Position numbers and translations under genes: made by a program | Shown: positions 1 through 39,088 of the stretch, piece after piece | Layout of the letters: each line of letters begins with the position of its first letter | How positions within the stretch are numbered: position 1 is the first letter of the stretch | The notes under the pieces: generated by a model | Seen by the model: only the letters and a program-made list of their open reading frames with translations | The model's database searches: none | Told to the model about the DNA's origin: nothing | IMG/VR virus record: IMGVR_UViG_3300033146_000459 | Location: 1 to 39,088 of that record | Origin: a virus | Taxonomy: Duplodnaviria > Caudoviricetes | Strand: one strand, 5' to 3' | DNA: 39,088 nucleotides

Positions 1-22
1 GAAAGAAATAGACGTACCAGTA

Positions 23-262
23 ATGGAAAAGAAAACTTTTAAAGAATATTGTGGTGGTAATTATCACATTTCACTAGATGAATCTAAAGTATTAATTCCT
101 ATTGGAGAGAGAAATTCTCATGGCAATAGACATTCTGTAATAGGATCAGAAGAGTTTTATATCTGGGTTAATTATTTTGGGAAAGAGAATTTGATTACAA
201 AGTCCGAAGGAAGTGATATAATTAAAAGCGAAGAGTTCACATCAAATAACCAAGAAATATAA
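23..262 (+). CDS. Hypothetical protein, possibly 5'-truncated
   Basis: ORF track; the frame is open back to position 2 (KEIDVPV-M), so the true start may lie outside the window. Confidence 0.6.
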   Translation: MEKKTFKEYCGGNYHISLDESKVLIPIGERNSHGNRHSVIGSEEFYIWVNYFGKENLITKSEGSDIIKSEEFTSNNQEI

Positions 263-522
263 TGGAAATTTATCTTTACACAACAATCATTAGTTTGGCA
301 TTGGTTTACGCATTTATTAGAATGGGAAACAATTGGCTAAGAAACCTATTTATCTTTATGTTTTCAGGGTTGGCTTTATATCAAGGGATTTTCCTAGCGA
401 CTTACTGGACACACATGAAGCATGGGACTTGGTATTCTTTTTGGGGCAAACTTCCTTTCTTAATAGGGTTATTACTTTTACTTATTTATATTTTAAAAGA
501 ACGAAATGACAGATTTCTTTAA
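262..522 (+). CDS. Small membrane protein (3 predicted TM helices)
   Basis: Three hydrophobic stretches; TAATG coupling to the upstream ORF. Confidence 0.7.
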   Translation: MEIYLYTTIISLALVYAFIRMGNNWLRNLFIFMFSGLALYQGIFLATYWTHMKHGTWYSFWGKLPFLIGLLLLLIYILKERNDRFL

Positions 523-763
523 GCTACTTATAGAGTTCGCAACGCAATTTGGCGTTATGCCATTAATATTGTTTGGTGTCGCTTGGTGGTTTAACAAGAA
601 AGATAATCAACATAGAGAGGATTTTAAGCAATTAATGTTAGAAGATAAAGAAGATAGAAAAATAAGAGAAGATAGATACGCGTCAATAGCTAATGAGAAT
701 ACAAGAGTCGTAACAAAACTTATAACAACAATGGACACATTCATAGAAATAACTAAAAGATAA
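506..763 (+). CDS. Holin-like protein (N-terminal TM plus coiled coil, BhlA-like)
   Basis: ATQFGVMPLILFGVAWWF TM segment followed by a charged coiled coil. Confidence 0.55.
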   Translation: MTDFFKLLIEFATQFGVMPLILFGVAWWFNKKDNQHREDFKQLMLEDKEDRKIREDRYASIANENTRVVTKLITTMDTFIEITKR

Positions 764-765
764 AT

Positions 766-1671
766 ATGACTAGAAATGATATATACACAGCGGGCTTACA
801 TCCTTTCGGAGATTATACAACTGAATTTTTTACAACTAATAGACGTTTAGATTCATTTGATGAAGTGATCAGAAAAGTAACAAAAGATGTGGATTTTCCA
901 GAACTACGCAAAAGGTTTGGATATTTAACCAAAAGTTCTACCAAATGGGATATAACTAATCCTACTGGAACTACAATGAGATACACTTATGTAAGTGGTT
1001 GGCAAGCTGATGAAAATATCTCTATAGGAGATTCAGTGAAAGTTTATTTGAAATATGCTGATGCTAATAATAATCTAACGGCAGTGGTTACGGGAGTTAC
1101 GTCGATACTAGGTAAGATAACTTCTTTTGATATCGTGAATACAAATGGAGTAGTAGAGAGCGGAATTATTGCAGGATCAGGATATATAGTAAACGCTGAT
1201 ATAGTTACAGTAAAAGGACAACAGGATTATGCTTTACCAAATGATTTGCAAAAGATTCAAGGTAATTGTGTTAAAGTCGATAATATTCAATATGATTTAT
1301 TAGATGCTAATCAACAAGCCACTACCGGGAGATACTATAGTTGCTGGATGGAAGATGGAAGAATAGTTTTTAATTCTGAATTAACAGATGGAGCTATAAT
1401 TGATATCACTTATTATAGAGTGCATGAAGCTATCACTTCAGATACTCAAACTTTAGAAATAAGCGAGGAAAACGGAAAAGATGTATTAGTTGCTGGAATG
1501 AGTTATAAGTTCTCTGTATTGGATAATTCTATTGGTTCAGAAGAATCTATGGTATTCGCTAATATGTACGAGAGACAAGTAAATGCAACTAAATTTTATT
1601 TACTAAGTGTATTGCAAAAAGGTCGAATTTTGACTTACAACGATGCACCGAATAACACTTGGACAATATGA
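766..1671 (+). CDS. Head-tail adaptor / tail tubular protein A-like
   Basis: TVKGQQDYALPND and IDITYYR motifs typical of podophage adaptors; lies directly before the nozzle-like gene. Confidence 0.6.
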   Translation: MTRNDIYTAGLHPFGDYTTEFFTTNRRLDSFDEVIRKVTKDVDFPELRKRFGYLTKSSTKWDITNPTGTTMRYTYVSGWQADENISIGDSVKVYLKYADANNNLTAVVTGVTSILGKITSFDIVNTNGVVESGIIAGSGYIVNADIVTVKGQQDYALPNDLQKIQGNCVKVDNIQYDLLDANQQATTGRYYSCWMEDGRIVFNSELTDGAIIDITYYRVHEAITSDTQTLEISEENGKDVLVAGMSYKFSVLDNSIGSEESMVFANMYERQVNATKFYLLSVLQKGRILTYNDAPNNTWTI

Positions 1672-3260
1672 AAGGTAAACTAAAGCATAAAATAGTTAAT
1701 GATTTTTCTAAAGGGTATAATACTAATATTGCACCTCACTTATTGAAGGCCGGTTCTTCTCCTTACATGTTGAATTGTAGTATAGCTCAAACTGGTTCCA
1801 TATCTAAATTAAAAGGATCTACTCAAGTAGGTACTACTCAATCTGATTTCAGTGCTGGTATTAGAAATATGGGATTATACAACGGAGTTAATGGAGAAAA
1901 GGTAGTTTGTAATGGAGGACAGAAAGTCAAATACTGGAATGGTACAGATTGGACTGATATTGCAGGACTTACAGCAATTATTGAAGCTAACAAAGATAAA
2001 CGTTTTGGATATTTAATGTGGCAGGGTAAACTATTATTTATGTCTCAATTTTTATATATGGCTTGGGATGGTTCGGGGAGTGCGACAGATGAAAGCTCAC
2101 ACTTATCCACTCTTGGCGATATATTAATGTTAGATGGTCAGACAGATCAACTATGGGTAACAGGCGATGAAGATAACCCTTCTACTGTGTTCGTAAGCGA
2201 CACGGAGAATTATGCGAGTTTTAGTACTGTTTCACCGTCAACTGGGGCTGTAATAAAGGTTTATGATAAAGATGGATCAAAGAACGTAGGAATGGCAATG
2301 ATCTTTGAAAACAGATATGTTATGAAAACTAATAAGATTGTTAGGGTTGATCTTGATGTAAGTGTAGACCCAGCAGTTTACAGAAAGAAAATTACAGATT
2401 CTAAATATGGACCAATAGGTAAAGACGCTTGGACAATAGGTGAAAACAACGTTTATTTCTTTACCGGTTCGGAGATTAGAGCCTTTGGTTACTTTCAAAA
2501 TTATCAATCAGAGAGATCGGAAAATGCAGGATTAAGTATAAAACCAACTATTATAGGAGATATGAACACAGAATATCTCGAGGATGCTAAAATAACTTTC
2601 CACAATAATAAACTGATAATGACTTATGTATCTATAGATCAAACTACTAAAGTTTTTGATAAACAATTAGTATGGGATTTAGATTTACCCACACAGAATC
2701 CTATCGAGCCTATAAGTATTGGTTTATGGGATTTTAATATAGAAGCAAGTGTTTCAGTGGGGAGAGATTTATATTTCGGTTCTACAGATTCAGGAGTTAT
2801 TTCAGTCTTTGACGATACGTATAATAGAGAAGGGGTAGCAATAGAAACAATTTACGAAACAATAGCAGATCCTTTAAACACAGATGCACAACAATATAAA
2901 TCAATGAGATATATTGAATATGAATTTAGTAATATACTGGGAAGTGTTGAGGTGACCCTAGAAGGACAAACTAACTCAGGTGTATTGATTGACTCAGCTA
3001 CGTTTAATATTGGCTCTAAACCAATGACAGGACTCTGGGACGAATGTTTATGGAATGCTGCTATATATAATTGTGATGCTTCTGATTTACAAGTGCCTGA
3101 TTATATAAGAGATAGACAAAGTATTACACCAATAGTCGCACAAACATTTAAGTTAATATTTAAAAATGATACAATAGATGAGAGCTTTACACTTTCAAGT
3201 ATTGGATACATGTATGAAGAAAAAGATAAAAGGAGGTATAACCCTAGTTTTGTAATTTAA
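1659..3260 (+). CDS. Tail nozzle / stabilization protein (tubular protein B or P22 gp10-like)
   Basis: 533 aa, beta-rich; N-terminal DFSKGYNT, and KSMRYIEYEF near the C-terminus; gene position. Confidence 0.65.
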   Translation: MDNMKGKLKHKIVNDFSKGYNTNIAPHLLKAGSSPYMLNCSIAQTGSISKLKGSTQVGTTQSDFSAGIRNMGLYNGVNGEKVVCNGGQKVKYWNGTDWTDIAGLTAIIEANKDKRFGYLMWQGKLLFMSQFLYMAWDGSGSATDESSHLSTLGDILMLDGQTDQLWVTGDEDNPSTVFVSDTENYASFSTVSPSTGAVIKVYDKDGSKNVGMAMIFENRYVMKTNKIVRVDLDVSVDPAVYRKKITDSKYGPIGKDAWTIGENNVYFFTGSEIRAFGYFQNYQSERSENAGLSIKPTIIGDMNTEYLEDAKITFHNNKLIMTYVSIDQTTKVFDKQLVWDLDLPTQNPIEPISIGLWDFNIEASVSVGRDLYFGSTDSGVISVFDDTYNREGVAIETIYETIADPLNTDAQQYKSMRYIEYEFSNILGSVEVTLEGQTNSGVLIDSATFNIGSKPMTGLWDECLWNAAIYNCDASDLQVPDYIRDRQSITPIVAQTFKLIFKNDTIDESFTLSSIGYMYEEKDKRRYNPSFVI

Positions 3261-3269
3261 AAATAATAT

Positions 3270-3785
3270 ATGAATATAACCGAACAAGAGAGAATAAATA
3301 CGACCTTGGCGAGTTCTATAACTGATGCGGTAGGTCAAACAGCTCAATTAACCGTTCCAGCTATTAATGATACTGGATACGGTGTCTTATATAATTCTAA
3401 TATAGCAGCTGGTGAGACTGTTCACTGGAATGCTAGATCAGGTAATTTAATTACCTTAGATCAAAGAGGTTTAGATGGATCTACAGCTCAAAGTTGGGAT
3501 ACACTAACAACTAAGTTCATCACTGGTCCTACATTAGCTTTCATGGAAGAATTAAGAACAGTAGTAATTACAGCGGCTCAATTAAACGAAGATAATACTT
3601 TCACGGTAAGTCCTAAAGTTCCTACAATTACTACAGAAGGAGAGCAAGTAATGAGCAGAGAAGAGATTATTGCTAATTATGGTACAGGAATTGCAGGAGT
3701 ATCTAGTGTGGATGGAGAAACAGGGATAATCATTTTACAACCAAATAAATCAAAAAATATAATAGCTAATCAAATGTTTAACTAA
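3270..3785 (+). CDS. Tail fibre/baseplate-attachment protein
   Basis: TTLASSIT...QRGLDGSTAQSW and VSSVDGETG motifs, common in phage fibre proteins. Confidence 0.55.
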   Translation: MNITEQERINTTLASSITDAVGQTAQLTVPAINDTGYGVLYNSNIAAGETVHWNARSGNLITLDQRGLDGSTAQSWDTLTTKFITGPTLAFMEELRTVVITAAQLNEDNTFTVSPKVPTITTEGEQVMSREEIIANYGTGIAGVSSVDGETGIIILQPNKSKNIIANQMFN

Positions 3786-3791
3786 AAAAAT

Positions 3792-4352
3792 ATGAATTAT
3801 ACAAAAGAACTTTTATCAGAATCAGTGAATGGAGCACCCATAAACATTACAGGATTAACTTCTGTAGCTACGGTCAGTAGAGCAGTAGCAACTAATGTAG
3901 CAACAATCATTTCAGCAGCACATAGTCTTGTAACAGGGGATTTCATTTATCTTTCAGGAATGACAGATACAACTTATGACGGAGTTCACGAGGTAACAGT
4001 TGTAGATACGACTACATTTACCTTTGCTCTAACTCATGCTGACGAATCAGTAGTAGCAGACGTAGCGGGAACAGTTCAGAAAATTACTAAGATACATGAA
4101 TCAGAATCGGGAGAAACAGATCTTGATGAAATATGGGTGAACGTAACAAATATTAATGCGAGTAATGTTCAAATAGCACTATTCTTCGGAGAAGATGAGA
4201 TAAGTGATTACTACACAGTAGCAGCGAAAGACGGAAAAAGAGTAGTAGTGCCTGGGGATTTATTACAAAATTCTAAAGCTATCTATTCTTATGCGATCAC
4301 AGCAAATGATTCAATTAAGGCAACTGGTTATGTAAATAGACAATCTAACTAA
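3792..4352 (+). CDS. Virion structural (tail) protein
   Basis: ATIISAAHSLVTGDFIYLSG...YDGVHEVTVVDTTTFTF beta module seen in phage tail proteins. Confidence 0.5.
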   Translation: MNYTKELLSESVNGAPINITGLTSVATVSRAVATNVATIISAAHSLVTGDFIYLSGMTDTTYDGVHEVTVVDTTTFTFALTHADESVVADVAGTVQKITKIHESESGETDLDEIWVNVTNINASNVQIALFFGEDEISDYYTVAAKDGKRVVVPGDLLQNSKAIYSYAITANDSIKATGYVNRQSN

Positions 4353-4358
4353 ATATAA

Positions 4359-6032
4359 ATGTTATTAAATAAAAAAAATCCTTTACGACAAGGATTGCAA
4401 TACAACGGAGCAGGGGAAGCTGCTGCAGGAGAAGACTGGTATAAAGCTGATTTTGGAGATGGGTCAGATGGATTATTAGAAGTTACTGAGTCAGCAGAAA
4501 CAACATTGTTTGACAACACTACTACACCTATAGCGTCTTATGAAGTGAACAACACAACTTACAAGGGGACTACCTTTACAGCTACGGCTACTGGTAGTGT
4601 TTCAAAGATAACCCTTAGACTCTCTAAGACTGGTGATATAGGAAATATAGAGGGGAGTATATGGAGTTCAAGCAGTGCTGCTTATTTAGGCGACCCAACT
4701 AGAGATACTTTCCTTTCTAATTTTACTATAAACAATGACGATATATCTAGTAGTTTTTCCTTGGTTGAAATAATCTTGGAATCTCCTGTCCAGATGGTAT
4801 CTGGGAGAGTTTATGGAATAACTCTCGGCAGGGATACTGACGAAGGAAGTCTGTTGTGGAGTTATAATACAGGGCAATTACCCGCTAATACTGGAGGAGT
4901 GTTTAATTCAACTAATCAAGGAGCTTCTTATGCTGCGACTTCTTATGCACAAGCTTTTAATTTTGAGGTAGAAGGTTACAATAGTTCTACTAGTATTGAA
5001 GTAAATATGAAAGAGATTTATGAGAATGAAGATGTTACAGGAGTTACAACAGCACTTGGAACAGACAAAGGTTTAAACAAAGGAGTAGGAACTTATGATC
5101 CAGAGAATGATGTTATTCCTAATTTTTCTGATGTTACAATACTTGCAGGAAGCTCTATTGTTGCGAATGATTCATATAGATATTATGATACTGGACATAC
5201 CTATTTTAAAGCTAACGGGATAGTCACCTTGTATGGAGGAATTAATGAAAACGGATGTGGTGCTGACGAATGTAAAGCTCCAAACGGAACTATTAGTGGA
5301 GCATATGGAGGTACCGGATGGGATGCTTATAGTGGTTCTCCTCATGAAAGTACATCAGGAGGTAGTGGTTATTATGGAGCTCCGGGAGGAAAAGGTGGTG
5401 AGGATACTAGATCGGGAGGACCAAATTACTATCACGGGTCGGGAGGTGCAGGATATGCTACTTTTGGAAAACGTGGTTTAGCTAGTAATTCTATTTATTA
5501 CGGTTTGGATGGTTACCAAACAGCTACTGTAGACGTAAAGGAATATCCAATCCTAGGAGTAGGTGGAATAGGTAAGGGAAGTGGTGGTGGTGGAGGGACA
5601 TATGGAATATCTTCTTTCGGAAGTAATTCCCAAGATACCAACAACGATTATTTCCTTATGGGATCAGCAGGAGGACAAAGTATCAATGTTACAACTTATC
5701 AGCCAGGAGGTGAGGGAGGAGGTAAAGTTAAAATAGCTTGCGCTTCTCTAGTTTTTGGAACGGGTGGGTTTATAAGTGCTAATGGAGCGGATGGAGGTCC
5801 AGTTGGTGTTTCATATGCAGGAGGACAAGGAGGAGGTTCAGGTGGAGCCATTTGGGTAATTGCTCCTCAAGTCGATACTTCCAAACTTGAAGCTGTAGGT
5901 GGGAACGGAGGAACGGGAGCTGGAATAACTAATCTAATGGGAGGAGATGGAGGAGATGGAAGAATAAGGGTTGACGGGGAATGTTTAGGAGTTTCTGATC
6001 CAGCGGTAGGATTTAATATGACAATAAGATAA
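4359..6032 (+). CDS. Glycine-rich tail fibre / receptor-binding protein
   Basis: FGDGSDG motif, beta-sandwich insert, many GGxGG stretches and the C-terminal GGDGGDGRIRV. Confidence 0.65.
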   Translation: MLLNKKNPLRQGLQYNGAGEAAAGEDWYKADFGDGSDGLLEVTESAETTLFDNTTTPIASYEVNNTTYKGTTFTATATGSVSKITLRLSKTGDIGNIEGSIWSSSSAAYLGDPTRDTFLSNFTINNDDISSSFSLVEIILESPVQMVSGRVYGITLGRDTDEGSLLWSYNTGQLPANTGGVFNSTNQGASYAATSYAQAFNFEVEGYNSSTSIEVNMKEIYENEDVTGVTTALGTDKGLNKGVGTYDPENDVIPNFSDVTILAGSSIVANDSYRYYDTGHTYFKANGIVTLYGGINENGCGADECKAPNGTISGAYGGTGWDAYSGSPHESTSGGSGYYGAPGGKGGEDTRSGGPNYYHGSGGAGYATFGKRGLASNSIYYGLDGYQTATVDVKEYPILGVGGIGKGSGGGGGTYGISSFGSNSQDTNNDYFLMGSAGGQSINVTTYQPGGEGGGKVKIACASLVFGTGGFISANGADGGPVGVSYAGGQGGGSGGAIWVIAPQVDTSKLEAVGGNGGTGAGITNLMGGDGGDGRIRVDGECLGVSDPAVGFNMTIR

Positions 6033-6036
6033 AATT

Positions 6037-6789
6037 ATGAAAAGTTATCAATTACCAAGTTACGGAGGACGATCAATGCAATCTTTTGCGAATCCTTTAT
6101 ATAAAAATAAATACTATAAGGGAGGGGATGGAAGTTATTTCGAAAGAGTAGGTACTTCTTTTGTAGATAGGGATTCAGATTATATGAAAGACTTTGTAAG
6201 AGCGGAGGATTCATTCGTTGATCAAGAGCTTAGTGATTTGTATTATAATATGGGTTTAACAGCCAATCCCACTGGTAGGGTAAAAAGTGGGTGGATGGAT
6301 AAACCTACTTATGGAAGACAATACGATTCTAAAGAATTAATAAGTATAGGAAGAGGATTATCTGGATCAAAAGGGGCCAGAGCTTTAGCACAAATGAATG
6401 ATTATCAGGGGAGAATAGACAGGGTAGCTAAAGCCGCAGCACGAGGAGATTATGGTAATTGGGGGTCTAAATATGGAGCGAGAAAAGCTTCTGCCAATAT
6501 GTCGAGTAATGCTCGTATGGTAGGAAGTTATAGACCTGCGGCTACTGCTTATCAGAGTTACCAAACAAATTATGACAAAATAATGTCAGGAGGAAATATA
6601 GAAAGAAAATTAATCGCTAGTGATAAAACGTCTCAACCAAACACACAGAAAGAAACAACCGAACCTCAAAGTGATACCCAAGATACAAAAGGATCATCAT
6701 ATCAATCAGGGAGTGTATTCGGAGGAAGGCGATTAATGCCTAGTTATTGGCGTAAAAGAGTGGCAAGACAAAGAAATGTTAAATTTTAA
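6037..6789 (+). CDS. Hypothetical basic protein, putative ejection/internal virion protein
   Basis: Located at the start of the ejection-protein block; low-complexity and basic C-terminus. Confidence 0.45.
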   Translation: MKSYQLPSYGGRSMQSFANPLYKNKYYKGGDGSYFERVGTSFVDRDSDYMKDFVRAEDSFVDQELSDLYYNMGLTANPTGRVKSGWMDKPTYGRQYDSKELISIGRGLSGSKGARALAQMNDYQGRIDRVAKAAARGDYGNWGSKYGARKASANMSSNARMVGSYRPAATAYQSYQTNYDKIMSGGNIERKLIASDKTSQPNTQKETTEPQSDTQDTKGSSYQSGSVFGGRRLMPSYWRKRVARQRNVKF

Positions 6790-6800
6790 TAAATATATAT

Positions 6801-9398
6801 ATGGGAGTTACATACGGTAGTTCAAGCAGATCATCTAGTTCTAAAAAATCATCTAGTTCAAGAAAATCATCTAGTTCAAGAAAATCATCTAGTTCATCAA
6901 GCAGATCTAGTGGTCCAGTAACTACATCTTCACTTAAAAGTAGGGCGGGACAAAAATCATATGACGGAGGTAAAACTTGGTCAGGTGGTAGTTCTTCAAG
7001 TAGTTCTTCGAGTAGTTCTTCAAGGAGTAGTTCTAGTTTAACTTCTCATCAAAAAGCTAATATAGCTGCTTTAGAGGCACGAGGAGATATGGCTGGTGCA
7101 AACAAGCTTAGAAGTGCAATGGGAGTTTCATCGAATGGTTCCTCAAGTTCTTCTAATAGTACATATAATTCAAGGGGGACGAGTGGTAGAACTGGAATTT
7201 CAAGCAATGTTACTTATATGAATCATGGATACTATGGTAGTCCATCGACTTTAAACGGGGTAGCTAATGCTGATTCTTTAAATAAATGGAACGCAAAAAA
7301 AACAATTATACAAGAAAGTGAAGCTAGAATGAGAGCACAGGGAGCTAGATTCGCAGATGACCCTAATTATTCTGGTCCAGATAAAGGTTCTTATTCAACT
7401 AATAGAGGAATGGATGGTAAGGGTTCTAGAGCTTATAAAAATGGAGAATATCAAACTTCATATACGCCAGAGGGGGATAAGTTTTACGAAAGTAAATGGG
7501 AACAAACAGATGGGGGAGGAATGAATCCACGTATGAATGAATTAAGTGGACAACAGTATGAGTTTTCTGATAAAAACAGAGTAGAAGATGATGTGTACGG
7601 AACATACCAAACAGGACAAGATAATAAATTAGCAGGAGTAGATTTTACTAATTACCAAAAGGGACTAGCTAATGTAAGTAAAAATTTTGGATTTGATATA
7701 GAAGATACTGGTATTGATATGGGAGAATTAGAATCTCACGTTAAAAATCTAGCCTTAGAAAAAGGGGTAGATATTACAAATGAAAATGTTTTATTAAAAG
7801 CTGCTCATGAAATAGCTGTTGGAACAGCGGAGAGAAACCTACAGTTTGCTATGGCTACTAGTGCAATGTCTAGCGAGGTGGCTCAATCAGATTACGATTT
7901 GACAATAATGCAGTTAAATAGAAGAGCTAATAAAACAGAAGGTAATCTTGAAGATCAGGCTAATCTCTTAGAAAGAGCCTATGAAAATCAAGCAGCTCAA
8001 TTAGAATATTTAGTTGACGCAGATGTAGTGATGTTGGAACAAGGTAAAAACAATGCAATACGAAGAGCTAAACTAATGTTTGGAGCTGATCTAACAAGTT
8101 CCACAACCGGATTAGAGTTTTTATCTAATATAGAACAATCCTACGAGGATAAGATTAGAAGCACAAGACAAGACTATACTTTTAAATTAGAAGGTATAGG
8201 TTTACAATATGAAGGATCGCAGTTGAAAATAGCAGCGATGTACGATGATATTAATATGAAAGCTACTGAAACTATTGAAAATGCTTATCAGACTTTGACT
8301 AAAGTGAAACAAGAAGCTTATATGCAATCAATGGGAGATATAAATACTTATTATACAGCAGCAAGACAAGCTGACTTAAGTTATATAGAATCTACATTTT
8401 CAGCAATGAAAGAAGCTAGATTGGAACAGGAACAAGCTCAAAACTTAGTAATGAAACAAGAACAACATAATTTAGTTATGCAAAAAGGATGGCAAACATT
8501 AGAAAGTGGAGGTTATAAGAATGTGGCTGATCGAGCACTTTTGGGCATTGATACTGTGTTAGAAGGTCATTCAGGAACTTTAGCTGATAGAAACAATAAT
8601 CCAGGTAATTTAAGAGATCCAAAAACAGGAGAGTTTAGACAGTTTGAAAGTCCACAGGCAGGTTTTACAGCAATGGTTCAAGATCTTACTGCTAAATTAA
8701 CAGGGAATAGTCCAGCCATTAGAAACAAACTAGGTAGAAATGCTAAAACTTTATTAGATGTTATAAGTGTTTATGCACCTAAAGAAGATAATAACGATCC
8801 TAATAGTTATGCAAATGCAGTAGCTAATGCAATGGGAGTTAGTCCTAATGAACCAGTAGCTAATTTAATACCGAAAGTAAATGAGTTAGCAAAAGCAATG
8901 GCAAAACACGAAGGATTTACTGGGGAGATATTGTTCGCTAAAGATTTAAAAGATAACGATTCGTCTTATCCAGGACTCACCGATGAACAAGCTATTAATG
9001 ATATCATGTCAGGTAATATGACTTATGCTCAAATGAATGATCTTTATAATGAAAAACCTCATTTAAGAAAGAAAGTCGAAGAGAAACAAATAGAAGGAAT
9101 GTCAACAGGAATATTCGAAAGTTATTTAGAGCATATAGATAAATCTGTTGAAGAGATAATAGAATATAATTCTGGATTAGGTAAGAATGATACGCCGGCA
9201 GTTTCTATAAAGGATATATTAGATGCACCAGAAGAATTACAGGAGCAAATTAAATTAAAAGCTATTCAAGTGAGAAATGAAATCAGTCAAAAATATCAAG
9301 ATGAAGGAACTGGAGGTATGTGGTTCACAGATGAAAGAGCCGCAAGAAAACAAAGGGAATCATTACAAGAATTAATTAATCAATTAAATGCATTATAA
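6801..9398 (+). CDS. Putative ejection protein: Ser-rich N-terminus, coiled coil, lysozyme-like domain
   Basis: RNNNPGNLR...F..PQAG...YAPKEDNNDPNSY...AMAKHEG virion muramidase-like motif at ~8580-8920. Confidence 0.65.
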   Translation: MGVTYGSSSRSSSSKKSSSSRKSSSSRKSSSSSSRSSGPVTTSSLKSRAGQKSYDGGKTWSGGSSSSSSSSSSSRSSSSLTSHQKANIAALEARGDMAGANKLRSAMGVSSNGSSSSSNSTYNSRGTSGRTGISSNVTYMNHGYYGSPSTLNGVANADSLNKWNAKKTIIQESEARMRAQGARFADDPNYSGPDKGSYSTNRGMDGKGSRAYKNGEYQTSYTPEGDKFYESKWEQTDGGGMNPRMNELSGQQYEFSDKNRVEDDVYGTYQTGQDNKLAGVDFTNYQKGLANVSKNFGFDIEDTGIDMGELESHVKNLALEKGVDITNENVLLKAAHEIAVGTAERNLQFAMATSAMSSEVAQSDYDLTIMQLNRRANKTEGNLEDQANLLERAYENQAAQLEYLVDADVVMLEQGKNNAIRRAKLMFGADLTSSTTGLEFLSNIEQSYEDKIRSTRQDYTFKLEGIGLQYEGSQLKIAAMYDDINMKATETIENAYQTLTKVKQEAYMQSMGDINTYYTAARQADLSYIESTFSAMKEARLEQEQAQNLVMKQEQHNLVMQKGWQTLESGGYKNVADRALLGIDTVLEGHSGTLADRNNNPGNLRDPKTGEFRQFESPQAGFTAMVQDLTAKLTGNSPAIRNKLGRNAKTLLDVISVYAPKEDNNDPNSYANAVANAMGVSPNEPVANLIPKVNELAKAMAKHEGFTGEILFAKDLKDNDSSYPGLTDEQAINDIMSGNMTYAQMNDLYNEKPHLRKKVEEKQIEGMSTGIFESYLEHIDKSVEEIIEYNSGLGKNDTPAVSIKDILDAPEELQEQIKLKAIQVRNEISQKYQDEGTGGMWFTDERAARKQRESLQELINQLNAL
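6828..6897 (+). repeat. 18-bp tandem repeat (AAATCATCTAGTTCAAGA-like, ~4 copies) encoding KSSSSR
   Basis: Read directly in the sequence. Confidence 0.85.
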
Positions 9399-12300
9399 TG
9401 TCAATTTTTGGAGATATAAGGAACATGTTCAAAGAAGAAGATGAGGAACAGGATTATTTAAACGATGTCACTACAGATGTTTATAATAAACTAGGAGACA
9501 GAGGAAAGCAAGTTTATAACGAACAGATAGTTAAAAGAGATACACTTAGTATTCCACAGAACATAGCAAATAACGCAGGTAGTATAGGAAGCTGGAGTAT
9601 TAGTCAAGGTATTCAATCCGGTGGCTCTATGAATGATCTAGTGAATATAGCTTCTAGAACCACACCCAAGGATAATATAGCTAGTTATGCGGGTATGGGA
9701 TTTGGTGGTATGTTGAAAAAAGATAAAAACTTTGGAATAAAAGCAAAGGCTTCTGTAGATACTATATCTAATGAAATTAACGATTGGCTTGGTGATTCAG
9801 TTGAGTACGAGGGATTCGCAGATGGTCCTCAAGATTTAACTAGACGAGCATTTGTTAATTTTTCGGGTATATATAATACAGGTACGGAATACACAAAAAA
9901 TTTAAAGAAAACTAGTTATCTAGAATTACTAGATGAAACGTACGATATAGCAAAGAAATTAAATCCATTAGATAGGTTTACACCATCAGTCGATAAACCT
10001 TTCACTAAAATGGGTAAATGGTTGGGTATAGAGAATAAACCAATGGAAGATTATCTCAGTAAAGAAGCTAATGCAAAAGTTGATAACTTTTTAAATGCTG
10101 TACAAAGTGAAACAAAAGATTTTCAAACTGCTTATAGGGGTAAGGATAATGCTTGGACTTTCGTAGGTGATGTAGTTGGTAGTTTGGCACAATACGCGAC
10201 TATAGGAACTATAACTGGTTCGCCTACAGCAGTAAGTGTATTTTCAGGTTTACAAGGAGCTGATCAAGTTTTAGAAATCTTGGATGGTACCGATATGACA
10301 CCAGCAGAAAAAGCAAGTGTTTCTACGATAGGTGGGATAATGAATGCATGGATAGAACAATTCGGAGGTGTTAAATTCGGGGATTATAATATATTAAAAT
10401 ACGCACCAAAAGGAAGTAATATGTTACAAACTTTTTCTAAGATGAAGGGAGCAGTTCTTTTAAAGAAGTTTAGTAATATATTTACAAAAGTAATGTTACC
10501 AGAATCTATGGAGGAAGTAGCGCAGAGTTCCGTAATGGATGCCATACAAAAAATATACACAGATAAAGAACTTGGTTTTAATACTCCTGAGTATTGGAAA
10601 GGAAAAGGTATGGAAGCTTTAGGAGGAGCAGTAGGTGGTATATTCGGAGGTGGTATGAGTTTTATGTCTAATCAAGTTACAAGAAGAGGTATAAAAAAAT
10701 CACTTAAAAAGAATTTAATTAAAAATGGTTTTGAAGAAGCTGATGCTAATTTTATTGCTGATGATATGGTAAGACAGTTTGAAACTAACGAGAATAACGA
10801 GAATAAAGAAAGTGAATACTTAAATATAGCTATCAAAAATAGAATAGAAAACAGCTTACGAGAAGATGGTCCTCAAATGAAGATGAGTGTTGAAGAAGAA
10901 AGTGGAACCACTTTAAAAACCCTTGAAAAATTAAAGGGAAGAAAGATCGTATCTAAACAGTTTATTTTAGACTTGACTAATTCTGGAGATATCAAGCAGG
11001 TTGAAAGGGATATGATCAGAAAGGAACTAGAAGGAATGCCTGATAAGATAAATATTGAAGAGTTTACAAATAGAGTTAAAACGAATTTAATTCCTTTATA
11101 TAGGAGTGGAGAGGGAGAAGGACCTAGTTTAATGTACGAAAACGTTGCTTTGCAAGACGAAGAAAGGGGGGACGTTGAAAATTATAACGCCCACGTATAT
11201 GAAAGTCCTATTGAGAATTCGGCAGGAGGGGTTCATTTTGATATGGATTTAAACCCTAATTATTTTGCGCATACTCGAGTTGAAGATATGGCAGACGGAG
11301 AAACAAGGAGAGTAATTGAAATACAATCTGATTTATTTCAAAAGGGAGGGTTAGAAAAAAAGATAAGACCTCAAGGAGAATTAGATAGAGGATACGATTA
11401 CGATTATAAGAAACTTAAAAGAAACTTGAGTATACATAGAGATCAGCTCGATGTTGATACAGTAGAGGCTTACGAAAAGGTTGAGGAGCAAAGAAATAAA
11501 CTTAAACCATATCGTGATACATATCACGAAAGAATTATAAGAGAAGAAATAAAACAAGCAGCTCAGGACGGTAAAAGTAAAATTCAAATACCAGTTGGGA
11601 AAACAGCTATGAAAATAGAGGGATTATACCAAGAAGGAGATATTGCTGATTGGGAGATTGATAGAGGGGATGGATATGAACCCCTAGTTCCTAATATGCT
11701 AGAGGAAGGATTAAAGATAATGGATCGCAGTAATGACCATTGGATAATAACGCAAGTCGGAATAAGAGGAGAGTTCCGTGCGGTTCCTTTTGAGACACGA
11801 GAAAGTTACATAACTCAAATAAGAGACTACCATGAAATGATGGGTACAGAGGCAGATATGCCTACATCAGAAAGTGATATAGATGAAGCCATAAAAGAAA
11901 TGCAAGAAGAGACAGTGGGCTCCGAGGGGTTTAGTGTTCACCCAGGGGCCGTAAATATAGGCAGTCCTATTTATAGGTTCTATGAAAAAACAATTGGTAA
12001 GTTTGTAAAAAATAAATACAATGCTCAGAGGGTTACAGATGAGAGAGGAATAGAGTGGTGGGAGATTGATGTGAAAGAATCCTACGGAAAAGACCCTGTG
12101 CAAGCATTCAGGTTAGGACGCAAAGGAAAATCCAATGTTACTAAAAAAGAATTAATTGCTAAGTTGAATGAAATCCTACCTAAAGGAACTTTGACACTAA
12201 AAGTAGTAGAAGAAATATTAGAAGAAGGAAATTCAAAAGGAAATGTAAAAAAACTAGGTTCCTATTTTAATAAAATTATAACAGTATTGGGCGAGAATGG

Positions 12301-15300
12301 TTTAGTATCTGATCAAACTGGTTACCACGAAGCATTTCATCAAATATGGGATATGTCTTTAACTAGGCAAGAGAAAGCAGGGATTACAAGAGAAATTTAT
12401 GAAAAGTATCCTGAGAAGATTGAATCGTATTCTAAAAAATATAATTCAGGTGTTGCTCAAGAAGTACTGGCTGATTTATTTGCAGATTATATAAAAGGAC
12501 AAACTAATAACAAACCAACAACATTTACAGGTAAAATTTTAGAGTTCTTTGAGAAATTATTTGAATACTTCTCAAACATAGATACAGATAATATCGATGC
12601 AGTGTTTGACAAGATAGCTCAAGGAGAAATGGTATCACGTGAGACTAGGGACAGTGGAGGAGAGAAGTTCTCAAGCCTAGAAGATTTAACCAAGAGTCCT
12701 AACTTCAAGAGCTGGTTTGGTGATAGTAAAGTGGTGGATGATGAAGGGAATCCTTTAGTTGTTTATCATGGAACAAATCAAGAATTTTCAAATTTTGATA
12801 AGGGTATGTTGGGAAATATGACGAAAGCTTCAAGTGCAGAAAAAGGGTTTTTCTTTACAGATAGCAAAGGAGAAGCTAAATCCTATTCAGAATTAGCAGG
12901 AAGGACTCAGATTAGAAATCAAAAAGAATTTGATGCAAAGATGGATCAGTTGAATAATGAGTTAGACAACGCAACAAGGAACAGAAATTGGGATGAGCAA
13001 GAAAGGATCACAGAAGAAATAAGTGATTATGAAATATCTTTCACAAGGGAAGATGTTAAGAAAGGTCTGAAAGTATATGAAACATATTTAAGAATTGAGG
13101 ATTTAATGATAGTTGACTTTGGTGGTGAAGGAGCATTTGATAGTTCGACTGGTGGTATTTCAAAACTGATTATAGAGGCGAAGGCAAAAGGACACGATGG
13201 AATTATGTTGAAAAACATATTAGATTCTCCAGATTTTTCAGGTAAGCCTACAAATCATTATGTAGCTTTTGATCCTAACCAAATCAAGTCAGTAGATAAC
13301 AAAGGAGGATTTTCTATTTACAATGATAATATATATATGTCTACCTCCTCAGAACAACAAGGGATCTATAAAGAAGCGTTGAAATACGATAGTGCAGAGG
13401 AGTTTGTGGAGAGTCAGAGTAGTATAGCCCCTAATAAAAAAGGGTATAGTGATGAATTTAAAGGGAGAACTGAATATAAAGAAGCTATACAGGAATTACA
13501 AGAGAACACAGGAGAAGTCTTAGTTAAAGACACGATTGATATAAGTAAACTAGAAGCTACTCAAACAACCAAAGATATTGAAAGACTTACTAGAGTTAGA
13601 AAAGAGATAAATGATGGAATAAAAAATCCTTTAGTAGTTGAGTATCAGTCTCCTAATTTTTATACAGTTATGGATGGGAATACTAGGCTAGGAGTTTATA
13701 AAGAACTAGGAATTAAAAAAGTTCCTATTGTAGTGAATAAAAGTGGTGCAAAGAATATCAAAACCAAACAACAACTAACAGAAATCTACAACAAAGCACA
13801 CGAAGGGAAGATGATGAGTGTTGAAGAAGAGGTTAAGACTAAAAAAGAAACAGCACATGAAGAATATGAGAGATTACAAATAAAATTAAAAGAAATAGAT
13901 AATAACAGGAAAGAACTTGAATTGACTAAGGGAGAAGAGTACGTGAAGGTTATCACTAAACGCATGAAAGAATTAAAAGTTGGTAGAAGGTATACCAAAG
14001 AAGAATATGATACACAATTAAAAGATATCAAGAACTTTATAAGTAAAACTATTAAAATAGGTAAACTTGATAAACTTAATAAGCGTGAACTAAATAAACT
14101 TATTGCTGTGATGCGAGATACTACTTATACACCACAGAAACTAGAAAAGGCTTATAAAAGTATTGTGAAGATACAAGAGCGTTTAGATAAAGACTTATAC
14201 ACACAAAAAATAGATAAATTGATCAAACGTTCAACCCCGACAGTAACAAGCGGGAGAAAAACAGGTAAACTCGGACATAGCCAAAAGATGTTTGATTATA
14301 TCAATCTTAATAGAAATATGACTCAAGTTCACGTGGATGCGAGATTAGGGGCTATTATGGAAAGCGAGAATATTACACCGGAATCTATGGCTGAAAGTGT
14401 TTGGTTACAAATGATACCCACAAAAAAGATGAGCTTGGATCAACTCAAAAGCATATATGAGGAGTTATTGGTTCAATACGATAAAGGAAGAGCCGAACAA
14501 GATATAAAAGACTTTAATAGACAAAGTGAAAAACAATTAACAAAGGAAGCTGTTAAAGATCTACAAGAAGCTGATCCAAAAAGAAGACAAATCAGTGAAA
14601 ACAACTTTGGTAAGATTAAAAAAACTTATTTGAAAGTTAGAGATTTTATGAATGCTAATTTTGGTTTAGAATATTTACTAGATGTACTAGACGAATCTGA
14701 TAAAACCACTAAAGAATATGGTGGCTTAATGGTTAAGTTTAATGACAGGTTATTAAAAGCTCAAAACGAAAGAGAAGCTGGCTTAGAGAAGGTTAGTAAT
14801 ACTATAGCTAAAAAGGCTCAAGAAATATGGGGTAAAAAAGTAGCAGGAGCTTTTGTTAATAACAAGACAAAAAAAGTACAAGTAAATGGTGAATGGTTCA
14901 CTCAGAACGAATTAGCTAAACGATATCAAGAATTTAAAGATCCTACTTTAAATAAGACTTTTGAAGAAATGGGTTATACTCAAGAAAAGAAAGCTGCCAT
15001 GGTTAAAGCTTTAGATCCAAAGTTAAAAGAATTTTCTGATTGGTTAGTGAAAGACTTTTATCCAGCTTATTACGATAGGATCAATCCTGTTTACAGAGAA
15101 AAGTTTGGAATAGATATGCCGAAGAATAAATTTTATTCTCCTATCGCTAGGGTAGGTTTTGACACAGACGAGAATAGTCTAATGGCAGAAGATAATAGAG
15201 CAAGAGCTACTGCAAATAATAAATCTTTGAAATTGAGAATGGGAAGTTCTTTGGAATTAAAGAAATTGGATGTAGTTAATACAGTATCAAACCATATACA

Positions 15301-16636
15301 ACAAATGGAACACTTCATAGCTTTATCTGGATGGTCCTCGGAAGCACAAAGTGTATTCAGAGATCCACAAGTAGCTAAACTACTTAAAAGGAATCAAGGT
15401 GAAGATTTTTATAGTATGTTGATGGATGCGATTGACGCTTCTATCAATGACAAAAAAGATGGAAAAACTTATAAAGCTCTTGATACAATAAGGGGTAATA
15501 TTGCTCTAGGTATGACAAGTTTAAGTCCTACAATTTTTATAAAGCAGCTTACTTCTATACCAGCTATGTGGCAAGATGTTAAAATGATAGAGGCTATGAA
15601 ATATTCAGCAGTATTTTTAGCTAATCCGAGAAAAGCTTTCAAGGAATTAAAAGAAGCTAGTGCTATGTTTAGGCAAAGAGGAGGACATATAGACCGAGAT
15701 CTGCAAATAGCTTTGGGTAAGAACTTAGAATCGATTGTATCTAAGAAGACAACCATTAAAGATATAATGGGTATGCCTACGAAAGTTGGTGATCAGATAG
15801 CTATTGCCCTTGGTGGATACGCCGTATATAGAGCTACACTGGCTAAAACTGGTAGTAAAGATCAAGCAATGCAACAATTCAATAAATCTTATAATAGATC
15901 GCAGCAATCAGGAGCTATACAATATCAAAGTTTTATAGAGAGATCTGGAGGTAGTATAGGAAAGTTATTTTCTATGTTTATGAGTACACCAAAAGCTTAT
16001 ACATCTATAATGCTTAGTAATGTTAGAAATCTAAAGGCGGGTAGAATAAGTAAAAAACAATTTACTAAAACTTTTGTAATACAACAATTCTTGTTACCTA
16101 TGATATTTCAATTTATATCAAGTGGATTCAAATGGGATGACGAGGATATGATGTGGGCGGTTTTATTGTCACCATTGAGAGGATTTATAGGAGTTAGAAA
16201 TATAATCAATACAGCTGTTGATTGGTATACAGGAAAACCTTGGTGGAAAACTACAGCAAGTGGATTACCAGTTTTTTCTCCATTGTTGGATATGTTTGAT
16301 GGAATAGACGGATTACAAAAAGACGATATAAGTATGTCAGATATAATGATAGAAGTGGCTAAGATTATAGATTTTGGATTAACACCTATGTCGGGAATAG
16401 ATTTATCTAAAACTATAAAGACGGGAACTCAAATGCTTAAAGCTCCAGAGAATTGGAGATATGCACTAGGTTTTTCTAATTACACAGTAGATGGTCCAAA
16501 GAAAAAGAAAAATACCTCAAAAAAGAGCGATGATTATTCAAAATTCAATAAGTTTGCTAAGTTTAATAAATTCAATAAGTTTGCTAAGTTTGATAAATTT
16601 GCTAAGTTTAATAAGTTTAATAAGTTTAATAAATAA
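9398..16636 (+). CDS. Giant polyvalent virion/ejection protein (zincin metallopeptidase, ADP-ribosyltransferase-like, ParB-like modules)
   Basis: 2412 aa; HEAFH...EVLAD (~12326-12475); FKSWFGDSKVVDDEGNPLVVYHGT...GFFFT...YVAFDPNQIKS (~12700-13290); PLVV...VMDGNTRL...LGIKKVP (~13630-13730). Confidence 0.75.
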   Translation: MSIFGDIRNMFKEEDEEQDYLNDVTTDVYNKLGDRGKQVYNEQIVKRDTLSIPQNIANNAGSIGSWSISQGIQSGGSMNDLVNIASRTTPKDNIASYAGMGFGGMLKKDKNFGIKAKASVDTISNEINDWLGDSVEYEGFADGPQDLTRRAFVNFSGIYNTGTEYTKNLKKTSYLELLDETYDIAKKLNPLDRFTPSVDKPFTKMGKWLGIENKPMEDYLSKEANAKVDNFLNAVQSETKDFQTAYRGKDNAWTFVGDVVGSLAQYATIGTITGSPTAVSVFSGLQGADQVLEILDGTDMTPAEKASVSTIGGIMNAWIEQFGGVKFGDYNILKYAPKGSNMLQTFSKMKGAVLLKKFSNIFTKVMLPESMEEVAQSSVMDAIQKIYTDKELGFNTPEYWKGKGMEALGGAVGGIFGGGMSFMSNQVTRRGIKKSLKKNLIKNGFEEADANFIADDMVRQFETNENNENKESEYLNIAIKNRIENSLREDGPQMKMSVEEESGTTLKTLEKLKGRKIVSKQFILDLTNSGDIKQVERDMIRKELEGMPDKINIEEFTNRVKTNLIPLYRSGEGEGPSLMYENVALQDEERGDVENYNAHVYESPIENSAGGVHFDMDLNPNYFAHTRVEDMADGETRRVIEIQSDLFQKGGLEKKIRPQGELDRGYDYDYKKLKRNLSIHRDQLDVDTVEAYEKVEEQRNKLKPYRDTYHERIIREEIKQAAQDGKSKIQIPVGKTAMKIEGLYQEGDIADWEIDRGDGYEPLVPNMLEEGLKIMDRSNDHWIITQVGIRGEFRAVPFETRESYITQIRDYHEMMGTEADMPTSESDIDEAIKEMQEETVGSEGFSVHPGAVNIGSPIYRFYEKTIGKFVKNKYNAQRVTDERGIEWWEIDVKESYGKDPVQAFRLGRKGKSNVTKKELIAKLNEILPKGTLTLKVVEEILEEGNSKGNVKKLGSYFNKIITVLGENGLVSDQTGYHEAFHQIWDMSLTRQEKAGITREIYEKYPEKIESYSKKYNSGVAQEVLADLFADYIKGQTNNKPTTFTGKILEFFEKLFEYFSNIDTDNIDAVFDKIAQGEMVSRETRDSGGEKFSSLEDLTKSPNFKSWFGDSKVVDDEGNPLVVYHGTNQEFSNFDKGMLGNMTKASSAEKGFFFTDSKGEAKSYSELAGRTQIRNQKEFDAKMDQLNNELDNATRNRNWDEQERITEEISDYEISFTREDVKKGLKVYETYLRIEDLMIVDFGGEGAFDSSTGGISKLIIEAKAKGHDGIMLKNILDSPDFSGKPTNHYVAFDPNQIKSVDNKGGFSIYNDNIYMSTSSEQQGIYKEALKYDSAEEFVESQSSIAPNKKGYSDEFKGRTEYKEAIQELQENTGEVLVKDTIDISKLEATQTTKDIERLTRVRKEINDGIKNPLVVEYQSPNFYTVMDGNTRLGVYKELGIKKVPIVVNKSGAKNIKTKQQLTEIYNKAHEGKMMSVEEEVKTKKETAHEEYERLQIKLKEIDNNRKELELTKGEEYVKVITKRMKELKVGRRYTKEEYDTQLKDIKNFISKTIKIGKLDKLNKRELNKLIAVMRDTTYTPQKLEKAYKSIVKIQERLDKDLYTQKIDKLIKRSTPTVTSGRKTGKLGHSQKMFDYINLNRNMTQVHVDARLGAIMESENITPESMAESVWLQMIPTKKMSLDQLKSIYEELLVQYDKGRAEQDIKDFNRQSEKQLTKEAVKDLQEADPKRRQISENNFGKIKKTYLKVRDFMNANFGLEYLLDVLDESDKTTKEYGGLMVKFNDRLLKAQNEREAGLEKVSNTIAKKAQEIWGKKVAGAFVNNKTKKVQVNGEWFTQNELAKRYQEFKDPTLNKTFEEMGYTQEKKAAMVKALDPKLKEFSDWLVKDFYPAYYDRINPVYREKFGIDMPKNKFYSPIARVGFDTDENSLMAEDNRARATANNKSLKLRMGSSLELKKLDVVNTVSNHIQQMEHFIALSGWSSEAQSVFRDPQVAKLLKRNQGEDFYSMLMDAIDASINDKKDGKTYKALDTIRGNIALGMTSLSPTIFIKQLTSIPAMWQDVKMIEAMKYSAVFLANPRKAFKELKEASAMFRQRGGHIDRDLQIALGKNLESIVSKKTTIKDIMGMPTKVGDQIAIALGGYAVYRATLAKTGSKDQAMQQFNKSYNRSQQSGAIQYQSFIERSGGSIGKLFSMFMSTPKAYTSIMLSNVRNLKAGRISKKQFTKTFVIQQFLLPMIFQFISSGFKWDDEDMMWAVLLSPLRGFIGVRNIINTAVDWYTGKPWWKTTASGLPVFSPLLDMFDGIDGLQKDDISMSDIMIEVAKIIDFGLTPMSGIDLSKTIKTGTQMLKAPENWRYALGFSNYTVDGPKKKKNTSKKSDDYSKFNKFAKFNKFNKFAKFDKFAKFNKFNKFNK
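10882..10899 (+). repeat. 18-bp direct repeat, copy 1 (GATGAGTGTTGAAGAAGA)
   Basis: Identical to 13813-13830; both encode MSVEEE. Confidence 0.85.
13813..13830 (+). repeat. 18-bp direct repeat, copy 2
   Basis: Identical to 10882-10899. Confidence 0.85.
16541..16633 (+). repeat. 9-bp tandem repeat x10 encoding KF(N/A/D)
   Basis: AA(A/G)TT(T/C)(AAT/GCT/GAT) units running up to the stop codon. Confidence 0.95.
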
Positions 16637-16638
16637 TT

Positions 16639-16797
16639 ATGTACACAGGTTATAAGTTGGATGAATGTATAGTAGTATTTGGTTTTGGTCTTTCATTCTT
16701 GTTATTTTTGAATGTATATGTTGAGGATTTATTAATACTTATTTGTAGCATCTTTGTATTTATATTTTATGCATGGAGATTTAATAATTATAATTAA
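16639..16797 (+). CDS. 52-aa two-TM membrane protein (holin or exclusion candidate); not in ORF track
   Basis: Manual translation MYTGYKLDECIVVFGFGLSFLLFLNVYVEDLLILICSIFVFIFYAWRFNNYN; fills the gap before the endolysin. Confidence 0.6.
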   Translation: MYTGYKLDECIVVFGFGLSFLLFLNVYVEDLLILICSIFVFIFYAWRFNNYN

Positions 16798-16803
16798 AAG
16801 ATT

Positions 16804-17754
16804 ATGAAAAGATTAAGAGATTATCATGTTATATCACCACATCAAGATCATAGTTGGTCTTGTGGTCCTTATTCAGTAAGAAATGCTATGTTAGCTAAGT
16901 GTAAGATGAAAGACATAAAAGCTGATATAGATATTGAAAGAATTTTAGAGATCTGGAACAAACCAAAGCAAGGTTTTCTTTTGCCTTTGATTAATTCGGT
17001 AAAGCAATTCGAAGGGAAGAATATAAACGGAATAGAAATGTTCAATATTATGCAAGGGAAAGAAGAAAGTATAGGTAAATATGTAGATCATTTAGTTACT
17101 CCAGTTATAGCTATAAGCTTTGGAGGTAGAAATAGATACAAAGGAAAAATGGCTTATACAGAAATGAAAGGAAGAACTAGAAAACATATTGTCTGTGTAA
17201 TAGATGAAGTTGACGGAGATTTAAAACTTTCAGATTCAGCATACGGAGATATAGCTTGGATCAGAAAAAAAGATAGGTCCATAATTAAAGATGTAGTTTA
17301 TTTTAATTGTAAGGGATATATTCCTCAAGTTATGGAACCTCTAAAAAAAAAGTATAGAGTTTCACAGTTTTACGGAGAAAATCCAAAGATGTACAAGAAA
17401 TATAAAATGAGAGGACACAATGGAATTGATTATGCAACACCCGAAGGAACACCAGTTTACGCATCTTTCGATGGAGTAACTATAGTAAAGGATAGTGGAG
17501 AAAAAGGATATGGCCTTCACATACGAATTATCAACAAAGATTACGAAGCTGTATATGGACATCTAAGGGACGTATTCGTCCAAGATGGTGAAACAGTAAG
17601 GCAGGGTACTTCAAAGCTAGGAGACACAGGAAATAGTGGGTTTTCTACAGGCCCTCATCTTCATTACGGGATAAGAAATTTAGATAAAGGAGAAATTAGG
17701 GATAAAGACAATGGATTTTTTGGATATAAAGATCCATTAAATTATTTTGGTTAA
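16804..17754 (+). CDS. Endolysin-like: C39-like cysteine peptidase plus M23 metallopeptidase
   Basis: QDHSWSCGP...KHIV...LSDS (C39-like); HNGID, YGHL, TGPHLH (M23 HxxxD/HxH). Confidence 0.85.
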   Translation: MKRLRDYHVISPHQDHSWSCGPYSVRNAMLAKCKMKDIKADIDIERILEIWNKPKQGFLLPLINSVKQFEGKNINGIEMFNIMQGKEESIGKYVDHLVTPVIAISFGGRNRYKGKMAYTEMKGRTRKHIVCVIDEVDGDLKLSDSAYGDIAWIRKKDRSIIKDVVYFNCKGYIPQVMEPLKKKYRVSQFYGENPKMYKKYKMRGHNGIDYATPEGTPVYASFDGVTIVKDSGEKGYGLHIRIINKDYEAVYGHLRDVFVQDGETVRQGTSKLGDTGNSGFSTGPHLHYGIRNLDKGEIRDKDNGFFGYKDPLNYFG

Positions 17755-17773
17755 AGTTTATTTTAAATATATA

Positions 17774-17880
17774 CTTGAGGTTTTAGTACTTTTTTACAGT
17801 GGGACTCTCAAGAAAAGCTTAACACGGTGAAATCGAGTTTATACGTTATATCGTTGAACTGGTTTTCACATTCCTGTTAA
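17774..17880. other. Two adjacent long hairpins in the intergenic region (structured RNA candidate)
   Basis: CTTGAG...CTCAAG (17774-17812); TTAACA-GTGAAA-AGTTTA-ACG / CGT-TGAACT-TTTCAC-TGTTAA (17819-17880). Confidence 0.5.
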
Positions 17881-17885
17881 AATAG

Positions 17886-17914
17886 TTTACTTTTTAAAAA
17901 AGATAAAGTATAGT
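17886..17914 (+). promoter_or_regulatory. Sigma70-like promoter TTTACT-N17-TATAGT
   Basis: Same -35 hexamer and spacing as four other + strand promoters. Confidence 0.7.
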
Positions 17915-17940
17915 GATTTTATTAATTAACCAAACCAAAA

Positions 17941-18105
17941 ATGACTAATGCAGATGTAATTGCATATTTAGAAAAGGCTCATAAGTCGAAAGACTTAGCT
18001 TTTATCGAGTATGTAAACCAAATTACTTGGGGCTACAAAGTAGAACTCAAGCGTTCAAAATATAACCCTAACCAAACCAACCATGGCAAAACAACGAAGA
18101 ATTAA
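17941..18105 (+). CDS. 54-aa hypothetical protein; not in ORF track
   Basis: Manual translation MTNADVIAYLEKAHKSKDLAFIEYVNQITWGYKVELK...; directly downstream of the promoter. Confidence 0.55.
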   Translation: MTNADVIAYLEKAHKSKDLAFIEYVNQITWGYKVELKRSKYNPNQTNHGKTTKN

Positions 18106-18922
18106 TACTAATTTTTGGGCTGATCCTTACATCCAAGAGTTAAAAGCTGATGCGAAATATTTATTTCTTTATTTCTTAACTTGTGATCATAACAATATAG
18201 CAGGGATTTTTGAAGTAACTTTAAAAACAATGGAGTTCGAAACAGGGTTAAAAAGAAAAGATATAGAATTATATTTAGAGAAATTCAAAGAAGATAAAAA
18301 GGTGTTTTATTTTAATAATTGGATCTTTTTAAAGAATTTTATAAAAAACCAATCTTTAAATCCAAAAGTGACAAAGGGAATAGAAATAATTTTACAATCC
18401 CTACCAACGTCTATAGTAAAGCATTTATCCATAGATTATGATAGACTATATATAGACTATACATACTCTTCTATAAATACTAACTCTAATTCTAACTCTA
18501 ACTCTAACTCTAATTCTAATTCTAATTCTAACCCTAGGGAGGAAACTATTAAAAAAGAAATTAAGAAAACTATTAAGAAAGAAGAAGTTATTTATAAATA
18601 TTATCTGTCTGAGTTAAAACCGGATAGTCGGTACAATGAACCAAGTAGAACAAAACAATTTATAAAAGAGATTTTAAAAGAATATACTTTGGAAATATTA
18701 AAGGAATGTATTGATAATTATAAGAATTTAAAAGAAAACGAATACACAATGAAACCTAGTAATTTTTTCTCTAATAGTAAAAAGAAAGAAAAATATAGAA
18801 TGTTTGAGAATTATTTACCAGATAATGTGGGAATCATTAAAAAGGAAGCGATCCAGAAGAAACAAAATGCTACAGGCTTTGATCCGAATTTACCTATAAT
18901 AAAATCATCTAACAATTATTAA
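18083..18922 (+). CDS. Phage replication initiator (replisome organiser, N-terminal HTH)
   Basis: RRINTNFWADP...KYLFLYFLT...NIAGIF...MEFETG N-domain, (NS)n linker and helical C-domain. Confidence 0.8.
   Translation: MAKQRRINTNFWADPYIQELKADAKYLFLYFLTCDHNNIAGIFEVTLKTMEFETGLKRKDIELYLEKFKEDKKVFYFNNWIFLKNFIKNQSLNPKVTKGIEIILQSLPTSIVKHLSIDYDRLYIDYTYSSINTNSNSNSNSNSNSNSNSNPREETIKKEIKKTIKKEEVIYKYYLSELKPDSRYNEPSRTKQFIKEILKEYTLEILKECIDNYKNLKENEYTMKPSNFFSNSKKKEKYRMFENYLPDNVGIIKKEAIQKKQNATGFDPNLPIIKSSNNY
18409..18580. repeat. Candidate replication origin: ATAGA(C/T)TAT x3, (TAA(C/T)TC) x8, AT-rich tract
   Basis: Repeats at 18431, 18441, 18452; partial inverted copy at 18409; hexamer array 18481-18531. 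Confidence 0.55.
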
Positions 18923-18924
18923 TT

Positions 18925-19203
18925 ATGAGCACATTAACAAGAGTTGAAAAAGAAGATGTATCAACTAGCGAATGGCATCTAGCACTAGAAAAAACAAGAT
19001 GGGCAGGGAATCCACAACAATATTTAACAGCCAAAAAGGAATTAAATGATGGAGATGCTGGGTATATGTGGCATTGTTCATGCGGAGAATGGCAACCAAT
19101 AATTATAAGCCAAGAATTAGTAAAAGTAAAAGACAAAAATGGGTATATGGTAGATCATTATAAAAAAATTCCAAATATGCAGTGCAGAAAATGCAGGCAT
19201 TAA
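18925..19203 (+). CDS. Hypothetical protein with Cys pairs (zinc finger)
   Basis: CSC and CRKC motifs. Confidence 0.6.
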   Translation: MSTLTRVEKEDVSTSEWHLALEKTRWAGNPQQYLTAKKELNDGDAGYMWHCSCGEWQPIIISQELVKVKDKNGYMVDHYKKIPNMQCRKCRH

Positions 19204-19208
19204 AAGAT

Positions 19209-19237
19209 TTTAATAAATACCTAAAACAAGTTATAAT
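19209..19237 (+). promoter_or_regulatory. Promoter TTTAAT-N17-TATAAT, probably giving a leaderless mRNA
   Basis: The -10 box ends 6 nt before ATG 19244. Confidence 0.5.
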
Positions 19238-19243
19238 TAAATT

Positions 19244-19456
19244 ATGAAAAAAGCATTGTCTTACATATTGCGAAAAAGATTTTCAGCTTATTTAATTACG
19301 ACAGGGGTTATATTATCTTTGTTCGTTCTAAAAGTTTTTGGGAATATAGATGCAGACTTTGTTATAGGAGTGATGGATAAGATCTCTCAAGTGGGGATCG
19401 CATACATGGGGACTCAAACAGTTTCAGATTTAGTAAAAGAATATCGCAATCAATAA
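19244..19456 (+). CDS. Small two-TM holin-like protein
   Basis: RKRF followed by TM1; IAYMGTQTVSD second helix. Confidence 0.6.
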   Translation: MKKALSYILRKRFSAYLITTGVILSLFVLKVFGNIDADFVIGVMDKISQVGIAYMGTQTVSDLVKEYRNQ

Positions 19457-19629
19457 TGGATAAAAACTACGAAAAAATATTAATAATATCCGCAAAGATA
19501 GATTTATCTATAGCTGAAACAATAGCTGAGATTACAAGAACTCAAGAGTCTATTAGATTAGTCAAGAATATAAAGAAAGAGATTGAGGATTTACTGGGTG
19601 TAAGCGACAACGATAAAGAGAATAAATAA
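19456..19629 (+). CDS. 57-aa hypothetical coiled-coil protein; not in ORF track
   Basis: Manual translation MDKNYEKILIISAKIDLSIAE...; TAATG coupling. Confidence 0.55.
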   Translation: MDKNYEKILIISAKIDLSIAETIAEITRTQESIRLVKNIKKEIEDLLGVSDNDKENK

Positions 19630-19653
19630 AGTATTAGTTTTTAATAAAATAAT

Positions 19654-19920
19654 ATGAAAGAAGTAACAATCATCGCATTGTTAGCACCGCAGATGATCGC
19701 ATTATATACTGTGGTATTAACTCAGATTGCTAAGAAACTCAAATGTCCTAGTGAGTATTTGCCTTTTGTAGCTACCTTCGTTGGTGCTTTCTCGGCTTTT
19801 ATTCTCTCCTTTCCAGTAGAAACTTTGAACACAATGTCGGAAACATTCAAAGGTTTTGGAATAGGTTTGGCTGCAACAATGCTTTTAGCAGTTGCAAAAG
19901 ATTTCAAGAATAAAAAATAG
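19654..19920 (+). CDS. Holin (3 TM, SPP1-like)
   Basis: LTQIAKK...YLPFVATFVG...GFGIGLAATML pattern and basic tail. Confidence 0.7.
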   Translation: MKEVTIIALLAPQMIALYTVVLTQIAKKLKCPSEYLPFVATFVGAFSAFILSFPVETLNTMSETFKGFGIGLAATMLLAVAKDFKNKK

Positions 19921-19938
19921 TTATTCGTGAACTTGTTG

Positions 19939-19972
19939 AAAGAGTCCTTTTTGAAATAATAAGGGCTTTTTT
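19939..19972 (+). terminator. Intrinsic terminator
   Basis: AAGAGTCCTT...AAGGGCTTTT hairpin followed by T tract. Confidence 0.7.
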
Positions 19973-20022
19973 GTTTGGATATATATTCCTTATGATATTA
20001 GAATCATATATTTAAAAAGAAA

Positions 20023-20055
20023 GAAAAAAGAGATGGCTGTACCATCTCTATTTTT
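20023..20055. terminator. Bidirectional intrinsic terminator
   Basis: AAAAA-AGAGATGG-CTGTA-CCATCTCT-ATTTTT, perfect 8-bp stem. Confidence 0.8.
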
Positions 20056-20068
20056 CGTAACACTAACA
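20023..20068 (-). ncRNA. Predicted ~45-nt small RNA (GUUAGUGUUACGAAAAAUAGAGAUGGUACAGCCAUCUCUUUUUU)
   Basis: Bounded by a minus-strand promoter (20074-20102) and the terminator hairpin; too short for a credible ORF. Confidence 0.55.
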
Positions 20069-20073
20069 AATGC

Positions 20074-20102
20074 ACTATAGCTTAAAAGTCTCAAAAAGTA
20101 AA
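20074..20102 (-). promoter_or_regulatory. Minus-strand promoter TTTACT-N17-TATAGT
   Basis: AGTAAA at 20097-20102, ACTATA at 20074-20079, 17-nt spacer. Confidence 0.65.
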
Positions 20103-20122
20103 GAAAACAAAAAAAACTTTCG

Positions 20123-20174
20123 AAAAGGGTTTACTTTTATAAAAATATTATATATAATCAATTCGTAACATTAA
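20123..20174 (+). promoter_or_regulatory. Promoter TTTACT-N17-TATAAT with leader TTCGTAACATTAA
   Basis: -35 at 20130-35, -10 at 20153-58; homologous to the 23758 and 27672 elements. Confidence 0.8.
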
Positions 20175-20182
20175 TTAGATAT

Positions 20183-20539
20183 ATGAAAAAAGCAGAAATA
20201 GAGTTAGACGCTCTTAAAATGGTGCTAAGAGGAATAGAAGCAGTTGGAGTGGATGGAATTACCGATTTAGTACAAGAGTTGATTAGAAGTAATCAGAGAC
20301 TTCAATTAGATATGTTAATAAATGACGCTAACTATAATCGTAGGTGTAATCCAATAAAAAAAGGATTACAACCATATTCAAAGTGTTGTCCAAGTATAGA
20401 AATGCCTAATTGGGATCAATCAGATATATGTCCTGGATGTAAAGAACACACAACGATTGAATGGGTTGATGAAAAAGGAGAGTTAGTTCCAGATGAAATA
20501 GCATTTATGGATCCCAACGAGGATAATACTTATAATTAA
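20183..20539 (+). CDS. Hypothetical protein with C-terminal zinc ribbon
   Basis: SKCC...ICPGCKEH. Confidence 0.65.
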   Translation: MKKAEIELDALKMVLRGIEAVGVDGITDLVQELIRSNQRLQLDMLINDANYNRRCNPIKKGLQPYSKCCPSIEMPNWDQSDICPGCKEHTTIEWVDEKGELVPDEIAFMDPNEDNTYN

Positions 20540-20544
20540 TATTT

Positions 20545-20618
20545 GTCCGAGATGACGTTAAACTATTTTGTTTTTGTTTTACCTCACTAGCTCAAGACTT
20601 ACAGCTAGGGGGGTAAGA
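20545..20618 (+). other. Predicted H-type pseudoknot plus hairpin upstream of recT
   Basis: GTC-CGAGAT-GAC-GTTAAACT-ATTTTG; then TTTTACCTC-A-CTAGCT...AGCTAG-GGGGGTAAGA. Confidence 0.45.
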
Positions 20619-20650
20619 TAATAACTAAGTAATATTTAATTTAAAAATTT

Positions 20651-21451
20651 ATGAAAAAAGAAGTTATTAAAAAATTATTGATTGATTCAGATCAAAAAGA
20701 TGTGGATATTTATATTGCATATCTTGAGCAAGTAAGAGATCAAAAAAACTCTAAAAAAGAAAGGGTTAATACTTGGTTCGATTATAAAAAAGATGAGTGG
20801 TTGGCCAACAGATTTAAACAAGTTGAAAAAGAAGGTTTGAAATTTGATGGAAAGCATATTACTTTATTAAGTCGTGGTATTAGTTATGATTATAAAGCAT
20901 ACAAAAATAAAATGCTTTTAGCTTATCCAGAAACGATAATTGATGTTCAACTGGTTTATAAGGGGGATACTTTTAACTTTATAAAAAATAATGGGAAAAT
21001 TAGTTATAGTCATAAAATCGCCAATCCATTTAACCAAAAAGATGATGATGTAGTAGGTGGTTATTGTGTTATTAAAAACAAAAGGGGAGAGTTTTTGACT
21101 ACTCTTTCGCCAGAAGATATACAGAAGCACAGAAATGTCGCAAGAAGTGATAAGTTTTGGAGAGCTTGGTTTAAAGAAATGTGCTTAAAAACTATTATAA
21201 AAAAAGGTTGTAGTGTTCATTTTGATGATATATTCACAGAGATGAATGAAGAGGAAAATAAGGATATAGATTTAGATCAGCCTGTAAATATTGAGTTAAA
21301 ATGGAAACAAGAAATAGAGGAGATTAAGAGTTTAGATGAATTAAGAAATTATTACTTAGAGAACAAGGGCAGGGGAAAAGAGTTTGATAAATTAGTTGCA
21401 ATAAAAAAGAATTTATTATTATCTAACGAGATGAAAAATGAAAATTCATAA
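20651..21451 (+). CDS. recT: RecT-family single-strand annealing protein
   Basis: YKAYK, VQLVYKGDTF, VVGGYC, W..WFKEMCLKTIIKK motifs; adjacent to an exonuclease. Confidence 0.8.
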   Translation: MKKEVIKKLLIDSDQKDVDIYIAYLEQVRDQKNSKKERVNTWFDYKKDEWLANRFKQVEKEGLKFDGKHITLLSRGISYDYKAYKNKMLLAYPETIIDVQLVYKGDTFNFIKNNGKISYSHKIANPFNQKDDDVVGGYCVIKNKRGEFLTTLSPEDIQKHRNVARSDKFWRAWFKEMCLKTIIKKGCSVHFDDIFTEMNEEENKDIDLDQPVNIELKWKQEIEEIKSLDELRNYYLENKGRGKEFDKLVAIKKNLLLSNEMKNENS

Positions 21452-22031
21452 TTTAACACAAGGCACTCCCGAATGGCACGCATTAAGAGCAGGCCGAATG
21501 ACAGCTAGTCACGCAAATACAATAGCAGTTGCAGGTAAAGGTCTTGAAACTTATATCTACGAAACTATAGCGAGCAAGTTTTCTAGTGCTGAACCAGATA
21601 ATTATACAAATGAACAAATGAGAAGAGGAAATGAACTAGAAGCACAAGCAAGGGATATGTACGAGCTAGAAACTGGAAATGAAGTCAAAGAGGTTGGATT
21701 TATAGAGATAGATGAATATTCTGGAGCTAGTCCAGATGGATTGATTGGAGATGATGGAGGTTTAGAGATCAAATGCCATAATGATAAAAATCATTTTCTC
21801 TTAATCCTTAATGGGAAAGAAGGAATAGCTAAAAACTATTATATGCAAATACAAATGAACCTGTTGGCTAGTGGTAGAAAATGGTGGGATTATTGTGCAT
21901 ACAATCCGAATTTTAAGCGTTCTTTAATAATACACAGAATAGAAAGAGATGAAGTTGTTATTGAGAAAATAAAGATGGGATTAGAAAAAGGAAAGAATAT
22001 GATAAAAGATATATTAAATAAACTAAAATAA
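21438..22031 (+). CDS. YqaJ / lambda-exonuclease family
   Basis: QGTPEWHALRAG.MTAS, RGNELE, GASPDG, LEIKC, YYMQIQ. Confidence 0.92.
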   Translation: MKIHNLTQGTPEWHALRAGRMTASHANTIAVAGKGLETYIYETIASKFSSAEPDNYTNEQMRRGNELEAQARDMYELETGNEVKEVGFIEIDEYSGASPDGLIGDDGGLEIKCHNDKNHFLLILNGKEGIAKNYYMQIQMNLLASGRKWWDYCAYNPNFKRSLIIHRIERDEVVIEKIKMGLEKGKNMIKDILNKLK

Positions 22032-22033
22032 TC

Positions 22034-22201
22034 ATGAAAACAGAAAGCCACATAGAGTATATAAATGTACATGCTGGTACATTAAAAGAATTAGATGAAA
22101 AGGTAAACATATGCCTACAAAGAGGATTTAATGTTTATGGCGAGCTTAAACTAGTAAACTGTTTATACATACAAACAGTTATAAAAACAATTAAATTTTA
22201 A
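22034..22201 (+). CDS. 55-aa DUF1737-like protein; not in ORF track
   Basis: Manual translation ...LKELDEKVNICLQRGFNVYGEL...YIQTVIK. Confidence 0.55.
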   Translation: MKTESHIEYINVHAGTLKELDEKVNICLQRGFNVYGELKLVNCLYIQTVIKTIKF

Positions 22202-22211
22202 AAAAAACACC

Positions 22212-23138
22212 ATGAAAACATTCAATATTGAGAAATTTTCTCCCAAAAAAGCAGAGTTAACAACTCTAGCAATGAAGTACAAGAACCTCAAGATCGAGGG
22301 GATTGATGACAAGACAGGTTTCAAAATAGTAGATGAAGCTAGGAAAGACCTTAAAAAGAAAAGGGTTGAAATAGTCAAGACGGGTAAAGAGTTACGCCAA
22401 GAAGCAAGAGATTTTGCTAATGCAGTTATAAAAGCTGAAAAAGAGTTGGTTGCTATTATTGAGCCATTGGAAAAAGATTTACAAAATAAGCAAGATAAAA
22501 TAAAAGAAGAGCAATTAAAAATAGATAGAGCTGTTTTATTGCCAGAGAGAAAAGAAAAATTAGCAAGCATAAATTGCATAGAAAAAACTGATGATGATTT
22601 ATTGATGATGAACCCAGAAGAATTTAATGTTTTTTATAACAATAAGAAAGCTGAATATCTCGAAGAAAAAGAAGCACAATTAGAAATAGAAAAAGCTAGG
22701 ATTGCAAAAGAAAAAGAGGATGCCGCAGCTGAAAAGAAAAGGCTTGCGGATTTAGAAAAAGCTAAAGAAGAAGCTAGGATTGCAGCAGAAGAAAAAGCTA
22801 AACAAGATTTAATAGATGCCAAGAAAAAAGCGGAAGATGATAAAAAGAAAGCTATTGAAGACGAAAAGAGAAGGGCAAAAGAAGAAAGGCAAAGATTAAT
22901 AGACGACCAAAAAAGAAAAGAAGAGGAAAGAATTGCAGAAGAAAATAGGCTAAAAGCTGAAAAAGAAGCAAAGGCAAAAGCTGATGCTGAAGAGAAAGCT
23001 AAAATGGAAAAGAGAAGAGCTTTTGTAAAGTGGTTATCCGATAATGGTTATAATGAAAAAACAAAAGATGATTTTTATAGATTAGATGGTGTGGAGGAAT
23101 GTATTTTATATAAAAAAATCTCAACATTTAAAATTTAA
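22212..23138 (+). CDS. Coiled-coil protein of the recombination module (DUF1351-like)
   Basis: EARKDLKKKRVEIVK.GKELR...IEPLEKDL followed by a long E/K/A-rich helix. Confidence 0.6.
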   Translation: MKTFNIEKFSPKKAELTTLAMKYKNLKIEGIDDKTGFKIVDEARKDLKKKRVEIVKTGKELRQEARDFANAVIKAEKELVAIIEPLEKDLQNKQDKIKEEQLKIDRAVLLPERKEKLASINCIEKTDDDLLMMNPEEFNVFYNNKKAEYLEEKEAQLEIEKARIAKEKEDAAAEKKRLADLEKAKEEARIAAEEKAKQDLIDAKKKAEDDKKKAIEDEKRRAKEERQRLIDDQKRKEEERIAEENRLKAEKEAKAKADAEEKAKMEKRRAFVKWLSDNGYNEKTKDDFYRLDGVEECILYKKISTFKI

Positions 23139-23140
23139 TT

Positions 23141-23329
23141 ATGGTAGAAGAAGAAATAAAAAAGATAATTACGCAAAAAATAGGAAAGCATAAATATAGA
23201 CACATGCATTATTTGGATATGCTGGATAGGTGCAGAGATAATGCTACAATAGACGAATATGTTGCTGCTTATTGTATGCGACACTTAACAGATAAAGAGT
23301 TTCAATTTGTTTACAACTTAATAAAATGA
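23141..23329 (+). CDS. Hypothetical protein
   Basis: ORF tightly packed in the operon. Confidence 0.6.
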   Translation: MVEEEIKKIITQKIGKHKYRHMHYLDMLDRCRDNATIDEYVAAYCMRHLTDKEFQFVYNLIK

Positions 23330-23754
23330 AATATAAATTTACTGCAGATATAGTTGGCAAAGAGATAAAAGTACACCAGAGGAAGCTGTTTTCGGCGTTC
23401 CTGGAGGAATTTAAAGGGAAGAAGATAAAATTCATAGCAAGTGAAGCTAAGGAGCGTGATCTGAGGAATTTAGAACAGAATGCTTTGTATTGGGTATTAG
23501 TGACAGAAATAGCAAAAAACACAGGAGAAAACAAAGAAGTGTTGCATGACATATTCAAATATCAGTTTTTTGGGAAAGATGTAACAACTACATTAGAAAA
23601 TGGTAAAACGTGGCTACATAGGCAACCTTGCTTAACTACAACAGAGCTTGATACAAAAGAATTTGCAAAGGGAGTTGATAAGATAATTAAATGGGCGAGT
23701 GAATTTCTAGGTTTTGAATTTAAAAGTACAAATGAAGCACCAAGGATAAAATAA
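23326..23754 (+). CDS. NinB/Orf-like recombination protein
   Basis: RNLEQNALYW...IA...LHDIFK...TTTELDTKEF. Confidence 0.75.
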   Translation: MKYKFTADIVGKEIKVHQRKLFSAFLEEFKGKKIKFIASEAKERDLRNLEQNALYWVLVTEIAKNTGENKEVLHDIFKYQFFGKDVTTTLENGKTWLHRQPCLTTTELDTKEFAKGVDKIIKWASEFLGFEFKSTNEAPRIK

Positions 23755-23757
23755 AAC

Positions 23758-23814
23758 AAAAAGGGTTTACTTTCATAAAAATTCAGTATATAATAAATTC
23801 GTATCATTAACAAA
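23758..23814 (+). promoter_or_regulatory. 57-bp promoter/leader repeat, copy A
   Basis: TTTACT 23766-71, TATAAT 23789-94; 3 mismatches versus 27672-27728. Confidence 0.9.
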
Positions 23815-23818
23815 ATAT

Positions 23819-24100
23819 ATGGAAAAATTATCACAAACACAAAAGACAGTAAAAGAAATTGTTGTAAAGTTCCTTAAAGACAGAAAAGGGAGACCGTTCT
23901 TTATTTATAATTTGTATAAATACGCGATACGGGTTCACGATTCCCATTTAAAGTACAACACTTTTTATAGAGAATGTTGGAGATTAGAAAAGGATGGTAA
24001 ATTAGGAATGATGAAAAGCGGATTTGACAATCTATATAAAGAGAAACTAGAATTATCATTCTTTCAAAAGGTTTCTGATTGGTTCTTTGGGCAAAATTAA
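23819..24100 (+). CDS. Small basic protein, putative winged-helix; likely paralogue of 27734..28045
   Basis: Shared K.I...V.DS....TF.R...R pattern and the same promoter cassette. Confidence 0.55.
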   Translation: MEKLSQTQKTVKEIVVKFLKDRKGRPFFIYNLYKYAIRVHDSHLKYNTFYRECWRLEKDGKLGMMKSGFDNLYKEKLELSFFQKVSDWFFGQN

Positions 24101-24136
24101 TCACATTGATATAAAAATATTTAATAAAAACGAATT

Positions 24137-24256
24137 ATGTTATTTACACTAATTTCATTCTCAATGTTTTATCTGTTCGGGTCATACTTGTTCACTAAAA
24201 CATTAATGTTCTGGGCGATCCAGATCGTAGCGGTAGTATTTATAAGCGCAATTTAA
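24137..24256 (+). CDS. 39-aa hydrophobic peptide; not in ORF track
   Basis: Manual translation MLFTLISFSMFYLFGSYLFTKTLMFWAIQIVAVVFISAI. Confidence 0.5.
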   Translation: MLFTLISFSMFYLFGSYLFTKTLMFWAIQIVAVVFISAI

Positions 24257-24266
24257 AAACAAACAA

Positions 24267-25193
24267 ATGAAAAAATATAAAAAAGTAGATATAAACTACG
24301 AATTACAAAACAATCAAAGATGGGCTAGACCTACAGAGGTTTTATTTATCAAGCTCAAGAAGATCCTAAAGATAGTATTAATCTTAATCTTACTTGGTGG
24401 GCTAGTAAATTTGTTTATGCCTAGTGAAAAGGTAGAATTAACAAAGGAGCAAATTGATACAAAAATATCTGAAAGATATGAGGAGATATACTCGGAACGA
24501 TTTGAAGAAGAGCAGATCCCTATAGAAGCTGAGGAAATAACAAGTATGAAAGAAAGAGTACAGATCAGACTTGAAGACTTGAAAGCAGGGTATTGGAAAG
24601 AAGCTAAGGAAGAAACTCTAGGCGGTGTTAAAGAATATATAGAAGCAAGTCCAGAAGTGATTTCGTTTATAATAGATTTTGACAAGTTGGAAAGTCAAAA
24701 ATATGCAAGCATAGATGATTTTCTAGAGAAGAATTATCCAAACTCAAGGCTAATAGGTCATAATATAAAAGCTCGTTGTAAAAAGAATGAGATGAGCGAG
24801 AATCAATGCCTGTTGACATTAGGAATAGCAGGAAAAGAAAGTGCTTTTGATGAAGCGTATGTAAAAAATGATTGGAGTCCAGCAGTTATGGAGGGGAAAG
24901 CGAGAAATAACATGTTTGGATTAAAAGCCAACAGGAGATATATAGATACTAAATGTGGAGAAGATAAAGAGTGTAGAGCAAAGTATAGTTCTATTCCATA
25001 TGATGGATTTGCCTTTGTTCCTTTCAATACATTCGAATCAGGACTAGACTGGTTTATGAATGATACATTGAAAAAGGGGTATCCGAGTGTTACTAATCCA
25101 TATCAGATGATAACTTTTTATAATAACAATCCAAAGTGGGCAGATGATGTTCAACACTTTATGAATATATTAAAACCATTATTAAATTATTAA
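24267..25193 (+). CDS. Membrane-anchored lysozyme-like (GH73/glucosaminidase-like) protein
   Basis: N-terminal TM; LGIAGKESAF, NNMFGL, F.TFESG, W..DV motifs. Confidence 0.6.
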   Translation: MKKYKKVDINYELQNNQRWARPTEVLFIKLKKILKIVLILILLGGLVNLFMPSEKVELTKEQIDTKISERYEEIYSERFEEEQIPIEAEEITSMKERVQIRLEDLKAGYWKEAKEETLGGVKEYIEASPEVISFIIDFDKLESQKYASIDDFLEKNYPNSRLIGHNIKARCKKNEMSENQCLLTLGIAGKESAFDEAYVKNDWSPAVMEGKARNNMFGLKANRRYIDTKCGEDKECRAKYSSIPYDGFAFVPFNTFESGLDWFMNDTLKKGYPSVTNPYQMITFYNNNPKWADDVQHFMNILKPLLNY

Positions 25194-25199
25194 AAAACT

Positions 25200-25736
25200 A
25201 TGAGAGATTTCAACAAAAGAATGCTAGTACTTCTAGCAGTAACAGTCGGAGCGTTTCTATTACTAGCTTTACTTGCGAGTATATTTGGAACACCAATAAA
25301 AACGGCTGATGCTACACACTACGAGTTCAGCAAAGAGATTAGAGTTCGAGAAGATGGAAGAAGAGCAGATCTTTGTATCTGGACTTATAAAGATCAAAGA
25401 GTTTTTACTGATATGAAACTTGGTACTTGCTTTGAAGACGGACTAACTCACGGAGATTCTGGACATAGATTTGCAGACGGATCAGCACCATTTGACTACA
25501 TTGAATTTGTAGGAATGAGAAATGCGACGAGATCAATATCAGAATGGCATTATAAAAGAGTGGCTATTCGCAGATTAAAGGAAAAAGAAAGGGTAGCAAA
25601 GATTAAAAACGAGAGAACAATAAAAGAGATTAATAAAATGGAATCAGAGCTTGATATGATGATGGCAACATACAACGCAAAGATTGAGGCTATGAAGAAT
25701 GAGATATTAAAAAGATTTAATAACTTACAACGATGA
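25200..25736 (+). CDS. Hypothetical membrane/secreted protein with C-terminal coiled coil
   Basis: N-terminal hydrophobic helix. Confidence 0.6.
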   Translation: MRDFNKRMLVLLAVTVGAFLLLALLASIFGTPIKTADATHYEFSKEIRVREDGRRADLCIWTYKDQRVFTDMKLGTCFEDGLTHGDSGHRFADGSAPFDYIEFVGMRNATRSISEWHYKRVAIRRLKEKERVAKIKNERTIKEINKMESELDMMMATYNAKIEAMKNEILKRFNNLQR

Positions 25737-26416
25737 AAGCAAAGATAAGAAAGAATACAAAAGTTTTTCAAGACTTTAGTTGGGGAGTATGGGAGGAAAC
25801 AGATGAGCACATAGTGTTTAATGTTGAAAAAAAAGACGACTGGTATATGTGTACTGCGTTTGGCTTTGGAGATTTAGAATCTAAAAAAGAAGGAGCTTAT
25901 GGCAATGGTCACATAGTTGTATTCGAAAGAAAAGATTTAATATTTATAAGAAAACCAGTGAAGCCTAAAGAATCACCAAAGGAAGAATTAACACAAGAAG
26001 AAAAGAACTTCAACAAAGAAATTGGGGGATTTGATATCCTTTGCGACACAAAAGAAGCGAGTGATACTCTATACAGATACGAGATATGTCCAAGGTATAG
26101 TCACGAGATCACGTTAAGAAAATACAGGATACTAAAAGAGACTGAGTGTTCTTATTTTTATATAAAGGGTTCCAAAAGAACATGCGTTAGAAAAAATGCA
26201 GCAAGAAGTTTCGCTCACAAAACAAAGAAGAAAGCTTTAGAACAATTCATCAGACGAACTAAGCATAGAGTTTTTTGGGCTCAACTTTCTGCGGTAATAA
26301 CAAGTAAGGCGTTAGAGAAGGCAGGAGAAAAATACGAAGAACTTTATGGCAAGGAAATAGAACATAGTGAATTCGAATTAAATCCATATAACTTTTACAT
26401 GGATCGTCTATACTAA
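25733..26416 (+). CDS. Hypothetical two-domain protein
   Basis: ATGA overlap with the upstream gene; KPVKPKESPKEE linker. Confidence 0.6.
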   Translation: MKAKIRKNTKVFQDFSWGVWEETDEHIVFNVEKKDDWYMCTAFGFGDLESKKEGAYGNGHIVVFERKDLIFIRKPVKPKESPKEELTQEEKNFNKEIGGFDILCDTKEASDTLYRYEICPRYSHEITLRKYRILKETECSYFYIKGSKRTCVRKNAARSFAHKTKKKALEQFIRRTKHRVFWAQLSAVITSKALEKAGEKYEELYGKEIEHSEFELNPYNFYMDRLY

Positions 26417-26427
26417 GGAGGTAAGAG

Positions 26428-26589
26428 ATGAAAGACCAAGAGAAAGAAATGAGATCCAAGAACTTCTGGAAGTCTGTAAGGTGGTGCGAGAATTGTCAAT
26501 GTGCAATCAGTGCAGAGAATGTACAGATCCCAACAGTACATTATCACAAACATATGACACATATAAAAACCTGTGTTAGATGTAAATGA
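26428..26589 (+). CDS. 53-aa zinc-finger protein; not in ORF track
   Basis: CENC...CVRC; preceded by TAAGGAGGT. Confidence 0.65.
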   Translation: MKDQEKEMRSKNFWKSVRWCENCQCAISAENVQIPTVHYHKHMTHIKTCVRCK

Positions 26590-26595
26590 TTTACC

Positions 26596-26625
26596 GAGGG
26601 GTTAGAAAATTTACTCTAGTCCCTC
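26596..26625 (+). terminator. Hairpin, possible terminator
   Basis: GAGGGGTTAGA...TCTAGTCCCTC followed by an AT-rich tract. Confidence 0.5.
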
Positions 26626-26650
26626 AATTATTTTATTAAACATAGTAAGA

Positions 26651-26857
26651 ATGAAAAAAGTAAATCCTTTAGATACAGTGTTAAAACTTATTGAGGAACA
26701 AAAACAGAAACATAATATTTCATTCTGTGAAGCGTTGAAAAAGATAAACACCAAAAATATGAAAGCTCCTGAACTTCAAGAATTTAGAAAATTATCTTTT
26801 GATTGTAGGAAAAAAGCGGAATGGGATAAACTAGTAAGCACGGATGAATTTATTTAA
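26651..26857 (+). CDS. Hypothetical protein
   Basis: ORF track. Confidence 0.55.
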   Translation: MKKVNPLDTVLKLIEEQKQKHNISFCEALKKINTKNMKAPELQEFRKLSFDCRKKAEWDKLVSTDEFI

Positions 26858-26866
26858 AAAAACAAT

Positions 26867-27214
26867 ATGCCTCAATTAAATATAAAACCATTATCACAGA
26901 ATCAAGCTTGGCAAGGAAGAAGATTCAAGACACCAAAATATAAAGAGTTTGAAGAGCAACTTTATTATATGCTCAAAAATGGTTATAAAATACCAGAAGG
27001 AGATCTGCAAGTATGGTACGCGTTCGGACAAAGCAACAAAAATTGTGATTGGGATAATCCAATAAAGCAGTTTCAAGATGTGTTGTCCAAGAAGTTTGGA
27101 TTTAATGATAACAAAATTTATAGAGGAGTAGCAGATAAGATAATAGTCCCAAAGGGTGAAGAATTTTGTGCATTTCAAATCAAATCAATAAATGATAATT
27201 TTATAGCATTATAA
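26867..27214 (+). CDS. rusA: RusA-like Holliday junction resolvase
   Basis: KPLSQN, DWDNPIKQFQDVL, FNDNKI motifs. Confidence 0.85.
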   Translation: MPQLNIKPLSQNQAWQGRRFKTPKYKEFEEQLYYMLKNGYKIPEGDLQVWYAFGQSNKNCDWDNPIKQFQDVLSKKFGFNDNKIYRGVADKIIVPKGEEFCAFQIKSINDNFIAL

Positions 27215-27223
27215 CAAAAACAA

Positions 27224-27673
27224 ATGGTTACAGCAGAAATAGTTGAGCAAATACAAAAAGAACAGAATGGAATGTGTGCATGTAAAGGAATATTCTGTGA
27301 GGAGCGAATTAAAGAGATTCATCATATTTATTTTAAATCTGAATATAATAAAGAAGATAGAGATGAACGTTGGAATTTATGTGGTTTATCAATTAGTTGT
27401 CATAAAGAAGGAAAAAAATCAATCCATGCAAGAAGACCAGGAACAACTAAGAACATAATTTTAGATAAAATATTAAAAGGTGAAGCCGATAAAAGAAAAC
27501 CAAAGGATCAGAGAGGAACAGCTAAACACCCTGATTTATTAAGAGTTGCAAGACAAAATAAAAGATGGAGAAGGAAAAAAATTGATGCTTTTAAAGCTTC
27601 TCATAATGGTTTAAGTCCATCACAAGTGGCCTATAGAAAACAAAAAGAATGGAAAAAACAAAATAAAGTGTAA
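27224..27673 (+). CDS. HNH endonuclease-like protein
   Basis: C..C...EIHHI...NLCGLSISCH. Confidence 0.7.
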   Translation: MVTAEIVEQIQKEQNGMCACKGIFCEERIKEIHHIYFKSEYNKEDRDERWNLCGLSISCHKEGKKSIHARRPGTTKNIILDKILKGEADKRKPKDQRGTAKHPDLLRVARQNKRWRRKKIDAFKASHNGLSPSQVAYRKQKEWKKQNKV

Positions 27674-27728
27674 AAAGGGTTTACTTTCATAAGAATTCAG
27701 TATATAATAAGTCCGTATCATTAACAAA
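27672..27728 (+). promoter_or_regulatory. 57-bp promoter/leader repeat, copy B
   Basis: TTTACT 27680-85, TATAAT 27703-08. Confidence 0.9.
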
Positions 27729-27733
27729 GAAAT

Positions 27734-28045
27734 ATGGAAAGAAAGAAAAGAACACCAGCGAAAAAAATAATCTTTAGCTGGATTGAGAGGACTCCGAATG
27801 TATGGGTTCACCCGTACGAAATGGTAGAGTTTGGAAAACAAGTATTCGATTCAATGTTTTTATCTCACACCTTTCATCGTCAGATGTTACGAATGGCTGG
27901 AGAACAAACAAATGAGTTAGAAAAGAAAGTAGACCAAAATGGATATGTGATGTTTAGAAAAGCAAGAACAGATAATATCAAAGAGATATTAAAGGTAAAT
28001 CCTTACAAGGAGGTTAAGAAAAATAATAATCAATCTTTATTTTAA
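27734..28045 (+). CDS. Small basic protein, putative winged-helix; likely paralogue of 23819..24100
   Basis: Shared residues and promoter cassette. Confidence 0.55.
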   Translation: MERKKRTPAKKIIFSWIERTPNVWVHPYEMVEFGKQVFDSMFLSHTFHRQMLRMAGEQTNELEKKVDQNGYVMFRKARTDNIKEILKVNPYKEVKKNNNQSLF

Positions 28046-28055
28046 TAAAAAACAT

Positions 28056-28475
28056 ATGAGATTCAAAAAACTTAGAGATGTAAAATCTCCAACAAAAGCT
28101 TATAGTGGTGACGCTGGTATTGACATTTACTCACCGAGTTCTGTGCATATTAATCCAGGTCAAACTATTCAAGTGAAATTAGGTATCGCAATCGAGATAG
28201 AAAGGAATCAAGTTGCTATAATGAGTGAAAGATCAGGTATGGCAATAAAGTATGGTATAACATCTATTGGTAATATTATTGATTCCGGTTATAGAGGTGA
28301 AATATCAATTATGTTGTTCAATTCGTCCACTAATTCTGTTTCATTTAATACAGGGGATAAAATTGGTCAAATAGTTATATGTCAATTAGGGCTTGAATCT
28401 TCTTTCGTGCAAGAAGTATACGAGTTGTCAGAATCAGAAAGGGGAGAAAAAGCACATTATTCATCAGGTAAATAA
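28056..28475 (+). CDS. dut: Trimeric dUTPase
   Basis: AGIDI, RSG, IIDSGYRGEI, GDKIGQ, SERG...SSG motifs I-V. Confidence 0.92.
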   Translation: MRFKKLRDVKSPTKAYSGDAGIDIYSPSSVHINPGQTIQVKLGIAIEIERNQVAIMSERSGMAIKYGITSIGNIIDSGYRGEISIMLFNSSTNSVSFNTGDKIGQIVICQLGLESSFVQEVYELSESERGEKAHYSSGK

Positions 28476-28489
28476 TTTAATATTAAGAT

Positions 28490-29254
28490 ATGTCAAAGAA
28501 AAATAATTACAATACAACACAACTTGATCCAGATAAAGCATTTGAAAAACATATTTACCATAGAGATATGTTTGCTCATTATTTGAGGTGGACTCACGCT
28601 CTTAAAAGAATAAAAGCCGATCAAAATGTTTTAGATTTCGGATGTGGGACAGGTGCATTAGCAGAGGTTTTCTATAGGAATAGATTTAAATGTGCTAGTT
28701 ATATCGGTTTGGATATAAAGAAGTTATCAATCGAAAAAGCTAATACAAAATTTGAAAAAGTAAATTGGGTAAATTTTTATCAAAAAGATTTGGTCAAAGA
28801 TTCTGTAAGTGAGTTCGAGAATACAAAATGGGATATGATTACGTCATTTGAAGTGATTGAACATATTGGAAAACAAAATATTGATCGATTCCTTAATAAT
28901 GTGAAATCCTTAATGGATAAAAATACAACGTTTTTGATGTCAACACCTAATTACGATGGAGATATTGGTGCCGCTGGTAATCACACATATGATTCTGGAG
29001 ATGGCGAAGGAGTTCAAGAACAAGAATTTGATCATTTAGAACTTGGTTTAATATTAAACAAGCATTTTAATATAGTTGAAAAATACGGAACATTTTCTAG
29101 TCAAAAAGATTACAAACACTTAATGAATGAATGGCAAACAAATATGTTTAATGAATTAAGTAAATATTATGATGTTGATTTACTTTCTGTTATGATGGCA
29201 CCTATATTTCCAGAAGAGTCAAGAAACTGTTTGTGGGTATTAAAACTTAAATAA
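28490..29254 (+). CDS. Class I SAM-dependent methyltransferase (small-molecule/O-MTase type)
   Basis: VLDFGCGTG, YIGLDI, SFEVIEHI, STPN; no DPPY/NPPY or PC DNA-MTase catalytic motif. Confidence 0.85.
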   Translation: MSKKNNYNTTQLDPDKAFEKHIYHRDMFAHYLRWTHALKRIKADQNVLDFGCGTGALAEVFYRNRFKCASYIGLDIKKLSIEKANTKFEKVNWVNFYQKDLVKDSVSEFENTKWDMITSFEVIEHIGKQNIDRFLNNVKSLMDKNTTFLMSTPNYDGDIGAAGNHTYDSGDGEGVQEQEFDHLELGLILNKHFNIVEKYGTFSSQKDYKHLMNEWQTNMFNELSKYYDVDLLSVMMAPIFPEESRNCLWVLKLK

Positions 29255-29259
29255 TTAAT

Positions 29260-29532
29260 ATGAATATACTTAAAAAAGCAGATCAGATTATTAATAATAG
29301 GTCTGAGGAAAAAGAAAGAGAATATGGTGACTTTAATGAATCGATGGAAAGAGCTGCTAGAATATCATCAGATTTATGTAAAAAGGAGATTACCCCGGAA
29401 GATATGTTCAAATGCATGCTTGGATTAAAATTAAGTAGACTAGCTAATTCACCAAAAGAAGATACGTTACTTGATATTTGTGGGTATGCAGCAGGTTTAA
29501 ATAATTATATAAATAAAAATAACAATAATTAA
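29260..29532 (+). CDS. DUF6378-like all-alpha protein (putative dNTP pyrophosphohydrolase)
   Basis: ILKKADQII...REYGDF..SMERAA...MLGLKLSR...DTLLDICGYA. Confidence 0.75.
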   Translation: MNILKKADQIINNRSEEKEREYGDFNESMERAARISSDLCKKEITPEDMFKCMLGLKLSRLANSPKEDTLLDICGYAAGLNNYINKNNNN

Positions 29533-30413
29533 TGAAAAAATTTACAAATTTTAATGATCTCTATATTGATTCAACCCAGGATATATGTAAACACGGGAAA
29601 CCTAGTTCACCTAGAAACATGAAATGTTGGGAGAAATTAAATTACTGTTTGCAGTTAACGGATACATCACAATCACTGTGTACTATAAAAAATAGAAAAT
29701 TAAATTACGCATTTAATATCATAGAAAAACTTGAATATTTATATGGAGAACAAGATCCAGATAGAATTTGTTTCTATAACAAGAATTTTAGAAATTTCAT
29801 TAATGAAAACACAGGGAAGTTTGATGGTGCTTATGCTCCTAGAATCAAAAGGCAAATTATGTATATTTATGATTTACTTAAAAGAGATCCTGATACTAGA
29901 CAAGCTATTATAAATATTAACAACGAATCAGATAAGCACGAATCAAAAGATGTACCATGCACTATATCATTTCAATTTATCCTTAGAGAAGGAAAACTAC
30001 ATATGACTACTTATATGCGTAGTAATGATATATTGTGGGGAACTCCTTATGATATTAACGCTTTCTGTTTCATCCAGAGTGCTCTCGCTTTGTGGTTAGA
30101 TGTAGAAACTGGCACATATACACACTTCGTTGGTTCTATGCATGCCTATGATGATTTTATAGATACATTAGAGAAACTAGATGGTTCGGAGGTAGTCGCA
30201 AATGAGGATAAAAAATGGGATATAAAAGATATACATGAATCTTACAATGAACTCGAAACGTTTTTTCAATTAGAAAAAGGATTGAGAGAGAATAATAATT
30301 ATATTTCACCTGATGGTTTTTTAAGATCAAAGACATTGATAAGTTTTTATAATATATTACACGCTTATTGTATTAAGAAAAATAACAAGAAAACATTCAG
30401 AGAAGATCAGTAA
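29532..30413 (+). CDS. Thymidylate synthase-family enzyme, probable dCMP hydroxymethylase/methylase
   Basis: DTRQA, catalytic PC, MRSND, and GTPYD with Asp where dUMP-specific TS has Asn; HFVGSMHAY. Confidence 0.8.
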   Translation: MKKFTNFNDLYIDSTQDICKHGKPSSPRNMKCWEKLNYCLQLTDTSQSLCTIKNRKLNYAFNIIEKLEYLYGEQDPDRICFYNKNFRNFINENTGKFDGAYAPRIKRQIMYIYDLLKRDPDTRQAIININNESDKHESKDVPCTISFQFILREGKLHMTTYMRSNDILWGTPYDINAFCFIQSALALWLDVETGTYTHFVGSMHAYDDFIDTLEKLDGSEVVANEDKKWDIKDIHESYNELETFFQLEKGLRENNNYISPDGFLRSKTLISFYNILHAYCIKKNNKKTFREDQ

Positions 30414-30419
30414 ATAGAT

Positions 30420-30448
30420 TTTACTTTTGGGCAAAAATAGTATAAAAT
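30420..30448 (+). promoter_or_regulatory. Promoter TTTACT-N17-TAAAAT
   Basis: Same -35 and spacing as the other promoters. Confidence 0.65.
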
Positions 30449-30473
30449 AATATTATATAATAATAAACGGAAT

Positions 30474-30701
30474 ATGAAAGATAAACTAGATCACAAAGAA
30501 CCGAGAGATGGATACCTGTATTCATTAAGTCAAGTTATCGAATTAGGTTTTTTAGGAGTTACAACTAAAGTCACCTTAAGAAGGATGATACATAATAAAG
30601 AGATCCCTGCTGTAAATATCAGTAGAAAAGAAGGTTTTAATATGTATAGAATCAATGGAACAGAGATCAAAAGATATTTGTCAAGCCGAATAGTAGATTA
30701 A
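30474..30701 (+). CDS. Excisionase/MerR-like HTH DNA-binding protein
   Basis: YSLSQV...TLRRMIHNKEIPA...YRI...I..YL. Confidence 0.75.
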   Translation: MKDKLDHKEPRDGYLYSLSQVIELGFLGVTTKVTLRRMIHNKEIPAVNISRKEGFNMYRINGTEIKRYLSSRIVD

Positions 30702-30714
30702 TCATCACAATATT

Positions 30715-31128
30715 ATGAGAGAAATACTATTTAGAGGAAAACGAATTGATGGGGGTGAATGGGTTGAAGGACATTATAGAGCTGAAAATTTTCCATTAAG
30801 CGTTATCCATTTAATACACCCATATAACCATAAAGATTGTAATGGTATGGAATATTATGAGGTAGACCAAAAGACACTCGGACAATTCACAGGACTACTT
30901 GATAAGAATGGTGAGAAGATATTTGAAGGCGATATTGTAAGTGGATCTGTGCCGGACTCTGAATGCGATAGGGATTTTACTAATTGTGAAATAGTATTCA
31001 ACGAAGGAGGTTTTAATATTTACTTAGCGGGTGGTTACATTGGAGAACTAGCACAATGCACTTTGAACAAAAGTATTGAAATAGTAGGAAACATACATGA
31101 TATAATGGATACGACTAATAACTTATAA
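30715..31128 (+). CDS. YopX-family protein
   Basis: MREILFRGKR, GQFTGLLDKNGEKIFEGDIV, EIVGNIHD. Confidence 0.92.
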   Translation: MREILFRGKRIDGGEWVEGHYRAENFPLSVIHLIHPYNHKDCNGMEYYEVDQKTLGQFTGLLDKNGEKIFEGDIVSGSVPDSECDRDFTNCEIVFNEGGFNIYLAGGYIGELAQCTLNKSIEIVGNIHDIMDTTNNL

Positions 31129-31131
31129 GAT

Positions 31132-31689
31132 ATGACTAATCAAAAGAAAGCTGAAAAAGCTATTATGAAAAATGCTAATAATCATTTGCAAAAATGTATT
31201 AAGCAACACACACAAGCATCTAAAGACAAAACATCTAAATCTATGATGGGTAATAAGAACGCTGAGAAATACAATGAAGAAGAATGTAATAGATTAATGG
31301 ACCTATGTATAGTAAAGGCTGAAGAAGTTATAGAAGACGATAAGAGTTTTGAATATAAGCATGACTTTATTGGAGAAGTATACAGATCAGCTGGAATATA
31401 TCACCATCTAGTTGAAGAATGGATAGGGAGATTTCCGTATCTGCAAGAGAAGAAAGACAGATTGAAGAAGCAAATGGAGCTAAACTGTTATTACAATAGT
31501 AAAAAGGGAAAGATCAATACTGCTATCGGAATTGTGAACCTAAAGAGCAATCATAGGTGGTCTGATAGAGTTGATATGACAAGTGGAGATAAGAAGATTG
31601 AAACAACTGTTATCAAATCTTTGGATGAAGCAAAGGCCTTGACACGAGATCAATTGGATGAAAGTTTAAGAAACTTCTTTAATAAGTAG
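31132..31689 (+). CDS. terS: Terminase small subunit
   Basis: GNKNAEK and IVNLKSNHRWSDRVDMTSGDKKI motifs; directly before terL. Confidence 0.75.
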   Translation: MTNQKKAEKAIMKNANNHLQKCIKQHTQASKDKTSKSMMGNKNAEKYNEEECNRLMDLCIVKAEEVIEDDKSFEYKHDFIGEVYRSAGIYHHLVEEWIGRFPYLQEKKDRLKKQMELNCYYNSKKGKINTAIGIVNLKSNHRWSDRVDMTSGDKKIETTVIKSLDEAKALTRDQLDESLRNFFNK

Positions 31690-31726
31690 ATCAACTATTT
31701 TATTTAATTAGCTTAGAAATGATTGT

Positions 31727-33238
31727 ATGAGTACAGTATTTGACGAAAAGGCAAGAAGGTTGTTAATGTTGAGTAAATTACAGGGTAACACTAAAATGCA
31801 GAATCAAGTGATTGTTAAATGTGCTAGTGATATTACTTACTTTGTAAATAATTTTGGATGGACCTATGATCCAAGACGGGAAGATGACAATCATTTACCT
31901 TTTAATTTATATCCTTTTCAGGAAAAATTCTTGAAGAATATGGTAATATGCATTGAAACAGGCCAGGACAATATCACGGAAAAGTCTAGGGATATGGGAT
32001 ATTCATGGATGCTGGTTGATTTACAAGTATGGGGATTCTTATTTAAAGGATGGGCTAGTTTATATGGATCGTATAAAGAAACATACGTAGATCATCAAGG
32101 AGATATGGACGCAAATTTCGAACGTATTAGATATTCACTTGATCGATTACCTAATTGGATGAAACCAAAGGATCTTGTTTCTAAATATATGAGTGTGTCT
32201 AGTAAAAAGATAGGAGCGGAAATAGGAGGGGATTCAGGAGAGAACTTTGGTACAGGTGGTAGACGTAAATTCGTAATTATGGACGAGTTCGCTTTATGGC
32301 AAGCGGATGTTAAAGCTTTTAGAAAAACAAAAGATATTACTAATTGTAGAATATTCGGTGGAACTCCTTTTGGTAAACTAAATGTTTATGGAAAGATCAT
32401 GTCGGGACATAAAGATTATGTTCATCTTAATATAAGAAAATTCAGATTACATTGGAAAGATCATCCAAATAAAACTCAAGAATGGTATGAGATAGAGAAA
32501 ACAAAGAGGACTAAAATGGATATAGCACAGGAATTAGATATATCTTACGATGATTCAGTGGAAGGAGCTGTTTATAAAAGTTTTACGGATCTAGTTAAAT
32601 TCGGTAAGTATAATTACGATCCTATGTTAAAACTGTATACGGGTTGGGATTTTGGTAGAGATATGACAGCTATAATTTGGTTACAGAAGGATTTTGAAAC
32701 TAATGAGATAAAGATTATAGACGCATATCAACAGTCGGATAAAGATATAGACTTCTTTACAGCATTTATAACAGGTAAACCAATGCAAGGTTTCACTTAT
32801 ACAGAAGATGAGCTCAATATGATTGATAAACACGCTCAATGGAGAAGTAATTATGCAGATCACTTTGGAGATCCATATAATGCAGATAATAGAAATGTCT
32901 TATCACAAAACACGATAACAAAACAATTAGCTAAATCAGGTATTCATGTCCAAACAAAGAGAGGTACTACTTTAGTTGAAAGAATATCTAAAACAGAATT
33001 AGCAATGCGTAGAATGTCTATAAATGAAGATCTAAATGAGTTTATTCAAGCGATAGTACAATCACGCTATCCAAGAGTTAAAGAGGGATCACAGGCAACT
33101 ACAGAGAAAGTTAAACCAATTCACAATGCATGTAGTCATTTCCGTACAGCTTTGGAGTATTTAATAGATAATGAGCCAGAAATTATTACGAGAAAGAGAT
33201 ATATACACAAACCAAACAAATCAATAACAGGATATTAA
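31727..33238 (+). CDS. terL: Terminase large subunit
   Basis: LYPFQ, EKSRDMGYSW (Walker A), VIMDEFA (Walker B), GTP, GWDFG nuclease motif. Confidence 0.93.
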   Translation: MSTVFDEKARRLLMLSKLQGNTKMQNQVIVKCASDITYFVNNFGWTYDPRREDDNHLPFNLYPFQEKFLKNMVICIETGQDNITEKSRDMGYSWMLVDLQVWGFLFKGWASLYGSYKETYVDHQGDMDANFERIRYSLDRLPNWMKPKDLVSKYMSVSSKKIGAEIGGDSGENFGTGGRRKFVIMDEFALWQADVKAFRKTKDITNCRIFGGTPFGKLNVYGKIMSGHKDYVHLNIRKFRLHWKDHPNKTQEWYEIEKTKRTKMDIAQELDISYDDSVEGAVYKSFTDLVKFGKYNYDPMLKLYTGWDFGRDMTAIIWLQKDFETNEIKIIDAYQQSDKDIDFFTAFITGKPMQGFTYTEDELNMIDKHAQWRSNYADHFGDPYNADNRNVLSQNTITKQLAKSGIHVQTKRGTTLVERISKTELAMRRMSINEDLNEFIQAIVQSRYPRVKEGSQATTEKVKPIHNACSHFRTALEYLIDNEPEIITRKRYIHKPNKSITGY

Positions 33239-33250
33239 TTAACATTAAAT

Positions 33251-33583
33251 ATGACAAAAGAAAAATCAACAGAACAGCACAATGCCCTGATTAGTAACAA
33301 GGATGAGGAGATACTAGAGTTATCGCAGAAATTATCTAAGTCTTGGGAAGAAATGATGGAATTAAAAGGTAAAGCCAATAGAGAATTAGCGAAGGCTTTG
33401 GAATTCCCTACTAGGATAGCAGAAATTTTAGATCTGAATGTTCCTGCTGGATACTTAGAATCAATGGTGTTTGTAGAAATAGGAAAGCTACTTGAGATCA
33501 AGAACGATAAAGTAAGAAAGTATATGGGTACTGAATATACAAAAGACGATGATGAAGAAATAGAATGGGACCAATATAAATAA
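33251..33583 (+). CDS. Hypothetical protein
   Basis: ORF track. Confidence 0.6.
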   Translation: MTKEKSTEQHNALISNKDEEILELSQKLSKSWEEMMELKGKANRELAKALEFPTRIAEILDLNVPAGYLESMVFVEIGKLLEIKNDKVRKYMGTEYTKDDDEEIEWDQYK

Positions 33584-33597
33584 TATGAAACATACTA

Positions 33598-33765
33598 ATG
33601 AAATATATATACAGTTGTAAAAAATGTGGGATCTTTGATAATGAAGAGAAAGCCTTTGATCCTAGAGCTATAATTAAATGCTCCTGCGGAAAAGAAGCTA
33701 AGAAAGTATTTATTCCAAATAGTGCTATTCAAAACAAGATGAGTCATAGGACAGTAATAATTTAA
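33598..33765 (+). CDS. 55-aa FmdB-like zinc-ribbon protein; not in ORF track
   Basis: Manual translation MKYIYSCKKCG...KCSCGKEAKKVF. Confidence 0.7.
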   Translation: MKYIYSCKKCGIFDNEEKAFDPRAIIKCSCGKEAKKVFIPNSAIQNKMSHRTVII

Positions 33766-33767
33766 AT

Positions 33768-33917
33768 ATGAAAGAGTTTAGGTGTATAAAATGTAATAGA
33801 CTACTAGCAAAGTACGAGATCAAAGAAGGGACCTTGGAGTTGAGATGTAGATTGTGTAAATTAACTCAGAAAAGAGAGTTTAAGGATAGTGAGTATTATA
33901 ATAAGGAATCAATATAA
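33768..33917 (+). CDS. 49-aa Mu Com-like zinc finger (putative translational regulator); not in ORF track
   Basis: Manual translation MKEFRCIKCNRLLAK...LELRCRLCK, matching the Com pattern RCxxCNxLL...IxCxxC. Confidence 0.75.
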   Translation: MKEFRCIKCNRLLAKYEIKEGTLELRCRLCKLTQKREFKDSEYYNKESI

Positions 33918-33953
33918 ACAAAAGATATATCCTTCGATAAACTATCGAATTGT

Positions 33954-33982
33954 TGTACCTCTTAAAGTTAATAGTATATAAT
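33954..33982 (+). promoter_or_regulatory. Candidate structural-operon promoter TGTACC-N17-TATAAT
   Basis: Perfect -10 upstream of the portal; inverted repeat TTCGATA-AAC-TATCGAA at 33933-33949 just upstream of the -35. Confidence 0.5.
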
Positions 33983-34027
33983 ATATAGTAGATTGCCATA
34001 GAGTGACATATTTCTAAGTATTACTTT

Positions 34028-36121
34028 ATGGCTAAAAACTATTATAAAGATAAGAAGATACAGAAGAAGGCGATCGAGGTCGCTAGGGATTTTTATACTA
34101 ATTGGGAAAAAAATATAGGAGGATCTAATCAATATTCTCTTTTAAATAAATGGGAAAGCATAAATAAGATGGCTTGGGTGTTCAAAATGATGAACGCTGA
34201 AGAGAAAGATAATAAGACTTTATTCAATATATGTTTCGAGCTTATTCAAACTGGAATAAGTAATTTGTACAATAATTCACCATATTTCAAGTTATTTGCT
34301 AAAGGTGATGAAGATGAGAAGAAAGTAGAACAAGCTAAGAATTATCTCGAAGCTCAATGGAGAGAGCAAGACACTGATTTAGTTATGGAAGATTCTATTT
34401 CTAACTGTTTAACCTTTGGTACACATCAAATAATGCTAGGTACAGACTTAGTTAAAAAGAGTAAGAGTAAGAAAACAGAGGATGGTAAATATGAACTAGA
34501 GACATATACAGCTAGAGACACCGCGGGAATTAAACACATACCATTATGGGATTGGTTAATTGACTCTAAAGAGAAAGATATTCAGAACGCTCCAGGAGTC
34601 GGATACAAAGAAGAGAACGTGCTTGTATCTGATTTAGATGCTAGAGGGTTCTATTTTAATTTGGATAAACTATTTACAAATAAAGAAGGAGGGGATAACA
34701 ATGTTGGTCCGTCTGATACTCGTTCAGAAGATAAAGATGGTACTCAAAAAGTAAGAAATACAAAACTACCTATTGTTCCAATGGTAATTCACTTCTATGG
34801 TTTAATGATTCTAGAGGAAGGAGAACCGCCAGTAGAAGTTATTATTTCAATAGCAGGGACTAGAGACAAATATGAACTTATTAGATTTGAAGAGAATTTC
34901 TACCAAGATGAAAATGGAAATCCTTTTAGACCGTTTATTGATCTACATGATATGAGACGTAAAGATCAGTATTATTCAGTTGGGGAAGTTGAAACAGTTA
35001 TGGGATTAGAAGCTGTATTTAATACATTTATACGTCAAAGAATAGATTCAGTGAAGAAAGCTATTAAAAATAAAGTATTCGCACAAGAGAACTCAATTAT
35101 AAACGAAGAAGATTATTACAATACAAGTGATAATCAAATAGTGTATACAAAAGCAGGATCTCAACCACCTACACCAGTTCCTTATGATGATGTGACTCAA
35201 GGAGTATTTAATGATCTTGGATTTATACGCGATGAGATTAATAAAATATCAGGTAAACAAGATATTGGTAAAGTGACGAGTTCAACACCAGCAACGAATG
35301 CTTTAATAGCACAGGAAGCTGAAAACAAACGATACGGGACTAAACGAAAGAATCTTGATAGATTCGTCAAGAAGTATATTAAGATGCGTTTAAACCTTAA
35401 TAATCAATTCTTAACAAAGAAACAAAAGATCCGAATGAATAATGGATCAGTAGATATTGAAGCTAAACCTATAAATAATGTAGATGTAGTTATAGAGGTT
35501 GGTTCAATGCAAGCTCCTAATTCAGCACAAGAGCAACAAAAAGCTCAAATGTTGTTAAACATAGCTATGCAATTTGGGCAAACAGATGTAATGCAACTAC
35601 CACCTATTGTACGTTTTGCTTTGATTAATCAACTTAAAGCTTTAGGTTTTTCAGATGTAAATGATATTCTAGGAATAGAAGATGAGGAACAAATAGAGCA
35701 AGATCAAGAAAATGCAATGGCACAAGAAGCTAAGATGCGTGAAGCTCAATTGATAGATGCTGAAAACGAGGGATTGTTAAAAGGAGAGAACCCACCTGTT
35801 ACAGCTAACCAAGATCAGAAAGAGCATATGGATAAACATACAGATTTTAAGAATATGAAAGAAATGAGAGGAACATGGGGAGAAGAATCAAATAAAGCAT
35901 ATACAGATCATTTACTAGATCATCAACAATATTATGAGCAACAAAATCCACAAACAAACTACCGAAGACAATATCAAGAGGCTCAGGCACGAGAAGAAAA
36001 CAGCAGCAAGAGAGTTAGCAAAGGAGCTAATGAACAACAAATGCTTCCTACAAGTGCTAGACAAGGCGAAGGAGTTGAATCAGAGGCTACAGCACAGGTC
36101 CAGAGTGGAACAAGATTTTAA
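34028..36121 (+). CDS. Portal protein (P22-like)
   Basis: 697 aa after terL; RPFIDL...YYSVGEVE, ISG, ATNA motifs; Q-rich C-terminal barrel. Confidence 0.85.
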   Translation: MAKNYYKDKKIQKKAIEVARDFYTNWEKNIGGSNQYSLLNKWESINKMAWVFKMMNAEEKDNKTLFNICFELIQTGISNLYNNSPYFKLFAKGDEDEKKVEQAKNYLEAQWREQDTDLVMEDSISNCLTFGTHQIMLGTDLVKKSKSKKTEDGKYELETYTARDTAGIKHIPLWDWLIDSKEKDIQNAPGVGYKEENVLVSDLDARGFYFNLDKLFTNKEGGDNNVGPSDTRSEDKDGTQKVRNTKLPIVPMVIHFYGLMILEEGEPPVEVIISIAGTRDKYELIRFEENFYQDENGNPFRPFIDLHDMRRKDQYYSVGEVETVMGLEAVFNTFIRQRIDSVKKAIKNKVFAQENSIINEEDYYNTSDNQIVYTKAGSQPPTPVPYDDVTQGVFNDLGFIRDEINKISGKQDIGKVTSSTPATNALIAQEAENKRYGTKRKNLDRFVKKYIKMRLNLNNQFLTKKQKIRMNNGSVDIEAKPINNVDVVIEVGSMQAPNSAQEQQKAQMLLNIAMQFGQTDVMQLPPIVRFALINQLKALGFSDVNDILGIEDEEQIEQDQENAMAQEAKMREAQLIDAENEGLLKGENPPVTANQDQKEHMDKHTDFKNMKEMRGTWGEESNKAYTDHLLDHQQYYEQQNPQTNYRRQYQEAQAREENSSKRVSKGANEQQMLPTSARQGEGVESEATAQVQSGTRF

Positions 36122-36209
36122 CTTAGATCACTATCAAGGATTTTGTATGTTATACGATTATACCTTCGGAGAGATAATGAAAGATTATGAAGAGAGTAAG
36201 CAAATTTAA
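35934..36209 (+). CDS. Small protein overlapping the portal 3' end
   Basis: Helical sequence that fills the portal-scaffold gap; start uncertain (35934 or 36030). Confidence 0.5.
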   Translation: MSNKIHKQTTEDNIKRLRHEKKTAARELAKELMNNKCFLQVLDKAKELNQRLQHRSRVEQDFNLDHYQGFCMLYDYTFGEIMKDYEESKQI

Positions 36210-36235
36210 AATATATTCTTTAACAATTAGGAAGT

Positions 36236-36907
36236 ATGGACACTCTAAATGAAAACACCCAAAACGAGGATACTCGTGATGGACACGTCAGTAATGACAG
36301 AATCCAAACAGAGAACGACAACTCTGAGAGAAACGATTCTACTAACGATGACAATTCTACTGAGGATACTCAAGAATTATCACCAGTCGCACAATTCATG
36401 GCTGAGAACAATCTTGAAAGCGAGGCTGATCTAGTCAAGAAGCTTAAAAACCAGGATAAAAAGATTACCCAGCAAGGGCAGCAGTTATCACAGTTTAAGC
36501 AAGTAAAAGACAATCTAAGCAGTTTGCAAGATGATCCTGATACATCAGATGCTGCAATGAAGTTAGGAGAAGCAATGAAGCCAGTAACGGAGCTACAGGA
36601 TAAAGTAGCTGCAAAGGCAAAAGATGAAGCGGACTATCAGAAACTTATGCAAGATAATAAAGTACCGCCAGCGTTGGCTAAAATAGTCAAAGCAGAAGGT
36701 AAATATTCTAATCTTAAATGGGAAATCATATTAGAAAAAGAAAAAGCAAAGTATGATATTCTAATTGGTAAGCAAGAAGAAGAGAACGCTTTACGGGCAG
36801 GGACAGGAGGACATTCCACAGGTAATAAGATGGGATCGAAACCTAGAACTGATCAGGAAAAAATGGAGAAAAGATTAAGTGGAAATTTACCACCACGCTT
36901 CAAATAA
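36236..36907 (+). CDS. Capsid scaffolding protein
   Basis: Acidic disordered N-terminus, coiled coil (KKITQQGQQLSQFK), position. Confidence 0.75.
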   Translation: MDTLNENTQNEDTRDGHVSNDRIQTENDNSERNDSTNDDNSTEDTQELSPVAQFMAENNLESEADLVKKLKNQDKKITQQGQQLSQFKQVKDNLSSLQDDPDTSDAAMKLGEAMKPVTELQDKVAAKAKDEADYQKLMQDNKVPPALAKIVKAEGKYSNLKWEIILEKEKAKYDILIGKQEEENALRAGTGGHSTGNKMGSKPRTDQEKMEKRLSGNLPPRFK

Positions 36908-36942
36908 ACGGTATATATTTATTTAATAGTTAATACAATCTT

Positions 36943-37347
36943 ATGGATTTCAAAATCAAAGATGGTGAGCAAGTTAGAACAACTTTAGCGACTATAGCTT
37001 CTGCAACAGTAATTGAAGCAGGTGATCTAGTCACTTTGGCTTCTGGTTTGATCGTAAAAGCAGTTGCAGCTTCTGCAGCAGTGGCTTACGCACCAAATGG
37101 TTCAGCTGATGGGGAAACAGAAATAGTTGTTACAGTAGGTAATGACTTCACTCTAGTAGGAACAGCAGATGCAAATTTCGTTGTAACTCAAAAAGGAACA
37201 GAAGTAGATCTAGTAGGTACTACAACTCAATTGATTGATGTTGGTGCTTCATCTACAAACGTTCTAAAAGTAGGAATTGGATCAGATGCGGGTACAGTAG
37301 GTGCAGCAACTAATGTAACAGTTAAGATCAATCTTCCTTTATTCTAA
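36943..37347 (+). CDS. Capsid decoration/cement protein
   Basis: IEAGDLVTLASG; Ala/Thr/Val-rich beta protein immediately before the capsid gene. Confidence 0.65.
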   Translation: MDFKIKDGEQVRTTLATIASATVIEAGDLVTLASGLIVKAVAASAAVAYAPNGSADGETEIVVTVGNDFTLVGTADANFVVTQKGTEVDLVGTTTQLIDVGASSTNVLKVGIGSDAGTVGAATNVTVKINLPLF

Positions 37348-37363
37348 ATCTTAGAATTGAGTA

Positions 37364-37399
37364 AGAGTCATTATCCTGGAAAGACTTTAAAAATTAGGA
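37364..37399 (+). other. Predicted H-type pseudoknot in the capsid gene leader
   Basis: Stem 1 AGAGTC/GACTTT; stem 2 TCCTGG/TTAGGA. Confidence 0.5.
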
Positions 37400-37426
37400 A
37401 TTAATTTATTTATTTAAGACAATCTT

Positions 37427-38353
37427 ATGACAACACAAGATTATGCTATACAAGCCAGCAAGGGTATTAAAAAATCCTTTGAAAATGGTTTAGCAAATGG
37501 TTTAGCTCCATATATGGATAATGGAATCATTGATTTCCATACAACTTCAGAATGGAACGAGATCTTCACTTCTACTGAAGGTTTAACTGGTACAAAACAG
37601 TTAGCTGAATTAGAAACTCCACCTACCAATGCTTTAGAAGATGGATACGAAGTAATTCTTTCACCTGAAAGATTTGGTAATTCAATCATTGTTTCAGAGA
37701 CAATGCAACTTCAAGCTAAGGATAATACAACTAAAATTGATTTATTCTTACAAAGACAAAGAAATGCTTTATTGTTAGACGTAACTCACACTCTTTTAAA
37801 CAGTGCATTTTACATGCTTAATAATGCTTTCAATTCTTCAGCTCTAACTTTAGCTCCTGATGGAGTAGAGTTATGTGGAGCACATACTTATGCGAGTGGA
37901 GGAACATTCGATAATGGAGTTACAGCGGCGCTAGATAGTGGAGCAGTTGACGCAGCTCAAGAATACGCAGGTGCATTTACTTCACCAAGTGGAAAACCAA
38001 TGCCTTTAAACCTTGATACAATCATCGTTAAGAAAGGATCAGATGCTGAAAGAACAGCGGTTAAATTATTTGCTTCTAATATAAGCCCAACAGCTATTGG
38101 AGATATCAACCTTTACGAAGGAATGTATAAAATCCTAGCTACTCCTTATATTACTTCAACTAATAAGAATTACTGGTTTATGAGAGATTCAAGCAAACTT
38201 AATTCTATGGTACTAGGTATTAACAAAATGCCAAGTCTTGGAACACCACAAGTTGAAAAGAACCTTTCAGTTTATACTCCAGTTACTGGATTCTGGAAAA
38301 GAGGTATTAATAATATGCCTACAGATATTTATGGATCAAACGGAACTACTTAG
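37427..38353 (+). CDS. Major capsid protein (HK97 fold, Mu gpT-like)
   Basis: 308 aa; DGVELCGAH, G.PM, IN.Y, PYITS...WFM, terminal YGSNG. Confidence 0.85.
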   Translation: MTTQDYAIQASKGIKKSFENGLANGLAPYMDNGIIDFHTTSEWNEIFTSTEGLTGTKQLAELETPPTNALEDGYEVILSPERFGNSIIVSETMQLQAKDNTTKIDLFLQRQRNALLLDVTHTLLNSAFYMLNNAFNSSALTLAPDGVELCGAHTYASGGTFDNGVTAALDSGAVDAAQEYAGAFTSPSGKPMPLNLDTIIVKKGSDAERTAVKLFASNISPTAIGDINLYEGMYKILATPYITSTNKNYWFMRDSSKLNSMVLGINKMPSLGTPQVEKNLSVYTPVTGFWKRGINNMPTDIYGSNGTT

Positions 38354-38380
38354 TAGGACCATTTCGTTTACATTTAGTCA

Positions 38381-38404
38381 TACTGCTTTCTACGGAAGGC
38401 AGTA
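38381..38404 (+). terminator. Stable hairpin after the capsid gene (cUACGg tetraloop)
   Basis: TACTGCTTTC-TACG-GAAGGCAGTA; lacks a U tract. Confidence 0.65.
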
Positions 38405-38432
38405 GAGTGAATATAAATAATAACAATCCAAT

Positions 38433-38723
38433 ATGGGAATGAAATTCAAATATGAAGGTAGGTGGGTGAATGCAGATCAACTTAGAGCGTTACGTGATAA
38501 AAAATCAGTAAAAATCAAAGTCGAAGCTCCTAAAACAGAAAAAACAGTAAAAAAGTTAGTAGAGACTAAAATTAGAGCTCCTAAAAAAGAAAAGATGATA
38601 GAAACATCAACTAAGAGTATAGAAGAGCTTAGAACAGCATACGAAATTAAATTCGGTAAACCAATAGCTAATTCATACAAGAATAGAGCAGAATGGATTC
38701 AATCAAAATTAAATAACAAATAA
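38433..38723 (+). CDS. Lys-rich hypothetical protein with a small C-terminal helical domain
   Basis: EELRTAYEIKFGK...WIQSKL motif, common downstream of capsid genes. Confidence 0.65.
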   Translation: MGMKFKYEGRWVNADQLRALRDKKSVKIKVEAPKTEKTVKKLVETKIRAPKKEKMIETSTKSIEELRTAYEIKFGKPIANSYKNRAEWIQSKLNNK

Positions 38724-38726
38724 ATC

Positions 38727-38996
38727 ATGGTAGAAGCAATAGCAAACCAAACAGGAGAAAGTTTAAGTCTTATACCTGGAAGATTAGAAGCTCTAGATGT
38801 TTCTAGTGCGGATTCGACTAGTTACAAGAACGGAATGAGTGTTAGAGTAGGAACAGGTGGAGATGTAAACGTAGTTGATCTACATGATAACACAGTTCTA
38901 ATTCCAAATGTACAAGATGGAGAAACTTTACCTTTTTTAGTAAGTCAAGTATTAACAGCTGATACAACAGCAACAGGAATGGTAGCAGGAAGATAA
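38727..38996 (+). CDS. Small virion protein (spike-base-like)
   Basis: VRVGTGGDVNV...G.TLPF.V.QV..TTAT..VA motif. Confidence 0.65.
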   Translation: MVEAIANQTGESLSLIPGRLEALDVSSADSTSYKNGMSVRVGTGGDVNVVDLHDNTVLIPNVQDGETLPFLVSQVLTADTTATGMVAGR

Positions 38997-39017
38997 TAAA
39001 AACAATAATTTAATTAT

Positions 39018-39088
39018 ATGTCAGTAGCAATAGGAACATCATCAGCAATACCGTTCAGGAAAAGAATGGGTTTACCCATCCCCAATAA
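39018..39088 (+). CDS. Partial gene (MSVAIGTSSAIPFRKR...), truncated by the window end
   Basis: Open frame to the end of the window. Confidence 0.5.
   Translation, partial: MSVAIGTSSAIPFRKRMGLPIPN

Follow-up and report, generated by a model that had tools for sequence, protein, structure and literature searches.

A candidate trans-acting small RNA antisense to three early leaders in a tailed phage, and predicted bipartite counterparts in distant phages

The phage genome and the locus

The window, that is, the whole stretch of DNA analysed, is an entire linear virus record of 39,088 bases in which a terminal repeat is absent; CheckV gives it 51%, and the order of its genes suggests a nearly complete, circularly permuted genome. 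All of its long ORFs lie on the plus strand and include tail and lysis genes, a replication initiator, RecT and an exonuclease, nucleotide enzymes, terminase, and head genes. A Shine–Dalgarno-like word is found at 1 of 50 gene starts. An earlier reading of this DNA from its letters (the sequence-only reading) had seen no obvious CI or integrase, and searches for tyrosine integrase, HTH_3, and resolvase agreed, each matching none of five genomes (the window and four near-complete relatives). No antirepressor was found among 51 window proteins scanned in PHROGs, and no tRNA or tmRNA in a search of the window. Because Saccharibacteria contigs are among those that carry relatives of the window RecT (2 of 11 genome loci), our guess is a Patescibacteria-type host. 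Elsewhere, positions 9398–16636 encode a 2412-aa protein with PHROG matches of unknown function only, and positions 28056–30413 hold dUTPase, methyltransferase, DUF6378, and thymidylate-synthase-like genes that may form a cluster for base modification.

The features on which the analysis centers are as follows.

19938..19972, plus strand: hairpin and T tract (z −2.9), presumably ending the upstream holin-like gene
20021..20049, minus strand: intrinsic terminator-like hairpin and U tract; 8 Watson–Crick pairs, hairpin 20049–20029 (z −5.1)
20023..20067, minus strand: predicted 45-nt sRNA, putative +1 at G20067
20057..20067, minus strand: unpaired 11-nt seed GUUAGUGUUAC, from fold and pairing; complementarity reaches 14 nt (to 20054)
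20074..20102, minus strand: P0, predicted promoter-like site; TTTACT 20102–20097, 17-nt spacer, TATAGT 20079–20074
20130..20185, plus strand: P1 cassette; promoter at 20130, leader core GTAACATTAAT (20165–75), AUG 20183
23766..23821, plus strand: P2 cassette; promoter, leader core GTATCATTAAC (23801–11), AUG 23819
27680..27736, plus strand: P3 cassette; promoter, leader core GTATCATTAAC (27715–25), AUG 27734
20183..20539, plus strand: target gene 1; its 118-aa product has Cys pairs and an acidic tail, and RecT and exonuclease follow
23819..24100, plus strand: target gene 2; 93-aa predicted winged-helix protein, FUR/BlaI-like fold
27734..28045, plus strand: target gene 3; 103-aa predicted winged-helix protein

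A minus-strand promoter, arm, and terminator

The minus-strand promoter described by the sequence-only reading, back-to-back with the plus promoter at 20130, is present at the positions it gave, as is the perfect 8-bp terminator hairpin; the predicted RNA (20067–20023) comes to the expected 45 nt. P0 belongs to the phage's own promoter class, TTTACT-17-TATART, of which the window holds four plus-strand and two minus-strand copies; the chance of a TTTACT/TATART promoter at exactly this site is ~1.4e-5. The same reading had called this the only minus-strand transcription unit. Among 29 promoter-like sites in the window, P0 alone has a terminator within 70 nt downstream; however, a second class-perfect minus-strand site, TTTACT-17-TATAAT (19102–19130), lies inside ORF 18925–19203, pointing toward the replication gene and carrying no terminator. 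The hairpin at 20021..20049 can also be read on the plus strand, as a weaker terminator, although the hairpin at 19938..19972 would already close the holin-like gene and so make the second one superfluous for that gene.

No gene lies downstream of P0, and the predicted product consists of arm and terminator only. The +1 is placed seven bases after the −10 element, where the 5′ hairpins of most of the relatives described below also start; with this placement, the core motif occupies +1 to +11 in all four promoters. In a single-sequence minimum-free-energy fold the sRNA forms one free arm and the terminator, with GUUAGUGUUAC unpaired and GAA paired with the U tail. Features general to trans-acting sRNAs are found here at the sequence level: an own promoter and intrinsic terminator, no ORF, and an unpaired seed complementary to distant translation-initiation regions. 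Rfam gave no match at gathering score in the window and three chance-level matches at E ≤ 5, none of them on the P0 unit. No published description of the RNA was found in the literature searched; the candidate lists of PMC10690425 could include members.

Complementarity to a duplicated leader cassette

Copies of the arm's motif lie at 20054, 20162, 23798, and 27712/27714. As CGTAWCAYTAA it occurs four times in the window—once in the minus-strand unit and three times 8–9 nt before an AUG—and nowhere else there. The signal resides in the copies with 0–1 mismatch, since a plain count allowing three mismatches is not above chance (15 versus 16.75). The leader positions and the AUGs at 20183, 23819, and 27734 given by the sequence-only reading were confirmed. 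From −35 to AUG, the P1–P3 cassettes are 77–84% identical and represent copies of one duplicated promoter cassette. The leaders are therefore not three independent matches and amount to approximately one target type.

The complementarity between arm and leaders noted by that reading is real, but the likely duplex is 11 bp: the TTC that the reading included lies upstream of the putative +1, and in the fold the GAA is paired with the U tail. The P1 core contains two G:U pairs, P2 and P3 each contain one G:U and one U–U mismatch, and P3 additionally carries an A–C mismatch. This duplex (+1 to +11) has predicted binding energies of −11.4, −10.1, and −10.1 kcal/mol for P1, P2, and P3, respectively, and of −7 to −10 kcal/mol when upstream sequence is included; its strength is modest. 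Four of the seven differences between arm and targets are G:U-compatible, including both of those for P1. In the window, the paired zone covers −18 to −8 relative to the AUG, extending as far as −21 in messages that read through. Complementarity runs on to −3 of the non-template strand, and pairing with P1-born messages does not account for the conserved TTC upstream of the putative +1.

This complementarity is specific. A target scan returned the P1–P3 leaders as the arm's three best targets among 101 start regions (z −5.5), a ranking based on long-body duplex energies that missed most of the bipartite RNAs described below. The arm ranks first of all intergenic positions as a match to the three promoter-proximal leaders, and 7 of 100,000 shuffled arms scored equally well. 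The P0 unit was also the best of 29 promoter-plus-terminator units in 87 loci, in a scan that took the first 22 nt only with a strict −35 and likewise missed most bipartite RNAs. Two extra seed matches are probably chance: one at 27877–27893, inside target gene 3, reads like the arm apart from a single inserted base and could pair with the 5′ end of the message in which it lies, and the other, at 31785, lies inside terL.

Target genes and candidate protein regulators

The operons behind the leaders encode RecT, exonuclease, and NinB, and dUTPase, methyltransferase, and thymidylate synthase. The earlier labels of recombination and nucleotide genes are thus roughly right, but the lysozyme assignment corresponds to a weak Pfam match (E 0.035). 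The product of target gene 1 gave no family match and looks by eye like a zinc finger. For that of target gene 2, an Atlas structure gave TM 0.72 to a FUR cluster, and a homologue search returned only the protein itself. The product of target gene 3 has two homologues and an AlphaFold pLDDT of 74, with the top Foldseek rows being mostly winged-helix regulators (best E 7e-3). The two predicted winged-helix proteins do not align with each other.

A further regulator candidate is the HTH_17 gene at 30474; it encodes 75 aa and follows a TTTACT promoter that carries no leader tag (30420–30701). The replication-operon promoter at 17886 is likewise untagged. With predicted winged-helix and HTH_17 genes, the phage has candidate protein regulators, which the RNA would control rather than replace. 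Inside target gene 2 lies a strong promoter-like site, TTGACA-18-TAGAAT (24024–24053), which would free the next genes from control by the RNA.

Searches for relatives of the window phage

No close relatives of the window phage were found, the best identities being 62% for RecT and 62% for terminase. A promoter-plus-motif pattern search of viral contigs gave 0 matches, a single-protein RecT scan no close relative, an exonuclease scan one distant locus, and a winged-helix alignment search no relatives. Terminase relatives have no more than three genes in common with the window, and none of 9 such records held a matching unit. No convincing short divergent unit was seen in 80 metagenome RecT loci or upstream of RecT in 39 further-checked loci; many loci were too short to hold one.

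In several RecT-relative phages the early cassettes are repeated and bear a leader motif particular to the phage. A reverse-complement scan of seven such records recovered an intergenic terminator-ended unit in five (G058, G055, G062, G049, and G064); the G051 unit fell outside the top six and was then located at the syntenic place, and G044, which also has its cassettes repeated, showed no clear antisense unit. A wider scan found the unit of L167. A scan by the upstream replication protein yielded 10 loci in 9 distinct phages, two of them new (L333 and L334); in both of these held-out loci, reached by protein only, a predicted unit antisense to the own motif is present.

Bipartite anti-leader RNAs in nine distant phages

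In all, promoter-to-terminator units were predicted in nine distant phages that share RecT, each unit being antisense to the leader motif of the phage that carries it; these motifs differ. The predicted units are:

L330:10455–10560 (G051), gene strand: bipartite unit
L331:8965–9065 (G058), gene strand: bipartite unit
L167:1178–1260, gene strand: bipartite unit
L333:10420–10545, gene strand: bipartite unit
L334:2578–2670, gene strand: bipartite unit
L335 (G055), L332 (G049), L336 (G064), and L337 (G062), gene strand: bipartite units, given by locus

These predicted RNAs of ~90–120 nt share a layout comprising a 5′ hairpin, often with an anti-AUG loop, an anti-leader segment, a second hairpin, and a terminator. 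They lie right after the replication gene or the next ORF, by the early cassette that precedes a Cys/acidic ORF and RecT. The antisense segment occupies +16 to +47 of the predicted transcript, away from the promoter, and the paired zone spans −25 to −1 from the AUG. Seven of the nine display the anti-AUG loop, whose sequence tracks the second codon. The leader motif of these relatives also stands before genes with no detected promoter. The structures come from single-sequence folds; automatic alignment and consensus folding of six members recovered the terminator only, and Rfam gave no match for the units in four loci scanned.

When ten RNAs, including that of the window, were set against ten leader sets, every RNA paired best with the leaders of its own phage, along all 10 rows and all 10 columns (mean 12.8 versus 7.5; 0 of 200,000 permutations), a matrix inflated by the six of nine relatives that were selected through complementarity. 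The three relatives found by position or protein consequently weigh most. Among 39 relative records obtained in full or almost in full, 6 hold the bipartite unit; the remainder gave candidates or nothing. A quick tree built from 73 RecT sequences groups six labelled members with L164, which is nearly a copy of G058, in a single clade (support 96) and leaves the window outside it; G058, L333, and L334 are not labelled rows in that tree.

The window RNA shares with these RNAs a segment antisense to its own leader motif ~6–25 nt ahead of the AUG (−21 to −8 in the window). In contrast to them, it is encoded on the divergent strand behind a holin-like gene, has half their length, and lacks the 5′ hairpin and anti-AUG loop. 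Because the window RecT falls outside the clade and its unit is divergent, shorter, and loop-less, the relatives support the window RNA by analogy only: they speak for the use of such RNAs in this phage group and not for covariation of the window arm with its leaders.

Two further observations concern the relatives themselves. At L334:1374 and L337:9540 (G062), a tagged leader has the replication initiator as its first downstream gene; there, the bipartite RNA would directly control the initiator, as in plasmid copy control. The early promoters of G051, G055, G058, and L167 are near-palindromic (TTTACTTT...AAAGTAAA) and promoter-like on both strands, and the word just upstream of them is often what we take to be DnaA-box-like.

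A proposed anti-leader mechanism and its alternatives

The window feature, we propose, probably specifies an anti-leader sRNA that acts in trans to dampen the translation of early messages. A host sigma-70-type polymerase would fire P0 and produce the 45-nt RNA, the free 5′ end of which would pair with +1 to +11 of the P1–P3 messages, just upstream of the three start codons. This duplex could cover the 30S landing zone and hinder 30S loading on genes that lack Shine–Dalgarno sites. As the RNA accumulated, synthesis of the Cys/acidic protein and of the two predicted winged-helix regulators would fall, and perhaps that of downstream genes via coupling. Its role would most likely be that of a timer or a dose-feedback brake on early genes, a lysis–lysogeny switch having no support here. 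The multi-target sRNA of the sequence-only reading thus gains backing for its own-leader antisense character, from the window statistics and from nine distant phages, while transcription, pairing, repression, and any part in the life cycle are what we infer from the sequence. Its description as a switch standing in for CI is unsupported: nothing points to a temperate cycle, the record is linear, and candidate protein regulators are present.

An unlikely alternative makes the motif a DNA operator, located at +1 in all four promoters and recognised by the predicted winged-helix protein or proteins encoded at 23819 and 27734 in an autorepressive arrangement, with the P0 RNA as a by-product. The core begins 7 nt past the −10 element in all four promoters, conservation extends upstream of the putative +1, and candidate winged-helix genes, by predicted fold, stand directly behind two of the sites. 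The winged-helix genes behind P2 and P3 strengthened this explanation until the sites proved no more palindromic than intergenic background, and the palindrome argument was dropped: 10, 6, 8, and 6 of 17 positions are self-complementary, and of 721 background intergenic 17-mers, 51 reach 10 and 167 reach 8. Of the features expected of a winged-helix operator, the overlap with a (predicted) transcription start and the adjacent DNA-binding gene are therefore present, but the inverted-repeat site is absent. An operator also leaves unexplained a promoter whose sole product is the antisense motif, and in the relatives the reversed copy lies far from promoter elements and is split into two segments. 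The winged-helix profile matched none of 44 RecT-relative records, in a search run with no positive control. An antisense segment placed off the promoter, a loop that tracks the AUG, and a motif at promoterless genes all fit RNA pairing rather than an operator.

It is also quite unlikely that a real RNA pairs with the leaders and acts in some other way, by shielding 5′ ends and stabilizing messages, by early termination or decay, or by guiding a protein to the open promoter. Such actions would suit pairing predicted at the first 11 message bases and complementarity that continues to −3 of the non-template strand, and the available account of SviR describes an RNA that regulates different targets in different ways (10.1101/2022.04.08.487710). 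Against them, the paired zone coincides with the ribosome landing zone, 7 of the 9 relatives cover the AUG too, and no RNA-guided protein was recognised among 51 proteins (PHROGs) or 30 proteins scanned. Least probable by far is that the 20054 copy is the plus-strand leader of a 32-aa ORF (20070–20168) or a relic of cassette duplication, with the hairpin a second plus-strand terminator and P0 incidental: an ATG after the copy does open 32 codons, there is a weak plus-strand promoter-like site at 19976, and the hairpin can be read in either direction, but the ORF is low in complexity, crosses two promoters (P0 and P1), and follows a terminator, and a class-perfect P0 stands in exact register (chance ~1.4e-5).

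Comparison with known phage regulators

The anti-leader RNA proposed for the window is probably a variant of known phage antisense regulators such as c4 and SviR. C4 and P4 CI-type RNAs are multi-stem, processed molecules with target boxes that display loops for target binding. In the parts of the source available, c4 of phage P1 is described as a phage-encoded small RNA that represses synthesis of its own phage's regulatory protein in trans, acting as a processed 77-base RNA on the icd-ant operon (PMC8546580). Like c4, the window RNA is phage-encoded and predicted to act in trans by pairing near the start regions of its own regulator genes. It differs in consisting of a 45-nt arm and terminator, in facing three distant leaders, and in having no antirepressor, no Rfam match, and another fold; as judged from these features, it is not a C4-family member.

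SviR, from the Vibrio cholerae phage satellite PLE, provides a precedent for seed pairing to several own leaders with lowered translation (10.1101/2022.04.08.487710, as far as the source was available). Compared by description rather than by sequence, it differs from the window RNA in having two seeds, in also targeting the helper phage, in being satellite-borne, and in having been shown experimentally. In Cluster K mycobacteriophages, SAS is an asymmetric 13-bp motif ahead of non-structural gene starts, with a single opposite-orientation copy in four genomes; its authors left open whether the binder is RNA or protein (PMC3203893). SAS has a Shine–Dalgarno core and 11–19 copies, whereas the window motif has three leader copies, no such core, and its reversed copy in a promoter–terminator unit.

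Both sar and OOP are cis-encoded with long complementarity, and the known phage antisense regulators mostly serve one operon each. P22 sar, lambda OOP, and aQ are presented, in the part of the source available, as short phage antisense RNAs that lower regulator output at single targets, with aQ being cis-encoded with long complementarity (PMC12197685). The window RNA, in contrast to these as so described, does not overlap its targets, uses an 11–14-nt seed, and has several targets.

Implications

In a phage where neither CI nor integrase can be recognised, a 45-nt RNA matched to a tag that several early leaders share would amount to a compact means of controlling a regulon. A cross-specificity experiment is ready to hand in the ten self-specific RNA/leader sets, which could also reveal how bacteria that dispense with Shine–Dalgarno pairing select their translation starts and how such starts are blocked. 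The reversed SAS copy of the Cluster K mycobacteriophages becomes testable by the same logic.

More tentatively, and with more doubt than confidence, we suggest that in small tailed phages of Shine–Dalgarno-less hosts, possibly Patescibacteria, an RNA master repressor runs the early programme in place of CI, each phage having a private 9–14-nt leader tag and one RNA that reads it. If so, such phages would fall into phage-specific immunity groups; those in which the replication gene is the first target (L334 and G062) could have plasmid-like copy control and an unintegrated carrier state; and the window would hold a minimal 45-nt form placed above two winged-helix regulators.

Other candidate units

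Several other matches in the relatives (G041/L133, L143, L104, G068, G060, and L327) were rejected by eye as reverse strands of ordinary gene starts or genes. Candidate arm-plus-terminator units antisense to own leader words were seen in G046 near 18523, G056 near 31612, G061 near 27775, G036 near 24544, G004 near 7082, and G009 near 4564. The leader word of G056 and G061 resembles what we take to be a DnaA box and is therefore ambiguous. In G059 (in L199), a window-like unit near 37142 lies between two terminators; its promoter is weak, and its short arm is antisense to AAACAAACAA, a word followed by an ATG at 9 of its 12 occurrences.

Follow-up and report, generated by a model that had tools for sequence, protein, structure and literature searches.

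We propose that this phage carries a four-gene cassette that may place 5-methoxymethylcytosine in its DNA, through synthesis of 5-hydroxymethyl-dCMP, incorporation by the host and subsequent O-methylation, a reading which, judged from sequence, has in our view about an even chance of being right. It draws on three aspartates in a thymidylate synthase (TS) homologue, the co-occurrence of this enzyme with a methyltransferase, the absence of DHFR and carbamoyltransferase genes, the matches of the methyltransferase to Hen1, its kept ExxEH motif, and the restriction digests of the cultured phage AXL3. In the window (the whole stretch of 39,088 nucleotides that was analysed), the contiguous dUTPase, methyltransferase, DUF6378-like and TS genes described in the initial annotation were found as four + strand ORFs with their catalytic residues kept:

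27680..27708, + strand: sigma70-like promoter element TTTACTTT-N11-AGTATATAAT, a repeat with a putative promoter function
27734..28045, + strand: 103-aa ORF, first behind the promoter element, with weak unnamed PHROG matches only
28056-28475, + strand: trimeric dUTPase (PF00692, E 1e-25)
28490-29254, + strand: class I SAM methyltransferase (Methyltransf_23, E 3e-20)
29260-29532, + strand: DUF6378, a small all-helical protein (profile match E 9e-18)
29532-30413, + strand: TS homologue, predicted dCMP 5-hydroxymethylase (PF00303, E 1.5e-20)
29949, 29958, 30027 and 30051, + strand: TS key residues by alignment, respectively Asp140 (E. coli 143), Cys143 (146), Asp166 (169) and Asp174 (177)
30420..30448, + strand: next copy of the promoter element, 6 bases past the TS stop

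The same gene order (dUTPase-methyltransferase-DUF6378-TS) was seen again in two related loci, L023 and L024, so the clustering is not due to chance. The promoter element is present in three exact copies in the window versus none in 100 shuffles, with a fourth copy at 20130 carrying 2 mismatches, and a generic promoter scan of the window stayed at chance level. The copy in front of the cassette is likely to be the start of its transcript and the copy behind TS likely marks its right boundary, and the 103-aa ORF, unrelated to the gene at the same place in L024, may be a passenger. The record is linear according to IMG/VR and 51% complete according to CheckV. Since an ORF whose start lies 23 codons from the record end continues without a frame change into the ORF at the record start, and since the window encodes head, tail, lysis and replication-initiator genes, we judge the record to be probably complete despite the CheckV value. 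The ORF at this junction had no relative among the collected loci, so that homology lent no support to circularity, no tRNAs were found in the window, and PADLOC returned for it only a generic match to MADS mad2.

In the TS homologue, which reads MRSNDILWGTPYD, Asp174 takes the place of the canonical TS Asn (in 'PFN') and of the MilA Asp when the proteins are aligned. Asp140 lies within KDVPC and Asp166 within RSND. The catalytic Cys (C143) and the phosphate-binding Arg and Ser residues (R28, R123, R163, S164) are invariant across 36 sequences, as are H204 and Y206. All NCBIfam TS models score the protein below cut-off, the Asn177 of canonical ThyA being replaced by Asp174. The dCMP specificity first predicted from an Asp where dUMP-specific TS has Asn is supported, as Asp174 corresponds to E. 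coli 177 and the uracil controls SPO1-type gp29 and MW2 both have Asn177. On the same two controls we reject the idea that dUMP hydroxymethylases share Asp177, in which case the prediction would lose its basis. Aspartate at 143, 169 and 177 is the published signature of dCMP hydroxymethylases, an acidic residue at E. coli position 143 (Leu143 there) being the hydroxymethylase rule and D169N the signature of 5-hydroxy-dCMP synthases of the RB69 gp48 type (PMC13326640). Asp143 is present in the hydroxymethylases MilA, SPO1-type gp29 and MW2. The dCMP methylases of Xp12 and PaMx74 also have an Asp177 TS homologue, and dCMP deaminase, part of the likeness to this 5-methylcytosine pathway, is common next to the methyltransferase in relatives of the window; their TS, however, has Asn143 and Pro147 with an adjacent DHFR, and the window has neither.

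Of the three products initially considered, hydroxymethyl-, methyl- and hydroxy-dCMP, the first is thus retained, since the kept Asp169 argues against a 5-hydroxy-dCMP synthase and Asp143, together with the lack of DHFR, argues against a methylase. We are highly confident in 5-hydroxymethyl-dCMP as the predicted product. With TS narrowed in this way, the 5-methoxy-C offered earlier as an O-methylated end product becomes unlikely, and 5-methoxymethyl-C is the candidate. Residue rules are correlations, and 5 of 7 deaminase-linked Asp177 TS assayed made 5mdCMP (10.1101/2024.12.05.627091), which would favour a TS producing 5-methyl-dCMP, 5-hydroxy-dCMP or dTMP beside a methyltransferase that is otherwise employed or makes 5-methoxy-C; with Asp143, Asp169 and Asp177 all there, D169N absent, and Asn143 plus DHFR in the methylase controls, we regard this as very unlikely. 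A 5hmU route via dCMP deaminase is also unlikely, with no deaminase in the window and AXL3 DNA cut at A/T-only sites. Scanning viral contigs with a single TS sequence gave no matches. The closest solved relative and best PDB match is the CMP hydroxymethylase MilA (5jnh, 5b6d; E 1e-25 for the single sequence, 4e-48 for the profile), which shares Asp at 143, 169 and 177. Unlike the window enzyme, MilA serves antibiotic synthesis on CMP and has Lys and Ala in place of Arg123 and Ser164. These two positions presumably set the preference for ribose or deoxyribose.

The methyltransferase is a member of a sizeable phage family. We found 863 relatives, and at E 1e-10 the family extends to 599 clusters (50% identity), with human-gut, marine and freshwater-type records among them. 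As the initial annotation had noted, it is without the catalytic motifs of DNA N4/N6 or C5 methyltransferases, (D/N/S)PP(Y/F/W), PC and ENV being all missing. Across 119 representatives (50% identity), conservation falls on H24-R25-D26, E121-x-x-E124-H125, S151-T152-P153, H165, E179, G200-T201-F202 and R245-N246. Searched against the PDB, the family profile gave Hen1 2'-O-methyltransferases as its top five sequence matches, with modest E-values (5e-10 to 3e-7) and spurious Rab11 matches just behind. E121, E124 and H125, kept in 115, 117 and 114 of the 119 representatives, align with the Hen1 metal ligands Glu796, Glu799 and His800; this ExxEH motif occurs in other class I methyltransferases too. 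H165 (kept in 117/119) lies in the same loop as the fourth ligand of Hen1, H860, to which it may correspond, and hhalign leaves it unpaired with the Hen1 DH. The likeness to Hen1 extends to the DFGCG SAM motif and STPN; however, it covers the core only, at about 25% identity, the score against the Hen1 family model TIGR04074 is 33 bits (below the cut-off of 340), and the window enzyme has neither RNA-binding domains nor an RNA-repair partner and sits in a context of DNA cytosine modification. In structure searches Hen1 reached Z 17.0-17.1 versus a top Z of 19.3, with many N-, O- and C-methyltransferases alongside, so the modelled fold is generic class I and O-methylation is not singled out by it. 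We infer that oxygen is the methyl acceptor.

Methylation of (hydroxymethyl)cytosine at N4, yielding N4-methyl-5hmC at the nucleotide or DNA level, would agree equally well with the co-occurrence of methyltransferase and TS described below (230/263 loci) and with the Foldseek top rows, among which are N-methyltransferases of small molecules and N7-methyltransferases of the mRNA cap. Yet the (D/N/S)PP(Y/F) motif of DNA amino-methyltransferases is absent, and such chemistry makes a hydroxymethylase unnecessary whereas 229 of 230 linked TS are of this type, so that we consider it unlikely. The top VIA structure match is 4htf (Z 19.3), which we take to be SmtA/CmoM, and this would suit an enzyme that makes or transfers a SAM derivative by CmoA/CmoB/CmoM-like carboxymethyl chemistry, alone or with a C5-methyltransferase-like partner. 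Such a partner is seen in 6 fusion proteins that join the methyltransferase domain to one resembling C5-cytosine DNA methyltransferases; 5 of the 6 have Arg at the DNMT1 motif X Asn, as does CmoX, whose Arg350 there binds carboxy-SAM (PMC12783734). Against this, no CmoA, CmoB or CmoM model was among the best 25 of 33 NCBIfam matches and no CmoA among the structure matches listed, tblastn matched 5 phage records only and no Synechococcus phage, and the fused domains have NPPC versus the SPPC of CmoX. The carboxymethylcytosine system of CmoA, CmoX and CmoY (PMC12783734), which resembles the fused relatives in combining a class I SAM-fold enzyme with a C5-methyltransferase-like protein carrying the motif X Arg, moreover needs no TS and modifies GC sites post-replication, whereas the window is without C5-methyltransferase or ligase; we find carboxymethyl chemistry improbable here.

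Returning to O-methylation, the fusions point to DNA as the target of the methyltransferase, which we somewhat favour over the free nucleotide. A supply of TET-made rather than TS-made 5hmC to the fused proteins is unsupported, as the fused loci L191, L193 and L205 have nearby Asp-type TS; Tet_JBP was found in 0/12 records, in a search run without a positive control.

Co-occurrence of the methyltransferase with Asp-type TS, proposed earlier as a check, proved to be strong. TS is present in 230 of 263 methyltransferase loci and all of Asp143, Asp169 and Asp177 in 229 of those 230, which ties a dedicated methyltransferase to the cytosine pathway, and the dependence spans 42 clusters at 70% identity. 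Nine of 80 methyltransferase clusters are without TS in the locus, six of them with a TS elsewhere in the record (Asp177 in 6/6, Asp143 in five). One linked TS, that of L273, has Asn143. From these sequence associations the methyltransferase quite probably acts on a hydroxymethylated cytosine base. In the other direction, only 5 of 34 clusters of TS relatives have the methyltransferase in the locus, and those without it often carry GT, TAGT, HMUDK or ADDT genes; in one (L284) a GT sits between dUTPase and TS. Among 48 methyltransferase-bearing records, none had DHFR (both controls positive, 2/2) or a carbamoyltransferase, and 10 had a tested glycosyltransferase or 5-hmdU kinase, so the exclusivity towards other capping enzymes is not strict. 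The MetaGPA supplement shows no significant enrichment of methyltransferases among modified contigs, Methyltransf_23 included (27 vs 1436, corrected p 1). The DNA could also contain plain 5hmC, with the methyltransferase directed at RNA ends (Hen1-like 2'-O-methylation), a protein or a pathway-linked metabolite. Hen1 is indeed an RNA enzyme, the methyltransferase lies far from TS in at least 6 records, and many TS relatives do without it; but an RNA or protein target leaves both the near-complete dependence on a hydroxymethylase and the fusion to DNA methyltransferase-like domains unexplained, and we hold this to be rather unlikely.

The remaining two genes are frequent in the module (a dUTPase relative in 73 and DUF6378 in 77 of 103 loci). 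The C-terminal motif of the dUTPase is KAHYSSG, versus a G(F/L)(G/N)ST-type motif in 11 aligned relatives. The suggestion that DUF6378 depletes dCTP gained no support: hhalign gave it a probability below 1% and small alignments to MazG/PRA-PH, its single-sequence model (pLDDT 60) had a best structure-match Z of 5.5, and neither the profile comparison nor the structure search of this low-confidence model linked it to MazG-type enzymes. It may act as a dCTP pyrophosphatase.

As far as the record is complete, the 52 ORFs of the window include no polymerase, kinase or glycosyltransferase, and six-frame searches, in each of which the positive control was detected, gave no Pol A, Pol B, thymidylate kinase, GT2 or Glyco_trans_1_2, in line with the original view that host enzymes would be needed. 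The lack of a phage polymerase is true of the window and untypical of the module, as Pol A occurs in 38 of the 48 records and polymerase-less carriers are a minority. In E. coli expressing T4 gp42 and gp1, the polymerase incorporates 5hm-dCTP in vivo (10.1101/2024.12.05.627091). That incorporation relied on T4 gp1, and the window has no dNMP kinase.

AXL3 has a methyltransferase relative (28% identical) and an Asp-type TS, and of 37 restriction enzymes only two, with A/T-only sites, cut its DNA (PMC7504290), a resistance that plain 5hmC explains equally. In the window, G/C palindromic 6-mers are at an observed/expected ratio of 0.67, versus 0.85-0.90 in Xp12, PaMx74 and AXL3. This continued avoidance suggests that cytosine substitution is partial, which we think rather likely, and that protection may be incomplete. 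Strong palindrome avoidance, the changed dUTPase motif, the lack of both kinase and polymerase, and methyltransferase genes split next to an intact-looking TS in two relatives (L281 and L282) would also be compatible with a decaying or inactive cassette and canonical DNA in the window phage. However, none of the four ORFs is disrupted, catalytic residues are retained, and three near-complete records (G001, G002, G020) retain the module without Pol A, Pol B or kinase, making decay most improbable.

We hypothesise, then, a pathway to 5-methoxymethylcytosine in which the TS homologue would convert dCMP to 5-hydroxymethyl-dCMP, the kinases of the host and its replicative polymerase would place hydroxymethylcytosine in part of the phage DNA, and the phage methyltransferase would methylate the hydroxyl, with the dUTPase and possibly DUF6378 tuning the nucleotide pool. 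The methyl cap would take the role of glucose in T4, blocking restriction enzymes and hiding the hydroxyl from enzymes that cut hydroxymethyl-DNA, and would cost SAM only. The T4 pathway relies on gp42 dCMP hydroxymethylase, gp1 kinase, gp56 dCTPase/dUTPase and alpha/beta-glucosyltransferases (gene roles in part from PMC8670742 and PMC13326640). Both pathways include a TS-family member carrying Asp143/Asp177 and an enzyme that hydrolyses dUTP, and both have a further enzyme in the capping slot, whereas the window has a class I SAM methyltransferase instead of glycosyltransferase, dNMP kinase and DNA polymerase, and substitution is probably partial. In the 5hmC carbamoyltransferase system (MetaGPA, PMC8670742) a dCMP hydroxymethylase is likewise paired with one small-group transferase capping the hydroxyl, through another enzyme and another donor. 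We found no description of methylated hmC in phage, or of this module, in the literature searched. To our knowledge, the caps described for 5hmC in phages are either sugars or carbamoyl groups; Iyer et al. reportedly surveyed TS-linked modifying enzymes in 2013 and may have noted the methyltransferase family.

More tentatively, and with somewhat less than even confidence, a widespread phage family may write 5-methoxymethylcytosine as a new base, with a metal-dependent O-methyltransferase derived from Hen1 that modifies 5hmC within DNA. Small phages that have no polymerase or kinase of their own would use the host replisome and a portable, promoter-bounded cassette. If true, this ether would add a new base to those known from nature and would cap 5hmC at the lowest possible cost. 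It would be made by a common methyltransferase family and be a concrete candidate to account for the hitherto unexplained resistance of AXL3 to restriction. With its small footprint, a methylating enzyme selective for 5hmC would give 5hmC sequencing an alternative to T4 beta-glucosyltransferase, and the polymerase-less members offer a test of whether host replisomes alone sustain a modified-cytosine genome.

The four contiguous genes of the initial annotation are present as described, and the cassette they form is real, intact and widespread:

28056-28475, + strand, dUTPase
28490-29254, + strand, class I SAM methyltransferase (MTase)
29260-29532, + strand, DUF6378
29532-30413, + strand, thymidylate-synthase (TS) homologue

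The same gene order was found again in two loci, L023 and L024. A sigma70-like element has three exact copies in the window (at 23766, 27680 and 30420; none in 100 shuffles) and a looser one at 20130. Since the copies at 27680 and 30420 flank the four genes together with an ORF of 103 aa, 27680-30413 is likely a single transcription unit. Two 60-base intergenic stretches bearing the promoter-like element (23755-23818 and 27674-27733) are nearly identical and could act as recombination points for cassette exchange. The final dUTPase motif, KAHYSSG, differs from 11/11 aligned relatives, which may indicate altered specificity or decay.

The best solved match of the TS homologue is MilA, a CMP 5-hydroxymethylase, both from the single sequence (E 1e-25) and with a 36-sequence profile (E 4e-48; next entry 3e-26). 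By the residue rule outlined in PMC13326640 (E. coli numbering), Asp177 directs the enzyme to dCMP, Asp/Glu143 to hydroxymethylation, and Asn169 marks 5-hydroxy-dCMP synthases. The control enzymes obey the rule as outlined there: uracil hydroxymethylases (SPO1-type and MW2) carry Asp143 and Asn177, and dCMP methylases (Xp12 and PaMx74) carry Asn143 and Asp177 with an adjacent DHFR. The window TS has Asp at all three positions, so that the Asp first noticed at the dCMP-determining position is confirmed as Asp177. DHFR was detected in both Xp12 and PaMx74 and in none of 48 MTase-bearing records, which were picked for length. Among the three products first proposed, hydroxymethyl-dCMP is thus favoured by Asp143, methyl-dCMP is disfavoured by Asp143 and the lack of DHFR, and hydroxy-dCMP by Asp169; on these residues the predicted product is 5-hydroxymethyl-dCMP.

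The MTase belongs to a sizeable family, with 863 relatives in a near-length search (of which the top 120 share 55-63% identity) and 599 clusters at 50% identity in a profile search (E up to 1e-10). The closest Atlas clusters are viral, and a GTDB scan gave only 3 loci, each on a MAG contig. We collected 263 MTase loci, many from near-identical gut phages: the window, 15 loci, 4 annotated records, 3 from GTDB, and the best 80 of 468, of 325 and of 127. A TS lies within the locus in 230 of these 263 (71/80 MTase clusters at 90% identity, 33/42 at 70%), and it carries Asp143/169/177 in 229 of 230 (202 by pattern, 27 by eye), the remaining one being broken. Of nine clusters with no local TS, eight were checked: in six a TS stands farther off in the same record (Asp177 in 6/6, Asp143 in 5/6), and the other two were covered as fragments only, 12% and 38% complete; the ninth is a short contig. 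The link is one-way: among TS relatives (the best 80 of 390, forming 34 clusters) the MTase is in the locus in 5 clusters, and in a sixth case L293 shares its record with MTase locus L221. In L281 (671-1401) and L282 (about 870-1366) the MTase gene is broken into two frames, through either assembly error or loss. In L007, L001 and L015, a TS-deaminase-MTase module sits between terminase and the following structural genes, and the TS motif, DFICTN, differs from that of the window; in sequence identity, the MTase (57-60%) is more conserved than its TS partner (27-49%).

Where TS relatives lack the MTase, known hydroxyl-directed enzymes are often found: a glycosyltransferase (GT) in L284, lying between dUTPase and TS, further GTs in L278 and L289, a 5-hmdU kinase in L279, a kinase with a TAGT in L288, and a kinase with an amino acid:DNA transferase in L285 (scan of 86 of 145 listed ORFs). 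Alongside the MTase, at least one tested enzyme (GT or 5-hmdU kinase) occurs in 10 of the 48 records (5-hmdU kinase in 4, GT2 in 6, Glyco_trans_1_2 in 4, where one phage control out of two went undetected), and carbamoyltransferase in none, in a search without phage control. The MTase thus tends to occupy the capping slot, without exclusivity. L049, L030 and L094, about 50-kb Pol A phages of a clade whose metagenome records are titled human gut, have the MTase plus a 5-hmdU-kinase helical-domain gene adjoining an Asp177 TS, possibly giving two hmC modifications within one genome. Other methyltransferases lie near HMUDK or GT genes in two close TS relatives without the cassette-type MTase (L279:13190-13900 and L278:7954-9874; FkbM type and Methyltransf_24/25).

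The MTase is modelled as a class I Rossmann fold (pLDDT 85). Structure searches returned mixed N-, O- and C-methyltransferases (top Z 19.3; Hen1 Z 17), and by sequence the top five solved matches are all Hen1 enzymes. In Hen1, as described in PMC10781085, Glu796, Glu799, His800 and His860 hold a metal on the hydroxyl being methylated. MTase E121, E124 and H125 align with the first three of these ligands, H165 would be the fourth, and across 119 representatives each of the four is kept in 114-117. The simplest reading to unite the strict need for a hydroxymethylase, the capping slot and the Hen1-type metal site is that the MTase would O-methylate the hydroxyl of 5hmC.

Fusion of the MTase to a C5-cytosine DNA methyltransferase-like domain (6/108 longer relatives), and such domains as separate neighbours in L203, L212 and L268, suggest that the MTase works on DNA. 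These fusions also bear on a rival reading in which the MTase is tied to carboxy-SAM chemistry as in the CmoX system: in 5/6 fused domains the motif X residue is Arg, and in CmoX the Arg at this place binds carboxy-SAM (PMC12783734). No CmoA match for the MTase was found among the NCBIfam and structure matches listed. The divergent C5-MTase-like family recurs beside Asp-type TS genes (P0123, P0125-P0129; L191:9983-11899; L205:9920-12448; L203, L212, L268, L285, L289, L290, L293 and L298). Its fused members have the first SAM motif altered to FAGGF and a mostly CmoX-like Arg in motif X; the family occurs in genomes where the C5 position should be occupied already. In L215, L256-L258, L261 and L263 the MTase is immediately upstream of the terminase large subunit and distant from TS, suggesting late action on DNA.

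DUF6378 occurs in 77/103 loci of the first set. A PRA-PH-type pyrophosphatase adjoins the MTase in 60/80 loci of a distant subfamily, so a dCTPase is expected somewhere. The suggestion that DUF6378 may deplete dCTP gained no backing from profiles or fold searches, neither of which tied it to MazG-type enzymes.

Annotated phage matches to the MTase comprise five records only: two uncultured, PW916, and two of AXL3. AXL3 has consecutive genes for MTase, NTP pyrophosphatase, kinase, TS (Asp143/169/177) and dCMP deaminase. Of 37 enzymes, 2 cut its DNA, each at a site made up of A/T alone, and PMC7504290 does not identify the modification; the pattern shows genome-wide alteration of C or G, and it does not reveal a methyl cap. 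In the papers searched, neither methylated 5hmC nor the MTase family is described for phage DNA; the datasets behind PMC13229309 and its preprint, bioRxiv supplements and Iyer et al. 2013 may list the family. Sugar and carbamoyl caps are described in 10.1101/2023.12.21.572611 and PMC8670742. PMC13229309 and its preprint mention O-methyltransferases, left without a name, in the neighbourhood of dioxygenase genes, and raise O-methylation of 5hmU as a speculation.

The window is an entire virus record (39,088 bases, 33% G+C, genes all on the same strand). Profile annotation gives terminase, probable portal and capsid, SU10-type adaptor, large ejection-type proteins, M23 peptidase, holin, RecT/YqaJ recombination genes and a DnaD-like replication initiator, the portal and ejection labels being read from gene size and position. 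A 2412-aa polyvalent protein (9398-16636; ART-PolyVal ADP-ribosyltransferase domain at 1114-1304, weak ParB_N match) probably enters the host with the DNA by injection. No obvious Shine-Dalgarno motifs precede the genes, whose leaders are A/T-rich; this may hint at the host group. ORF annotation and further searches of the window found no DNA polymerase, dNMP kinase or glycosyltransferase, as first noted; these absences are less trustworthy because the record is linear (IMG/VR) and 51% complete (CheckV). In favour of completeness, an ORF starting 23 codons before the terminus reads in frame into the first ORF, a match expected by chance one time in three; a search for relatives of the joined ORF found none.

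Pol A is present in 38/48 MTase-bearing records, and Pol A, Pol B and a thymidylate-kinase-like gene are absent from the window and from three records of 90-92% estimated completeness. In such polymerase-less phages, host enzymes would place 5hm-dC into DNA. This is feasible: E. coli incorporates 5hmdC upon T4 gp42 and gp1 expression (as outlined in 10.1101/2024.12.05.627091), and 5hodC traces occur in DNA without a phage kinase (PMC13326640). G/C-containing palindromic 6-mers are avoided in the window (observed/expected 0.67; composition-matched non-palindromes 1.01 +/- 0.03) and in L023 and L024 (0.64). In the Xp12, PaMx74 and AXL3 stretches palindromic 6-mers stand at 0.85-0.90, a comparison that is no more than suggestive, these being high-G+C phages with other hosts; the avoidance fits partial substitution or recent gain.

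We conclude that the cassette represents a new form of the pre-replicative 5hmC pathway, in which the TS would supply 5hmC and the MTase would methylate its hydroxyl; that it makes a new DNA base we regard as about evenly balanced.
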